Shown: positions 1-64,000, numbered from the stretch's first letter. The stretch is DNA of 64,000 nucleotides from Algoriphagus sp. (GCA_029945945.1 JAQSDM010000001.1:25705-89704), one strand, 5' to 3'. The notes: generated by a model from the letters alone, not told the origin. A program made the numbers and translations.

Positions 1-259
1 CAGCAATCGGCTTGGCTCTGAGTTTTTCCTGCGGAACAACGACTTCCTGAAACACAGGTTTTGGTTCCGGAGCCTGACGCTTTGGCTTTTGAGCCTCACG
101 AATTTCTTTCAGCAGATCTTCAAAACTCACTGGCTTTGGACCGCTTTCTTCCTCCGGCTGATTCGTTTCAGCAAGTTCTTTTTCTTTCTTGCCCTGAACA
201 GCCCGATAGATAAAATAGCCTATAACGGCAACTACGTAAACAATATTTCCTAAATCCAC
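1..259 (-). CDS. hypothetical membrane-anchored protein (5' part only; continues beyond the window start)
   Basis: The minus-strand frame is open from GTG at 259 down to position 1, with an in-frame stop just upstream (269-271). It translates to VDLGNIVYVVAVIGYFIYRAV..., one hydrophobic helix followed by a K/E/P-rich linker. It is absent from the ORF track because it is open-ended. Confidence 0.3.
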   Translation of the reverse strand, partial: MDLGNIVYVVAVIGYFIYRAVQGKKEKELAETNQPEEESGPKPVSFEDLLKEIREAQKPKRQAPEPKPVFQEVVVPQEKLRAKPIA

Positions 260-420
260 ACGGGTAAGTTAAGCCATTCCCGGGAGTTTCAGGAAGGATT
301 CATCTCAATTTTTTCCTTTCTGAAACTTAATTGCTTTTTCCCCAACAGTGAAGGCTCGTTTCCTTGGCAAATCTGCCAAATGATCTTATTTTGTCTGATT
401 AATTCAGAAGAAAAAAACGA

Positions 421-3400
421 ATGCTGCTCAGTAAACTGGAGATCAAGGGGTTCAAGAGTTTTGGCGACAAGATGGTCATCCATTTTGACAAAGGAATCAC
501 GGGTGTGGTCGGTCCAAATGGTTGCGGCAAATCCAATGTCGTCGATGCAATCCGATGGGTGCTCGGTGAGCAAAAGACCCGTATGCTCCGATCCGACAAG
601 ATGGAGAATGTGATCTTCAACGGAACCAAAAACCGTAAACCGGTCAATCTTGCGGAGGTTTCACTCACTTTTGAAAATACCAAAAACCTCCTCCCTACTG
701 AATACACGCACGTCACGATCACCCGGCGATACTACCGAACCGGCGAAAGTGAATACCAAATAAACGGCGTCACCTGCCGCCTGAAGGACATCACAAACCT
801 CTTCATGGATACGGGGATCAACTCGAACAGCTATGCGATCATCGAGTTGAAGATGATCGACGAGTTGCTCAATGATAAGAATAACTCCCGAAGAGAGCTT
901 TTCGAGGAAGCTGCAGGGATCTCCAAATTCAAAAACCGGAAGCGGGAAACCCTGCGGAAACTGGAAGATACAGACGGGGATTTATCACGTGTGGAAGACT
1001 TGCTTTTTGAGATCGACAAGAACCTGAAAAGCCTCGAAAAGCAGGCAAAGCAAGCTTCCAGATACTTTGAAATCAAAGCCGAATATCGGGTGGCCTCGAT
1101 CAATCTGGCGAAGAAAAGCATCGAGAAATACACCAAATCCCTGGTGGAAACGCATCGAAAAATCCAGGAGGAAAGCGACCGGAAACTTCAATACCAAACT
1201 CAGATCGCAGATTCCGAAGCACTGTTGAGTCAGTTGAAGGCAGATCTCATTCTGAAGGAAAAATTGCTCGCCAGCCGTCAAAAAACACTGAACGAACACG
1301 TCAATAAAATCCGTCAATTCGAATCGGAAAAGAAGATCAAATACGAGCGATTGAAATTCCTTGAGGAGCGTTCGCAGAAGCTCCGTGAGCAGATCGATTC
1401 GGACCGAAAGTCAAATGATCGGGCGGGATTCAGCATTCGCTCTCTTCAGCAGGAGAAAGAATCAGCCGAGAAAATGCTCGCCGAAAAGGAATTGATCGTA
1501 TCTGAATTGAGGGAAGCCTATGATTCTCAAAAGCTCATTCAAACCGAAAAGCAACAATCCCAGAAGGAGCTCAGCCAAAGTTTTGAGAAGCTGAAGGAGA
1601 AAGTCTATCAGCTGACCAAGGAAGTTGAGATCAAGCAAATCCAGCTTTCCACGCTGAAGCAGGAACTCGAGCGAACTTCCAGCGATGATTCCAATCAGGA
1701 AGCAAGTTTGGTGGATTTCGAAGAAAAACTGATCGAACTCCGGGCCGAACTCGAAGTCTCCAACAAGACCTATGCTGACCTTAAACTCAAGCAGGAAGAC
1801 CTGGATCAGAAGATCGAGGACACCAACCGGGTGATCGAAATGATCCGCGAGGAACTCACCCAATCTTCCCGTAAACTCGATTCCAAAACCAACGAATACA
1901 ACCTCACCAAATCCCTGGTGGAGAATCTGGAAGGCTTCCCGGAAGCGATCAAATTCCTGAAGAAAAACACCTCCTGGGGCAAGGATATTCCGCTCCTCTC
2001 CGACCTCCTGACCACGGATGAGAAATACCGGGTCACGATCGAAAACTACCTCGAGGCCTACATGAATTACTATGTGGTCGATACCGAATCTCAGGCGATT
2101 GCTGCGATTCAATTGCTGAGTGATACCGCCCGCGGAAAGGCAAATTTCTTCGTGTTGGAGCATTTTGAGCGGTTCAAACCGAGTCAAAGCAAGCTATTCG
2201 CCAACGCAATTGCAGCGACAGAAATCATCGAATTCGATCTCAAATACAGCCGTCTGATCAATTTCATCCTGGACAATGCCTACATCGTGCAGGGCGAACT
2301 CAATCATTTTCCGCAGGATCCTGACGCGATTTTCATCTCCGAAAACGGCAAATACACCAAGCGCAAATTCAGCCTTTCGGGTGGTTCTGTAGGTCTTTTC
2401 GAAGGAAAAAGAATCGGTCGGGCCAAGAACCTGGAGAAACTGGACAAGGACATCAAAGAGCTTCAGAAGAAAGTCAGCACCACCCGATCCAACCTGGATC
2501 AGAAGCTTTCTGACCTGATGAAGCTGAAGGAAGTCAACTACAAGAAGACGCTGGAGGATTGGCAAAATAAGATCAGCGAACTCAATCAGAATTTTGTCTC
2601 TGTCCGTACCAAAAAGGAACAATTGGCCGAATTGCTCAGCAGCAACGCCAATAAGCGGGAAGATATTCTGGACCGGATTTCAAATCTGGAGGAAAGTTTG
2701 ACCGAGATTCAGCCACAACTTTTTGCAGAAAAAGCAGAATTCCAATCCGCCCACGAAGACCTCGAATCGCTGACAGAATTACTGGAAAAAGAATCTACCC
2801 GACTGGCCGAAAAGTCCCAGGCGTTCAACGCCGAAAACATCCAATACCATCAGCAACTCAACCGGGTTGGCAGTTTGGATCAGGAAATTGAATTCAAACA
2901 AAGTGCCTACGAAGGCTCCAAAGAGCGGATCGAAAAGTCACAGTCTGAGCTTTCGCAGCTGGATGGAGAGATCAAATCGCTGCTTGAAAACAACGAAGTG
3001 AAGGACGACGAGCTGATCGAACTCTATTCCGAAAAAGAAGGAATCGAAGGCGGGGTGCAGGAAGCCGAACGCGATTATTACGGTTCGCGCGGGCTGATCG
3101 ACGAGACCGATCAGAAGATCCGCAGCATTCAGAAGGTGAAGGAAATCCACGATCAGCTTTTGCAGGAACTCCAAAACGGCATCAATGAGATCAAACTCAA
3201 AATGACCGGAATGAAGGAGCGACTCAGCGTTGAGTTTGAGCTGGACCTGGATCAGTTGATGGAGGAAAATCCTGAACTGGATGCAGATTTCAGGGATTTT
3301 GCAGAGAATCAGTTGCGCGAATTGGTCAGCAAGCAAAAAGAAAAACTCGAGAAAATCGGTCCGATCAACCCGATGGCCATGGAAGCGTATGACGAAATCA

Positions 3401-3960
3401 AAGTTCGCTATGACTTCATCACCAGCCAAAAAGAAGACCTGATCAAAGCCAAAGAATCGCTCCTCTCCACGATCAAAGAAATCGATCAGGTTGCAAAAGA
3501 CACCTTCCTCGATGCCTTTGGGAAAATCAAAGAAAACTTCATCAAGGTGTTCCGGTCCCTCTTTACCGAGCAGGATGACTGCGACCTGATCCTGATCGAT
3601 CCGGAAAATCCGCTGGAATCGCCGATCGAGATCATCGCCAAGCCCAAGGGCAAGCGACCGCTAACCATCAATCAACTTTCCGGAGGGGAGAAGACGCTGA
3701 CCGCCACTTCCCTCCTCTTTTCGATCTACCTGCTGAAGCCTGCGCCCTTCTGTATTTTCGACGAAGTGGACGCACCGCTTGACGATGCGAACATTGACAA
3801 GTTCAACCAGATCATCCAGAAGTTTAGCAAAGAGAGCCAGTTTATCATCGTCACCCACAACAAGCGCACGATGGCCAGCACTGATATTATCTACGGCATC
3901 ACGATGATCGAAGCGGGAGTTTCGAGAGTGGTTCCGGTGGATTTGAGGGAGTTGGCGTAG
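421..3960 (+). CDS. smc: chromosome segregation protein SMC
   Basis: 1179-aa ORF. It has an N-terminal Walker A (GPNGCGKSNVVDAIRWVLGEQ), a long E/K/L/Q-rich coiled-coil with a central hinge, a C-terminal signature LSGGEKTLTA and a Walker B FCIFDEVDAPLD. Confidence 0.95.
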   Translation: MLLSKLEIKGFKSFGDKMVIHFDKGITGVVGPNGCGKSNVVDAIRWVLGEQKTRMLRSDKMENVIFNGTKNRKPVNLAEVSLTFENTKNLLPTEYTHVTITRRYYRTGESEYQINGVTCRLKDITNLFMDTGINSNSYAIIELKMIDELLNDKNNSRRELFEEAAGISKFKNRKRETLRKLEDTDGDLSRVEDLLFEIDKNLKSLEKQAKQASRYFEIKAEYRVASINLAKKSIEKYTKSLVETHRKIQEESDRKLQYQTQIADSEALLSQLKADLILKEKLLASRQKTLNEHVNKIRQFESEKKIKYERLKFLEERSQKLREQIDSDRKSNDRAGFSIRSLQQEKESAEKMLAEKELIVSELREAYDSQKLIQTEKQQSQKELSQSFEKLKEKVYQLTKEVEIKQIQLSTLKQELERTSSDDSNQEASLVDFEEKLIELRAELEVSNKTYADLKLKQEDLDQKIEDTNRVIEMIREELTQSSRKLDSKTNEYNLTKSLVENLEGFPEAIKFLKKNTSWGKDIPLLSDLLTTDEKYRVTIENYLEAYMNYYVVDTESQAIAAIQLLSDTARGKANFFVLEHFERFKPSQSKLFANAIAATEIIEFDLKYSRLINFILDNAYIVQGELNHFPQDPDAIFISENGKYTKRKFSLSGGSVGLFEGKRIGRAKNLEKLDKDIKELQKKVSTTRSNLDQKLSDLMKLKEVNYKKTLEDWQNKISELNQNFVSVRTKKEQLAELLSSNANKREDILDRISNLEESLTEIQPQLFAEKAEFQSAHEDLESLTELLEKESTRLAEKSQAFNAENIQYHQQLNRVGSLDQEIEFKQSAYEGSKERIEKSQSELSQLDGEIKSLLENNEVKDDELIELYSEKEGIEGGVQEAERDYYGSRGLIDETDQKIRSIQKVKEIHDQLLQELQNGINEIKLKMTGMKERLSVEFELDLDQLMEENPELDADFRDFAENQLRELVSKQKEKLEKIGPINPMAMEAYDEIKVRYDFITSQKEDLIKAKESLLSTIKEIDQVAKDTFLDAFGKIKENFIKVFRSLFTEQDDCDLILIDPENPLESPIEIIAKPKGKRPLTINQLSGGEKTLTATSLLFSIYLLKPAPFCIFDEVDAPLDDANIDKFNQIIQKFSKESQFIIVTHNKRTMASTDIIYGITMIEAGVSRVVPVDLRELA

Positions 3961-3962
3961 GC

Positions 3963-3994
3963 GTCATTGCGAGGAGCGAAACGACGAAGCAATC
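3963..3994 (+). repeat. short palindromic-ended unit gtcattgcgagg-N10-cgaagcaatc (copy 1)
   Basis: It begins 3 nt after the smc stop. The ends attgc/gcaat are complementary, and the same ends recur at 4035-4097. Confidence 0.7.
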
Positions 3995-3997
3995 TGT

Positions 3998-4030
3998 TTA
4001 GGGATTAGAGAATAGGGATTAGGGATTAGG
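3998..4030 (+). repeat. degenerate heptamer tract (GGGATTA / GAGAATA)
   Basis: Reads tta-gggatta-gagaata-gggatta-gggatta-gg and lies between the two gtcattgcgagg units. Confidence 0.75.
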
Positions 4031-4034
4031 ACAC

Positions 4035-4097
4035 GTCATTGCGAGGGTTTTTACAAAGACTTAGGTGATCAAAATCATTCAAACCCGAAGCAATCTT
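4035..4097 (+). repeat. same unit with a different, longer interior (copy 2)
   Basis: Sequence gtcattgcgagg-gtttttacaaagacttaggtgatcaaaatcattcaaac-ccgaagcaatc. The interior adds its own gggttt/aaaccc pairing. Confidence 0.7.
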
Positions 4098-4103
4098 ATT
4101 CAT

Positions 4104-4232
4104 TTGAAACAAATCCCCCCATCAACACCCCCTGTTTTTGGCTACAGATTTTTGATCGATTGACGGGCAGACGGCCAAAAACCAAAATCGTTTTTCCAAA
4201 TCTGACCCCCGGTTAAAACCGGGGGCTACCAA
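4104..4232 (+). repeat. module A of the intergenic repeat family (diverged copy A1)
   Basis: Box aaatccccccatcaacaccccctg, then stem gtttttggc (4134-4142) / gccaaaaac (4174-4182), then hairpin cccccgg-ttaaaa-ccggggg (4206-4225), then ggctacc. It is collinear with copies at 9024, 13861 and 14247. Confidence 0.7.
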
Positions 4233-4339
4233 CCAAATGTCCCGATGGGACAACTATCGGCCAGAGATCGTTCCATGGGAACGATTGATTGGTAGAACAA
4301 ATAGAATCAATTTGGAGAAGGTTCGTTCCGTAGGAACGA
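4226..4339 (+). repeat. cluster of short GC-closed hairpins with an enclosing 7-bp helix
   Basis: Hairpins are gtccc-gat-gggac (4239-4251), atcgttcc-atg-ggaacgat (4267-4285) and tcgttcc-gta-ggaacga (4323-4339). The first two are enclosed by ctaccaa (4226-4232) / ttggtag (4289-4295). Confidence 0.6.
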
Positions 4340-4548
4340 TTGGTGGAAAATTCAATCTTGATAAAATCTCAAATTTTATTAAAAAGTGAAAAAGCCTTTA
4401 GCATCATTCATTCCACTCCATTCTTCCTTGAATATTGACCAGGCAGGAGCGACCAACCCTACCATTTTATGCATCCTTTTTTGGGTATTGCTGGATTTTC
4501 AATGAATTATTCAGGAAATTATAGTGAGGTAACCAAACGATCCCGGCC

Positions 4549-4842
4549 ATGATACCCAATCACAACCCCTACAGAGCTTCCATTTTAGAAACAATCCATT
4601 CCTTGTCGACTATGGAAGCGGAGGTGATATCCAAAACCCTCAGCATATTAATGGCAGGGGAATGGAAAGAAATGCATGAGACCTTTGAGGAAGGAAAGAA
4701 ATTTGGGTTTACCCTAACCCAATTGGGAACCTCAACGGATCAGAATGTGGTATCTATGGTCAAACTCATCAAGAATCTGAGAAAAACGATCAACAAGCTC
4801 CAAACCCAAAACAATATCCCGGATGAAGAAGTGGAGTTTTGA
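4549..4842 (+). CDS. hypothetical protein (97 aa)
   Basis: It is the only long ORF in this gap, with no recognisable motif. It sits directly downstream of the repeat-rich region 3961-4400. Confidence 0.4.
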   Translation: MIPNHNPYRASILETIHSLSTMEAEVISKTLSILMAGEWKEMHETFEEGKKFGFTLTQLGTSTDQNVVSMVKLIKNLRKTINKLQTQNNIPDEEVEF

Positions 4843-4973
4843 GTTTTCAAAAAGAGGTGAGTGAACTCATTGACTACCCTTTCTTATGCTTCACCTGCTT
4901 TTGAAACTTCCATTTCTAAGCGGTATCACCTGTAAGAAAAATTGCTTTATCTTGAAAGGAAAAATTGTCTGCT

Positions 4974-6494
4974 ATGCGTACACTTTTCCCTGCCGTTATC
5001 TTTTTTGTTTTGCTCCTCACAGGTTGCGAAAAATCAAGTGAAACTTCCACTCTCCTGGATGCCGATACCCAAGCTTGGTGGGTAACCACCACCGAACTTT
5101 CCAGCGATGAAATGGAGGGCCGGGATACGGGTTCTCCAGGCTATGCCCGTGCTGCGGATGTGGTTGCGAAGCGATTCGCTGCCGCAGGGCTTCAACCCTT
5201 GGGTGACCAGGGCAGCTGGTTTCAGGATGTAGCGATGGAGGAAACGGAAATTACCCAGGCATCGATCACTGTAGGCGGTCGTGAGTTGAGGTTTCTGCAT
5301 GATTTTTATGCCTCTCCGGGAAGCGTGACTGAGTCAATCGAAGCGCCAATTGTTTACTGTGGCTATTGCGACTCTACTTCCATCACCAAGGTAAAGGACA
5401 AGTTGGTGATCTGCCACGGCACTCGACGAGAAGGCCTACCCGCTGATGCCGATCGGGTAAAAATCCTTACTGAAGCCGGTGCGTTGGGAATGATCCTTAT
5501 TGCAGATCCAGGTTTTACGGTTGAGCCCCCACGATGGCCTTTTGCTTATAGCCGAAGCGTGCGGCTGGTCGGTTCTACCTCTACTGCACCTGCTCTCCTT
5601 AATTTCAGACTCAATGCGGATGCATTGACCAAAGTAATCGAAGGCAGTGGGCAAAACGCAAAAGAATTGATTGATTTGGGCAGTCAGGGAAAACCCCTTC
5701 CCTCATTTGAGCTCCCTGATTCGTTCAAGGCGAGTTTCACCACCTCTCAGCGGACTTTAAATTCCCCAAACATCCTTGGTCTCTTGCCGGGCACTGATCC
5801 AGCGCTGGCAGATCAGGCGATTGTGCTGACTGCCCACCTGGATGGCTATGGGTATGGTGAACCGGTGGATGGGGACAGTTTGTATAACGGCACTTTGGAT
5901 GATGCGGCTTATGTGGCACTTTTGATCCAATTGGCAGAAAGACTGGGTGGAACCGGATATAAAAGGCCTTTGATTTTTGCGATAGTGACAGGTGAAGAGA
6001 AAGGATTGCTGGGTACTCGGCATCTCATCCAAAATCTTCCTGTTCCTCTGGAAACCATCGCAGCCAATATCAACCTGGATCAACTCCGTCCGCTGTTTCC
6101 ACTCGAGTTGCTTACTGTTCATGCCCTTGATGAAACTACGCTTGGGGATGACGCAGCTTCCGTGGCAGCGAGTATGCAGATTAAAGTTCAGAATGACCCC
6201 GAACCAGAACGAGGACTAATCCGACGCTCAGACCATTGGGTTTTTATTCAGGCAGGGATTCCGGCCATCAATTTTGTCTTTGGTTTTGAGCCGGGCAGTG
6301 AGAGCGAACGAATCTACCGGGAGTGGTACCGTGTAGGGTATCACACGCCCAAGGATGATCTCGTGCAAAAAATGGACTGGGTTGCAGCAGCCAAGTTCAA
6401 CCAGTTTTTTTACGGATTGGTAGAAAAGGTTGCCGATGGAGCAGAAGCACCGGCATGGAAACCCGAAAGCAAGTTGAAGCCTGAAAAACCTTAG
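4974..6494 (+). CDS. M28 family metallopeptidase (aminopeptidase with PA-like insert), lipoprotein
   Basis: Signal peptide with lipobox LLLTGC. M28 metal-ligand blocks TAHLDGYGYG, DDAAYVALLIQLAE, VTGEEKGLLGTRH and DHWVF are present. I prefer ATG 4974 over the TTG at 4965 listed in the track. Confidence 0.85.
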   Translation: MRTLFPAVIFFVLLLTGCEKSSETSTLLDADTQAWWVTTTELSSDEMEGRDTGSPGYARAADVVAKRFAAAGLQPLGDQGSWFQDVAMEETEITQASITVGGRELRFLHDFYASPGSVTESIEAPIVYCGYCDSTSITKVKDKLVICHGTRREGLPADADRVKILTEAGALGMILIADPGFTVEPPRWPFAYSRSVRLVGSTSTAPALLNFRLNADALTKVIEGSGQNAKELIDLGSQGKPLPSFELPDSFKASFTTSQRTLNSPNILGLLPGTDPALADQAIVLTAHLDGYGYGEPVDGDSLYNGTLDDAAYVALLIQLAERLGGTGYKRPLIFAIVTGEEKGLLGTRHLIQNLPVPLETIAANINLDQLRPLFPLELLTVHALDETTLGDDAASVAASMQIKVQNDPEPERGLIRRSDHWVFIQAGIPAINFVFGFEPGSESERIYREWYRVGYHTPKDDLVQKMDWVAAAKFNQFFYGLVEKVADGAEAPAWKPESKLKPEKP

Positions 6495-6661
6495 AATTTA
6501 GAAAAAGGGAATCGATATGAATTTGGTAAAAGTGATTCATACGCAGCTGCGCTTTTTTTCAGACTGGATATAGTAATCCAACTTGTCTGAATACCCTAAA
6601 GATCGATTCAATTTTGACTTTCCAGAATCACCAGAAGGATCATGCAATAGAATATAAAAAC

Positions 6662-6704
6662 AAAAAAAGCCCGTCAGGTAAAATCTAACGGGCTTTTCTG
6701 TTTT
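6662..6704. terminator. bidirectional intrinsic terminator (M28 / S9 peptidase genes)
   Basis: aaaaaaa-agcccgt-N13-acgggct-tttctgtttt. It lies between convergent genes. Confidence 0.7.
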
Positions 6705-8928
6705 AGTTCGTGCTGGCTGAAGGTTCTGTTTTATCCTTCTCCTTGGTAAACTGTTTATCATAAAAGTCAAAAATTCGCTTCCATTGATCGTAAAAATCAG
6801 TTTCGTTGCTTGCCCCACCAGCGCCATGACCGCCATTTAGGTAATTCACCCAAACCACCTCTTTGCCTAATCGACGCATCGCAAAATAAAGTTCGCGCGA
6901 ATTGCCTCCGGGAACATTCCAATCGCCTTCTCCTGTCAGAATCAAGTGAGGTGTTTTGATCCTATCGGCATATAATACTGCGGTAGTAGCTAAGTATTTT
7001 AAAGGATCATCCCAAAGTGAACCCCCTATTCGGTCTTGACCATTTTCGGCTGCTGCATAGTTTCGAGTTCCTATTTTGGGACTGTCTCCTAAGAAACTGA
7101 TGATATTCACCTTTCCCGAAATATTGATAGCAGCTGCAAATCGATCGGTTTGAGTGATCAGCAAAGAAGTAGCGTATCCTCCATAACTCACCCCCTGTAC
7201 TCCGACTTTTTCATTATCTACTTTTCCCTCATCCACCAATTTATTGATGGCGGAAGTAATGCCTTTTACCCAAGCTTCTCCCGGATAGCCGATCTCGAGA
7301 TCGACCGAGGGACGAAGGGCAAAATACCCTTGATTGGCAATCAGGTTCATATTCCGGTTGTATCCGTTGGAATAGAAGGTTTCATAGATTTCACAGACCA
7401 GCGGATAGGTTTTGCCCGGCTCATAATCCACCGGATAGTATAAAACCCCTTTCAATTCCTTGCCGTCCGTATCCCGGTAAGAAATCAATTCAGATCGAGT
7501 GAGTTTCTTCGTACTCATCCAGGGATTGAGATCTGTGAGGACTTTCATGGCACTAAAACTCGCATCGGTGGACATCAGATTTGCTGGCATATCTCCATCA
7601 GAAACGCTAAGGACATACTTGCTCCCATCTTTAGATGTCTTGATATCCGTATATAAATTCGAATTGAGCAGGATATTTTCCATCTTCTTGGTTTCCAGAT
7701 CAAATCTGGTGAAACCCCTTTCCCACTTTTCCTTGCTGGAATAGCTAAAATAGAGGGAGCGCTCATCGCTTGACCAATTCAATAAACCCAAGTCCGGAGC
7801 TTTTTCTTTTTTCTCCGGCAATTCATAAATCATTTCCAATTGATTACCTGCTGCATCTGCCAGCCAATAGCCTTTTTCCGAGCTCAAAAGCAATTTACCT
7901 TCCTGAGGACTCCAGGACATAATTGAAAACTTTACTTCTTTTTTCTTTTCCTCATCAGAGTAGGCTTTTCCCTTGGTCAGGTTTAGGGCGCTATCTCCGT
8001 CCAGCTTTTGAACATAGACATGGCCTGAATCCACCCAGGCATATTGGCTTTTACTTTCTGACCAGGAAAATTCACGTCTCTTCTCGTTGCGAGAATAAAT
8101 GACTTTTGCAGAGTCAGGCGCATTTATATTCAAAAACGAGGTTTGGAATTCCGTCCCCTTGTTTTGCTCGTAAGCTGTTTTTAAAGGAAAAGATTGATTA
8201 AAAATCAGTTTTTGGCCATCAGATGTCACTTCAATGCCATTATAATTTGATTCTCCCAAAATTTTCAGCGCTTTTCCATTGGCTAAATTCACCTGATGTA
8301 CTTCGGTCAGGTTGTTGGTATTTCGTATTTCATCCCAATTCAGAAATGGTTTTGAACCGTCGTAAACGACAATGGGACCCTTCGTAGCTTCATTGTAAAC
8401 TGCCATCGCTCGAGCCATCCAAGTAGCTTCCCGCGTGTGAATTAGCAGAGATTTGCTATCAGGCATCCAAGTGATTTCTGAATTTGCAAGAAGTGGATTT
8501 CCAGAAACAGATACTTCTCTCAGTTTTTTTCGAGCTATATCGTAAACCATCAGATGAAGCTTGGTATCCTTTTCCTCCAAAAAAGCGATTTCGATATTAT
8601 TCGGAGCCCAGGAGAGAGAGGTGACTTTTGCTTTTCCGGAATACGGTCTCAACTCAGAACCATTTTCAGTGTCGATGATAACCAATTCACTGGGAGAGAC
8701 ATTTAGGTAACTCGGATCCTGGAATCTGAAATGATCCGTTCCAAATCGAGCACTGCCATCGAGGATCAGTCCTGTCAGGTATTTCCCATCATCCGAAAGA
8801 ATTTGACTGTTTAAGTTCCTTACTTTTATCGCATCACTTGCGGTGAAAGCTGTCTTTTGAGCAAGGCTATTGGAAAAGATAAAAACCCAAAGAAAAATGG
8901 GAATGGGGTAAAAGGTTAATTTTTTCAT
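6703..8928 (-). CDS. S9 family serine peptidase (prolyl oligopeptidase/dipeptidyl peptidase-like) with N-terminal beta-propeller
   Basis: 741 aa with a signal peptide and a repeat-rich N-terminal half. The C-terminal alpha/beta-hydrolase part has the nucleophile elbow GVSYGGYA and a distal GGHG. Confidence 0.85.
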   Translation of the reverse strand: MKKLTFYPIPIFLWVFIFSNSLAQKTAFTASDAIKVRNLNSQILSDDGKYLTGLILDGSARFGTDHFRFQDPSYLNVSPSELVIIDTENGSELRPYSGKAKVTSLSWAPNNIEIAFLEEKDTKLHLMVYDIARKKLREVSVSGNPLLANSEITWMPDSKSLLIHTREATWMARAMAVYNEATKGPIVVYDGSKPFLNWDEIRNTNNLTEVHQVNLANGKALKILGESNYNGIEVTSDGQKLIFNQSFPLKTAYEQNKGTEFQTSFLNINAPDSAKVIYSRNEKRREFSWSESKSQYAWVDSGHVYVQKLDGDSALNLTKGKAYSDEEKKKEVKFSIMSWSPQEGKLLLSSEKGYWLADAAGNQLEMIYELPEKKEKAPDLGLLNWSSDERSLYFSYSSKEKWERGFTRFDLETKKMENILLNSNLYTDIKTSKDGSKYVLSVSDGDMPANLMSTDASFSAMKVLTDLNPWMSTKKLTRSELISYRDTDGKELKGVLYYPVDYEPGKTYPLVCEIYETFYSNGYNRNMNLIANQGYFALRPSVDLEIGYPGEAWVKGITSAINKLVDEGKVDNEKVGVQGVSYGGYATSLLITQTDRFAAAINISGKVNIISFLGDSPKIGTRNYAAAENGQDRIGGSLWDDPLKYLATTAVLYADRIKTPHLILTGEGDWNVPGGNSRELYFAMRRLGKEVVWVNYLNGGHGAGGASNETDFYDQWKRIFDFYDKQFTKEKDKTEPSASTN

Positions 8929-9023
8929 GGTTGATGGTTTGGTCGAAACAAGTTAAGGTAATTTTGAAATAATAGTCTATAAGACTCCCTACCAAGGTCT
9001 TTGTCTCAAAGACCTTTCATTTT

Positions 9024-9330
9024 TTAAAAAATTCCACCCTGAAAACCACCGTTTTTTGGCGATAGATTTTGGATAGATTCACTTGGTGACGGCCAAAAAA
9101 CCGAAGTCATAATCTGTCATTTTTATCTCCAGGCCAGATATATTGCCGACGAAGACCGAGCTTCCATGGGACATTTCTCGGCAGGATCATTCAGCTACCA
9201 GAATTATTGTTGTGGAACGGCGGGGGGTCTGCCGCAGCAGCGAGGGGGCGTGAGCCTTGTGCGGCGGGAGCTTTGCTGCGGATTGAATTTTTGGTTCTTT
9301 TGGTTCAAGCCAAAAGAACAAAGAAAAAAA
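9024..9330 (+). repeat. full composite A+B intergenic element (copy AB-1)
   Basis: It is collinear with 13861-14186 over its whole length. Stems are gttttttggc (9051-9060) / gccaaaaaac (9092-9101), ccgcagca (9232-9239) / tgctgcgg (9274-9281), and gttcttttgg-ttcaag-ccaaaagaac (9294-9319). Confidence 0.8.
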
Positions 9331-9382
9331 CCTTTTCATCAAGGTCGATGCCCGAAAGACTATCTGTGTAACTCAGGGCCTC

Positions 9383-9402
9383 CTCGGTGTAACTCTGTGT
9401 CA
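9383..9402 (+). repeat. module C tail motif ctcggtgtaactctgtgtca
   Basis: It recurs as ctcggtgcaactccgtgtca at 16857-16876 and, degraded, as gtgaaactctgtgcca at 14433-14448. Confidence 0.6.
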
Positions 9403-9423
9403 ATTTGAATAAGCTCTAAACGG

Positions 9424-9873
9424 CTAATTTTTCCTAACCATCTCGATATGTTCGATCCCGTCCTCGTCGTACGTATCTCCATCAGCGACAAAACCCAAAG
9501 AAGCATAAAAACCCAGCGCGTAGGTTTGCGCTCCGATCCGAATATCCCCTGCTCCATAAAGTTGCTGACAATAGTCAATGGATAATTCCATCAGGATTTT
9601 CCCAAACCCTTTTCTTCTTGCCGAAGGCGAAGTAATCACTCGCCCAATGGACATTTCGGGATAGGATAAACCTGCGGGAACTAGCCTGCTGTAGCCTACC
9701 AGTTGATCATATGAGTAGAGCATGAGATGGTAGCACTTTTGATCCTTATCGTCCTGATCCAGGAAGACACAGTTTTGCTCCACGACAAACACCTCACTCC
9801 TCAATTTCAACACCTCATACAACTCATATACAGTAAGTTGGTCGAAAGCCTTGATCGTATGTGTCAGATTCAT
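9424..9873 (-). CDS. GNAT family N-acetyltransferase (ElaA-like)
   Basis: 149 aa. It shows the ElaA-type N-terminus (FDQLTVYELYEVLKLRSEVFVVEQNC) and the acetyl-CoA loop ARRKGFGKILM. Confidence 0.8.
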   Translation of the reverse strand: MNLTHTIKAFDQLTVYELYEVLKLRSEVFVVEQNCVFLDQDDKDQKCYHLMLYSYDQLVGYSRLVPAGLSYPEMSIGRVITSPSARRKGFGKILMELSIDYCQQLYGAGDIRIGAQTYALGFYASLGFVADGDTYDEDGIEHIEMVRKN

Positions 9874-10016
9874 GGGAATTGTATTAGAAGCAGGGTGGAT
9901 GGATTGCGCGATTGAGATTCAAATATGCCTGAGATTCCCTGGTTGTCCAAGTAGCCGATCTGATTTTTACAAGACCGGAAGTCTTCTTACAGGTACAATT
10001 GTCGGGACAGGCCCAA

Positions 10017-10050
10017 AGCAAAAATGATCCGATGTGACGGATCATTTTTT
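10017..10050 (-). terminator. intrinsic terminator after the desaturase gene
   Basis: An 11-bp stem aaaatgatccg / cggatcatttt with a 6-nt loop, flanked by A and T runs. Confidence 0.5.
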
Positions 10051-10115
10051 ACACATTTTTGAAAAGTTGGACAGCTTCACCGTCTAAATTCTCCTGTTCT
10101 AACAAACAAAATCCC

Positions 10116-11195
10116 TTAGGCTTGACCTAACTGGCGAAGCATTTTCACATGATCAGAAAGTGCCTTCATAAATGTTGTTTTTACCAAATAGGGAACTTCA
10201 AATTCCTGAGCCGTCTCCGACACGATCCTTGATAAGTTTTTGTAATGAATATGACAGATGTTTGGAAATAAATGATGCTCTACCTGAAAATTCAACCCTC
10301 CGATAAGCCAGGAAAATACACTGCTTTTTGGTGAATAATTACTGGTGGTGGCCAACTGATGGGCTATCCATTCATTTGAAATCACGCCTTTATCATCAGG
10401 CAGTGGAAAGGTAGTGTCTGAAAGGATATGTGCCGTCTGGAAGACCAAACTGATGCAGATTCCTGTCACAAAATGCATGGACAAAAATGCCAATATGATA
10501 ATATAGGCAGGTAGTGGTACCATTATCAACGGCAACACCAAGGCATAGGAATAATAGAAGACTTTCCAGCTGGCAATTTTCAACAGTTCTATTCTAAAAT
10601 CGCTGCCACTTTTATACAATCCCATGTTGTTGTACCGATTGGCTCTCACAAAATCCTTGGAAGTGATCCAGGAAATAGTCGAAAGTCCATAAAAAAACCA
10701 GATGTAGAGGTATTGAAAACGATGGATCCAATAGCGCTTGGCATTTGGAGAAAAGCGCAGGAAAAAGGGTGCATTGATATCATCATCCCCATGATCAATA
10801 TTGGTATAGGTATGGTGAAGCACGTTGTGTTGGATTCTCCATACACCGGCATTGGCACCAATAAGATTCATGGTGTAACCCAAGTATTTGTTGACGACCG
10901 GATTTTTGGAATAGGATCCGTGTATCGCATCATGCATCACTCCCATTCCGACGCCTGCCATGCCCAAGCCACTGAGGATATACAGCATAAATAGCAGCCA
11001 AACACTTGTGACAATTCCCGAGCTGATTGTAATCAACGGAATTAAGAAAATGGAAAGCATAACAATGGTTTTAACTACCATCTTTCGGCCACCATGCCTG
11101 CTTTGATTGGTCTTTTTAAAGTAATCATTGACCCTGGAATGCAGGGTATTGGAAAATTCAGAAGCACCTGACTTATCGAATTTTATACTTTTCAT
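10116..11195 (-). CDS. membrane fatty-acid desaturase (acyl-lipid/acyl-CoA type)
   Basis: 359 aa with several TM segments and three His boxes: HDAIHGS, HNVLHH and QVEHHLFP. Confidence 0.85.
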   Translation of the reverse strand: MKSIKFDKSGASEFSNTLHSRVNDYFKKTNQSRHGGRKMVVKTIVMLSIFLIPLITISSGIVTSVWLLFMLYILSGLGMAGVGMGVMHDAIHGSYSKNPVVNKYLGYTMNLIGANAGVWRIQHNVLHHTYTNIDHGDDDINAPFFLRFSPNAKRYWIHRFQYLYIWFFYGLSTISWITSKDFVRANRYNNMGLYKSGSDFRIELLKIASWKVFYYSYALVLPLIMVPLPAYIIILAFLSMHFVTGICISLVFQTAHILSDTTFPLPDDKGVISNEWIAHQLATTSNYSPKSSVFSWLIGGLNFQVEHHLFPNICHIHYKNLSRIVSETAQEFEVPYLVKTTFMKALSDHVKMLRQLGQA

Positions 11196-11269
11196 TTATG
11201 CATTGGTTAAAGCTCATGGAGTGCTATCCTCTTAAAGTATAGCGGGTTTCAAAGCAGTTTTCTATTCTT

Positions 11270-11455
11270 TCAATACGTTTGCAATTCGGCAAAAATCAAA
11301 TCCAATTCTGGTCGGGTCTTTTCCAGTTTGATAGAAAGGTTCTCCATCATCTTTTCTCTTTGACCTTCCTGGTATTCAAAATCCAAATCCAGTAAAATTG
11401 AGAATCGTCGTTTAAGCATCACTTTCTGCTCTCTCCAACTCCGTAGAATATCCAT
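11270..11455 (-). CDS. CsbD-like small stress protein
   Basis: 61 aa. The pattern W-EQK--LK--F--L-D-D--Y-EG----M--L---L-KT--EL matches the short CsbD-family proteins of Bacteroidota as I remember them. Confidence 0.5.
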   Translation of the reverse strand: MDILRSWREQKVMLKRRFSILLDLDFEYQEGQREKMMENLSIKLEKTRPELDLIFAELQTY

Positions 11456-11980
11456 GGTTTGTTTGTTAAGGGTGAATAGCTGTATTAGCCTTTTTGTTGG
11501 GTGAATCAGTTTTTACTCGGGTAATCAATCTTCTCTCTTTTGAATATCCCCGGCTCTGGCTTTTCCGGATAATCAGCAAACTTTTACCGGCAGATTTCAG
11601 GGTACTGTTTCCTGACTATCAACTGAAATTGGGGTCAACCTCAGACGAAATTGGTTCTTAAGCCATGAATCTGGAATATTCCGGGGTTCACAGGTTTTTT
11701 ACTTAACCGCTTACATCCAACTATTTTTGGGCATAAGGATGATTGCGATTGGATACTGTACAATGCCGAAAGATGATTGGGATGGATTGAAGCAATTCAG
11801 GTCCTGAAACGGATTCTGCAAATTGGTGATAAACGGACTTCTGATTCTCCTTTCTAAAGTTGGGTATAATTCAGCACATATGTGTTACATCATTCCATTG
11901 GATACTTACATAAATCCTATTTTAAGGTTTGAATTGGGGTATTTAACAACTAATAACATTTAGATTTTGGGTAATAGGTG

Positions 11981-12541
11981 CTATAAACTTTCCAAGGTTA
12001 GCTTTCTCTTATCCATCAGTTTTTTATAAAAAGAGGGTGTCAAACCGGTGATTTTTTTGAACTGATTGGACAGATGCGCCACACTGCTGTAGTGGAGCTT
12101 GCTGGAAATCTCTGTCAGGTTTAATTCATCATGACTCATTAGTTCTTTGACGCGTTCTATCTTATGATTAATGATAAACTGTTGGATGGTAATTCCTTTA
12201 ACCTCAGAAAAAATATTGGCGAGGTAGGCATAAACATAGCCCAATTTTCCACAGATAAATTCAGAGTAATTTACTGTTGGAAGCTCATCAGAATAATGGA
12301 CCATTTCGATAATGATATTTTTGATCTTCTCTATCAGGATACTTTTCTTATCCTCCATAAGTTCTAAACCGGAATTTTGGAGGTTTGTTTTGAGAACCAT
12401 CCTTTGCTCCAAACTTAAATCTCCCACTAGTTCAACCATCCCCAAATCCACGATCATCCATTGAATTCCGAGTTTTTGAAGTTCATCCTCGACCCTCATC
12501 TTACATCGCAAGCTTATCCTGTTTTTTATATAGAGCTTCAT
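11981..12541 (-). CDS. AraC family transcriptional regulator
   Basis: C-terminal AraC-type HTH (LTEISSKLHYSSVAHLSNQFKKITGLTPSFYKK). I prefer the internal ATG at 12541 (MKLYIKNRISLRC...) over the track start at 12616. Confidence 0.8.
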   Translation of the reverse strand: MKLYIKNRISLRCKMRVEDELQKLGIQWMIVDLGMVELVGDLSLEQRMVLKTNLQNSGLELMEDKKSILIEKIKNIIIEMVHYSDELPTVNYSEFICGKLGYVYAYLANIFSEVKGITIQQFIINHKIERVKELMSHDELNLTEISSKLHYSSVAHLSNQFKKITGLTPSFYKKLMDKRKLTLESL

Positions 12542-12934
12542 TGGGATGAATTTATTTAGCTTGAAAGCAAAAGAGTCTCGTGATTTGAAAACAGTTTTAC
12601 AAAAAAATAAATTCATACTATTTTGGTTTTCAGATTATTCCAATGACCGAATCAGTACTTTGAAGAAGTAATACAAATCTTGGATCCTGGTCCAGGCACT
12701 TGCCTCATCCAATTCTGTTCATTTGGTATTCCCGTTTTCAAGTGTGAAAATCCGGGTTTTGAAATCACTCTGTTTCTTCCGGATTCTCACGCTTCAATTC
12801 TCTCCTCCCGTAAGATTTGATCTTCTGAAAAGAGATGCGTTACTTCAGCTTTCAGGCTGTCCCGGAACTGGTCCTCTTCTCCTGGAAGAATCTGATATCT
12901 CCGAATTATCCCGATCAACTCAAGACCAGATCCC

Positions 12935-13813
12935 ATGAAACTTAACCTCCTTTTGATTGCGCTCTTTTTTGCAGTTTCGGAAGCTTTTGCAGAAATCAGA
13001 AAAGAACCTGATCAAAATCCTTTTACCCCAATTCCTGCCAACCCGGACTCTATGACTGCTAAAAAAAATGTATGGGTTTTTATTCTTGCCGGCCAATCCA
13101 ACATGGCCGGAAGAGGAATTGTAGAAGCAGAAGATACGATTCCAAATGAGCGTGTCTTGACTATCAACCAGGAAGGGGAAATAATTCCTGCCCGGGAGCC
13201 GCTGCACTGGTATGAACCTCTGCTTACAGGTTTGGACTGTGGGTTGTCGTTTGGAAAAACCCTGGCCCCTCACCTTCCTGACTCTGTTACCATTTTAATC
13301 CTTCCAACAGCAGTAGGCGGAAGCTCGATCTCTCAGTGGATCGGGGATTCAACGTACCGAAATATCACCTTGCTTTCAAATTTTAAAGAGAAAGTAGCCT
13401 TGGGAAAAGCAAATGGGACGATCAAGGGGATCCTTTGGCATCAGGGAGAAAGTGATACCGGTTCTGAGGAGTTGATTGAATTGTATCAGGAAAGGCTCAA
13501 AACCTTGTTTCTAAAATTCAGAACAGAAATCGGAAATGATTCGCTGCCTGTTTTGATCGGAGAACTCGGTTCCTTCTCTGCCAATGATACAAATTGGCAA
13601 GCCATCAACAGACAAATCAGGGCTTATGTGGCCACCGATCCCCACGCTGCCATCATTCAAACCAGTGACTTCACCCACAAAGGAGATTTTATACATTTCA
13701 ATTCAGAAGGACAGCGGACCATGGGCGAACGGTTTGCGCTTAAGTTTCTTGAAATAAGTCATTCCGAGGGTTCAAAGGGATTGGAGATTAGGGATTGGGA
13801 GAATAGAGATTAG
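12935..13813 (+). CDS. SGNH/DUF303 carbohydrate esterase (sialate O-acetylesterase-like)
   Basis: Signal peptide, then VFILAGQSNMAGRG and GILWHQGESD blocks. The last ~12 codons (GLEIRDWENRD) are encoded by the heptamer repeat tract. Confidence 0.8.
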   Translation: MKLNLLLIALFFAVSEAFAEIRKEPDQNPFTPIPANPDSMTAKKNVWVFILAGQSNMAGRGIVEAEDTIPNERVLTINQEGEIIPAREPLHWYEPLLTGLDCGLSFGKTLAPHLPDSVTILILPTAVGGSSISQWIGDSTYRNITLLSNFKEKVALGKANGTIKGILWHQGESDTGSEELIELYQERLKTLFLKFRTEIGNDSLPVLIGELGSFSANDTNWQAINRQIRAYVATDPHAAIIQTSDFTHKGDFIHFNSEGQRTMGERFALKFLEISHSEGSKGLEIRDWENRD

Positions 13814-13848
13814 GGATTAAGAGATTAGGGATTAGGAGATAGGAGAAT
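13777..13848 (+). repeat. degenerate heptamer tract (GGGATTR / GAGATTA / GAGAATA), about 10 units
   Basis: Reads gggattg gagatta gggattg ggagaat agagatt agggatt aagagat tagggat taggaga taggaga. It overlaps the last 37 nt of the esterase CDS. Confidence 0.8.
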
Positions 13849-13860
13849 CTATTTCAGTAT

Positions 13861-14186
13861 TTGAAAATAAAATCCCTCCATCCACACCCCCTGTTTTTGG
13901 CGACAGATTATGGATCGATTTACATGGTGACGGCCGAAAACCGGAATCATAATCCGCATTTTCATCCAGGGTTTGTCCCGATAGCTAACAGGACAACCCC
14001 TGGCTACCCAAAGGATGTTCTTAGCAGGACATTTACCGGCGGAATCATTCAGCTACCATAATTATTCTTGTGGAATGGCGGGCGGGCTGCCGCAGCAGCG
14101 AGGGTGGGCGGGGATTGTGCAGGGGAAGCTTTGCTGCGGCTTGAATTTTTGGTTCTTTTGGTTCAAGCCAAAAGAACATAAAAAAG
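13861..14186 (+). repeat. full composite A+B intergenic element (copy AB-2)
   Basis: Stems are gtttttggc (13893-13901) / gccgaaaac (13933-13941, with one G-U), a long hairpin at 13966-14003, gccgcagca (14089-14097) / tgctgcggc (14132-14140), and gttcttttgg-ttcaag-ccaaaagaac (14152-14177). Confidence 0.8.
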
Positions 14187-14246
14187 AAAAATCGATCTAT
14201 TAAGATCGTTCTGGAAATTCGACAGGAAGTAGAACCAATTCAATTT

Positions 14247-14395
14247 TTGAAGATAAAATCCCTCCATCCACACCCCCTGTTTTTGGCGAAAGATTATGGA
14301 TCGATTGACATGGTGACTGCCAATAACCGGAATCATAATCCGCATTTTCATCCAGGGGTTGTCCCGATTGCTAACGGGACCCCTGGCTATTACAA
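14247..14395 (+). repeat. module A only (copy A4), tandem to AB-2
   Basis: By eye it is roughly 90% identical to 13861-14005. Its stems are at 14279-14287 / 14319-14327 and its hairpin at 14352-14386. Confidence 0.8.
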
Positions 14396-14521
14396 AGCTC
14401 TTCTACTGAGCTTTACCTTACTTTATCTCTAAGTGAAACTCTGTGCCATCCTGCCCGGAGCAGGCAGGTCTATTTAAACTTTGTTTCATTTTTTTTAACC
14501 AATCCCCCATCCCTTTTTCTT

Positions 14522-16507
14522 CTATTTAGTCCACTCATTATCTGCTACATTTTTGTCCGGGAATCGACCGTGAGGATCAAGGGTTATCTTCTTGATTTTA
14601 CGGGAACCAAAGTTCAGCACCGCATCAAAAGTCCGATTCCCCTCAAACCAAACTGTAACAGGCCATGTAACTTCTACGGTCAAAGGATCTATCATTTTAG
14701 CATTTGACATTGGATTAATGGCCGGTCCTTCCGCTTCAAATTCCACTTTCAATACGACCGGAGAAGGCATTTCTCCAGCCTGCTTTACAGTGACAGTTGT
14801 ATGATCGTTTTCGGTTTTAACATCTTGAATAGAACCTTCGACAGATTCAGTAGTGAACAACCAATAATTCCAGAACCACTCCAGATTTTGTCCCAACTCA
14901 TTGTTCATAAAGAACATGTAATCCCATGGCGAAGGATGTTTGTAGGCCCAAGTGGTGGTGTACTTTTTCATCGCGTTGATCACCGCTTCATCCCCTACTA
15001 TTCCACCCAACATGGAGAGCATCAAGGGTGTCTTCTGGTAGGTTTGAAATCCATAGCCGCTCCCAGCATCGTTGGCACTCCACATCAAAGGTGCCTCATC
15101 TTCACTTCCGCTGATCCGACCGTAACTTTGTCCCAGTCCATCCAGGTTGTAAGGCTTGCCTGCAGCATCTGCATCAGACAGGATATTCATGTATTGATTG
15201 AATCCTTCATCCATCCAGCCGTATCGGGTTTCATTTGTTCCCAACACCATTGGCCACCATTGATGCGCTGTTTCATGATCGGCAGCTCCCTGATTGGAAT
15301 TGATGACCATTGGATACTCCATTCCGGCACTTGGACCGTCTTGCAGGGTAAGTTGGGGAAATGGATAAGGTGCCCAAAGTTTGGAATAATACTCCAAAGC
15401 ATGTCTTGTGATCTTGCCTGCGTTTTCAAAATACCTGGCTCGCTCAGGAAGGAAGACCATGTGAATGGGAACAGGTCCTTTGCCAGGAATAGTGGCACGA
15501 GTCGCTTTCCAGATAAAAGAGTCCGAGGTGGCCCAGGCAAAATCGTTTACTTTATCAGCTAAAAAGCGCCAGGTTAGCTTCTCTCCTGCTTCTGTTGCTT
15601 TGCCTGCCCCTAGTTCATCAGCTCCGACGATCGTCACTTCGGCATCAGAGTCTAAAACAGTGGAGAGGCGCTGAATAGCTGTTGGGGTTAAGACTTCCTT
15701 GGGATTTTGTAACGCGCCCGTTCCGCTTACGATCCAACCGGCTGGAACCGTGATCGAAACATCAAAACGACCGAAGTTATTGTAGAATTCGGATGGGCCG
15801 AGATAAGGACTGGTCTCCCAGCCTCTTAAGTCATCATACTTAGCCAATCGTGGGTACCATTGTGTAGGCTGGAATAGTCTGCTGTCAAAACGTTGGGTCA
15901 TTCGATGTCCTCTTCCGTTTTCGCCTCCCGGCAATTTGGTATTCCAGGATATTTCCAATTCCGCAGTTGTTCCTGCTTTGATGGGTTGAGCTAAAAAAAT
16001 GGTGGCAACTGTTCTGTTCAACCCAGTAGCACGAAGTGCTGCCGGAGCATTCCTTCCCATGAGAGGCGCGTTGAGATCAACTGTTTCACCAGCAACTTTG
16101 ATCCCTGTGACGATCATCCCATCGGTCTGCTCGGCAGGAGTAGATGCCCCTCGTGGGACATCCGCCCGGAAAATATTGTGATCCAGACGAAGGATGATTC
16201 GATCCAAATCATCCTTGGAATTGTTGTGAACAAGTATTTTTTCAGTTCCAGTGATAGTTTGAGTGGTTGGATCCAGGCTGGCATTGATGGTGTAATCGGT
16301 TTCCAATTGCCAGTAATTGGGTCCCGGCTTGCCTGAGAAATCACGGGTTCCCGCTTCATAAGCCCTACGGATGGAATTTGTCAATGGGATATCCTGCCGG
16401 ATTGCGCGCTCGTTCGTTTCGATAGATGAGCGTTGAGGTTTGGGAAAGTTATCCTGGCCAAAAGCGATCGAGGTGGTCAAGAGGAATAAAAAGAGTACAA
16501 TTCGCAT
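14522..16507 (-). CDS. M1 family metallopeptidase (aminopeptidase N-like)
   Basis: 661 aa with a signal peptide. It carries GMEYP, the zinc motif HETAHQWW and the downstream WMDEGFNQY (HExxH-x18-E). Confidence 0.9.
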   Translation of the reverse strand: MRIVLFLFLLTTSIAFGQDNFPKPQRSSIETNERAIRQDIPLTNSIRRAYEAGTRDFSGKPGPNYWQLETDYTINASLDPTTQTITGTEKILVHNNSKDDLDRIILRLDHNIFRADVPRGASTPAEQTDGMIVTGIKVAGETVDLNAPLMGRNAPAALRATGLNRTVATIFLAQPIKAGTTAELEISWNTKLPGGENGRGHRMTQRFDSRLFQPTQWYPRLAKYDDLRGWETSPYLGPSEFYNNFGRFDVSITVPAGWIVSGTGALQNPKEVLTPTAIQRLSTVLDSDAEVTIVGADELGAGKATEAGEKLTWRFLADKVNDFAWATSDSFIWKATRATIPGKGPVPIHMVFLPERARYFENAGKITRHALEYYSKLWAPYPFPQLTLQDGPSAGMEYPMVINSNQGAADHETAHQWWPMVLGTNETRYGWMDEGFNQYMNILSDADAAGKPYNLDGLGQSYGRISGSEDEAPLMWSANDAGSGYGFQTYQKTPLMLSMLGGIVGDEAVINAMKKYTTTWAYKHPSPWDYMFFMNNELGQNLEWFWNYWLFTTESVEGSIQDVKTENDHTTVTVKQAGEMPSPVVLKVEFEAEGPAINPMSNAKMIDPLTVEVTWPVTVWFEGNRTFDAVLNFGSRKIKKITLDPHGRFPDKNVADNEWTK

Positions 16508-16640
16508 AAGCTTCGATGGTTTTATAATCAGTTTTAAAACTTAGTAAAATATCCGATCATTAACATCAAGAATGGAGATGAATGGGAATTGTTTTTAATG
16601 GGCCGAGAAATCAGACGCAGGGGAAGATTTGCTATTTCTT

Positions 16641-16812
16641 GAATCATTGTAGTGGAACGGCGGGGGGCTGCAGCGAAAGCGCGAGGGCCTGGTGAGGTCG
16701 GAGCTTGGTTGCGGGTTGGACATGCCCGCAACCCGGCTCTTCACTAAAACAACCCACCAGGTTGTTTCTTGATGCTCAGCCCTCCTTTTGGTTCAAGCAA
16801 AAAGAAAAAAAG
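16641..16812 (+). repeat. module B, diverged copy (B3)
   Basis: It shares gaatcatt...gtggaacggcggggggctg...gcgaggg and ...ttttggttcaagcaaaaagaaaaaaag with B1 and B2. Its interior is replaced by a GC-rich hairpin, ggttgcggg (16707-16715) / cccgcaacc (16725-16733). Confidence 0.65.
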
Positions 16813-16845
16813 TCCCTTTTCCCAAAGGTATTTACCACAAATAAT

Positions 16846-16876
16846 CTCGGTGCCTTCTCGGTGCAACTCCGTGTCA
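16846..16876 (+). repeat. module C tail motif (with internal ctcggtgc duplication)
   Basis: Reads ctcggtgcc-tt-ctcggtgcaactccgtgtca and is followed by ttttttttaac, as at 14476-14490. Confidence 0.6.
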
Positions 16877-16904
16877 TTTTTTTTAACTCACCTTCAAAAC
16901 CCAT

Positions 16905-16934
16905 TAAAAAAGGTGGTCCGTTGCCAGACCACCT
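16905..16934 (-). terminator. intrinsic terminator of katG
   Basis: On the minus strand, aggtggtc-N8-gaccacct is followed by TTTTTT. Confidence 0.75.
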
Positions 16935-16963
16935 TAATACTTTTCTTAGATTTTACTTTGAAA

Positions 16964-19222
<2,259 letters not shown>

Positions 19223-19260
19223 TTATATTTTGGACTTAGTACTGCGAATTTACCAAAAGG

Positions 19261-19292
19261 ATTGTATATATGAATACAATTATCATTGATAA
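19261..19292. promoter_or_regulatory. two adjacent perfect palindromes upstream of katG (candidate operator)
   Basis: ATTGTAT-ATATGA-ATACAAT at 19261-19280 and TTATCA-T-TGATAA at 19280-19292. They lie 54-85 nt upstream of the katG ATG at 19207. Confidence 0.45.
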
Positions 19293-19445
19293 AAACTATG
19301 AGTCTTCCTGAAATTCGATTTGCCCAAACTACCGAATCGAGTGGATTTTAGAAAGAAAATTGGAGTCTTAAATAGCTGATATTTGGCATGAAAATTCAAG
19401 TTAAAACCTTCTTCAGGCTTTCAACCGATTAAAAAAACTTCAATC

Positions 19446-19826
19446 CTAAACAGAACAAGAAAAATCCTCGGTGCTCCAAACCACTATAGAGTTTTCAAGT
19501 ATCTCCGGGTCGATATCTCCTTTCCCCTCACCAATGGATCCGATTTGTTTGCCATCACAAGTATAAACCGGAGGAGGCAGAGTCGAACAGTTTGCACAGC
19601 AGTTTCGAACAACGAAAACAGTTTTGAGCCTGTACTTGGCTTGAGAAATATAAAAAACGTCTCTTGGACCAGAGTTATCTAATTCTTCAGCAATGTCTGC
19701 TAACCAATCCAAGTCCCTGACAGGGTTTTCAACATTACAGGCCGGACCGGGAACTACATCTTCCTGACAGGAAAAGCTCAAGGCCATTAAAAACACAAGT
19801 GGGAAAGCAATTCTTTTTACTGACAT
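19446..19826 (-). CDS. hypothetical Cys-rich lipoprotein
   Basis: 126 aa with a signal peptide and lipobox (ALSFSC) and seven further Cys residues, including CCANC. I recognise no family. Confidence 0.55.
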   Translation of the reverse strand: MSVKRIAFPLVFLMALSFSCQEDVVPGPACNVENPVRDLDWLADIAEELDNSGPRDVFYISQAKYRLKTVFVVRNCCANCSTLPPPVYTCDGKQIGSIGEGKGDIDPEILENSIVVWSTEDFSCSV

Positions 19827-19894
19827 ATTTTTAGAGTATAGTGAGGAAAGGAATTAGTTAGCTCGTACAATATTGCCTAATAATTGCATTAACG

Positions 19895-19930
19895 AAAAAA
19901 ATAAACCCGTATCCTGACAGGATACGGGTT
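19895..19930 (-). terminator. intrinsic terminator of the SDR gene
   Basis: A 12-bp stem acccgtatcctg / caggatacgggt is followed on the minus strand by a T run. Confidence 0.75.
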
Positions 19931-19937
19931 TCGGAAT

Positions 19938-20690
19938 TTACTGAGCCAAATATCCTCCGTCAACAGGATAGTAAGAACCTGTGACGAATGATGATTTTGG
20001 CGAAGCAAGCCAAAGGATCAATTCAGCAACCTCTTCCGATTCGCCCAATCTTCCGATGGGATGCAATCCGACCAAAAAACCTCTTGTAGCTTCATCGAGC
20101 GCATTCATCACCAAAGGGGTGTTGATATAACCCGGCCCAACCGAATTGACCCGGATATTCTTAGCTGCATATTCCAATGCGACGGCTTTGGTAACGCCCA
20201 CTACCCCATGCTTGGCTGCGACATATGCCGGAGAATTACGGGTGCCTGCCATTCCAAGAATTGAGGCAATATTGACAATGCTTCCTCCTCCGTTTTTTTC
20301 CATGGCCGGCAATTGGAAATGCATCCCGTAGAATACACCGGAAAGGTTGATGTCGATTACTTTTTTCCAGCCATCAAGAGGATATTCTCCTGTTGGTGCG
20401 ATCGGTCCGCCGATTCCGGCATTATTGACCGCAATATCCAGCTTCCCGTATTTCTCCAGAGTGCTTTTTACCAATGCCTCATTATCTTCTGGTATTGAGG
20501 TGTCGGCTTTGATGAAAAAGGCTTCTCCCCCATTTTTGATGATTTCAGCGACTACTTGTTTTCCATGCTCTTCCTGAATATCAGATATAACTACTTTCGC
20601 ACCTTCTTTTGCAAAAAGAAGCGCAGCCGCTTTTCCAATTCCTGAACCCGAACCCGTGATGATAGCGACTTTATTTTCAAGTGTTTTCAT
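19938..20690 (-). CDS. SDR family oxidoreductase (glucose 1-dehydrogenase/3-oxoacyl-ACP reductase-like)
   Basis: 250 aa with the cofactor motif TGSGSGIGKA, NNAG and the catalytic YVAAKHG. Confidence 0.9.
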   Translation of the reverse strand: MKTLENKVAIITGSGSGIGKAAALLFAKEGAKVVISDIQEEHGKQVVAEIIKNGGEAFFIKADTSIPEDNEALVKSTLEKYGKLDIAVNNAGIGGPIAPTGEYPLDGWKKVIDINLSGVFYGMHFQLPAMEKNGGGSIVNIASILGMAGTRNSPAYVAAKHGVVGVTKAVALEYAAKNIRVNSVGPGYINTPLVMNALDEATRGFLVGLHPIGRLGESEEVAELILWLASPKSSFVTGSYYPVDGGYLAQ

Positions 20691-21098
20691 ATGAAATAGT
20701 GATTAATTAAAAGATACAATTCGAAGTAAATTTTGACTGGGTAACTTTTATCCCAACGGAAAAAAAGGTTAAAAAGACACTAATTCAGGGCTTTTATTCC
20801 ATTGTCTGATTTAAATCATGTATTGGAAAATAATTTGAACGGAACCAATTAGTGCTTTTTCACTCCTCGAATTTCCTATAAAAAATTCTTATGCTGAAAA
20901 CGAATCCTGGAAATTTTTAGCTATTAACCTACCTCTCAGTCAAATATTTAAGTAAATTGATTTACAATATTTTACAGCAGTTCATCTGCAAATCAGGATG
21001 TCATCCAAAGGCATCGGAACGTTTTTAAATCGACTTAACAGTTTGTAAGTATCTCTCTTAAAAAATTAATTTTCTAAACCAATTTAACCCAAAAAGCT

Positions 21099-21305
21099 AT
21101 GGCAATTGTAAAAGTAATTGAAGTAATCGCCTCTTCAGAAAAAGGAATTGAAGATGCCATCCAACAATGTGTAACCGAGGTTTCAAAAACCATTCGAAAC
21201 ATTGATTCTGTTTATGTGAAAGACACCAAAGTTCACGTGAAGGATGGGAAAATAACTTCTTTCGGTGTGATTTGTAAAGTATCATTTCGCGTTTCTGAAA
21301 ACTAG
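21099..21305 (+). CDS. dodecin family flavin-binding protein
   Basis: 68 aa. MAIVKVIEVIASSEKGIEDAIQQCVTEVSKTIRNI...KVSFRV matches the dodecin pattern. Confidence 0.75.
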   Translation: MAIVKVIEVIASSEKGIEDAIQQCVTEVSKTIRNIDSVYVKDTKVHVKDGKITSFGVICKVSFRVSEN

Positions 21306-21334
21306 GCTGCAATTAGTTTCCGGTGTTTTCATCA

Positions 21335-21366
21335 GGGAGTAGAAAGAATCTACTCCCTTTTTTTAT
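21335..21366 (+). terminator. intrinsic terminator of the dodecin gene
   Basis: gggagtag-N7-ctactccc followed by tttttttt. Confidence 0.8.
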
Positions 21367-21543
21367 TTCTAAACTGTGTAATTTTTTTCTGTTCGTCGTA
21401 AAAAATTCGAATGCCTCAATTTTTGATGAATTATCGTAACAAGGCTATCAACCTATCGTCCATTCAGGACTTCTTAATTACTTCCGGACAAAAAAAAACG
21501 ACAGAGAAATCAATCCCTGCCGCTTCTGTTTTATCAGATTTTC

Positions 21544-22593
21544 TTACTTCTTCAGCGATGCCATATCAATCACAAATCGATAATGAACATCCCCGGAGAT
21601 CGTGCGCTCATAGGCTTCGTTGATTTGATCCATTTGGATCACTTCCACATCTGACACAATCCCATGCTCGGCACAGAAATCCAGCATCTCCTGAGTTTCC
21701 TTAATCCCTCCGACTAAAGAGCCCACCAGACTTTTTCTTCCTCTGATCAGTGATCCTGCAGATACTTTTTCCATTTCAGGAGGCGCACCTAAAAGGACCA
21801 TTACTCCATCTGTCTTCAATAGTGCCAGGTAAGCGTTGTAATCGTTTTGACCAGATACTGTATTGATAATGAGATGAAATGACCCGGCCATTTTCTTCAT
21901 GTTCTCCGGATTCGTTGTGAGTTCAAAATGATGGGCTCCCAGTCTCCCGGCATCCTTTGCTTTTTCCGGTGATCGGCTGAGCATGGTGACTTCTGCTCCC
22001 ATTGCGGAAGCTAATTTCACCGCCATATGTCCTAAACCTCCCAATCCAACTACGGCGACTTTATCTCCTTTTTTTACTTTCCAATGGCGCAAAGGGGAAT
22101 AAGTAGTGATTCCGGCACATAAAAGCGGAGCAACTCCCTCCAGAGGTAAGTTTTTGGGAACCTTCAAAACAAACTTTTCAGTGACTACAATATGGGTAGA
22201 GTAACCTCCATAAGTAATGGTCTTCTTGTCCTGAAGAAAGGAATTGTAAGTTTGGGAATGGCCATTTTCGCAGTATTGCTCCAAATCTTCGGAGCAGTTC
22301 GTACAGTGTCCGCAAGAATCTACAAAGACCCCAACTCCTACTATATCCCCAATCTGGTGTTTGGTGACTTCAGGTCCTACTGCAGATACTTTTCCTACGA
22401 TTTCATGTCCGGGCACAACCGGATACTTGGTTCCTCCCCATTCGTTTCTGGCCGTATGGATGTCAGAATGACAAACGCCGGAATACAAAATTTCAATTTC
22501 TACATCTTTGGGTCCGGGAGTTCTTCTTTCCAAGTCAAAGGGTCCAAGGGGCAGGTCAGCTTGCTGCGCTGCATATGCTTTTACAAGTGTCAT
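21544..22593 (-). CDS. zinc-dependent NAD(P) alcohol dehydrogenase (YahK/cinnamyl-ADH-like)
   Basis: 349 aa with GVCHSDIHTARNEWG, the structural-zinc Cys cluster CGHCTNC and the Rossmann motif VVGLGGLGH. Confidence 0.9.
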   Translation of the reverse strand: MTLVKAYAAQQADLPLGPFDLERRTPGPKDVEIEILYSGVCHSDIHTARNEWGGTKYPVVPGHEIVGKVSAVGPEVTKHQIGDIVGVGVFVDSCGHCTNCSEDLEQYCENGHSQTYNSFLQDKKTITYGGYSTHIVVTEKFVLKVPKNLPLEGVAPLLCAGITTYSPLRHWKVKKGDKVAVVGLGGLGHMAVKLASAMGAEVTMLSRSPEKAKDAGRLGAHHFELTTNPENMKKMAGSFHLIINTVSGQNDYNAYLALLKTDGVMVLLGAPPEMEKVSAGSLIRGRKSLVGSLVGGIKETQEMLDFCAEHGIVSDVEVIQMDQINEAYERTISGDVHYRFVIDMASLKK

Positions 22594-22834
22594 GAAGATT
22601 TGGTTTTTTTAATTAATAATGGGTCTTTATGTGAGTCAGTTTTGAAATTTCGAAATAAGATAAGCTATTCAGAAAACATATTTAACAAACTTTCCATGAA
22701 GTCAGATGTCAGCCTTTTTGAAAATTATAATCTTCAAAAGGTCGTGATTTTAAGCAGAAGAAACTGATTTCAGGTTTAGGGAAATCGCACTCATTCCTTT
22801 ATATTTTGCCAAAAACAAGGCCCAAAAAACCAGT

Positions 22835-23410
22835 ATGTCTCCTTCCGATATTTTATTCCGGTATGTGAATTCCAAAGCACCAATTACGGAACAAGAATTC
22901 TCCCGATTTAAAGACCTGTTTCACTACCAAAAAGTAAAGACAAATGAGTTTATTCTTCGGGAAGGGGAAGTCTGCATATTTAACCATTTTGTTCTCAAGG
23001 GTTCATTTCGCTTCTTTCATGTAAATCCAGAAGGTCAGGAACTTACCCGCTATTTTGCTTTTGAAAATAAGTTTGGCACCAACCTCACAAGCTTGATCGA
23101 AGGAACTCCTTCTCATGAATACATCCAAGCAGTGGAACCTTCGGAAGTATTAAAAATCCGCTCCAGTGACTTTTTTCGGTTGGTGGAGACGGTTCCTCAA
23201 ATCAACCTTGTTTATCGCAATATCCTGCAAAATGCCTACATCACCTCCCAAAAAAGAATCTACGATCTTCAGGGAATGTCCGCACTGGATCGGCTTAAAT
23301 GGCTTCTGAACCACCAACCTGGGATACTTTCAAGAATTCCAAGCCGAATGGTTGCATCCTATCTGGGGATCACTCCCTATACTCTGAGCCGACTCAAATC
23401 TGAGCTTTAG
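22835..23410 (+). CDS. Crp/Fnr family transcriptional regulator
   Basis: 191 aa with an N-terminal cNMP-binding-like barrel and a C-terminal HTH (MVASYLGITPYTLSRLK). It lies divergent from the ADH gene. Confidence 0.8.
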   Translation: MSPSDILFRYVNSKAPITEQEFSRFKDLFHYQKVKTNEFILREGEVCIFNHFVLKGSFRFFHVNPEGQELTRYFAFENKFGTNLTSLIEGTPSHEYIQAVEPSEVLKIRSSDFFRLVETVPQINLVYRNILQNAYITSQKRIYDLQGMSALDRLKWLLNHQPGILSRIPSRMVASYLGITPYTLSRLKSEL

Positions 23411-23493
23411 TCAAATGGAAAAAGTCTTGCTCTGGAGCAATTAACAGGAAATTCCTCCGGGGTAATTTTGGATCTGACTAACAACCGATTCAA

Positions 23494-24204
23494 ATGCAAC
23501 CTAATTCCGGAATATTCAGGTACTGTTTCCTGCTTTTCTCCATACTCTTTGCCATGGTTATTTCCCAATCGGGAAATGCCCAGGAACCACACCAGAGCAC
23601 TTCGCTCAAAACAACCAGTTCAAGTCCACCCATTCCTTTTGAGATTTTTTTGGGGCACGAGCAGCTCAATTTCCAGTTGATCGTCAAAAAAAAATTCTCC
23701 CCAACCAGTAAGTTTGACCTGCTGGCTATTTCTATTTTTTCAGAAAATTGGGATAAGGAGAATAAAATGGGGAACTCTGTGGTGATCCCTTTTCAGGTTA
23801 ACTACAACATCGGAAAAAAAGGGTTTGCTGTGGCAGCCGGTGGTGAAGGAAATTCTATCACTGGATTTAGTCCATTAATCGGGGTGGGGCACAGCTTCGC
23901 CAACAGGAAGATTTTGGCTATCTCGGTTCTCAATTACCTGATTAATGAAGGCCAGGATTTGAAGCTGTTTGGTTTGTATGAGTTTAAGCCACCAATCAAT
24001 GAAACATGGTCCTTGTACAGCCGCTTGCAGGTTGTCTATAACCACAGCCTGGCGGAAAATCACCACAACCGAAGCTTTCTATACCTCAGGGCAGGTTTAA
24101 AAAAAGGGCCCTTGGGTTTTGGTCTTGGCGCCAACTGGGACAAATATGGTCCTGATAAAATCCCCAAGGATAATTACGGGGTTTTCACGAGATGGGAATT
24201 TTAG
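23494..24204 (+). CDS. hypothetical secreted protein, probable outer-membrane beta-barrel
   Basis: 236 aa with a signal peptide (..SQSGNAQE), alternating hydrophobic beta-strand pattern and an aromatic C-terminus (TRWEF). Confidence 0.5.
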   Translation: MQPNSGIFRYCFLLFSILFAMVISQSGNAQEPHQSTSLKTTSSSPPIPFEIFLGHEQLNFQLIVKKKFSPTSKFDLLAISIFSENWDKENKMGNSVVIPFQVNYNIGKKGFAVAAGGEGNSITGFSPLIGVGHSFANRKILAISVLNYLINEGQDLKLFGLYEFKPPINETWSLYSRLQVVYNHSLAENHHNRSFLYLRAGLKKGPLGFGLGANWDKYGPDKIPKDNYGVFTRWEF

Positions 24205-24425
24205 GATTTAGGGAGAGTGAAAAAAGTGATTGTTTCTCCAGAAGCCTGATCGAGGAAGGTTGCTTAATTTCGGTGACGGTCTAGGGACTTTCCTTTTATT
24301 TTCTAAATGTTACAGGAAAAATATTCAGGTTCTTCAAACCAGAAGCCCTGGTTTTAACTACCATTTTACTGTCCTTATCATAGATATTTTGAAATTTCCT
24401 CATTTTCGGTGATCTTTTCTCAAGA

Positions 24426-25340
24426 ATGCATCCAACCACCGATCTCGATTCCATCAGCCTAAACTTCTCTACCGAAGACTTACTAGTACTAAATCTTGCA
24501 TTGGCGCTAATCATGTATGGGGTAGCCCTCGATTTGAGATTTGCAGACTTCATGTATCTGGTCAAGAATCCCAAAGGTTTTTTCCTTGGGATATTTTCTC
24601 AGTTCATCCTCCTTCCTTTTTTTACCTGGTGCCTGATCCTGATTATTCAGCCACCCCCTAGCGTGGCCTTGGGAATGTTTTTGGTTGCAGCTTGTCCCGG
24701 AGGGAATGTTTCCAATTTCCTTACCAATTATGCCAAAGGAAATACTGCCCTTTCAGTAAGTCTTACCGGGTTTTCAACAATTCTGGCGATCGTAACCACT
24801 CCGTTAAATTTTGCGATTTATGCAGGAATGTATGGTCCGACTGCCTCCCTCCTTCGGGAAATAAGCCTTGATTACCAGGATGTTTTTTTTACTGTATCGC
24901 TTATTCTCGGCATCCCTTTGATCCTTGGTATCCTCACGCATCAATACGCCACAAAATTTGCAGAAAAGGCGTCTAAAGTTCTTAAACCGGTCAGTTTGGT
25001 CATTTTTGCCGTTATAGTAATTGTCGCATTTCTGGGAAACCTTGATCTTTTCCTGAAATATATTTCACTGATTTTCCTTTGGGTTTTTGCACATAATCTG
25101 ATCGGATTAGGTGCCGGTTTTTTGACCGGAAAAGTTTTCAGATTGCCACTTGCGGACGTCAAAACAATAACAATTGAAACAGGAATTCAGAATAGCGGCT
25201 TGGGGCTCGTGCTTATTTTCACTTATTTTGACGGACTGGGAGGCATGGCCATCATCACAGCCTGGTGGGGCATCTGGCATCTGATCTCAGGGATTACCAT
25301 TGCCTCTATTTGGAAAAAAACGAATGAAAGACCTGATTAA
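24426..25340 (+). CDS. bile acid:sodium symporter (BASS) family transporter
   Basis: 304 aa, polytopic, with the BASS signature ACPGGNVSNF. Confidence 0.85.
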   Translation: MHPTTDLDSISLNFSTEDLLVLNLALALIMYGVALDLRFADFMYLVKNPKGFFLGIFSQFILLPFFTWCLILIIQPPPSVALGMFLVAACPGGNVSNFLTNYAKGNTALSVSLTGFSTILAIVTTPLNFAIYAGMYGPTASLLREISLDYQDVFFTVSLILGIPLILGILTHQYATKFAEKASKVLKPVSLVIFAVIVIVAFLGNLDLFLKYISLIFLWVFAHNLIGLGAGFLTGKVFRLPLADVKTITIETGIQNSGLGLVLIFTYFDGLGGMAIITAWWGIWHLISGITIASIWKKTNERPD

Positions 25341-26325
25341 TTTTATCCTTCGATTTCTGGTTAAAGTCGCACTTCACGGTTATTTCCACAAAATCAAAGT
25401 TATTGGCAAAGAAAATATCCCAACAGACAAACCAATCATTTTGGTTTGCAACCATCAAAATGCGCTGATTGACCCTCTTCTGCTTGCTACACATACGCGT
25501 CTGAATCCGTATTTTCTTACCAGGGCATCCGTTTTCCAAAATTCAATCGCGGCAAAATTTCTAAACTATATCAGAATGCTCCCTGTGTATCGGGTGAGAG
25601 ATGGATTATCGACTATACACCAAAATCAAAACACCTTTGATCAGACCTATGAAGTGCTTTGCAAAAATGGAACAGTGATCATTTTCGCAGAGGGAAGTCA
25701 TAGTCACGTCCGAAATGTAAGGCCCCTCATGAAAGGATTTACCCGGATGGCATTCGGGCTGAAAGAGAAATATCCGGATTGCGAACCGGTGATTTTACCT
25801 GTTGGGATTGATTACAGTGCTCATATGCGTTCCGGTAGCAGGGCACTAATTTCCTTTGGAAAGCCGATTCCGGTGGATATGCCCAACTCACAATCTGGAA
25901 AACTTAACAAATCTGTAGAAAAGGCTCTCAAAAATCTTACCGTCGATATCCCGGATGAAAACTATGAAGCTGTTCTTCAATCCCTGTTGGAAAATAACGT
26001 GAACCTGACTTCAAAATCCGATGTGGATGAGTTTTTGGCGACCGGAAAAGTAATAAATCCAGTTCCGGAGATAAACGGATTGGGGAACAAAATGATGAAA
26101 ATCTTTCATTTTCCGCTGTACTGGCTTTGGCTTTGGAAGGAGAAAAGTGTTAAAGACAAGGTTTTCAGTTCCACTTGGAAGTTCCTGATTGGCTTAACTT
26201 TAGCCGGAGCCTGGTATTTTATTTTGCTTTGGCTGGCGATGGATACCCCGGTTGGAAGCTGGGGGTTGACTTTTTTGATTTTGGCTTGGATTACGCTTTG
26301 GAATAATAAAAATCCACAAGAATAA
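25324..26325 (+). CDS. lysophospholipid/glycerol-3-phosphate acyltransferase family protein (PlsC-like) with C-terminal TM domain
   Basis: It has the acyltransferase blocks CNHQNALIDP, FAEGSHS and PVGIDY, plus a hydrophobic C-terminal tail. I prefer ATG 25324, which overlaps the BASS gene by 17 nt; the track start 25300 is a TTG. Confidence 0.75.
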   Translation: MKDLINFILRFLVKVALHGYFHKIKVIGKENIPTDKPIILVCNHQNALIDPLLLATHTRLNPYFLTRASVFQNSIAAKFLNYIRMLPVYRVRDGLSTIHQNQNTFDQTYEVLCKNGTVIIFAEGSHSHVRNVRPLMKGFTRMAFGLKEKYPDCEPVILPVGIDYSAHMRSGSRALISFGKPIPVDMPNSQSGKLNKSVEKALKNLTVDIPDENYEAVLQSLLENNVNLTSKSDVDEFLATGKVINPVPEINGLGNKMMKIFHFPLYWLWLWKEKSVKDKVFSSTWKFLIGLTLAGAWYFILLWLAMDTPVGSWGLTFLILAWITLWNNKNPQE

Positions 26326-26404
26326 GTTACGGTCAAACCAAATATTATTTGGGTAATTTTTCTAGCTTTGTTCAGAGAATTATAAACCCAAATTTGACTG
26401 AATT

Positions 26405-27499
26405 ATGACTGAAGACTTCCTTCCCATCAACGGGACTGACTATGTCGAACTTTACGTCGGCAATGCCAAGCAGGCCTCGCTTTTTTATCAATATGCCTTC
26501 GGATTTGAATTAATTGCTTACGCCGGACCGGAAACAGGCGTAAAGGACCGTGCATCCTATGTCCTCAAGCAGGATAAAATCCGATTGGTTTTGACATCCG
26601 CTTTGGATCCGTTTTCAGAAATCGCGGATCATGTAAACAGACATGGTGACGGAGTGAAAGTTCTGGCACTTTGGGTGGATGATGCAGAAAAATCCTGGTG
26701 GGAAACTACAACCCGGGGAGCCGAGTCAGAATTCAAACCAAAAGTTGTTTCTGATCAGTTTGGTGAGGTGAAAATGTCTTCCATCAAAACTTACGGAGAG
26801 ACTATTCACACATTTGTTGAGAGAAAAAATTACAAAGGTGTTTTCCTCCCTGGTTATGTTCCCCGAAAAAGTACTTATACAGCTGAATCAATTGGCCTGA
26901 AGTACGTAGACCATTGCGTTGGGAATGTTCAATTGGGCGAAATGGATCACTGGGTTGAATTCTACGAAAAAGTAATGGGGTTCAAACTCTTGCTCACTTT
27001 TGATGATAAAGACATTTCGACCGAGTATTCAGCTCTGATGAGCAAGGTTGTTTCCAACGGTAACGGCTACATCAAATTCCCAATCAACGAACCAGCAGAA
27101 GGCAAAAAGAAATCTCAGATCGAAGAATATCTCGATTTCTACGGCGGTCCGGGCGTGCAGCATATGGCCATTGCAACAGATAACATTGTTCACACGGTTT
27201 CTGAATTGAGACGACGAGGAGTTGAATTCCTCGAAGTTCCGTCATCTTACTACGATGACTTGCTTGACCGTGTCGGAAAAATTGATGAGGAGCTGGAGCC
27301 TTTGAAAAACATGAATATCCTCGTGGATCGGGATGAAGAAGGCTATCTTCTGCAGATTTTCACCAAACCGGTACAGGACCGCCCCACGCTTTTCTTCGAG
27401 ATCATCCAGAGAAAAGGCGCTAAGTCATTTGGAAAAGGGAACTTCAAAGCACTTTTCGAAGCAATCGAGCGAGAACAGGCACTTAGAGGGAATTTATAA
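26405..27499 (+). CDS. hppD: 4-hydroxyphenylpyruvate dioxygenase
   Basis: 364 aa with two VOC modules and typical blocks HVGNV-like (DHCVGNV), FYGGPGVQHMAIATDNI and LLQIFTKP...FFEIIQR. Confidence 0.9.
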   Translation: MTEDFLPINGTDYVELYVGNAKQASLFYQYAFGFELIAYAGPETGVKDRASYVLKQDKIRLVLTSALDPFSEIADHVNRHGDGVKVLALWVDDAEKSWWETTTRGAESEFKPKVVSDQFGEVKMSSIKTYGETIHTFVERKNYKGVFLPGYVPRKSTYTAESIGLKYVDHCVGNVQLGEMDHWVEFYEKVMGFKLLLTFDDKDISTEYSALMSKVVSNGNGYIKFPINEPAEGKKKSQIEEYLDFYGGPGVQHMAIATDNIVHTVSELRRRGVEFLEVPSSYYDDLLDRVGKIDEELEPLKNMNILVDRDEEGYLLQIFTKPVQDRPTLFFEIIQRKGAKSFGKGNFKALFEAIEREQALRGNL

Positions 27500-27504
27500 A
27501 AATG

Positions 27505-27532
27505 AAAGCCGGTGATGAGCCGGCTTTTTTTG
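27505..27532 (+). terminator. intrinsic terminator of hppD
   Basis: aagccgg-tgatga-gccggctt followed by tttttt. Confidence 0.75.
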
Positions 27533-28020
27533 TTCCTTATTTTGTCACGATTCGGGAAATAATTTAATCTATTTGGGAATCAGGATGTCTTATCAAACAA
27601 GATCGAAAAGCTACTTCATACCCGAATTCCAAATATTCGAAATAAACCTGGTTTGTCTATCAATCTGAAAAACTCAACTTGGATTTGAAACGAGAAACAC
27701 TTTTTATTTTTGCTTGAATTAAACCTCAATTCACTCCAAACGGGATATTTCTAAGCAAAGAAATAGATTTTGTCATACTCCCGTTTCCCTTTTTTGAAAC
27801 ATTAAAAGGGCTTTACTCCACGAAAAATGGACTGGTTTTTATCAGGAGGAGCACATTTCAACTAATAGAACCTTCCTATTCCAACCTTTCCTAAAACAAA
27901 AAGCTTTTTGAAGGAAGATTCTATCAGTGCGGTATCATTTTTTCATTCATATGGGTTGATAAAAAAATCAAAGGAACAACTTAAGGCTGTTCAAAATTTA
28001 CCCTTACTCACCAAGAAAAA

Positions 28021-28968
28021 ATGGAAATAGTCCCTTCCAGATTTAAAATCTCAGATCTGCCTGCATTACTTGTGGTCACATACAAAAGATGGAATTCAGA
28101 AGATCCGTTCCGCATGAGTGCCATTGTAGCCTATTACGCGGTCTTGTCCCTTCCTGCTTTGTTGATTATCCTGATCAATACTGTCGGGGCGATTTGGGGG
28201 GTGGATATCGTGACAGGGAAACTTACCGGTCAAATCTCTGCAGCGCTTGGTGCCGATACAGCCGAATACCTTAGACAAATCATTATCAATACTCAATACA
28301 GTGGGAAATCGACGATTTCTACCATCCTGGGAATCGCAACTTTACTTTTTGGAGCTACCGGAGTTTTCTACCATCTGAAAATTTCCATCAATACCATTTG
28401 GGAATTGAAGCTGACGGATGAATTGACCTGGCCCATGCTGATCCGAGATCGATTGATCAGTTTCAGTTTCGTTTTGGTTCTGGGATTTCTTTTGCTCATC
28501 AGTTTCGTAGTTACTACAGCATTGGCTCTTTTAAGCGATTTGATCTTGCGATCATTCCCCAATATCATACTTCTTGTAGCTTATTTGATCGATTTCACGA
28601 TTTCCTTTGGAGCTGTCACGGTCCTTTTCGCAGTGATTTTCAAATATTTACCGGATGCCAATATCAGATGGAAATCTGTTTGGTTAGGCGCCTTATTGAC
28701 TGCTCTGCTCTTCGTAATTGGGAAGTTTCTGATGGGAATTTATTTCGGGGCTACCGATCCAGGTTCCACTTACGGCGCTGCAGGTTCGATCGTCCTGGTC
28801 TTGATTTGGGTGTCCTATTCTTGCCTAATATTCTTCTTTGGTGCAGAATTCACCAAAGTAATCTCCATCAGATATGGGTATGGAATCAGCCCAAAATCAA
28901 ATTATTCCAGGGTAAAACAAAAAGAAGTGATAGTCGATGAGGCTACCACTTCTTCAAATATTAAATAA
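28021..28968 (+). CDS. YihY/BrkB family membrane protein
   Basis: 315 aa, about six TM segments, with the family pattern (AAIVAYYAVLSLPALL, YGAAGSIVLVLIWVSYSCLIFFFGAEFT). Confidence 0.8.
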   Translation: MEIVPSRFKISDLPALLVVTYKRWNSEDPFRMSAIVAYYAVLSLPALLIILINTVGAIWGVDIVTGKLTGQISAALGADTAEYLRQIIINTQYSGKSTISTILGIATLLFGATGVFYHLKISINTIWELKLTDELTWPMLIRDRLISFSFVLVLGFLLLISFVVTTALALLSDLILRSFPNIILLVAYLIDFTISFGAVTVLFAVIFKYLPDANIRWKSVWLGALLTALLFVIGKFLMGIYFGATDPGSTYGAAGSIVLVLIWVSYSCLIFFFGAEFTKVISIRYGYGISPKSNYSRVKQKEVIVDEATTSSNIK

Positions 28969-28974
28969 GCTTTA

Positions 28975-30792
<1,818 letters not shown>

Positions 30793-30818
30793 GGTGAAAG
30801 AAATTTGGGTGATTATTA

Positions 30819-33629
30819 TTAATGAAAATTAAACCAAAGTACGAGCGGATAACCAGTATCTCCGGTATGACCTACTCCGAATCCAGGCTGAGATTGCGGA
30901 CCCATTTCGGATGCTAAATGAAACTTGGTGCCAATCGGCGAAATCTTAAACAGGAAACTCAGGTCAGATTCAGGAAGCACAGGCTTCACACCAGGAGTTG
31001 AATCTTCAGGAAGGACAGGTTTGAAAAGGCCTAGATATAAGCCGGGCGTTTCAGTTCTAATCTCAATTATCCCTTCTTCAGTTTTCAATTTAAGTGCATG
31101 GAAATTTGAGTGAAAGCCTTTGAATTCGGGATAAATCAGGTTTTCAAAGCTGTATCCGGTGATAGTATTGTTATAAGCCTTTTCCCAAAGTCCAAATTCT
31201 GCACCTCGAAGTCGGTTCTGCCAAACCCGGTATGGACCATTTCCGATCCACTGGGCACTTTCCACTTTTTCCTCAGGATAGCTAAATCCGATGCCTAAAA
31301 TCTCGAGATTTTTACCTCCATAATTAGGCGGAGAAACCTCCATTTTCACTTCGCCGTTGGTCATGACGGTCCAAGTCACAGAAGCGGGATATGGCTTATA
31401 GCCGGATTTGATCTGGATTGCTCCATCTTTCAATTGCTTCCAGGTTACCTGCAGAAACTCGGTTTCAAGTCCTTCCACTTTTGTGTTTTGGGCAAGAGAA
31501 ATCAATCTCATTCCAACCTTTACTTTTTCCAGGTTTCCTTTTGCCTTGCTGAAAATATAGATTTTATCTCCCACTGCGACCTGCAAATCAATGGTGGATT
31601 CCCGAACTTTGATTGATTCTTTGGTGACCGGAGCAGTTCCAAAATAGCTTTTCAATCCTTCTTTTGGCTTTCTGATAGGATACGACCAGGTGTAAAGTTC
31701 CTCCCCGTGTAATCCAATCGCTTGAAGTTTTAAAGCATCGCCTGATTCCCATCCCTTTGGAAGTCCCAAATTGATATCCCGGGTTTCTCCTGGCTTCCCG
31801 GCAGGAAGAGAAACGGTTTCGGAAAAGAGGTTTTGAACTTCCTCCCATCCATTGAATTTCTCAACTGTCCAGACCAATTTGCAGGAAGACAAATCCGTGT
31901 ACAGATACTTATTTGTCACCAGGATTTTGCCGTCAAATTCAGAACTCACGGTAATGGGTTCAATTTGGACAGGAGACCAGATGGATTTGATTGTGTAAAA
32001 GCTTCCTTCTTTCTCCCGATAAGGTCCTAAAATCCCATCCGGAGCATGATTTCCATCCGAATCATGAATTCCTCCTTGGTCCTTCCGGACCAAAGCTTCA
32101 TCAGAAAATACCCATAAAAATCCGCCTGCCCCAATCGGACTACTGATATAACTTTCCCAGAAATCTTCCAAACCAGCACCTAAACCTCCATCATACAATC
32201 CATGAAGCAATTCCGTTGGCATAAAAATATCCTGGCCTTTGGACAAGCGATTGAGACCGGCATCGTATCGTGGATAATGAAATGTGTCCATCCCATTTCT
32301 CTGAAGCCATGGATACAAAATCGGACGTTTTTGAATATCAAACTGATGAAAACCTTTCTCGTTGGCAAAGTTCCAACCACCTTCATTACCATGGTCCCAG
32401 ATCACGACTGAAGCATGATTGGCATCTTTAAGCACAGTTTCTTTTACCAATTTGGGCCCCACGATGGTGTCATAGGCATCCTGCCAGCCGGTTACTTCAT
32501 CCAATACAAATAGGCCAAGTGAATCACAAAGATCCAGGAATCGCTCATCAGGATTATAATGGGACATCCGAACTGCATTCATATTCATCTCTTTCATGAG
32601 CAGAATGTCCTCTTTATGATTCTTGTCGCTCAGCGCACGGCCGGTGATTGGGTAGAAAGAATGTCGATTGACACCTTTGAAAATCACCCGAACTCCATTA
32701 ACATAGATCCCATCATTAAATTTTAATTCGACAGTCCGGAAGCCAACCCGTTCTGATTTTTGATAAGTCACATTAGTATTTTCAATCAGGGAAAAGCGCG
32801 CTTCATAGAGATTGGGGGTTTCCGGATTCCAGGATTTTACCTCCGGAAATTTCTGGATCAGCCAAACAGAATCTGAGGTTACCGGTCTTGAAAATTCTCC
32901 CAAAGCCTTTCCTGAACCCAATTCAAACAACTCAACTTTTATCTGAGCACCTTTGGGTACTTCATTAAGTGTGATCAAAGTTCTGAGTTCCCCATCACCT
33001 TGTGCATCCACAGCTATCCGGGTAAAATGAGTTTGAGGTAAAATCTCCAGAAAGACAGGCCTGAAAATCCCTCCAAAAATCCAAAAATCAGCTTCTCTCT
33101 CAGCAGCATTCACGGATTCATTTGCAGAATGCTTTGCCACTTTCACTTCAAGAACATTTTCAGCTCCGATTTTGAGTAGGCTTGTAATGTCATACGAAAA
33201 ACGGTAAAAACCACCCTGATGAGTTACTCCAGCTGGTTTTCCGTTGATCCAAACGTCCGTATCAGTCATTGCCCCGTCAAAAACCAGGCGAATTACTTTT
33301 CCTCTCCAATCAGAAGGAGCGTTGAATTTATGTGTGTAGGTTCCGATTTCTTTGCCAAGGATACGATCAGGATTTTTATGATCATGCCCATAATTGAAGG
33401 TTCCAAAACCTTGCATTTCCCAATTGGAGGGAACAGGAATTAAGGCGGATTCACCTTTTCTTCTGCCTTCGGAAATTTTAAATCCCCAGTTAACGGGCGA
33501 GGCGGCATCCTTTCCGCTAAGATAAACTCTCTGGTATTCTGATTTATTTTGGGAGTATAGGATTGTGCTTATTCCAAAATAAAATAAGCCAAAAGCCAAT
33601 ATTTGACGGAAGTAAATTTGCATTGACAA
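30819..33629 (-). CDS. glycoside hydrolase family 2 beta-galactosidase-like protein
   Basis: 936 aa with GH2 blocks GVNRHSFYP, NAVRMSHYNP and VIWDHGNEGGW, plus a C-terminal domain typical of large GH2 enzymes. Confidence 0.85.
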   Translation of the reverse strand: MSMQIYFRQILAFGLFYFGISTILYSQNKSEYQRVYLSGKDAASPVNWGFKISEGRRKGESALIPVPSNWEMQGFGTFNYGHDHKNPDRILGKEIGTYTHKFNAPSDWRGKVIRLVFDGAMTDTDVWINGKPAGVTHQGGFYRFSYDITSLLKIGAENVLEVKVAKHSANESVNAAEREADFWIFGGIFRPVFLEILPQTHFTRIAVDAQGDGELRTLITLNEVPKGAQIKVELFELGSGKALGEFSRPVTSDSVWLIQKFPEVKSWNPETPNLYEARFSLIENTNVTYQKSERVGFRTVELKFNDGIYVNGVRVIFKGVNRHSFYPITGRALSDKNHKEDILLMKEMNMNAVRMSHYNPDERFLDLCDSLGLFVLDEVTGWQDAYDTIVGPKLVKETVLKDANHASVVIWDHGNEGGWNFANEKGFHQFDIQKRPILYPWLQRNGMDTFHYPRYDAGLNRLSKGQDIFMPTELLHGLYDGGLGAGLEDFWESYISSPIGAGGFLWVFSDEALVRKDQGGIHDSDGNHAPDGILGPYREKEGSFYTIKSIWSPVQIEPITVSSEFDGKILVTNKYLYTDLSSCKLVWTVEKFNGWEEVQNLFSETVSLPAGKPGETRDINLGLPKGWESGDALKLQAIGLHGEELYTWSYPIRKPKEGLKSYFGTAPVTKESIKVRESTIDLQVAVGDKIYIFSKAKGNLEKVKVGMRLISLAQNTKVEGLETEFLQVTWKQLKDGAIQIKSGYKPYPASVTWTVMTNGEVKMEVSPPNYGGKNLEILGIGFSYPEEKVESAQWIGNGPYRVWQNRLRGAEFGLWEKAYNNTITGYSFENLIYPEFKGFHSNFHALKLKTEEGIIEIRTETPGLYLGLFKPVLPEDSTPGVKPVLPESDLSFLFKISPIGTKFHLASEMGPQSQPGFGVGHTGDTGYPLVLWFNFH

Positions 33630-33831
33630 AAGAAATTCTGAGCAATTGAAGCCTTAAAATAGGTTTAATCCAAAGCTAAAAAAACCCATCAATCAAATCA
33701 TTGGAGATTTATGCCTGGATTGCATGAATTACTCTTCTAAAATCAATCCAAAGCAGGATCATTTTTTGATTTAAAATGGCATTTTTTCACATTTTCTATA
33801 TCTTAGAACCACACTGAAATTTTTAACCCAA

Positions 33832-35562
33832 ATGAGTTCAATAGACCCCTCAATTCTTATTAAAGCCCAAAGCTGGCTTGACGGAAACATAGACCAAGAT
33901 ACAAAGGCTAGCATCAAAAAGCTGATTGCCGAAAACCCCACAGAATTGGTTGATTCTTTTTACCAGGATCTGGAATTTGGAACGGGTGGACTGCGGGGAT
34001 TGATGGGTGTCGGCACCAATCGTATGAATGTCTATACGATCGGAATGGCGACCCAAGGCCTTGCAAACTACCTGCTGAAATGCTTTCCAGGAGAAGAAAT
34101 CAGCGTAGCCATTACGCATGATTGCCGAATAAATAACACGCTGTTCGCAACCACCACTGCTAATGTGTTTACCGCAAACGGAATCAAGGTATTTTACTTC
34201 CGGGAAATGAGACCAACACCGATGCTCTCTTTCGCTGTAAGACATTTTGGTTGCAAAAGCGGCGTGATGATCACTGCATCCCACAATCCGAAGGAATACA
34301 ATGGCTACAAAGCATACTGGGACGATGGTGCTCAGGTTGTCGCTCCTCATGATACCAACATAATCAAGGAAGTGCAAAAGATCACTTCGTTTGATCAGGT
34401 GAATTGGAATAAAAACGATTCTTTGTTTCACTACATCGAGGAAGATTTCGATGCGATTTACTTGGAAAAAGTAAAAGCGCTCAGTCTATCCCCGGCTGCC
34501 AATCAGGCGAATAAAAATATGCCGATCGTCTTTTCTCCAATTCATGGTGCATCCGGAAAAATGGTCCCTGCGGGTTTGAAGGCATTTGGATTTGAAAACA
34601 TAAACATTGTAAAAGAGCAAGCCGAACCTGATGGTACCTTTCCGACAGTGATTTACCCAAATCCTGAGGAAGCGGAAGCTTTAACCCTCTCGCTGAAGCT
34701 TGGAAAAGAAGTTGGGGCTGAATTGGTGCTAGCCTGTGACCCGGATGGAGATCGCTATGCCGCTGCAGTCCCAAATGGTTCAGGTGAATTTGAGCTATTG
34801 AACGGTAACCAAACCGGGACACTTCTCACCTATTATTTGCTCAGCAGATGGAAAGAAGCCGGAAAACTGGATGGAAAGCAATTCATGGTTAACACAATTG
34901 TGACCACCGAACTCATTGATGAAATCGCAAAAGGATTTGGAGTAAAGTGTTTTTCGGTTCTAACGGGTTTCAAAAATATCGCTGCAATTATTCGCGATTT
35001 GGAAGGAAAAGAAACCTTCATCGGAGGTGGTGAAGAATCTTATGGCTATCTGATTGGAGATTTTGTCCGGGACAAAGACGGCGTAAGTGCTTGTGCGATG
35101 GTAGCGGAACTGGTGGCTTATTATAAAACTCAGGGAAAAACTGTTTTTGATGTGTTGGCTGAGATTTATGGAAAGTTTGAATTCTACAAAGAATCTCTGA
35201 TCTCAGTTACCAAAAAAGGAAAAGACGGTGCCGAACAGATTCAGGCGTTGATGATGGACTTCAGACTAAACCCTCCAAAATCCATGAATGGAGTTGAAGT
35301 AGTGAAAATCGTGGACGTAAAGGAAAGCACGATTACTTATCCCGCTACAGGAAAGACGGAAAAGCTCAATATGGATAAGTCCAACGTGATGCAATTCTAT
35401 CTTGCTGACGGAAGTAAAATCTCCGCAAGACCTTCCGGCACCGAACCTAAAATCAAATATTATTTCTCGGTTCATACTCCACTTTCAAACCCTGCCGATT
35501 ATCGCAGAACTGAAAACGACCTTATTGAAAAATTGGAAGGATTGAAACGATATTTTAGTTAA
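33832..35562 (+). CDS. phospho-sugar mutase (phosphoglucomutase/phosphomannomutase family)
   Basis: 576 aa with the active-site loop TASHNPKEYNGYK, the metal loop DPDGDR and a GEESYG sugar-binding loop. Confidence 0.9.
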   Translation: MSSIDPSILIKAQSWLDGNIDQDTKASIKKLIAENPTELVDSFYQDLEFGTGGLRGLMGVGTNRMNVYTIGMATQGLANYLLKCFPGEEISVAITHDCRINNTLFATTTANVFTANGIKVFYFREMRPTPMLSFAVRHFGCKSGVMITASHNPKEYNGYKAYWDDGAQVVAPHDTNIIKEVQKITSFDQVNWNKNDSLFHYIEEDFDAIYLEKVKALSLSPAANQANKNMPIVFSPIHGASGKMVPAGLKAFGFENINIVKEQAEPDGTFPTVIYPNPEEAEALTLSLKLGKEVGAELVLACDPDGDRYAAAVPNGSGEFELLNGNQTGTLLTYYLLSRWKEAGKLDGKQFMVNTIVTTELIDEIAKGFGVKCFSVLTGFKNIAAIIRDLEGKETFIGGGEESYGYLIGDFVRDKDGVSACAMVAELVAYYKTQGKTVFDVLAEIYGKFEFYKESLISVTKKGKDGAEQIQALMMDFRLNPPKSMNGVEVVKIVDVKESTITYPATGKTEKLNMDKSNVMQFYLADGSKISARPSGTEPKIKYYFSVHTPLSNPADYRRTENDLIEKLEGLKRYFS

Positions 35563-35572
35563 AAATCAACGT

Positions 35573-35619
35573 CCAAAACGAGAAAGCACCGGCATAAAAC
35601 CGGTGCTTTCTCGTTTTGG
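35573..35619. terminator. 20-bp perfect inverted repeat between convergent genes
   Basis: ccaaaacgagaaagcaccgg-cataaaa-ccggtgctttctcgttttgg. No clean U tract is present on either side. Confidence 0.55.
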
Positions 35620-35640
35620 GATAAAAGGAATTCAAAGATT

Positions 35641-36585
35641 CTATTCTTTTCCGATATGGACTAAAGCATCTCCCACATTGATAACCGGAAGATTGTTGAT
35701 CCCGATCACATGACCGTTGGTTGGCGATTTCACTTCAATTTTCACTTGTCCATAGGGATCCGAAATTTCGGCCATGATCTGACCTTTTTTGACAGACTCA
35801 CCGAGTTTTACGCTTGAGTTGAAAATTCCGGAAGCTTTGGCACGAACCCAATCGCTTTCTTTCAGGATAGTGCTTTCCTGAGCTTTTGTGCTATTTCCGA
35901 GCATTCCCAGGCTGTGAAGCAATCGCTTGGTTCCTTGGACGCCTTCTTCAATTGCAAAATCATCCACTCGCATGGATTCTCCGCCCTCGTAAACAAGAAT
36001 GTGTTTTCTAGCCTTAAAAGCGGTTTTTCTAAAGGATTTTTCGATGTGTCTCGAATTAACTATGAAGTGGGTGCAAAAGGACTTTGCCAAATCCAGCCCA
36101 ACTTTGTCTTTAAAATCTACCCTGACCTGAGGATGGTTGGAAAGCATCCTGCCACCGGTATGGAAGTCAATTCCATAATCAATTTGCGGAATGATTTCTT
36201 CGTTAATAATGAAAGCGATTCTTGATGCAAGAGATCCTTTTTTGCTTCCGGGAAAGCTTCTGTTGAGATCTCGGCCATCCGGAAAAGTGCGACTATTTGA
36301 AAGAAATCCATAAATATTCATGAGAGGAATAAAAATCAAGGTGCCCCGGAGTAAACTCCAACCCTGATCCATTTCTTCCAAAAGCCGTCTTGCAGTAACG
36401 ATTCCGTTGATTTCGTCTCCATGTACTCCACCGCTGATCAAAACAACAGGACCTTCCTCTTGAGCTCTCCGTATAAATATAGGAAGGTCAATAAGAGTGT
36501 GAGAGGGTAGTTTAGCAATTGGAATTTCGATGTTGACTGATTGCCCAGGTCGAACCCGAACACCATTGATTAACAATTCTCTCAT
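35641..36585 (-). CDS. succinylglutamate desuccinylase/aspartoacylase family zinc hydrolase
   Basis: 314 aa with SGGVHGDEINGI, a downstream FHTG block and a C-terminal barrel-like tail. Confidence 0.75.
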   Translation of the reverse strand: MRELLINGVRVRPGQSVNIEIPIAKLPSHTLIDLPIFIRRAQEEGPVVLISGGVHGDEINGIVTARRLLEEMDQGWSLLRGTLIFIPLMNIYGFLSNSRTFPDGRDLNRSFPGSKKGSLASRIAFIINEEIIPQIDYGIDFHTGGRMLSNHPQVRVDFKDKVGLDLAKSFCTHFIVNSRHIEKSFRKTAFKARKHILVYEGGESMRVDDFAIEEGVQGTKRLLHSLGMLGNSTKAQESTILKESDWVRAKASGIFNSSVKLGESVKKGQIMAEISDPYGQVKIEVKSPTNGHVIGINNLPVINVGDALVHIGKE

Positions 36586-36653
36586 GAAGGAAATTGAATT
36601 CTATTTCAGAATGGGATAAAATCTTGCTTATTTCGTATGTCAAGCCAAAGTTC

Positions 36654-37667
36654 ATGAATATACAAGAAAACATTTCACTCAAGCCTTACAACACATTTGG
36701 AATTGATAAAAAAGCCAGATTTTTTGTTGTTGTAAAGAGTTCGTCTGAGCTCATTGAAGCACTTAAATGGGGAAATGAGAACGATCTTATAATCCTGATC
36801 CTGGGAGGAGGTAGCAACATTTTATTAACTCAGGATCTCGACGCACTAATAATCAAAATTGAAATAAAGGGAATAAATCCGGACTGGGAATCCAACGAGC
36901 ATATCTGGGTCGAAGTGGGTGCAGGAGAATTATGGCATGATTTGGTGGTTTTTGCTATTGAAAATAATTGGGGAGGAATTGAAAATCTATCCTTAATACC
37001 CGGAACAGTCGGAGCATCTCCAATGCAAAATATTGGAGCCTACGGTGTGGAAATCAAAGATGTCTTCCATAGCCTGAAAGCACTGAATCGGTTAACTTAT
37101 GAAATCGAAGAGTTTGAATCCAATCAATGCAGATTTGGGTATCGAGAGAGTGTGTTCAAAAATGAGTTAAAAGGCCAGTATATCATTCTCACTGTAACTT
37201 TTAAACTTGATAAGGTTCCAAAATTAAAACTGGAATATGGAGCGATCCGAGAAACACTAGCTAAACATAACATTGAAACACCCACAATAAAATCAGTGAG
37301 TGATGCCGTAATTGAAATTCGTCAATCCAAGCTTCCGGACCCAAAACAAATTGGAAATGCCGGATCATTTTTTAAAAATCCGACAATTTCAATTGAACAG
37401 CACGAAAGTTTAAAAGCGGAATATCCTTCCATTCCGGGTTACCAAAATGAAGAAGGAATGAAAGTGCCCGCAGCTTGGCTTATCGAACAGTGCGGTTGGA
37501 AAGGGAAAAGATTTGGTGAAGTGGGCGTGCATGAGAATCAACCACTGGTTTTGGTCAACTACGGGAATGGAGACGGAAGAGCAGTTAGGGATTTGTCAAT
37601 TAAAATTCAAAAATCTGTCTTTGACAAATTTGGTATAAACCTTCATCCGGAGGTCAATTTCCTTTAG
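36654..37667 (+). CDS. murB: UDP-N-acetylenolpyruvoylglucosamine reductase
   Basis: FAD-binding N-domain (LKPYNTFG, ILGGGSNIL) and MurB C-domain (GSFFKNP, AAWLIEQCGWKG). I prefer ATG 36654 over the track start 36594. Confidence 0.9.
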   Translation: MNIQENISLKPYNTFGIDKKARFFVVVKSSSELIEALKWGNENDLIILILGGGSNILLTQDLDALIIKIEIKGINPDWESNEHIWVEVGAGELWHDLVVFAIENNWGGIENLSLIPGTVGASPMQNIGAYGVEIKDVFHSLKALNRLTYEIEEFESNQCRFGYRESVFKNELKGQYIILTVTFKLDKVPKLKLEYGAIRETLAKHNIETPTIKSVSDAVIEIRQSKLPDPKQIGNAGSFFKNPTISIEQHESLKAEYPSIPGYQNEEGMKVPAAWLIEQCGWKGKRFGEVGVHENQPLVLVNYGNGDGRAVRDLSIKIQKSVFDKFGINLHPEVNFL

Positions 37668-38146
37668 ATCAAAATATCTTTTACCTCTATTGATTTGTCG
37701 TATTTATCGACATGGATTCCAAATTTCCTTAGAAAGTCAACACCTTCATCCGATCCGATTCCTTTGTACTCAGCATAGGAAAAAAGGTAGACGACCTTTG
37801 AAATACCCATTGAAAAGATGATTCTGGCACAGGCAAGACAGGGTGCCAACGTCACATATAGCGTAGAACCATCAACCGAAGTATTATTTTTTACTGCGTA
37901 TAAAATTGCATTTTGCTCAGCATGAAGGGCCAGCGAACAACTTCCCTTACTATCACGGGCACATCCAGTTTCCGGAAATTCCACGTCACAATTATGAGTA
38001 CCAGCAGGAGGCCCATTGTATCCGATAGAGATTATTCTGGTGTCTTTTGTCAGCACCGCTCCTACATGTTTCTTTATGCAATGGGATCGCTTGGCAAGAT
38101 TAACTGCCAATTCCATGTAGATATCATCAAAATCCGGTTTGCTCAT
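37664..38146 (-). CDS. deoxycytidylate (dCMP) deaminase
   Basis: 160 aa with the CDA zinc motifs HAEQNAI and PCLACARII. Its stop codon overlaps the murB stop. Confidence 0.85.
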   Translation of the reverse strand: MSKPDFDDIYMELAVNLAKRSHCIKKHVGAVLTKDTRIISIGYNGPPAGTHNCDVEFPETGCARDSKGSCSLALHAEQNAILYAVKNNTSVDGSTLYVTLAPCLACARIIFSMGISKVVYLFSYAEYKGIGSDEGVDFLRKFGIHVDKYDKSIEVKDILI

Positions 38147-38293
38147 TTTTTAAAATTTGCCCAAAAATAGCATTTGAAAGTCAAGGTGGTTTCGCTTTCT
38201 TGAATAATCCTTTCTATTTTTTCGTTTACACATTAATTATTTAACTTTTAGAGGAAGGTTTCTCAAGGAAGAACAAAAAAAAATGATCAAAAT

Positions 38294-38869
38294 ATGCAAG
38301 TTAGAATACCTAAAATTCTCTTGAGCTTCATTATCATGATGCAATTCTCTTGCAGCTCTATCGAGATTTTTAAAGAAAACACAGAAATCGCAGCTTCCAA
38401 ACCATATAAGTCATTTGTAATAATCAATCAGGAAATTGGTTTGCAAGGATTTTCATCGCAGTTTTTGGATCAACAAGTTCAAATCCACATACAGGAAGCT
38501 TTGGAATCCCGCGGTCTCGTTTATGATAAAACCGCTCCAGATCTGGTTATCCGATATACTTCCAATGAAGACCTACGAGAAAGAACAGTGAATAACAACC
38601 TCAACACGTATCCACTTTGGGGCTACAGGGTATGGGATCCTTGGGTTTACAATCCTTATAGCCCCTATAGAAGTAATTCCTCAAGTACCAGCAGTTATGA
38701 ATTGGTCCAGGTAATCATTGATTTCATTGATCCTATGGAGGACAAACTTCTTATGACCCTCACTGGGGTAACCGAGGTTAGTAGCGAAAAAACGAAAGGA
38801 AAAATAGTATTAAAAACCACAGATAAAATTCTCTCCAGATTTCTGGAGGAGATTCACCCAATTCAATAA
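38294..38869 (+). CDS. DUF4136-like lipoprotein
   Basis: 191 aa with a lipobox (MQFSCSS) and a C-terminal pattern LVQVIIDFIDPMEDKLLMTLTG that is typical of DUF4136 as I remember it. Confidence 0.5.
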   Translation: MQVRIPKILLSFIIMMQFSCSSIEIFKENTEIAASKPYKSFVIINQEIGLQGFSSQFLDQQVQIHIQEALESRGLVYDKTAPDLVIRYTSNEDLRERTVNNNLNTYPLWGYRVWDPWVYNPYSPYRSNSSSTSSYELVQVIIDFIDPMEDKLLMTLTGVTEVSSEKTKGKIVLKTTDKILSRFLEEIHPIQ

Positions 38870-38880
38870 CCAATTTCAAA

Positions 38881-39198
38881 ATGGAAAAGAGATTTAAAAG
38901 CCTAAAAGAATTTTATCCTTACTATCTCAAAGAGCATCAGGATCCAACTTGCAGAGTACTTCATTTCATAGGTACCGGTCTCCTTTTTATAATTTTATTT
39001 ACCTCAATTTGGCTTTCGAACTATTGGCTTTTGATTTCAATCCCCTTCGTTGGATATGGATTTGCCTGGGTGGGTCATTACTTTTTTGAAAAAAACAAGC
39101 CCGCAACCTTCCAATATCCATTTTTTAGTTTGGCTTCAGATTTCCTGATGTTCTTCGATTTACTTAAAGGAAAAGAGAAGTTTCACCCTGTTTTATAG
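38881..39198 (+). CDS. DUF962 (Mpo1-like) membrane protein
   Basis: 105 aa with FKSLKEFYPYYLKEHQDPTCRVLHFIGT and WVGHYFFEKNKPATFQYP. It begins 11 nt after the preceding gene. Confidence 0.65.
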   Translation: MEKRFKSLKEFYPYYLKEHQDPTCRVLHFIGTGLLFIILFTSIWLSNYWLLISIPFVGYGFAWVGHYFFEKNKPATFQYPFFSLASDFLMFFDLLKGKEKFHPVL

Positions 39199-39306
39199 AT
39201 TTTAGAATAAATGACATGATAATTGGCAGAATATTTGTCTTTTATCATTGAACTGTTACTTTTGTAATAGCATTAATGTATTTCAGGCGCATAATTTTGC
39301 ATTTTG

Positions 39307-39663
39307 ATGTTGACTATAGTTCTAATAGATGATGATCCTATCAGCACATTTGTGACTGAAAAACTCATATCTAAAAATGTGAAGGAACCCTGTAAGTTTT
39401 TTAAATATCAAAGCGCCAAAATCGCATTGCAAGAAATCTATGATATCAACCCCAATTACCTGTTTTTAGACTTGAATATGCCAGAAATGACTGGCTGGGA
39501 TTTTTTGGATCATTTTGATACAGCCAAGAATGAGGCAGAAATCTACATTTTGTCCAGTTCTGTTGACGAAAGGGACATTACAAAAGCAAGCCAGTATCAG
39601 GTTGTAAAAGAATACTTATCAAAACCTCTGATAAAAAAATATATTCAAAGTATTTTTAACTAA
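39307..39663 (+). CDS. single-domain response regulator (receiver only)
   Basis: 118 aa with an acidic pocket (LIDDD), phospho-acceptor context (LFLDLNMPEMTG) and the conserved SKP lysine. There is no output domain and no histidine kinase in the window. Confidence 0.8.
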   Translation: MLTIVLIDDDPISTFVTEKLISKNVKEPCKFFKYQSAKIALQEIYDINPNYLFLDLNMPEMTGWDFLDHFDTAKNEAEIYILSSSVDERDITKASQYQVVKEYLSKPLIKKYIQSIFN

Positions 39664-39750
39664 CACGCAAAAAGAATTGGTTAAAAAAAAATCGATTTCT
39701 TTTCCAAACTCCTGTTTCCCAAATTAGTTAAGAAAAGAAAATGGAAACTC

Positions 39751-40236
39751 ATGGCAAGACCAAATCCGGAATTGATAGCTGCAATTGAAAGGACCATTCT
39801 TAAACTTTCCAAAGGTGCTCCTTACCAATGGGGACACATGGGAGCATGTAATTGTGGAAACCTCGCTCAGGAATTAACTAAACTTAGTAAATCAGAAATT
39901 CATAGCTATGCCATGCAGAGATATGGAGATTGGAATGATCAAATCCTTGAATTTTGTCCGACCAGTGGCTATCCGATGGATCTGATGATTCAAAAAATGA
40001 TTGATACCGGACTAACTCTAACAGATTTATCACATCTGGAAAGGCTTTCTGATCCGGAAATTTTAGCAACAATTCCAAAAGAACAAAGAGACAAATTATC
40101 AAAAAATTCCAAGGAAGATGTCGTGCTTTATATGCAAAATTGGGCTAAATTATTGAGAGATAATTGGCTAAGTCAAAATCCTGAAATCAGTTTCCCTATT
40201 GAAGAAAAAAAATTGGAGGTTGCTGTATTTAGCTAA
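39751..40236 (+). CDS. hypothetical protein (161 aa)
   Basis: Long ORF with normal composition and a conserved-looking block YQWGHMGACNCGNLAQ. I recognise no family. Confidence 0.5.
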   Translation: MARPNPELIAAIERTILKLSKGAPYQWGHMGACNCGNLAQELTKLSKSEIHSYAMQRYGDWNDQILEFCPTSGYPMDLMIQKMIDTGLTLTDLSHLERLSDPEILATIPKEQRDKLSKNSKEDVVLYMQNWAKLLRDNWLSQNPEISFPIEEKKLEVAVFS

Positions 40237-40294
40237 TTGTTTTTTTCTTTATTTCGTGAAGTACAATCATTAAAAACCCCTATCAAATACTACT

Positions 40295-40480
40295 ATGGAG
40301 GATTTTGAAGAAGATTTCGAAGAAATTGACGACATCGAGGAAGAGGACGATTTCGGAGCAGAGTTTGAGGATGAGTATGATCTTGAAGAAGACAGTGAGC
40401 TCATTGACGATGGTATTCTAGATTTTGACGAAGATGATCTCGACGATCTTGATGATGATATTGTTGACGATTTAGATTAA
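40295..40480 (+). CDS. hypothetical poly-acidic small protein (61 aa)
   Basis: ATG-initiated ORF in which 38 of 61 residues are Asp or Glu and none is K, R or H. The remaining residues are mostly F/I/L/V/Y, spaced regularly. Coding status is unproven because the sequence is low complexity. Confidence 0.4.
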   Translation: MEDFEEDFEEIDDIEEEDDFGAEFEDEYDLEEDSELIDDGILDFDEDDLDDLDDDIVDDLD

Positions 40481-40576
40481 AGTCTGGTAAAAGCATAGCT
40501 CGAAAGGAAAGCTTCTTGGTATTCTGATGCTTTGATTTTATCTTCGGGCACTATTTTGAATCACAACCTTATTCAC

Positions 40577-40723
40577 ATGATACTATTAGATGTTTTCACT
40601 TCACCTTTAGCACCAGGAGCACAAACCTTCCTTTTGATTGTTTGTATTGTAGTTGGTTTGGTAGCAGGACTTTCAGCAATAAACGCGAGATCTACTTTCA
40701 AGAAGAAGAAAGCTGAACATTGA
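40577..40723 (+). CDS. hypothetical single-pass small membrane protein (48 aa)
   Basis: The internal ATG at 40577 gives MILLDVFTSPLAPGAQTFLLIVCIVVGLVAGLSAINARSTFKKKKAEH, one TM helix with a basic tail. An intrinsic terminator follows. Confidence 0.4.
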   Translation: MILLDVFTSPLAPGAQTFLLIVCIVVGLVAGLSAINARSTFKKKKAEH

Positions 40724-40742
40724 TATTTTCAATAATTTAAAA

Positions 40743-40768
40743 AGGAGGTAAAAGCCTCCTTTTTTTTA
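40743..40768 (+). terminator. intrinsic terminator after the small-gene array
   Basis: aggagg-taaaag-cctcct followed by tttttttt. Confidence 0.7.
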
Positions 40769-40780
40769 TGCCCAAAATTT

Positions 40781-41218
40781 ATGAAAACACAAAATTTTAA
40801 GAATCACGCCCGCTATTACCCATTACATCATTTCATCGTCACACCTCTGACGCTCATTTTTTTAGGGTGGACCGTAAACCGGTCAAACTTCGAGACTAGT
40901 GAATCCACGTCAGAAAGTATCTATTTTTTGATTCTGGCATTAATTGTAGTTATCCTGCCCATGATGGAAAGGATTTACGCACTGAAGAATCAAAATCGAA
41001 TTATTTTGACAGAAATGCGTCAACGGTATTTTCACCTTACAGGCAAATCTTTTTATGAGAAAGAAAGGGACTTAAGGACAATTCAAATAATTGCTTTAAG
41101 GTTTGCAGGAGATGATGAATTATTGGAACTGATAGATCAGGCAATTAGTAAAAAGCTTAGCAATAAGGAAATCAAAATGACTGTAAAAAATTGGAAACCA
41201 GACTTTTCAAGAGTTTAA
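40781..41218 (+). CDS. hypothetical two-TM membrane protein (possibly DUF6526-like)
   Basis: 145 aa. The N-terminus NFKNHARYYPLHHFIVTPLTLIFLGW and a second TM helix resemble a family I recall as DUF6526. Confidence 0.5.
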   Translation: MKTQNFKNHARYYPLHHFIVTPLTLIFLGWTVNRSNFETSESTSESIYFLILALIVVILPMMERIYALKNQNRIILTEMRQRYFHLTGKSFYEKERDLRTIQIIALRFAGDDELLELIDQAISKKLSNKEIKMTVKNWKPDFSRV

Positions 41219-42330
41219 ACTCCCTCTTCCAAAATTACTTTCAGTTGCGATTTTATTAGCCCGAGAAGATTTTCCCGGGCTTTTGTTTTGTAGTCAGGGT
41301 CAGAAAAATCCAGCTCTGGCAAAATCAAAATCTCGTTAAATCCTTCATTAAAAGCTTCATTTCCTGATGAAATTAAAACAGACTTTTTTTGCTGATTTTT
41401 AGCAAGTTGCAATAGTTCAAAGCAAGCTTTGCCCTCATTAGACTGGGAATCATATTTGCCCTCACCAGTGATGATTAAATCAGCCCATTTGACTGCTTCG
41501 CCAAGCTTTATTTTTTCAAAAAAATAGGTTGATCCAAATTTAATTTCCAAAGGAAAAAAAGCTGAAAGTCCGAGAGCGATTCCTCCTGCAGCTCCGAATC
41601 CAACCTGATCTTCAAAAGACTTTTTCATTTTGGAGAACATCTTTTTGATGACTGTCTCGCAGGTTGCTTCATATGATTTGAATTCTTGTTCTTCCAACCC
41701 TTTCTGGGAGCCAAACACCGGAATTGCGCCTTTGCTTCCTAAAAAAGTATTCTTTACATCACAAAGGCATATGAAGTTGATTTTTGGAAAATTTGGTGAA
41801 CGCTGGATATGGCTTATTCGGCCAAGGTATTCGGGAGAAAATGGAGTTAGGGATCGTCCTTTTTCATCCAAAAAACTGAGTCCTAAAGCAGCAAGAATTC
41901 CAATTCCAAGATCAATCGTAGCACTTCCGCCAAGTCCTAGAATAATTTCCTCTGCGCCTTCTTCAATTGCCTTTTGGATCAAAAGTCCGGTCCCAAAAGT
42001 TGAAGCCACAAATGGATTTTTGGTTTCGGATCCGATCAGACCAATTCCAGAAGCTGTTGAAACATCAATAAAAGCTTTTTTGGAGGTGGTATCCAAACCA
42101 AATGTCCCAAGAATGGGTCGGCCAAAAGGATCTAAGGTCCAGGTTGAGATTTGCTTTAAGCCAAGTACTTTGGTAAGTAATTCGCAAGTACCATCTCCCC
42201 CATCAGCAATAGGGATCATTTTCGTTTGAATTCCAGGCGAGGATTCTTTTATAAATTTGTTAATGATTTCGCCGACTTCAGTTGCAGTCAAAGTACCCTT
42301 AAAAGCATTTGGGGAAATCAAAACCTTCAT
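41215..42330 (-). CDS. glycerate kinase
   Basis: 371 aa with the N-terminus MKVLISPNAFKGTLTA, IADGGDGT and GEGKYDSQS, all typical of the GlxK/GarK family. Confidence 0.85.
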   Translation of the reverse strand: MKVLISPNAFKGTLTATEVGEIINKFIKESSPGIQTKMIPIADGGDGTCELLTKVLGLKQISTWTLDPFGRPILGTFGLDTTSKKAFIDVSTASGIGLIGSETKNPFVASTFGTGLLIQKAIEEGAEEIILGLGGSATIDLGIGILAALGLSFLDEKGRSLTPFSPEYLGRISHIQRSPNFPKINFICLCDVKNTFLGSKGAIPVFGSQKGLEEQEFKSYEATCETVIKKMFSKMKKSFEDQVGFGAAGGIALGLSAFFPLEIKFGSTYFFEKIKLGEAVKWADLIITGEGKYDSQSNEGKACFELLQLAKNQQKKSVLISSGNEAFNEGFNEILILPELDFSDPDYKTKARENLLGLIKSQLKVILEEGV

Positions 42331-42331
42331 C

Positions 42332-43681
42332 TTATGCGTTTTTCATTCTTGCAAAGTAATCCTTGGACGCAGCTCTCACTTTGGAAGAAAGGTAAAGCGT
42401 GGAGAAAATTGTGGGAATAGCCATGATCGCATACATCGCATCAACGAAGCTTATTACGACCTCCAATGAAGCAACCGCACCAAGAACGATCGTGATCAAA
42501 TAGAAATAATTGTAATAATTAGCCTTATCTGCTCCAAACAGGTAATTGGTGCACTTATGACCATAATAGGAATAAGTGAAAATAGTAGAAAGGGCAAAAA
42601 CCAATACTGAAAGCATCAGAAGATATTTTCCATAAACAGGGATGGCCAGTTCAAACGCTTCCAGAGTGAGTTTAACACCGTCATTCTGGGTATTTTGCCA
42701 AACGCCGGTTAACATGATTACCAAGGCAGTCAACGTACACACAACAATCGTGTCAATAAATGGACCCAACATTGCTATCAAACCTTCTCTGATTGGTTCA
42801 TTATTTCTGGATGCCCCATGTACCATCGGAGCTGTACCTATTCCGGCTTCATTTGAAAAAGCAGCCCTTCTGGCACCCGTGATAATTACCGCACCTACTG
42901 CTCCACCCATCACGGCATTACCTGTAAAAGCATCTACCACAATCAATTTTAGCATTTCAGGAACTTCCCCAATGTATTTGAAAACAATATACATGACAGT
43001 GGCAAAGTATATGGCAACCATAAAAGGAACCATCTTGGTAGCTACAGATGCTATTCTTTGGATACCTCCTAAAATCACTACTGAAGTGACCAGCATAATT
43101 CCAATTCCAATAATCCAGCGATTTCTAATGTCTTCAGATTCTGTCTCCGGTTGAATTAAAACCTCCTGAATGACTGCTGTTAGTTGATTTGAAGTAAATA
43201 TGGCAAGCAAACCAAGCATTCCAGCCACACAAAAAAGGATGGAAAGGAATTTCCACTTCTTACCCATTCCATATTCAATTACATACATTGGACCACCTTG
43301 AATTTCTCCTGAACTGTCTTTACCTCGATACATAATTGCCAAACTGCAGGTATAATACTTGGTAGCCATTCCTACAAAAGCAGCTACCCACATCCAGAAA
43401 ATGGCTCCTGGTCCTCCCATATTTATTGCGATAGCAACTCCGGAAATATTTCCTAAACCAACTGTGGCTGCAATAGCCGACATCAACGCCTGAAAAGATG
43501 AAATCTGTCCCGGTACCATGCTGTCATCGTATTTACCTCTCAGAAGTGTAATCGCGTGACCGATTTTAGTAACAGGAACAAAACCGGAATGGATCAAAAA
43601 AAAGGTGCCTCCGCCTAACAACAAAACCAAAATTGGTGGTCCCCAAATCCAATTGCTAAAAGCAATAATTACATCTCCCAT
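42332..43681 (-). CDS. alanine/glycine:cation symporter (AGCS) family transporter
   Basis: 449 aa, polytopic, with AGCS blocks (SFQALMSAIAATVGLGNISGVA, AFSNEAGIGTAP). Its stop lies 1 nt before the glycerate kinase start. Confidence 0.85.
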   Translation of the reverse strand: MGDVIIAFSNWIWGPPILVLLLGGGTFFLIHSGFVPVTKIGHAITLLRGKYDDSMVPGQISSFQALMSAIAATVGLGNISGVAIAINMGGPGAIFWMWVAAFVGMATKYYTCSLAIMYRGKDSSGEIQGGPMYVIEYGMGKKWKFLSILFCVAGMLGLLAIFTSNQLTAVIQEVLIQPETESEDIRNRWIIGIGIMLVTSVVILGGIQRIASVATKMVPFMVAIYFATVMYIVFKYIGEVPEMLKLIVVDAFTGNAVMGGAVGAVIITGARRAAFSNEAGIGTAPMVHGASRNNEPIREGLIAMLGPFIDTIVVCTLTALVIMLTGVWQNTQNDGVKLTLEAFELAIPVYGKYLLMLSVLVFALSTIFTYSYYGHKCTNYLFGADKANYYNYFYLITIVLGAVASLEVVISFVDAMYAIMAIPTIFSTLYLSSKVRAASKDYFARMKNA

Positions 43682-43782
43682 GTGTCAATTTATAAATAGA
43701 ATTTTCCTGAATTCAGGCCTCAAATAATTTCCGATAATAGGTCCATTTTATCCAAAATCAAAGTTTGGTTAGGGTTTACAAA

Positions 43783-43816
43783 CAAAAAACCCGGACAGTA
43801 ATGTTACAGTCCGGGC
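43783..43816 (-). terminator. intrinsic terminator of the GH20 gene
   Basis: The cccggac / gtccggg stem is followed on the minus strand by TTTTTT. Confidence 0.7.
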
Positions 43817-43837
43817 TTAAGATGGTAATCGGGCAGT

Positions 43838-45433
43838 TTACCAATCTACTTTTGGGGATCGGTAGAATCCTATACCATTGATATCCCAGCGTTTACCATG
43901 CTGGGCAATTCGCTTTCTAAAGCTTTCCCAATCTTTTCTTTCATTTTTTGTCCATGCAACTTCTGCAATCGCAGAAAGTCTTGGAAAAGTCAAGTATTCA
44001 ATATCTGCCCTATTGGTTACTGTTTCTGTCCAAAGTGGAGCTTCTACTCCAAGGATATCAGCTCTACCTACACCGTCAGCATAGGATTCAGGGTTCCAAA
44101 GATAAGCAGAGTCTAATTCGATATAAGCAGCCCAATGCTGGCCTATTCGGGAAGTTGTATCGTATTGCATATCCAGATAGGCTCTTTTTGCAGGAGACAT
44201 CAATACTTTATTTCCCTGATCCTTGGCCAATTTGGCATTTTCTTCAACTGCCCAGAATTGTGCAATAGAACCCGGTAGTAATTTGGCTGTTGCTACTTCA
44301 TCCCAACCCACATTTGTCTTCCCGTACTTCACCACGATATTTTGAACTCTCTCTATAAAATAAACATAATCATCCTTTTCTGTGACATGAGATTCATCAC
44401 CACCAATATGGAAATATGGACCAGGTGTTATCTCAGAAATCTCTCTTACTACATCATCAACAAACTGATAGGTAAGTTCTAATTCTGTCGAGAATGTGCT
44501 AAATCCAACTTCAATTCCTGTGTAAAGCTCTGCAGCCTGGGGATTGGTTGTCGGCATCTTGTAATCTAAAGGAGCTTTATTAAGAGAATCAGTTTTACCA
44601 TTTGGAAGGTTTACTCCCGGATTGAGCTCTGCATATGAAGCCAAAACAGCATTGGTGTGACCCGGCATATCGACTTCCGGTACAATTGTGATATAATTTT
44701 GGGCTGCGTAAGCAACGATTTCTTTGTATTGCTCTTGAGTGTAAAAACCCCCTTCTCCACCTCCAACTGCGGTGCTTCCACCGATCTCAGTCAATTTTGG
44801 CCAGGATTTAATCTCAATTCTCCAACCCTGATCGTCGGTTAAATGCAAATGAAGGTAGTTCAATTTCAAACCTGCCATCTGATCTATATAGTGCTTTACA
44901 TCTTCTACTGTGATGAAATGCCTTGCAACATCGAGCATCGAACCCCGATATTCATATTCAGGCTGATCAAAAATCTTTCCCTGAGGTATTTTCCAGGACA
45001 TGTCAACAAGTGATTCATTTTCAATCTCAACAGGAAAAATTTGAATCAATGTCTGAATACCATAAAATAATCCTGATCCTGAAGAAGCTGTGATTTTTAC
45101 TTCGCTGTCGGAAATCTCCAACTCATAGGAATCGGGCGACCCGCCACTGGTCATCTCAAGGATAATATTTCCGGACTCTCTGGAAACTGGCAAAACAAAT
45201 CCAGTAGCTGGACGAAGTTTGGTAGCGAGATATTCTCCCAAAATTTCAAGTTCTTCACCTTCTCCGGTTACTTTTATTCCTGATTCAGATTCAAGTGTGA
45301 AAATTCCGCTTCCTGCTTCCAATGATGCCGGAAAAGGTATTATTCCAGCCTCATTGAGACTGGGAACGGGTGATTGACAGGAGCCCATTGCAAGAGCTGA
45401 AACTACGGCAATTGACAAAAGTGATTTTTTCAT
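43838..45433 (-). CDS. GH20 beta-N-acetylhexosaminidase, lipoprotein
   Basis: 531 aa with a lipobox (AMGSC) and the GH20 catalytic blocks HLHLTDDQGWRIEI and FHIGGDE. Confidence 0.9.
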   Translation of the reverse strand: MKKSLLSIAVVSALAMGSCQSPVPSLNEAGIIPFPASLEAGSGIFTLESESGIKVTGEGEELEILGEYLATKLRPATGFVLPVSRESGNIILEMTSGGSPDSYELEISDSEVKITASSGSGLFYGIQTLIQIFPVEIENESLVDMSWKIPQGKIFDQPEYEYRGSMLDVARHFITVEDVKHYIDQMAGLKLNYLHLHLTDDQGWRIEIKSWPKLTEIGGSTAVGGGEGGFYTQEQYKEIVAYAAQNYITIVPEVDMPGHTNAVLASYAELNPGVNLPNGKTDSLNKAPLDYKMPTTNPQAAELYTGIEVGFSTFSTELELTYQFVDDVVREISEITPGPYFHIGGDESHVTEKDDYVYFIERVQNIVVKYGKTNVGWDEVATAKLLPGSIAQFWAVEENAKLAKDQGNKVLMSPAKRAYLDMQYDTTSRIGQHWAAYIELDSAYLWNPESYADGVGRADILGVEAPLWTETVTNRADIEYLTFPRLSAIAEVAWTKNERKDWESFRKRIAQHGKRWDINGIGFYRSPKVDW

Positions 45434-45664
45434 GGGTTATGAATTTGGGATAAACTTAATGCAAATTTTTAAGAATCTATTTTTCACAAATCAATTTTAT
45501 CGCTAAACTGAAATTTGGATTTACATTTTTCAAATTTGCCTTAAAAACATCTGAGATACCTGCCATACCACTTATGTCCTGTCAGTCATTTTTTTACCCC
45601 ACCTTCCAAAAGTCTAATCTGATTTTAATAATTTCAGGTTCTTACTGAATTCAACCCAAACAAG

Positions 45665-47122
45665 ATGAAAAGAAAAGATTCCAATCCGGGAAGCTCCCGG
45701 AGAAATTTCATAAAGACCTCAGCGCTGGTGGCCAGTGGCTTTTTCATTGTTCCAAGGCATGTTTTAGGCGGTCCCGGATTTATAGCTCCAAGTGATAAAC
45801 TAAGGGTTGCTGGAATTGGCGTGGGAGGAATGGGATATGGTGACGTAAGCGGAGTATTCCGAAGTGGAAAAGTGGATATTGTTTCGCTTTGCGATGTCGA
45901 CGATACCCGTGCAAAAAAGAGCAGGGACGAACATCCAAATGCAAAATATTACAAAGATTTTAGGGTTATGCTTGAAAAAGAAGCTGGCAACATTGATGCT
46001 GTGACAGTTTCAACTCCGGATCATCAGCATGCGGTTGCGGCTATGATGGCAATGAAAATGGGAAAGCATGTCTATGTGCAGAAACCACTTTCTCACGACA
46101 TTTACGAGGCACGAATGCTCACTGAAGCTGCAGAAAAATACAAGGTGGTAACCCAAATGGGTAATCAGGGATCATCCGGAGATGGAGTCCGAAAAATGGC
46201 AGAATGGTACGAGGCTGGCTTGATTGGGGAAGCAACAAAAGTTTATACCTGGACTAATCGCCCTGTTTGGCCTCAGGGAATTGAATGGCCTAAAACTCCA
46301 ATTACTCCCCCTGCAGATTTGGATTGGGACCTCTGGTTGGGTACTGCACCTCAAAAGGATTACGTAGGAAATCTTATTCCATTCAATTGGAGAGGTTGGT
46401 GGGATTATGGAACCGGAGCGCTTGGGGATATGGCCTGCCATATCATAGAGCCACCGTTCCGTGTTTTGGGACTTGGCTATCCTAAGTCAGCAGAATGCTC
46501 GGTTGGTTCTGTATATGTTGGTGAGTTTAGTCGCGGATATTTCCCTGAAAGCTGCCCTCCTTCTTCCCATATTACACTCAGATTTGACAGACCAGGCAAA
46601 GATGATTTGGAATTTCATTGGATGGATGGCGGAATCCAGCCAACACGCCCGGAAGAATTAGAACCAAACGAGATAATGGGGGATGGTGGAAATGGGGTGA
46701 TTATCGAAGGGACGAAAGGAAAAATCATGTGCTCCACTTACGGTGCAAACCCACAACTTCTTCCAACTTCAAAAACTAAAGACATAACTGTTCCTGAGAG
46801 ATTATATCGAGTTCCTAACGGAGATCGTGGACATTACAATAACTGGGTGGAAGCTTGTATTGCCGGCCATGGCTCACAAGAGTTTAAGAATTTAAGTTCT
46901 CCTTTTTCAATTGCAGGACCTCTGACAGAATCTGTTTTGATGGGGAACCTGGCTATCAGAAGCTACGATTACAGGATACCAAGAGAAGGTGGAAATAACC
47001 AGTATGATTACCCGGGAAGAGGAATCAAATTGGTTTGGGACGGACCTAATATGAAAGTGACCAACTTTGACCCTGCAAACCAATTCGTAAAAAGGGAATA
47101 CAGAGGAAACTATTCTCTCTAA
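45665..47122 (+). CDS. Gfo/Idh/MocA family oxidoreductase with Tat-type signal
   Basis: 485 aa with a twin-arginine-like leader (SRRNFIKTSALVASG) and a Rossmann N-domain (VAGIGVGGMG..., TPDHQHA). Confidence 0.85.
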   Translation: MKRKDSNPGSSRRNFIKTSALVASGFFIVPRHVLGGPGFIAPSDKLRVAGIGVGGMGYGDVSGVFRSGKVDIVSLCDVDDTRAKKSRDEHPNAKYYKDFRVMLEKEAGNIDAVTVSTPDHQHAVAAMMAMKMGKHVYVQKPLSHDIYEARMLTEAAEKYKVVTQMGNQGSSGDGVRKMAEWYEAGLIGEATKVYTWTNRPVWPQGIEWPKTPITPPADLDWDLWLGTAPQKDYVGNLIPFNWRGWWDYGTGALGDMACHIIEPPFRVLGLGYPKSAECSVGSVYVGEFSRGYFPESCPPSSHITLRFDRPGKDDLEFHWMDGGIQPTRPEELEPNEIMGDGGNGVIIEGTKGKIMCSTYGANPQLLPTSKTKDITVPERLYRVPNGDRGHYNNWVEACIAGHGSQEFKNLSSPFSIAGPLTESVLMGNLAIRSYDYRIPREGGNNQYDYPGRGIKLVWDGPNMKVTNFDPANQFVKREYRGNYSL

Positions 47123-47166
47123 AAACAAAAAGGGCTTTGAGATTACTCAAAGCCCTTTTTTATTTT
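47121..47166. terminator. bidirectional terminator (oxidoreductase / OmpA-family genes)
   Basis: agggctttgag-atta-ctcaaagccct, flanked by an A run and a T run. Confidence 0.75.
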
Positions 47167-48785
47167 TCCACTTGAATTTCTACCCTTCGGTTTTTGGCCC
47201 TTCCTTCCTCCGTCGTATTTGGAGCAAGAGGCTTTGTTCCGCCCCATCCGGATGTCCGAAGATTATCGGCAGCTACCCCTTGCTCAATCAGGAATTTCCG
47301 AATACTTCCGGCTCTTTGAATTGAAAGTGCTTTATTAAGGCCAGGATCTCCGGCATTATCTGTATGTCCGTTGATTCGGATTTTTACTGTTGGGTTCGCT
47401 TTCAAAAAAGCTGCTAATTCGATGAGACTGGCTTTAGATTGCTCGCCTTCAAGTTCTGCAGTTCCTCTTGCAAATGCGACATTATCCAACAAAACAGAAC
47501 TTCCTGGTTCCGCCTTCACCATCAAAACTTCTGTTGGCTCTGATTCTTTTATTTCATTGATAAGCAATGATTTAGGGAAATATCCCTGAGAGATAACTTT
47601 TACCTCCTTAACCCCTGCTTTTATAAATTCGGAAAGCAACAGAGGTTGATCAGGATCTGATGTAATTTGATTTCCGGAATCTTCCCAGGTAAGATTATAC
47701 TCGATTTCTATTTTGGTTTTGGAATCAATTACAATCCATGAAATAGGCTTTTCTGGTTCAACCACCTTCTCCTCAGGGAAGCTAATTTCAGGTTTTCCTA
47801 TCGAAACCATTGGATAGATTGGCTTAGGTTCAGATATCTGCTGCACAGGTTTTTTCGTAACCTCAGGAACGGCAATAGTTGAGGCAGGAACAAACTCCTG
47901 TGGAATAATCAAAGGAGTGACTACCGCAAAAGTGAGCAAGTCAGCGTAACCATCACTATTTTGAGTGCTCGTCCAAACCACATTATTCTGATCCAAAAAT
48001 GTCAAAGAAACATCTGATCCCGCTGAGCTGATTTGCTCCCATTTTACAGGAAGGCTCCAGGAATTCCAGTCCTCACCCATCTTTTTGGAAATGAAAATAT
48101 CTTTTCCATTTGCTCTCAAATGCATATTTGAGGAGAAGTACAATTGTTGGGTAGTAACATCGTAATAAGGACCCATCTCCTGTCCGTTGGTATTGATGTT
48201 CGGACCTAAATTTGAGGGAGCTGACCAATCAAGAATTCCGGATTTTTCACTCAGGTAAATGTCTTCATTCCCTAAAGTTCCTGGCCCCTTTCCGGAAAGG
48301 AAAATCAATTTACCTCCGGCAGCTACCCTTCCTGTAACCGGACCTTCAAAAAGATCCAATCCTGGCATATTGACGGGACGCAATAAATTCCAATCGTTTC
48401 CAAACTTGGAGTATTGATAAATCCCAACTTTGTCAACTTCCTTGTGGTAAACCAAAAGCGTGAGGCCATCTTCAAGTCCCAAGACAAAATCATATCCTCT
48501 TGTACTTAAATCAGGTCTGTGAACCGCAGCTTGCCATTCTCCGACTTCTGACTTTTTGGTCATCCAAATATCTCCAGAATCCATCACCCCACCTTTATTG
48601 GAAGGATGATAAGCTCTGGTAAAAAAAAGTGTATTATTTCCAACCCAAACAGGATTAGTATCATCTTGGGGACTATTTGCTCCCGAAAGCGATTTGAGGT
48701 TTTGAGCCTCTGCACTTAGAAAAAAAGAAAGAGCAAACAGCATTAAGCCGCTTGCTCCAAATTTCTTTATTATTGTTTTTTTCAT
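47160..48785 (-). CDS. OmpA family protein with N-terminal TolB/beta-propeller-like region
   Basis: 541 aa with a signal peptide and a C-terminal OmpA domain (INGHTDNAGDPGLNKALSIQRA...NRRVEIQV). Confidence 0.85.
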   Translation of the reverse strand: MKKTIIKKFGASGLMLFALSFFLSAEAQNLKSLSGANSPQDDTNPVWVGNNTLFFTRAYHPSNKGGVMDSGDIWMTKKSEVGEWQAAVHRPDLSTRGYDFVLGLEDGLTLLVYHKEVDKVGIYQYSKFGNDWNLLRPVNMPGLDLFEGPVTGRVAAGGKLIFLSGKGPGTLGNEDIYLSEKSGILDWSAPSNLGPNINTNGQEMGPYYDVTTQQLYFSSNMHLRANGKDIFISKKMGEDWNSWSLPVKWEQISSAGSDVSLTFLDQNNVVWTSTQNSDGYADLLTFAVVTPLIIPQEFVPASTIAVPEVTKKPVQQISEPKPIYPMVSIGKPEISFPEEKVVEPEKPISWIVIDSKTKIEIEYNLTWEDSGNQITSDPDQPLLLSEFIKAGVKEVKVISQGYFPKSLLINEIKESEPTEVLMVKAEPGSSVLLDNVAFARGTAELEGEQSKASLIELAAFLKANPTVKIRINGHTDNAGDPGLNKALSIQRAGSIRKFLIEQGVAADNLRTSGWGGTKPLAPNTTEEGRAKNRRVEIQVEK

Positions 48786-48787
48786 AA

Positions 48788-49759
48788 TTATTGATCCAAC
48801 ACAATGGCGAATATCAACGGCGCCACGATTGTTGCATCAGACTCTATTATATATTTCGGAGTGTTTATTCCAAGCTTTCCCCAAGTGATTTTCTCATTAG
48901 GCACAGCTCCGGAGTAAGACCCATAAGATGTAGTAGAATCAGAAATTTGACAGAAGTATCCCCAAAGAGGAACATTTGTTCTTTGCAAATCCTGGTGCAA
49001 CATCGGCACAACGCAGATAGGGAAGTCTCCTGCAATTCCCCCGCCAATTTGGAAAAATCCGACAGTACTTTCTACTGTAGCATTTTTTGTATACCATTCT
49101 GCAAGAAAAATCATGTACTCAATTCCACTCCTTACAGTATGCACATTCTTCACATCTCCTGTAATCACGTGGCCTGAATACATATTACCTAACGTGGAAT
49201 CTTCCCAACCTGGAACGATGATCGGAAGGTTTCTTTTCGCAGCTTCCATCAACCAGCTATCCTTAGGGTCGATCTGGAAAGAATCATCCAGCTTGCCGGA
49301 AAGCAATATTTTGTAGAAAAACTGATGCGGGAAAAACGCCTCTCCTGCCTGATCTGCTTTAACCCATTCTTCAAGAATTACATGCTCGATGCGACGCATG
49401 GCTTCCATTTCAGGAATACAGGTATCAGTAACCCGATTCATATGTCTGTCCAAAAGATCCTGCTCCTGAGCCGGGGTAAGATCACGGTAATTTGGAATCC
49501 GCTCGTAATAATTATGAGCAACCAGGTTGAACACATCTTCCTCAAGATTGGCACCAGTACAAGTGATGATCTGTACTTTGTCCTGACGGATCATTTCTGC
49601 AAGTGAAATACCCAATTCGGCTGTTGACATGGCTCCGGCCAAAGTGACCATCATTTTACCATTATTATCCAAATGTGCTTTGTATCCCTCTGCAGCGTCG
49701 ATTAATGCCGCTGCATTGAAGTGGCGATAGTTGTGTTTTAAAAATTCCGTGATTTTCAT
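48788..49759 (-). CDS. deoxyhypusine synthase family protein (bacterial DHS-like)
   Basis: The blocks HFNAAALIDAA, MMVTLAGAMSTAELG and IITCTGANLEEDVFNLVAH match the DHS family. I prefer ATG 49759 over the track start 49795. Confidence 0.8.
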   Translation of the reverse strand: MKITEFLKHNYRHFNAAALIDAAEGYKAHLDNNGKMMVTLAGAMSTAELGISLAEMIRQDKVQIITCTGANLEEDVFNLVAHNYYERIPNYRDLTPAQEQDLLDRHMNRVTDTCIPEMEAMRRIEHVILEEWVKADQAGEAFFPHQFFYKILLSGKLDDSFQIDPKDSWLMEAAKRNLPIIVPGWEDSTLGNMYSGHVITGDVKNVHTVRSGIEYMIFLAEWYTKNATVESTVGFFQIGGGIAGDFPICVVPMLHQDLQRTNVPLWGYFCQISDSTTSYGSYSGAVPNEKITWGKLGINTPKYIIESDATIVAPLIFAIVLDQ

Positions 49760-49803
49760 TGGTTTGTTAGTTTCTAAGGGCGCAAAATTACCCAATTTTT
49801 TCC

Positions 49804-49833
49804 CACAAAAAAACCCGGACTAAATCCGGGTTT
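49804..49833 (-). terminator. intrinsic terminator of the OmpH gene
   Basis: aaacccgga-ctaaa-tccgggttt, with a T run on the minus strand. Confidence 0.75.
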
Positions 49834-49858
49834 CAATACTTTTAACTCAATAGTGAGA

Positions 49859-50464
49859 TTATTTTTTTGTCGCAGTATCTGCCGGAGCGGCGTTGTATTG
49901 CTTGTTCAATCCATCGATTACAGAAGCTGTCACATCAATGGCGTCTGTTGCGTACCAAACCGCACCTCCTCGGGTGTAGCTAAGAATAACATCCAGATTA
50001 TTTGTTGTTGCATAGTCTTTCATATACTTCTGAACCTGATCATAAACATCACTGTAAAGACCAGACTCATCTGCTGAAAGCTCTCTCATCAGGTTATCTC
50101 GGTAAGTAACCAGGTTTTGCTCCTTTTTCACCAATTCCTCTTCCTTCGCTCTAGCCTGATTCATCGTCATAGTAGAAGCAGTCTGCTGGAAATTTGCAAC
50201 TTCTTGTTCAAATCCTTTTGCTCTGCTCTGAAGATCACCTTCAAACTTCTTTCCTTTCTCGGTAATTTCTGCTGATTTCTTTTTAAAATAATCAAATTTA
50301 TTGATCACACTATCAGTGTAAACAAATGCAACTTTGAGTTCACCGTCTTGAGCAAGTGCAGTGGAAGTTTCACCTTCTGAAGTGGCAGTGCTTTTTTTAT
50401 CACAGCCATAGAAAAGTACTGTAGCAAGGCCAAGTACACCGATTAGTTTAAGTCCTTTTTTCAC
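49859..50464 (-). CDS. OmpH/Skp family periplasmic chaperone, lipoprotein
   Basis: The GTG at 50464 gives VKKGLKLIGVLGLATVLFYGC..., followed by a K/E/Q-rich coiled-coil typical of Skp. The longer track ORF would overlap the upstream gene. Confidence 0.7.
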   Translation of the reverse strand: MKKGLKLIGVLGLATVLFYGCDKKSTATSEGETSTALAQDGELKVAFVYTDSVINKFDYFKKKSAEITEKGKKFEGDLQSRAKGFEQEVANFQQTASTMTMNQARAKEEELVKKEQNLVTYRDNLMRELSADESGLYSDVYDQVQKYMKDYATTNNLDVILSYTRGGAVWYATDAIDVTASVIDGLNKQYNAAPADTATKK

Positions 50465-50562
50465 TTTTATAATGTTATAGATGACAAGGGCGCAAATATA
50501 AAGAAAGTATTGAATCTGCAAGGCAGCCTCAAATTTGGTCAGGTTAAATTGAGTTAAAGATT

Positions 50563-51465
50563 TTAAAAATACATTTCCTGAGCCAATCTGAACACTTGAG
50601 TATGTGCTTCCACAATATGGCTTACCCGCTTTGAATACCCTCCCCCCATGCAACACATGATTGGAATTTTGAGGCTTTTTGCAACATTCAACACGGTTTT
50701 ATCTCTTTCCCTGACCCCTCCAATCGTCATACTAAGCCTTCCTAGTTGGTCAGATTCAAGTACATCTACACCGCATTGGTACAAGATGAAATCCGGCTGG
50801 AATTGAACTAAGATTTGATCCAAACAAGCTTTGAGTTTTGCTAGGTATACCTCATCGCCAGTTTTATCGGGTAAGGCACAATCCAGGTGTGATTGCTCTT
50901 TTCGATGCGGATAATTCTTATCGCCATGCATACTAAAAGTGAATACATTTTGACGCTTTCCCAAAATAGCCGCAGTCCCATTCCCCTGATGTACATCCAA
51001 ATCGATTACCAGGACTTTTTGAGCCAATTGATTTTCCAATAAATAATTGGCCGTAATGGCAAGATCATTCAGCAGGCAAAACCCTTCTCCCCGATCGGCA
51101 AATGCATGATGCGTCCCTCCGGCAATATTCATGGCAATGCCAAATTCTTTTGCAAAAAGTGCAGCTTCCACCGAACCGCTCAAAATATTGATTTCTCTTT
51201 CTATTAAAACATGACTGAGCGGAAAGCCCGTAGCCCGAATTTCTGATTTACTCAGCTGAAGTGTTTTAAGTTTTTCAAGGTATTCCTTGGAATGGGTATT
51301 GAGAATCCATCGTTCATCGATCATTCCCGGAACGAAAAAATTTTCATCATTGACAGTTCCTTCGTAAAGAAGTTGCTCTGGAAGAAGTTCATATTTTTCC
51401 ATCGGAAATCTATGCCCTGAAGGTAAAGGATGAGAATAAAGGGATGAAAAGGCAATTTTGAGCAT
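50563..51465 (-). CDS. histone deacetylase family protein (acetylpolyamine/acetoin-utilisation amidohydrolase-like)
   Basis: It has the blocks GGTHHAF, FCLLND and DLDVHQGNGT. ATG 51465 is supported by the terminator of the upstream gene at 51466-51493. Confidence 0.85.
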   Translation of the reverse strand: MLKIAFSSLYSHPLPSGHRFPMEKYELLPEQLLYEGTVNDENFFVPGMIDERWILNTHSKEYLEKLKTLQLSKSEIRATGFPLSHVLIEREINILSGSVEAALFAKEFGIAMNIAGGTHHAFADRGEGFCLLNDLAITANYLLENQLAQKVLVIDLDVHQGNGTAAILGKRQNVFTFSMHGDKNYPHRKEQSHLDCALPDKTGDEVYLAKLKACLDQILVQFQPDFILYQCGVDVLESDQLGRLSMTIGGVRERDKTVLNVAKSLKIPIMCCMGGGYSKRVSHIVEAHTQVFRLAQEMYF

Positions 51466-51493
51466 AAAAAAACGCTTGTCTTTTAACAAGCGT
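51466..51493 (-). terminator. intrinsic terminator after the 189-aa acidic protein gene
   Basis: acgcttgt-N6-acaagcgt, followed on the minus strand by TTTTTT immediately before the HDAC-like ATG. Confidence 0.65.
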
Positions 51494-51521
51494 CAAACCG
51501 TATTGTTAGAAAATCTCCTGA

Positions 51522-52091
51522 TTAATCGTCCTCTTCCACGTCTTCCTCTTCGGATTGAAAGGCAAACATTGTGTCATCCAGAACCAAAGTATCATCATTG
51601 AATTCCTTGATAAACTTCGCAACTACTTTCTCATCAATTGAATCAATATTCAAGGCAGCATCCAAACCAATCCCGTAGTCGTGATTGGTATCAAGGTCTA
51701 CAAACTCCTGAACTTTCACAGATTCATCTTCTTCGATATCCATTATGATCTCCGTAATGAACCAGCCGATCTCTTCCTCCTCACTTGTCAAAGGCTTCAT
51801 GTTTCCTTCCTCATCTTCTTCGTAAGTGATTCCTTTGAAGTTTGGGAATTTTTTGGCAGCCTCATGCTCTGCAAGCTCATAAACTTCACTTGAATGGTGA
51901 AGTCTTAACGTATAAAGAGCGGCATCATAAATTACCTCTCTGCCTTCAAACATTCCTATGAAATAAAAATTGACATATTCATCTGAATTCTCCTCATCAG
52001 GAATGATTTTAAAAGGTTTTCCCAGTTTCTTCAGTTCCCTTTTTAGTTCTTCGATATTTTTGGGATCAAAACCTGGATTTGGGATTGACAT
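51522..52091 (-). CDS. hypothetical acidic protein (189 aa)
   Basis: Long ORF with normal codon texture and strongly acidic stretches, including the C-terminal SEEEDVEEDD. I recognise no family. Confidence 0.55.
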   Translation of the reverse strand: MSIPNPGFDPKNIEELKRELKKLGKPFKIIPDEENSDEYVNFYFIGMFEGREVIYDAALYTLRLHHSSEVYELAEHEAAKKFPNFKGITYEEDEEGNMKPLTSEEEEIGWFITEIIMDIEEDESVKVQEFVDLDTNHDYGIGLDAALNIDSIDEKVVAKFIKEFNDDTLVLDDTMFAFQSEEEDVEEDD

Positions 52092-52187
52092 GACTCAAAA
52101 GTTTTAGTGATGGATGAAAGTAATAGAAATGATGTTCAATGATACTAAATGAAATATTAATATAGTACCAAAATCTGAACGAATAAA

Positions 52188-52622
52188 ATGAATTTAACAA
52201 AGTTTGATGAAGATTACGTAAAATTTTTGATCAGCTCAAAAGAAAGTAAAACGCTGGATTTCAAGCAGAAAGTAACTTCGAAAGAGAAAATTGCAAGGAC
52301 AATGGCTGCCATGGCAAATACTGAAGGAGGTATAATTGTGATTGGTCTTTCTGATCAAAAAAAAATTACCGGAATAGATCCAGAGGAAGAAAAATTCATG
52401 GTTGAGTCTGCCAACGAGATTTACTGCACTCCCAGAGTATCTCTTTCGTGTGAATCCTTCGTCATTCATGATTCTGATCAGGAGAAGAAAAACAAGGATG
52501 AAAAATTTCTGCTCTTGGTAGAAATAAAAAAGAGTGCAGGCCCCAAAATCTATACGTCAGATAACATGGGAAACCGAAAACTCTATATAAGAGTTGATGA
52601 CCAAACACGGTTAATTCCCTAA
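52188..52622 (+). CDS. AlbA_2 (Schlafen/divergent AAA-4-like) domain protein, stand-alone
   Basis: 144 aa. ESKTLDFKQKV...IARTMAAMANTEGGIIVIGLSD is the hallmark of the AlbA_2 nucleic-acid-binding domain. There is no downstream HTH or ATPase part. Confidence 0.65.
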   Translation: MNLTKFDEDYVKFLISSKESKTLDFKQKVTSKEKIARTMAAMANTEGGIIVIGLSDQKKITGIDPEEEKFMVESANEIYCTPRVSLSCESFVIHDSDQEKKNKDEKFLLLVEIKKSAGPKIYTSDNMGNRKLYIRVDDQTRLIP

Positions 52623-52967
52623 ATCCAACCGATTGCCGAAAAGTGAATTGATAATACTGAGGACAATCGCAAATAATATTGCCCACCAGAATCCGTCCAC
52701 GCTAAAACCATCAATAAAACGGTCAGCCAAAAGGATCATAAGTGCGTTAATTACCAGCAAAAATAGCCCAAAGGTGATCAGAGTAAGCGGGAGTGTTAAT
52801 AAAACCAAGATTGGTTTGAGGGTAAGATTGATCAAAATGATTGCAGCTGCCAGAATAAATCCAGTCATCCAACCATCTATATGAACACCTGGCAATAAAA
52901 ACTCCGCTATCAAAACTGAAATCCCACCCAGGAGAATTTTGACTAAAAAACTTTGTGCTTTATCCAT
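52611..52967 (-). CDS. phage holin family IV / DUF360 (YvlD-like) membrane protein
   Basis: 118 aa with four TM segments and the pattern LLPGVHIDGW...LKPILVLLTLPLTLITFGLFLLVINALMILL. Confidence 0.7.
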   Translation of the reverse strand: MDKAQSFLVKILLGGISVLIAEFLLPGVHIDGWMTGFILAAAIILINLTLKPILVLLTLPLTLITFGLFLLVINALMILLADRFIDGFSVDGFWWAILFAIVLSIINSLFGNRLDLGN

Positions 52968-53084
52968 TGTTTCAATGTGGTGCTTGATTTAAAGTAAAAC
53001 AATTTTCAATTTAAATCTGATAAAAATCAGTTACTATTTCCCTTTCTGCGTTCGTAAAATCAGGCGTTTGTTAAGAGTTCACCT

Positions 53085-53092
53085 TATATTTG
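53085..53092 (+). promoter_or_regulatory. candidate Bacteroidota sigma-A -7 box (TAnnTTTG)
   Basis: TATATTTG lies 27 nt upstream of the desaturase GTG. Confidence 0.3.
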
Positions 53093-53118
53093 CATCATCA
53101 CCTTTAATCAATTAACAA

Positions 53119-53868
53119 GTGATTATTATTGTCCTGTTTCTTTTGCACTGGTATTTCTCCCTGTTTTGCCAGAGTTTCTTCCTTCACCGGTATTCAGCCC
53201 ATCAAATGTTCTCCATGACAAAGTTTTGGGAACGTTTCTTTTATGTTTTTACCTGGTTGTGGCAAGGAAGTTCCTATTTATCACCAAGAGCATATGCGAT
53301 TCTTCACAGAATGCACCATGCTTACAGTGATACTCCTTTAGACCCCCATAGTCCTCACCACACCGAGAATCTATTTACGATGATGTGGAAAACTAAAAAT
53401 ATCTACAATGATTATTTCTCTTTCAAACTGAAGCCTGAAGATCGGTTTTCAAAGGACATTCCAGATTGGAACAAGTTTGACAGATTTGCAGATACCATGT
53501 TTGTTCGAGTGAGTTGGGGCATCGTGTACATTCTGATTTATGTCTTGAGTATTTCTGTTTTTGAATTGGCAGGTACGCATTGGTGGATGTATTTTTTATT
53601 GCCAATTCATTTTATGATGGGTCCTGTTCATGGAGCGATCGTCAATTGGAGCGGTCACAAGTATGGTTATTCCAACTTTGACAACAATGATCACTCCAAA
53701 AACAGCCTCTTATTAGATGTATTGATGCTTGGTGAACTATTCCAAAACAATCACCATAAGCTTCCAAACAGACCTAATTTCGCTGTAAAATGGTACGAAT
53801 TTGATCCAACCTACCCTATAGTAAAACTCCTACATGCTACCGGAATAATCAAAATGAGAACAACATAA
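53119..53868 (+). CDS. acyl-CoA (delta-9 type) fatty-acid desaturase
   Basis: 249 aa from a GTG start, with His boxes HRYSAH, HRMHHAYSD and NNHH. A TAnnTTTG box lies 27 nt upstream. Confidence 0.85.
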   Translation: MIIIVLFLLHWYFSLFCQSFFLHRYSAHQMFSMTKFWERFFYVFTWLWQGSSYLSPRAYAILHRMHHAYSDTPLDPHSPHHTENLFTMMWKTKNIYNDYFSFKLKPEDRFSKDIPDWNKFDRFADTMFVRVSWGIVYILIYVLSISVFELAGTHWWMYFLLPIHFMMGPVHGAIVNWSGHKYGYSNFDNNDHSKNSLLLDVLMLGELFQNNHHKLPNRPNFAVKWYEFDPTYPIVKLLHATGIIKMRTT

Positions 53869-53883
53869 ATAGTACAAAACACA

Positions 53884-53910
53884 AAGCCTCCCATCGGAGG
53901 CTTTTTTTTA
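53884..53910 (+). terminator. intrinsic terminator of the delta-9 desaturase gene
   Basis: aagcctcc-catc-ggaggctt followed by tttttttt. Confidence 0.8.
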
Positions 53911-54035
53911 AAATATTATCAATCAGCATCTTAAGAATTTTTAAACTAAATTATAATACTATTCTTGGAATTTTTTTTGCATAAAAGAAACTAAATGAAT
54001 AATTTAATGTCGATTTAAAACTTAACACCTTATTT

Positions 54036-54365
54036 ATGAAACCATTAACCAGAGCAGAAGAAGAGATCATGCAGATCCTTTGGGATATCGAGCGAGGATT
54101 CGTGAAAGATATCTTGTTGCCAATGACTGAGCCAAAACCGGCTTACAATACAGTATCAACAATTGTAAGAATTCTTGAAAGAAAAGGTTTTGTGAGCCAC
54201 AAGTCTTATGGCAAAAGCCATGAGTATTTCCCGATCGTTTCTAAAGACGAATACAGAACATTTATCATAAAGAGAATGCTCGAAGGTTATTTCGAAAGTT
54301 CTTTTGGTAAACTTTCCTCATTCTTCAAAAACGATGAAACACTCAACACTAAAACTTACCAATAA
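54036..54365 (+). CDS. BlaI/MecI/CopY family transcriptional repressor
   Basis: 109 aa winged helix (LTRAEEEIMQILWD..., AYNTVSTIVRILERKGFV). No BlaR1/M56 sensor gene follows it. Confidence 0.85.
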   Translation: MKPLTRAEEEIMQILWDIERGFVKDILLPMTEPKPAYNTVSTIVRILERKGFVSHKSYGKSHEYFPIVSKDEYRTFIIKRMLEGYFESSFGKLSSFFKNDETLNTKTYQ

Positions 54366-54384
54366 TTCTTGGAAGTTTCTTAAG

Positions 54385-54417
54385 CAAAAAAACCTGGCAT
54401 TATCTGCCAGGTTTTTT
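54385..54417. terminator. bidirectional terminator (blaI-like / tricorn-like genes)
   Basis: aaaaaaa-cctggca-ttatc-tgccagg-tttttt. Confidence 0.8.
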
Positions 54418-54440
54418 CGTTTTACTTCAATCTAAAGTTC

Positions 54441-57400
54441 TTATTTCACATCTTTCAAAAGCTCCTCTACTGCTTTCTCAAGCTGCTTGTCAATTCCTTT
54501 ATCAATTTGACCCGGCATGTTCTTAACCTGAAACTGAGGTTTTGTTTCATTGTTTTCCATCCATTCACCAGCCATATTCTTAGCAGAGATCGGCACCGCA
54601 CCCCATCTAGATCCATCAGGCAACCCTTCCCAACCTGCAAAAGAACAAGTTCCCGGAGTTGGCATACCGACAGTCTTTCCGATTTTCAGATCGGTGTAGC
54701 CACAAGCAAAACAATGTCCGTCAGAATAATTCGCTTCATTGAACATTGCCAACGTTGGTTTTGTCCAGCGTGCGGTTGGCTCATAGCCCACTTCTCTGGC
54801 TTCAGTGGCATAAGTCAAAAACTGCTCACCTGTAAAGAACATGGCCAGATCAGCTACCAGGTCACCTCCTCCATTGAAACGAGTATCTACAATCACACCT
54901 TTAGTGTCATGGTATTTTCCCATCATTTCCTCATAGACATTTCTGTACGGCCCGTCGCTCATACCCGGGATGTGAACGTATCCCAATTTTCCCCCACTCA
55001 AGCTGTCAACTTCCTGCTGATTTTTCTTTACCCATCGCTTGTAGAGCAATTGATTTTCCTGGGCAATCGTGATTGGTTTGATTGTAATCTGCTTTCTGGT
55101 GGACGTCTTTGGGTCAAAAACTTCCAGTAACGTAAATTTATCCGCTTTCCGGTTAAGGAATTTTGAGAAATCATGGTCGGCTGTGATCAGTTCGCCATCA
55201 ATGTATTCGATGATCATTCCTGCTTTGATACCCAGATCTGCTTTGTCCAAAGGACCTCCAGCGATAATCTCAGTCACTTTAATCCCGTTTCCTGAGTTCT
55301 TGTAATCATAAAATATCCCCAAAGATGCAGTCGCATCAGCCATAGGAACGGTTCTGGAATAGCGGGCTCCTGCATGGGAGACATTCAATTCACCAATCAT
55401 CTCAGAAAGCATTTCTGCAAACTCATAACTATTTCCAATATGCGGCAAGTATTTCTGGTAGCCGACTTTTGAAGCATTCCAATCAACTCCATGCATCGTT
55501 GGAGTATAGAATATTCCCTTGGTGCGAAGCCAAACATGCTCAAACATATAGACCATCTCAGCCTCTTTATCAAAAGTCATTTCACCTGCAATCTTGATCG
55601 CTTCCTTCTTCATTGTTTCAGGATTGATCTTCGATATATTTCCATCACTCACCAGAAACAGATTCTTTTGCTCCTTATCCCACATCAACCTTCCGGAATT
55701 TGCTGCAAGGCTGATTTCCTGTTTGGTTTCTTTTGTCCGGAGGTTTGTACTCCAAAGATTTAATCCCTTCTCAAAGCTGGTGAGGTAGTAAAGCTTCTCC
55801 CCATCTTTGGACAACACGGCATCACCCAAACCGGAAGAATGGATAGTTAGTCTGGATTTGCGGTCCTCAATCCCATCCCAATCAAAAACGATCGGATTAA
55901 CTTCTTTTTCCTCAGGCTTCTTGTCGGAAGTTTTATCATCCTTCTTTTCTTCGTTCTTTTTCTGAGTTTTTTCGATTTCGGTCAACAAGTCAAAGTCTTC
56001 TTTGGATAGTCTGAACTTATCCCAAGCTGCTTTGTCAAAGAATAAAGTATAGACGTCTTCCTGGCTTTGACCACTTGTAGCATAGCTTCGAAGTCCATCC
56101 CTGTTGGAAAACCAAAGGATTTGCTTGCCTTCATTGACCCAGGTAGCCCGATCGTCACCATAACCACTGTTAGTGATTTTTCGCATTTTTTCTTTCCCTG
56201 TGGCATCCAGCAACACGACTTCTGAATTGGCCATCGTAGGCCTGTAGGATGCCAGCAACCACTTACTGTCAGGACTCCAGGTGAAATATTGGTCTCCGTC
56301 ACTCATGTGAAATAACTGCTCCGGGGTCAGCAAAGTGACAGTTGTCTTTGAAGCCAGATCCAAAATCTTCAGTGTTCGGCGACCTTCGATGTAGGCTAGC
56401 TTCTTTCCGTCCGGAGAAAACTTTGATAAATACGCATCCTCTGTGACGCTGACCAGTGGCTTCTCTTGCAAAAGTGTGGAAGCAAAGAAGAATGGTTCCT
56501 CGGCCCTGGTTTTTGTGGTTTGGAAAATTTGCCACTTGCCGTTTCGCTCGCTGGAATACACAACTGATTTTCCGTCTGGCGCAAATTCCACAAATCGCTC
56601 CTGCTCAGGAGTATTAGTGATCCTCTTTGTAAGAGATCCATCGACGGACGTCACAAATACCTCACCTCTCGCGATGAAGGCTATTTCTTTTCCATCCGGT
56701 GAAATAGACATTTCTCTCACACCCCCATTAATAGCGATGTAATTATCCGGATTGCTGATGGATTGAGTTTGAAGTGAAACCGCAAGTTTCTTAGGCTGCT
56801 CGCCTTTTCTCATGGTGTAAATTTCGCCGTCAAAACCAAAGCTCAAAAGTCCATCCGTCGAACTGCTTAAGAATCGAACAGGAAAATCTTTGAAACTAGT
56901 TAATGCCTCGGGCTGAGCAGGATTTGCAAGATTCATTGCAAACACATTGAAACTTCCATTTGCCTCGCTTAGGTAATAGATTTCTTTTTCATCTGGAGAA
57001 AAGACAGGATTTCTATCCTCACCATAGAAACTTGTGAGCATTTTATGAGAATTGGAAGCCCCATCATAGATCCAGATATCTCTTGTGATACCCGATTGGT
57101 GGCGTTTTCTCCATTCATTTTCACCCCCCTTTTTATCGTGGTAAATCATCTTTGCTCCTGATTTGCTGGACTGGACGTATTCTGCAGGTAGTGTCCATAT
57201 CTGGTCCACGCGTCCTCCTTTCTTTGGCACAGCATATAACTCTGGCTGAGAAGCGGTTGGATATTGCCTATGCTCAGCAAGGTCCATTCTCCCAGTTCCG
57301 AAGATCACTTTTTGGTCATCGAAAGTAAAATCATAAGGAACCTCATCATTGGAATGATACGTCAACCGACTGGCAGGACCGCCGGCAGCATCCATTAGAA

Positions 57401-57680
57401 AGATGTCAAAATTGCCATATCGGTCGGAAGCAAAAGCTATTTGCTTTCCATCCCTGCTCCATACTGCTTTGTAATCATGGGCTTCGTGAAAGGTGATTTG
57501 TCTGGCGTCCCCGCCCTGACTTGGCACCAGGAATAAATCACCTTTGTAGGTAAAGACGATCTGGCTTCCATCTGGTGAAATCGCAGGATAACGCATCCAT
57601 TGTGGAGCACTTTGGCCAAAGGCCGCACTTGCAAAAAAGCAGCTCAGCATTATTGCTGTCAACCTAAAATTAAAATTCAT
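54441..57680 (-). CDS. tricorn protease homolog (S41 peptidase with beta-propellers and PDZ)
   Basis: About 1079 aa. A signal peptide follows the internal Met (MNFNFRLTAIMLSCFFASAAFGQ). It has TolB-like repeats (SPDG...F...R), a PDZ-like segment and a C-terminal S41 block (VDTRFNGGGD). The start was chosen by track arithmetic; the track ORF extends to 57737. Confidence 0.85.
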   Translation of the reverse strand: MNFNFRLTAIMLSCFFASAAFGQSAPQWMRYPAISPDGSQIVFTYKGDLFLVPSQGGDARQITFHEAHDYKAVWSRDGKQIAFASDRYGNFDIFLMDAAGGPASRLTYHSNDEVPYDFTFDDQKVIFGTGRMDLAEHRQYPTASQPELYAVPKKGGRVDQIWTLPAEYVQSSKSGAKMIYHDKKGGENEWRKRHQSGITRDIWIYDGASNSHKMLTSFYGEDRNPVFSPDEKEIYYLSEANGSFNVFAMNLANPAQPEALTSFKDFPVRFLSSSTDGLLSFGFDGEIYTMRKGEQPKKLAVSLQTQSISNPDNYIAINGGVREMSISPDGKEIAFIARGEVFVTSVDGSLTKRITNTPEQERFVEFAPDGKSVVYSSERNGKWQIFQTTKTRAEEPFFFASTLLQEKPLVSVTEDAYLSKFSPDGKKLAYIEGRRTLKILDLASKTTVTLLTPEQLFHMSDGDQYFTWSPDSKWLLASYRPTMANSEVVLLDATGKEKMRKITNSGYGDDRATWVNEGKQILWFSNRDGLRSYATSGQSQEDVYTLFFDKAAWDKFRLSKEDFDLLTEIEKTQKKNEEKKDDKTSDKKPEEKEVNPIVFDWDGIEDRKSRLTIHSSGLGDAVLSKDGEKLYYLTSFEKGLNLWSTNLRTKETKQEISLAANSGRLMWDKEQKNLFLVSDGNISKINPETMKKEAIKIAGEMTFDKEAEMVYMFEHVWLRTKGIFYTPTMHGVDWNASKVGYQKYLPHIGNSYEFAEMLSEMIGELNVSHAGARYSRTVPMADATASLGIFYDYKNSGNGIKVTEIIAGGPLDKADLGIKAGMIIEYIDGELITADHDFSKFLNRKADKFTLLEVFDPKTSTRKQITIKPITIAQENQLLYKRWVKKNQQEVDSLSGGKLGYVHIPGMSDGPYRNVYEEMMGKYHDTKGVIVDTRFNGGGDLVADLAMFFTGEQFLTYATEAREVGYEPTARWTKPTLAMFNEANYSDGHCFACGYTDLKIGKTVGMPTPGTCSFAGWEGLPDGSRWGAVPISAKNMAGEWMENNETKPQFQVKNMPGQIDKGIDKQLEKAVEELLKDVK

Positions 57681-57822
57681 TTGATTTGGATTTATGATTC
57701 GAAATAAAGAAAAAATTGAAACACAAATTTGTTGCAAATGCTGAACGGAAATCCTGCCTGACAGAAAGTTAAAATTAGGAGAATCGCTTTGCTGATTTCT
57801 TCATTACTTAAACTGATCAGCC

Positions 57823-57830
57823 TATATTTG
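57823..57830 (+). promoter_or_regulatory. candidate -7 box (TAnnTTTG) for tyrS
   Basis: TATATTTG lies 22 nt upstream of the tyrS ATG. Confidence 0.3.
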
Positions 57831-57851
57831 CCCCTTTAAAAAATCAAAACC

Positions 57852-59144
57852 ATGAATTCATTTATTGAAGAATTACGCTGGAGAGGAATGCTCCAGGACA
57901 TGACCCCTGAAATCGAAGAACATTTGACAAAAGGAATGGCTTCGGCGTATCTGGGATTTGATCCTACAGCTGATTCTCTTCATATAGGTCACCTGGTAGG
58001 TGTAATGACACTTTTACACTTTCAAAGAGCGGGACATAAGCCATTTGCTTTAGTTGGCGGTGCCACCGGCATGATCGGTGATCCATCTTTCAAATCTGCT
58101 GAAAGAAACCTGCTGGATAAATCAACTTTAGACCATAACGTAGCTTGCATTCAAGCCCAACTTTCTAAATTTTTAGATTTCAGCGGAGATACTCCAAACA
58201 AAGCCAGAATGGTAAACAACTATGACTGGATGTCTCAATTCAGCTTTTTGGAGTTTATCCGGGACGTGGGAAAGCATATCACCGTCAACTACATGATGTC
58301 CAAAGACAGCGTGAAACGAAGACTCGAGGATGGTCACGGGCTTTCTTTTACAGAGTTCAGCTATCAATTAATTCAGGGATACGACTTTTTTCACCTTTGG
58401 AAAAATGAGAATTGCACCATTCAGCTTGGCGGTTCTGACCAATGGGGAAATATCGTTACCGGTACCGAACTGATCCGGAAAATGGGGGGAGGAAGTGCCT
58501 ATGCATTGACGGTGCCTCTGATCACGAAGGCTGACGGCACCAAGTTTGGGAAAACTGAAGGTGGGTCAGTTTGGCTCGATCCTGAGAAAACTTCTCCTTA
58601 TGCATTCTACCAATTCTGGTTAAATGTCTCCGATGAGGATGCCTCCAAATACATAAGGATTTTTACTACGCTCGATCAACAAACAATCGAAGACCTTGAA
58701 GAGGAACATATCAAAGCACCTCATTTGAGAGCTTTACAGAAGGAAATTGCCAAACAGGTCACTAAAATGGTCCATAGTGAAGCAGATTTAGAGATGGCCG
58801 AAAAAGCTTCTGAAATCCTCTTTGGCAAATCCTCAACAGAAGATCTGGCGTCGCTTGACGAGCGCACATTTTTGTCGGTTTTCGACGGAGTACCTCAGGT
58901 TCAGGTGGAGAGCGAGGAATACAAATCTTTGAATGATGTCCTTGATCTGTTTGGCGATATCACAGAGCAAGTGATCTTCCCTTCCAAAGGCGAAGCACGC
59001 AAAATGATTCAGGGAGGAGGAGTAAGTATAAACAAGGAAAAAGTGAGCAACCCTAATCAACTTCTTGAATTCTCTTTACTTCAGGATAAATACCTTTTGA
59101 TCCAAAAAGGAAAGAAAAATTACTACATCATTGAAGTGATTTAA
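57852..59144 (+). CDS. tyrS: tyrosine--tRNA ligase
   Basis: 430 aa with a HIGH motif (SLHIGHLV), KMSKS-type KFGKT and a C-terminal S4 domain. Confidence 0.95.
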
Positions 59145-59166
59145 GTAAGTGACTCCTAGCGTAAAA

Positions 59167-59198
59167 GGGCTTGATTGTTGAAATCAGGCCCTTTTTTA
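59167..59198 (+). terminator. intrinsic terminator of tyrS
   Basis: gggcttgatt-gttga-aatcaggccc (one G-U pair) followed by tttttt. Confidence 0.75.
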
Positions 59199-59254
59199 TG
59201 CTTCTTTTTTATGAGTGTAATAAAATTTATCTAATTTTTTTGACCCAAGTTTAA

Positions 59255-59262
59255 TACCTTTG
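59255..59262 (+). promoter_or_regulatory. candidate -7 box (TAnnTTTG) for the TetR-amidohydrolase pair
   Basis: TACCTTTG lies 31 nt upstream of ATG 59293. Confidence 0.3.
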
Positions 59263-59292
59263 AGTTCATTTTTAGGAAATAACGAACTCATC

Positions 59293-59988
59293 ATGGCAGG
59301 AGAAAAAAATAAAGAAAAACTCATTTTAGATTCAGCGGTAGCACTTTTTACCAGTAATGGATTTCAGGCTACGAGGATGGAGGATGTAGCCAAAAAGGCA
59401 GGAATCAGCAAAGGCTTAACCTACTTTTACTACAAAAACAAAGAAGATCTTTTCATGGCTTTGACCAAGAAAGCTTTTGATCAGTTCAAAGATGAATTCC
59501 GTGAAGTCTATCGTTCCAAAGGAAAATCGGGCCTGGATATGATCAATGATTTGGTGATAAGAATTCCTCAGTATGCCCGAAAAAATCAGGTGTATTACGA
59601 TGCGATTCTGAACTTTCTGGATCTGATGAAAAAATACAACGATCCAAAACAACGAGTATTAATCAGTCCGCTGATTTTAGAAAGCGTTCATTTCCAAAAA
59701 CTCCTTGAAATCCATCATGAACCAGCCAAAATCGGAGTAATGATGGTCAGTCAGGGAATCAAAGACGGAAGCATCAGACCTGAACTTCAGCCTGAAATCA
59801 CGTTTTACACAATCTGGAGTATGATCATCGGCTTTGAAAAAATGAGCGGACCGATCGAGTACGAAGGAAAAGAAACCAAAATCAATCCTGAAAACTGGCA
59901 ACCCGGATTTTTGAAACTCCTACAGGATATGCTCAAAGGAACCATACAGGCAACAAGACCAAATACCGTTCAAACCAGTCTTTTCTAA
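59293..59988 (+). CDS. TetR/AcrR family transcriptional regulator
   Basis: N-terminal HTH (GFQATRMEDVAKKAGISKGLTYFYYKNKEDLF). I prefer ATG 59293 over the track start 59260. Confidence 0.85.
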   Translation: MAGEKNKEKLILDSAVALFTSNGFQATRMEDVAKKAGISKGLTYFYYKNKEDLFMALTKKAFDQFKDEFREVYRSKGKSGLDMINDLVIRIPQYARKNQVYYDAILNFLDLMKKYNDPKQRVLISPLILESVHFQKLLEIHHEPAKIGVMMVSQGIKDGSIRPELQPEITFYTIWSMIIGFEKMSGPIEYEGKETKINPENWQPGFLKLLQDMLKGTIQATRPNTVQTSLF

Positions 59989-59989
59989 G

Positions 59990-61414
59990 ATGAAAATCAG
60001 AAACTTCATTTTCATGTCAGGCCTTATATTCAGCTGCCAGGAAAAACCTCAGGTTGACTTGCTAATAAAAAATGTCAACATAGTAGATATTGAAGGTGAT
60101 TCAATCCTGAGTTCTCAATATGTCCTGATCCAAGCAGATAGCATTTTTGCAATAGGAAACGAGGAGTTGGCAAACCAATACAATCCTGCTCAAATCATCA
60201 ATGGAGAAGGTAAATTTTTGATGCCCGGGCTTTGGGACAATCATGTGCATTTTGGTGGTGCAGAATACATCGACGAAAACGAGCAATTACTTCCGCTTTA
60301 CCTGGCATTTGGAGTGACTACCGTGCGAGATGCTGCAGGTGACATCAGCCTGGAGGTCTTGAAATGGCGGGATGAAATCAATGAAGGAAAGCGAATCGGT
60401 CCAAAAATTTTGACTTCAGGACCAAAAATAGAAGGAATTGAATCTATTTGGCCGGGAGATTTGGAAGTTGGTACGAGCGAGGAACTTGATTTAGCCTTGG
60501 ATTCATTGGAGAAACTGAAAGTTGATTTCGTTAAAATCACGGATAACACCATGAAGCCTGAGCTTTTCTTGGAAGCAATCGAGAAAGCCACCGCTCGTGG
60601 TTGGAGCGTTTCAGGTCATATTCCTGCTGCCCTGACCTTGGATCAGGCTTCCAAAGCCGGCCAAAAAACTGTTGAGCATCTTGGCTATATGCTTCGTGCC
60701 AGTACTCCAAAAGAATCAGAAATAAGCGCTGGCAGAGCTTCTGGCAAATTAACAGCGCAAGAAGCCATTGCCCTTCAAACGGAGACTTTGGATGATTCAG
60801 TGGCAATGGCAAATTTTCACCAATTGGCTTCTCAGGGAACAGGCGTGGTTCCTACCCTTTTGATCAGTTATAACATTGCCTACTTGGACGAAAACGAGTT
60901 TGAAAAAGATACTATCCTTAAGTATCTGGGACCAAAGCTGAAGGAAAGCTATCAATGGAGGATTCAGCGAATGGCGAACGACACACCTGAAGATAAGCAG
61001 AATCGCAAAACTGGATTTGAAGCGACAGCCAGATTATTACCGATTATTCAAAAGTCTGGAATGAAAATCATCGCCGGAACAGATGCAGGTTACCTTAATA
61101 CATACGATTACCCGGGATTGGCTATTCACCTTGAGCTCCAAAAATTCGTGGAATATGGACTTACTCCGAGAGAAGCCTTAATCGCTTCGGTCATTAATGG
61201 GCCTGGATATTTTGGATTGGAAAAAGAGTATGGTGCTGTGAAAATTGGAAAAAGCGCAAATCTGCTTTTGCTAAACTCAAATCCTTTAGAATCAATCATA
61301 TCCACCTTAGACATAAATGGAGTAATCAAGGATGGAGTTTTTTATTCCAGATCTGTTTTGGATCAAATGCTGGCCGAAATCAAAAAATGGGTTGCTGACA
61401 AAGAAGCCAACTAA
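59990..61414 (+). CDS. amidohydrolase family protein (metal-dependent hydrolase)
   Basis: 474 aa, probably a lipoprotein (LIFSC), with the HxH motif (LWDNHVHF) and a distal GTDAG. It starts 1 nt after the TetR stop. Confidence 0.8.
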   Translation: MKIRNFIFMSGLIFSCQEKPQVDLLIKNVNIVDIEGDSILSSQYVLIQADSIFAIGNEELANQYNPAQIINGEGKFLMPGLWDNHVHFGGAEYIDENEQLLPLYLAFGVTTVRDAAGDISLEVLKWRDEINEGKRIGPKILTSGPKIEGIESIWPGDLEVGTSEELDLALDSLEKLKVDFVKITDNTMKPELFLEAIEKATARGWSVSGHIPAALTLDQASKAGQKTVEHLGYMLRASTPKESEISAGRASGKLTAQEAIALQTETLDDSVAMANFHQLASQGTGVVPTLLISYNIAYLDENEFEKDTILKYLGPKLKESYQWRIQRMANDTPEDKQNRKTGFEATARLLPIIQKSGMKIIAGTDAGYLNTYDYPGLAIHLELQKFVEYGLTPREALIASVINGPGYFGLEKEYGAVKIGKSANLLLLNSNPLESIISTLDINGVIKDGVFYSRSVLDQMLAEIKKWVADKEAN

Positions 61415-61448
61415 CAAAAAAGACCCGGCTTTCACCGGGTCTTTTTTT
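61415..61448. terminator. bidirectional terminator (amidohydrolase / POT transporter genes)
   Basis: aaaaaa-agacccgg-ctttca-ccgggtct-ttttttt. Confidence 0.8.
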
Positions 61449-61461
61449 GAATTAAACTTTT

Positions 61462-63087
61462 TTAATGGACGTTGCCCATCATCTTTTTTATAATCGGACT
61501 GAGGACAAATAGCAAGGCAGCAGAACCAACAACAGTATAAACGATCATCAGGAATTGATCTGGCATAGCAGCCAATCCTTCTTCTGTCCCCCCACTCGCC
61601 TCACCGGCGATCAAACCTGCGAAAAGATTACCAAGTGCTATGGACATGAACCAAATGCCCATCATTTGACCGGCATAAGCTCTTGGTGCCAATTTGGTTA
61701 CTAAGCTCAGGCCAACAGGCGAAAGGCTCAACTCTCCAAATGTGTGGATCATGAAAGTCATGATCAGCCAGGTAGGAGCAGCAAGTTCCCCTGAGGCTGC
61801 GATTTTGGTTGCGAAATACATGACAAAGAAACCGACTCCCAGGAGCAATAAGCCAAAAGTGAATTTCAGAGGTGAACTTGGTTCGAGATGTCTTCTGCCT
61901 AACCAAACCCAAAGTGCACCGAAGAAAGGAGCGAAAATGATGACGAAGAGGGAATTGATCGATTGGAAATAACTGGTTGGAATTTCCCATCCTAAAATGG
62001 TTCTGTCCATAAATCGCTCTGCAAAAAGATTCAAAGTTGAACCAGCCTGCTCGAAACCAGACCAAAACATGGCTGAAAACAAGAATAAAATTGCAATCAC
62101 ACCTACCTTGTTTTTATCTGCTTTGGAAAGTCCTCCAAAGGCAATTACATATCCCAGATACCCAAAAGCCACTAAAGCGATAACGGTTCCTGATGCACTG
62201 GCTATCGCTGAAGCATTAACGGGAATCACTCCCATCAACAAAATTCCTACTAATGCGACTAGGATAATCACGACAACTGAAACGATTGATTTGAGTTTCT
62301 TTTGGCTTGTTCGATCCGCTTCAGTGGTGATTAACGGTGGTTCTCCGTACCCATCGAGCACCGCTCCGGAAAGTTTGTATTGAATCAATCCGAAAACCAT
62401 TCCCAAGCCAGCCAATCCAAATCCTAAATGCATATCATAAGTTGCCATAGTTCCGCAAGCCAAAGGAGCTATAAAACCTCCAATATTGATCCCCATGTAG
62501 AAAATAGAGAACCCCGCATCTCTTTTAGAGCTTCCGTCCGGATAGAGCTGGCCCACGATCGAGCTGATATTTGGCTTTAGTAATCCTGTTCCAACCACGA
62601 TTAAAATAAGTCCTAAGAAAAATGATGCGGTATCAATCGATGTTAATTCAGCTTTCTCACCTGATGAACCATTTAGCAAAGCTACAATCCCAGGCATCGC
62701 CATCATGAAATGGCCAAGGGCAATGATGATACCTCCGTACCAAACCGACTTCTTCAATCCAAAAAGACGATCAGCCAACCAACCCCCGGGAAGTGCAAGC
62801 AGGTAAACACCCATTGTGTAAAGCCCGTAAATCGCACCGGCGGTCTTGTCGTCAAATCCCAAACCGCCATCTATAATTGCCTTTGTCATGAAGAGAATGA
62901 GCAGAGCTCTCATTCCGTAGTAACTAAATCGCTCCCACATTTCTGTGAAAAAGAGAGTCATCAAACCTTTCGGGTGACCAAAAATTGTTGGCCCTTCAAA
63001 TTCAGGTGTAAGTTGTTTTTCCAAGGATTGTTTTATTTGGGTGAATTCATTTTTACAATGATACATGTTTTTACCACTTTTTTCCAA
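61462..63087 (-). CDS. proton-dependent oligopeptide transporter (POT/PTR2 family)
   Basis: 541 aa, polytopic, with the PTR2 signature GHPKGLMTLFFTEMWERFSYYGMRALL. Confidence 0.9.
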   Translation of the reverse strand: MEKSGKNMYHCKNEFTQIKQSLEKQLTPEFEGPTIFGHPKGLMTLFFTEMWERFSYYGMRALLILFMTKAIIDGGLGFDDKTAGAIYGLYTMGVYLLALPGGWLADRLFGLKKSVWYGGIIIALGHFMMAMPGIVALLNGSSGEKAELTSIDTASFFLGLILIVVGTGLLKPNISSIVGQLYPDGSSKRDAGFSIFYMGINIGGFIAPLACGTMATYDMHLGFGLAGLGMVFGLIQYKLSGAVLDGYGEPPLITTEADRTSQKKLKSIVSVVVIILVALVGILLMGVIPVNASAIASASGTVIALVAFGYLGYVIAFGGLSKADKNKVGVIAILFLFSAMFWSGFEQAGSTLNLFAERFMDRTILGWEIPTSYFQSINSLFVIIFAPFFGALWVWLGRRHLEPSSPLKFTFGLLLLGVGFFVMYFATKIAASGELAAPTWLIMTFMIHTFGELSLSPVGLSLVTKLAPRAYAGQMMGIWFMSIALGNLFAGLIAGEASGGTEEGLAAMPDQFLMIVYTVVGSAALLFVLSPIIKKMMGNVH

Positions 63088-63263
63088 AGTTCATCGCACC
63101 GTTAATCTGACCGATTTCCAAATTAATCTCCCATTTTTCAAGACATTTTTGAGAATTCTGTACAGGATAAAACAGTGAGACAAATAAAATTTTGATTTTA
63201 CAACGTAATCGATTGTAATGCTAAAAAATGAGGTTTTTTAATTTCAATTTTGACAGTTTTCAT

Positions 63264-63271
63264 TAATTTTG
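63264..63271 (+). promoter_or_regulatory. candidate -7 box (TAnnTTTG) for pckA
   Basis: TAATTTTG lies 36 nt upstream of the pckA ATG. Confidence 0.3.
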
Positions 63272-63306
63272 AGGAGACAATTTTCAGTTTTTAAACCCAA
63301 TATTTT

Positions 63307-64000
63307 ATGCAGGACTTAGTTCTGGATTCCCGAATCTCCTCTACTGCTTTTCTTGATTTTCAAACCAAGCGAAGCGAATTCTACAACCTATCGGCAGCAG
63401 AATTGATAGAGCAAGCCCTAGCCAGAAAGGAAGGCTATCTAACTTCCACAGGCGCTTTTATGGCTGACACTGGTAAGTTCACCGGAAGATCCCCTTTGGA
63501 TCGTTTTATTGTGTTAGATGACAAAACGCGTGATTCAGTTTGGTGGGGAGATATCAACATCCCTTTTGATTCCCGTAAATTCGAAGCCTTATTAGCCAAA
63601 ATGAAAACCTATCTGAGCGAAAAGGACCTTTTCGTAAGAGATGCATTTGCAGGAGCAGATCCAAATTACCGGATGAATGTCCGGGTGATCAACACTCTAG
63701 CTTGGCACAACCTTTTTTGCCAAAACATGTTCCTGAGGCCTACTGAGGAAGAACTGGAGAATTTTCAGCATGATTTCACCATAATTTGCGCTCCGGAATT
63801 CCATGCTGATCCTGAAAAAGACGGAACAAAAAATCCAAATTTTGCAATTTTGGATCTCACCCGAAGAATCATTTTGATCGGAGGAACCGGTTACGCGGGA
63901 GAAATGAAAAAAGGAATTTTTTCAGTTCTCAACTTCCTCCTTCCTCATGAGCGAAACGTGCTTTCCATGCATTGCTCGGCTAATCTTGGAAAAAATGGCG
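63307..64000 (+). CDS. pckA: phosphoenolpyruvate carboxykinase (ATP), 5' part; continues beyond the window end
   Basis: The frame is open from ATG 63307 to the window end. It contains GKFTGRSPLDRFIV and IGGTGYAGEMKKGIFS, typical of ATP-dependent PckA. Confidence 0.9.
   Translation, partial: MQDLVLDSRISSTAFLDFQTKRSEFYNLSAAELIEQALARKEGYLTSTGAFMADTGKFTGRSPLDRFIVLDDKTRDSVWWGDINIPFDSRKFEALLAKMKTYLSEKDLFVRDAFAGADPNYRMNVRVINTLAWHNLFCQNMFLRPTEEELENFQHDFTIICAPEFHADPEKDGTKNPNFAILDLTRRIILIGGTGYAGEMKKGIFSVLNFLLPHERNVLSMHCSANLGKNG

Follow-up and report, generated by a model that had tools for sequence, protein, structure and literature searches.

A modular repeat family between smc and katG

The window – the whole 64-kb stretch of DNA analysed here – comes from an Algoriphagus (Bacteroidota): two of its proteins are identical to proteins listed by their sources as Algoriphagus sp. 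MAG proteins. It carries a family of intergenic repeats, and the genes flanking them are of housekeeping type, mutually unrelated and found on both strands: smc, an M28 peptidase, an S9 peptidase, a GNAT acetyltransferase, a fatty-acid desaturase, an AraC regulator, a SASA esterase, an M1 peptidase and katG. Using self-BLAST and nhmmer, we recovered four copies of one module (A), three of a second (B) and two to three of a third (C). These copies span 4.1–16.9 kb, and the same searches found none in the remaining 47 kb (17–64 kb). The A and B copies have E-values of 1e-9 to 1e-59, which excludes chance similarity. Individual copies are named below by their start (c13861 is the focal copy), and P1 and P2 denote the two hairpins of the A module.

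3965..4045, + strand: upstream repeat block, two 'gtcattgcgagg' motifs around (TTAGGGA)x4.7; directly 3' of smc (stop codon 3960); kept in the relative L002
4103..4275, + strand: c4104, A (4103–4233) followed by the A–B linker; nhmmer E 1e-32; orthologues in L002 and L085
9021..9164, + strand: c9024 A module, P1 intact, P2 degenerate (self-BLAST, nhmmer)
9167..9334, + strand: c9024 B module with GTGGAACGGCGGG box, GC stem and terminal hairpin (self-BLAST, nhmmer)
9357..9412, + strand: C module, two ~21-nt imperfect direct repeats (ctctgtgtaactc...gtgtca plus T run), E 2e-17; abuts the GNAT stop codon (9424); also present in L085 (6641–6690) and L103
13776..13848, + strand: TTAGGGA/AGGGATT-type tandem repeat, ~8 copies (repeat finding); overlaps the SASA esterase ORF at its 3' end and directly precedes the c13861 A module
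13862..14007, + strand: c13861 (focal) A module with C-rich leader, P1 and long P2 (self-BLAST, nhmmer)
14025..14192, + strand: c13861 (focal) B module with TGTGGAATGGCGGG box, GC stem, terminal hairpin and A-rich tail
14248..14421, + strand: c14247, A (14248–14389) then an A3 hairpin (14390–14421), without B
14428..14497, + strand: weak C-like module, tentative, E 0.09
16624..16813, + strand: c16641, diverged B interrupted by a 56-nt insertion, its terminal hairpin decayed; this B variant also occurs in L107 and is missing from the same intergenic spacer of L085
16840..16886, + strand: C module 3' of the c16641 B, E 4e-12

A first-pass annotation had described a two-module (A+B) composite with two full-length collinear copies (9024–9330 and 13861–14186) and a diverged B copy at 16641, and our searches returned all three at these places. 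The two full copies are 75% identical over 324 nt (their B parts 86% over 162 ungapped nt), and the tandem A copies (13853, 14239) are 91% identical. The two copies described as A-only (4104 and 14247) do carry A without B, but c4104 additionally has the A–B linker, shared up to about 4275 (z = 3.8 in local alignment against shuffles), and c14247 has A3. No B module is demonstrable in c4104; a third full copy with a short-hairpin B at 4235–4400 was considered and rejected (linker z = 3.8; B proper z = −0.3 and 0.6). A and B are real modules, and the composite also has C, A3 and the TTAGGGA-repeat block as further parts, and the loci of the window combine these modules differently: A+B+C, A+B, A+A3 and B+C. 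The block at 3965..4045 resembles 13788–13822, and a motif 'gtcatt[gc]cgagg' precedes the TTAGGGA-type tandem repeat upstream of both the 4104 and 13861 copies.

All A, B and C copies of the window lie on the + strand, whatever the strand of the flanking genes, as had been reported. GC skew is negative over the whole window, so all copies have one orientation relative to one replication direction. The elements had also been called visibly more GC-rich than their background. This enrichment is real but modest: the GC fraction is 0.42–0.47 in A and 0.51–0.55 in B, compared with 0.42 for the window and 0.30–0.43 for other intergenic DNA.

The four conserved helices named in the first-pass annotation could each be located in the focal copy. 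P1 (TTTTTGGC/GCCRAAAA) pairs 13894–13901 with 13933–13940 (GCCGAAAA); it had been given as a 9–10-bp stem with a ~30-nt loop, and the stem-loop is present but measures 8 bp with a 31-nt loop. Across copies, P1 is a conserved inverted repeat, TTTTTGGC...GCCAAAAA, whose 31–36-nt loop contains GATTGAC (GATTTAC in the focal copy). The variable hairpin P2 takes a long form in the focal copy (13966–13971 with 13998–14003) and a short form in c4104 (4206–4212/4219–4225, with P1 at 4135–4142/4174–4181); the long form has the appearance of the short one extended by fold-back. Within B, a GC stem (GCCGCAGCA/TGCTGCGGC; 14089–14097 with 14132–14140) is followed by a terminal hairpin (GGTTCTTTTGG-TTCAAG-CCAAAAGAAC; 14151–14177), and only the two full copies have both intact; in c16641 they are degenerate. 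TTTTGG/CCAAAA stems are common to the A and B hairpins, and the focal B box (TGTGGAATGGCGGG) is complementary to the A leader, a pairing that closes the A+B unit. By eye, a possible alternative helix or pseudoknot between GATT in the P1 loop and AATC after P1 recurs with 4–7 bp, inconsistently between copies.

We examined the window and the syntenic loci of relatives, which were retrieved via neighbouring proteins, for genes and sequence signatures of mobility. A Pfam scan of 30 window ORFs identified no transposase or recombinase, and none was found in the fetched loci of relatives; neither the window nor these loci contained a Y1/HUH gene, or an integrase domain in their scanned ORFs. Self-comparison likewise bore out the reported absence of terminal inverted repeats and target-site duplications: copies match each other solely as direct repeats, flanking duplications are absent from alignments of copies with empty sites, and neither defined termini nor a target motif could be established. 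There is no tRNA, tmRNA or tRNA-associated att site at the locus. ORF97 was rejected as a DNA-binding partner, having no Pfam or PHROG match and a structural model (pLDDT 67.7) that is a helical hairpin with no PDB fold match.

Coding potential, transcription signals and structural conservation

The first-pass annotation could not place the sequence in any known RNA family, and database searches agree. Rfam 15 gave no match in the window at the gathering threshold and, at E ≤ 10 on 13 kb and on 650 nt, returned only sub-threshold miRNA/sRNA noise; the sole Rfam match in related loci is an unrelated group II intron. Plasmid and phage collections contained no similar DNA, and a literature search on Algoriphagus and Bacteroidetes intergenic repeats found nothing relevant. 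A viral origin was rejected both for the B box, whose 16-mer has 77 listed IMG/VR matches that are all chance, and for the A1 pattern, which has no IMG/VR match among the matches listed. Only the B terminal hairpin has real IMG/VR matches: over 50 nt it matches part of an unrelated viral contig with ~92% identity, and it recurs in small circular contigs of ~7 kb that resemble, putatively, ssDNA phage genomes.

The elements are non-coding. Mismatches between two B copies are spread 7:6:9 over codon positions 1:2:3, on which grounds protein coding in B was rejected, and conserved blocks are read in different frames with in-frame stops present. We also rejected a small − strand protein across P1 (MKMRIMIPVFGRHHVNRS..., ..VFGR..VNR..RQKQ..) because its frame differs between copies: it shifts between N15 and N16 loop variants (a one-base difference), meets a stop in L094 and is frameshifted in c9024. 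This frame is not hydrophobic, and the repeats contain no conserved small hydrophobic ORF. These frame, stop and codon-position tests uphold the earlier statement that ORFs crossing the elements are not conserved as proteins. Transcription signals were similarly sparse. A Bacteroidetes promoter (TTTG-N17-23-TAnnTTTG; −33/−7) ahead of the A copies was rejected, the only match upstream of any copy being near 8959; a scan for sigma-70 promoters and terminators did no better than shuffles, and no hairpin has a U-tract 3' of it.

Conservation within A was described from an alignment of 20 copies, which come from at least six genomes and have a mean column identity of 49%. P1 is nearly invariant, being paired in 95.6% of cells, and GATTGAC in its loop is conserved to a like degree. 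An invariant stem cannot covary, and no covarying P1 pairs were found (12 sequences); this invariance is neutral on base pairing but points to sequence-specific constraint on both arms. P2 differs by subfamily (CCCCCGG/CCGGGGG, CCAGGG/CCCTGG, CCACAGG/CCTGTGG), is paired in 58% of cells and unpaired in 42%, has two pairs changed on both sides and is broken in at least six copies. The combined P1+P2 covariation score is 0.106 against 0.074 for shuffles and 0.087 for a one-column slid control; 8 of 500 shuffles reach it, and by the method's own caveat unconstrained alignments can yield such a result. In A. antarcticus, two pairs of the B terminal hairpin are compensatory (36/500 shuffles), and a hairpin at 4268–4290 has a compensatory change between the window and L002. 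A lack of statistically supported covariation had been named earlier as a refutation; at this sample size, with P1 invariant and P2 weakly above controls, the data come close to such a lack, which counts against the ncRNA reading.

The full composite folds better than shuffles (z = −3.3 on the + strand and −1.95 on the − strand). Most single modules show no such advantage (z = −0.1 to −2.4), and their minimum free energy structures differ from copy to copy. For A the − strand gives the better fold in 20 of 20 copies, for B the + strand in six of six. Inferring the strand of action from folding energy was rejected in view of these opposite answers, which reflect C-rich versus G-rich composition and not a common transcribed strand.

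Distribution and turnover among Algoriphagus relatives

Among the syntenic loci, A is present in four copies in L085, two in L103 and three in L107 (with one B-like copy), and L002 (OW818636.1, a 92%-identical relative) has two copies; A and B copies are absent from L101 and L104–106. The A copies in this region of relatives are always oriented as in the window. A. antarcticus has a B-like copy that is inverted relative to a weak A copy. The copy downstream of smc has orthologues in L002 and L085, keeps its position in three lineages and is more conserved than its surroundings between species. Larger arrangements also recur: L085 and L103 contain A-A3-C-A arrays with A copies ~206 nt apart, and a metagenome contig, L095, found with the loose A1-core pattern described below, contains three tandem units of 265–275 nt and a fourth, dispersed copy in a gene-poor stretch.

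Beyond the syntenic loci, a strict A1 pattern had a single match, among the matches listed, in 185,579 species genomes (one genome per species). This match, in a 4.6-Mb relative, is the orthologue of the copy downstream of smc and indicates that the family is not a dispersed high-copy repeat in that sister genome. A loose A1-core pattern identified at least three further members in metagenome contigs, one of them downstream of recA in another Algoriphagus (L092) and unlinked to the smc locus. As judged from these matches, the distribution fits a family that is restricted to Algoriphagus (Cyclobacteriaceae) and close kin, and patchy within them.

Comparison of close relatives reveals copies that were gained, lost, truncated and recombined. 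In L092, the recA–permease spacer is ~700 nt long and includes ~650 nt of mosaic DNA (an A1-like element plus other repeats), compared with ~45 nt in relatives whose RecA is 94–95% identical. The M1–katG spacer holds B+C in the window and 64 unrelated nt in L085. The GNAT gene of the window ends in EMVRK(G/N)*, as do those of L102 and of L101 and L104, which have no copies; in L002, L085 and L103 the stop codon is replaced by A3, giving the ends KSSE*, KKL* and KKH*; the junction sits in TTTCC microhomology. We had considered that A copies carry duplicated GNAT 3'-end fragments, as by segmental duplication or an att core. This was rejected: since the ancestral end is EMVRK(G/N)*, the shared sequence is A3, which belongs to the element and was fused onto GNAT in three lineages.

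Gene content differs around these copies as well. L002 has lost the desaturase–AraC–SASA block and has a deleted S9 peptidase of which a 3' gene remnant is left. Relative to the window, L085 has extra alcohol dehydrogenase, hydrolase and GT34 genes, with GT34 occupying the place of the TTAGGGA repeats, the A+B copy and the following A. It also has M28 in another position, with breakpoints at the ends of the M28 gene; the last 116 nt of smc in three copies, flanking inserted blocks; and an ORF97 unit duplicated together with A. A 6.8-kb defence-like gene block in L107 has an A copy on either side, the two belonging to different subfamilies. Repeat copies are found at many borders of strain-variable blocks between smc and katG; other borders, often, are not at A copies (the S9 deletion in L002, the M28 move). 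Gene order in the window, L002 and L085 shows the smc–katG interval to be a rearrangement hotspot.

Interpretation and relation to known systems

This previously uncatalogued family is small, hairpin-rich and non-coding. The interpretation that we tentatively favour is a genus-restricted, BOX/BIME-like mosaic repeat that is non-autonomous, spreads by local insertion or duplication and has in its invariant hairpin a likely protein recognition site. Units drawn from the module set leader-A1-A2-A3, linker, B and C would be inserted or duplicated into spacers at gene ends, pile up there side by side in one orientation, swap or lose modules, and decay. Direct copies would mark block gain and loss between smc and katG and, because they lie only a few kb apart, would probably promote it by recombination. 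The TTTTTGGC/GCCAAAAA hairpin may be read, as a hairpin or as a duplex, by a protein encoded elsewhere. The rest of the module drifts, but neither arm changes and nor does the loop motif, which makes a sequence-specific recognition site the most likely explanation; the protein binding at P1/GATTGAC would act in trans and drive propagation or recombination.

Several observations support this interpretation. The repeats are non-coding and intergenic, reuse modules in varying combinations, form hairpins and vary between strains, as BOX- and BIME-type repeats do. The earlier annotation had left the choice between a new structured ncRNA and a DNA-level repeat; the hairpin repeat family is genuine, and the evidence leans towards DNA. 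This leaning draws on P1 invariance, weak P2 covariation, poor single-module folding, missing promoters and terminators, and copy turnover, and we infer from it that the repeats act at the DNA level. On balance, selfish or recombination-prone DNA seems a better description of them than a conserved RNA gene. Five points weigh on the other side. The family appears low-copy and clustered in the 64-kb window and fetched loci, unlike the high-copy, genome-wide BOX and BIME repeats; pairing of P2 and the B terminal hairpin is kept through different sequences, which is also expected of a functional RNA; the smc-downstream copy exceeds its surroundings in conservation; neither defined termini, a target-site duplication nor a target motif could be pinned down; and no gene for a trans-acting enzyme was found in the window or the fetched loci.

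We weighed this interpretation against several others. We consider it unlikely that the copies are a structured ncRNA family – paralogous sRNA genes, or 3'-UTR or cis-acting structures, all on one strand and amplified by local duplication – with P1, P2, the GC stem and the terminal hairpin serving as its functional RNA helices. Such a family would account for the + strand fold of the full composite, the pairing of P2 and the B terminal hairpin via different sequences across subfamilies and species, a P1+P2 score above 492 of 500 shuffles, the complementarity of the A leader to the B box, the compensatory change at 4268–4290 and the kept position downstream of smc in three lineages. It fits poorly with the lack of an Rfam match, with a P1 that does not covary and a P2 so often unpaired (and a slid control of 0.087 against 0.106), with single modules that mostly fold no better than shuffles and into discordant structures, with strand preferences of A and B that track base composition, with the absence of −33/−7 promoters upstream of the copies, except near 8959, and of U-tracts after hairpins, and with copies that are truncated, fused to a gene end or missing in many congeners. 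Neutral debris of segmental and tandem duplication plus illegitimate recombination, its hairpins being by-products of quasi-palindrome template switching, seems decidedly unlikely. Invariance of P1 and GATTGAC in copies only ~50% identical, from several species and unrelated loci (downstream of recA, L094, L095), is not expected under neutral decay, and both this and the match of the B terminal hairpin to an unrelated viral contig speak against debris. Other features speak for it: similarity that runs into the flanks for some pairs (TTAGGGA block plus A, 3998–4104 and 13788–13861), the ORF97 unit duplicated with A in L085, the fold-back appearance of the long P2 (13861 type) relative to the 4104 type, the decay of many copies and the TTTCC microhomology at the GNAT junction.

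The remaining alternatives assign the hairpins to specific enzymes. A non-autonomous ssDNA element mobilised by an HUH/Y1 enzyme encoded elsewhere, comparable to IS200/IS605 PATEs or REP/RAYT, with A as left end and B as right end, a subterminal hairpin in each and insertion that is strand-specific relative to replication, is in our judgement very improbable. It would explain the uniform orientation under a negative GC skew, the lack of inverted repeats, target duplications and a transposase, the TTTTGG/CCAAAA stems shared by the A and B hairpins, an invariant stem with a conserved loop motif of the kind expected in a protein-recognised ssDNA structure, the solo A and solo B copies as single ends, and the B terminal hairpin in putatively ssDNA-phage-like circles. 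No locus has a Y1/HUH gene, though, and no conserved cleavage tetranucleotide or guide pairing was definable; orientation was judged at essentially one syntenic region, with an inverted B-like copy in A. antarcticus, and the A-A3-C-A arrays and mixed module orders fit recombination equally. There is likewise only a slim chance that A modules are integron-like or hotspot recombination sites whose inverted core boxes are used by a recombinase encoded elsewhere and which separate exchanged blocks. Subfamilies (~60–90% identical) that share only architecture and the inverted boxes TTTTTGGC/GCCAAAAA, copies 2–7 kb apart in one orientation between strain-variable blocks (such as the defence-like block of L107), and the three smc 3'-end copies around L085 blocks, a signature of serial integration at a gene 3' end, are all in keeping with such sites. 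The boxes do not fit the core consensus RYYYAAC/GTTRRRY, no integrase was found in any locus examined, block borders often lie off A copies (the L002 S9 remnant, M28 breakpoints at its own ends), each block holds several housekeeping-like genes in mixed orientation, and tandem A copies have nothing between them. A broader version, in which A is a recombination or cleavage site of a new Bacteroidota system acting on folded ssDNA, attC- or HUH-substrate-like, we regard as quite unlikely; such a system, its enzyme encoded elsewhere, would insert or exchange blocks of several genes, anti-phage defence genes among them, on the downstream side of smc and GNAT and in one orientation.

Comparison with characterized repeats places the favoured mosaic-repeat interpretation in context. 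The BOX elements of Streptococcus pneumoniae are modular intergenic repeats (boxA-boxB-boxC) present in >100 copies dispersed genome-wide. Both families consist of non-coding intergenic modules in full and partial combinations, form hairpins, vary between strains, lack their own transposase and have no agreed function. Their sequences are unrelated, and the Algoriphagus family differs in appearing low-copy, clustered within a few kb, uniformly oriented, sometimes tandem and built around an invariant inverted-repeat core. Escherichia coli LDR and Sib/QUAD are type I toxin-antitoxin loci that were first noticed as intergenic direct repeats. They share with our repeats a length of 140–530 nt, tandem and dispersed direct copies, nucleotide-level conservation and structure, but the Algoriphagus repeats lack a conserved small ORF. 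Sites of the attC type, such as the Vibrio cholerae repeats (VCR), have the core consensus given above. They too are structured 60–150-nt repeats with conserved inverted boxes, a variable centre and one orientation between strain-variable genes; the Algoriphagus repeats, in contrast, lack this consensus and an IntI, border multi-gene blocks of mixed orientation and occur as tandem copies.

Enterobacterial REP sequences measure 20–40 nt and have a GTAG/CGTC head; they number in the hundreds, face alternating directions inside BIMEs and are associated with RAYT transposases (PMC2817692). Both BIMEs and the Algoriphagus family are mosaics of short palindromic units and linkers in 3' intergenic spacers, with a hairpin that is possibly protein-recognised; the Algoriphagus units are longer (130–330 nt), all direct, and have no GTAG head and no RAYT gene in sight. 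PATEs of the IS200/IS605 type lack terminal inverted repeats and target-site duplications, as the family does, and may also resemble it in their subterminal hairpins, single orientation and non-autonomy. The Algoriphagus family differs from them in having no TnpA/TnpB relative, cleavage motif or defined ends, and in its variable module order.

We know of no description of mosaic intergenic repeats in Bacteroidota, and if the favoured interpretation is true, this would be a new repeat family for the phylum. It would also explain assembly breaks at the locus, where a Logan contig of the same genome has one end inside A and the other inside the B terminal hairpin. The smc–katG interval is flagged as a putative gene-flux hotspot in which the repeats edge strain-specific blocks, including a defence-like island, and the invariant hairpin core may provide a handle for finding the protein that propagates the family. 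Should that protein be a recombinase or HUH nuclease acting on these sites, the locus would represent a gene-capture platform of a new type; transcribed elements, on the other hand, would be candidates for a new ncRNA family in Cyclobacteriaceae.

Candidate promoter, terminators and tandem arrays

Near the copies of the A/B/C intergenic repeat family, the sole good Bacteroidetes-type -7 box is TAATTTTG (8959-8966, + strand), with a TTTG 17 nt upstream. After 35 nt the box is followed by a hairpin (8994-9016, + strand) that resembles a terminator and has a T run; box and hairpin both lie just upstream of c9024, a full A+B copy, and are divergent from the start of an S9 peptidase gene. The window also contains five perfect or near-perfect intergenic palindromes that bear no relation to the A/B/C family:

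6663-6699 and 16910-16935: textbook bidirectional terminators, complete with A and T runs
19903-19931, 35573-35619 and 47121-47166: probably likewise bidirectional terminators

A telomere-like heptamer, TTAGGGA/AGGGATT, forms tandem arrays. Every array sits directly 3' of a gene's stop codon and has a 'gtcatt[gc]cgagg' motif ahead of it:

3998-4030, window; 4.7 copies
13776-13848, window; about 8 copies; runs into the final codons of a SASA esterase ORF
~4330-4370, - strand, L002 (a syntenic locus of an Algoriphagus relative)

Companions of the A copies

We identified a small ORF, ORF97, that is adjoined by an A copy in every case. Matches to the encoded protein are confined to close Algoriphagus relatives (8 among 5.8 billion proteins), and we found none in Pfam, PHROG or a PDB fold comparison. 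In L085, one of the loci syntenic with the smc-katG interval of the window, ORF97 is doubled along with A, and one of its two copies is truncated.

4549-4842, + strand, window: ORF97, a 97-aa helical protein
6010-6303 and 10001-10174, L085: ORF97 copies

A short repeat, which we call module D ('ctttgcgatcctt(g)gg.aactttgcggt', then a stretch of A residues), occurs with A copies in several genomes:

10598-10640, L085 (syntenic locus)
5127-5230, L103 (syntenic locus)
8760-8840, L107 (syntenic locus)
10624-10759, L092 (another Algoriphagus): in tandem duplicate downstream of recA

Two further loci carry A-like copies. L095, a gene-poor metagenome contig of 4.4 kb, has an A-like element in three tandem units of 265-275 nt, each with the palindrome AGCGTAGAT-TGC-ATCTACGCT, plus one dispersed copy. 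In L094, a group II intron domain V/VI lies ~550 nt from an A-like copy, at the end of the contig.

2698-3500 and 743-880, L095: A-like element
6611-6686, - strand, L094: group II intron domain V/VI (Rfam RF00029, 67 bits)

Strain-specific blocks in syntenic loci

The last ~116 nt of smc are present in three direct copies in L085 (2477-2592, 3675-3790 and 5567-5676), which flank two inserted blocks: small ORFs, and an M28 peptidase just 76% identical to that of the window. This arrangement resembles the outcome of successive insertion events at the 3' end of smc, with a replacement gene end supplied by each event; an integrase is absent here.

In L107, two A copies flank a candidate anti-phage defence block (9304-15533) that adjoins a GNAT gene and is without counterpart in the window:

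568-aa TIR-like protein, matching PADLOC PDC-S60
657-aa NTPase, nSTAND1+pYEATS
834-aa protein of unknown function

The B terminal hairpin and IMG/VR contigs

The end of B (14143-14167 in one full copy of the window and 9285-9309 in the other) could fold into either of two mutually exclusive hairpins, TTGAA/TTCAA or GGTTCTTTTGG/CCAAAAGAACC. The 9-mer TTTTGGTTC is present there as a tandem duplicate. The TTGAA/TTCAA stem is 5 bp in the window and 7 bp in L098, a contig that matches the B terminal hairpin together with its flanks (96-160, ~92% identity across 50 nt).

The terminal hairpin itself, GGTTCTTTTGG-N6-CCAAAAGAAC, is also found between genes of four IMG/VR contigs of 4.7-7.9 kb (L096, L097, L099 and L100). 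Because it has 55-nt terminal repeats, L097 is circular. The small circular contigs that carry the B terminal hairpin are probably ssDNA-phage-like.
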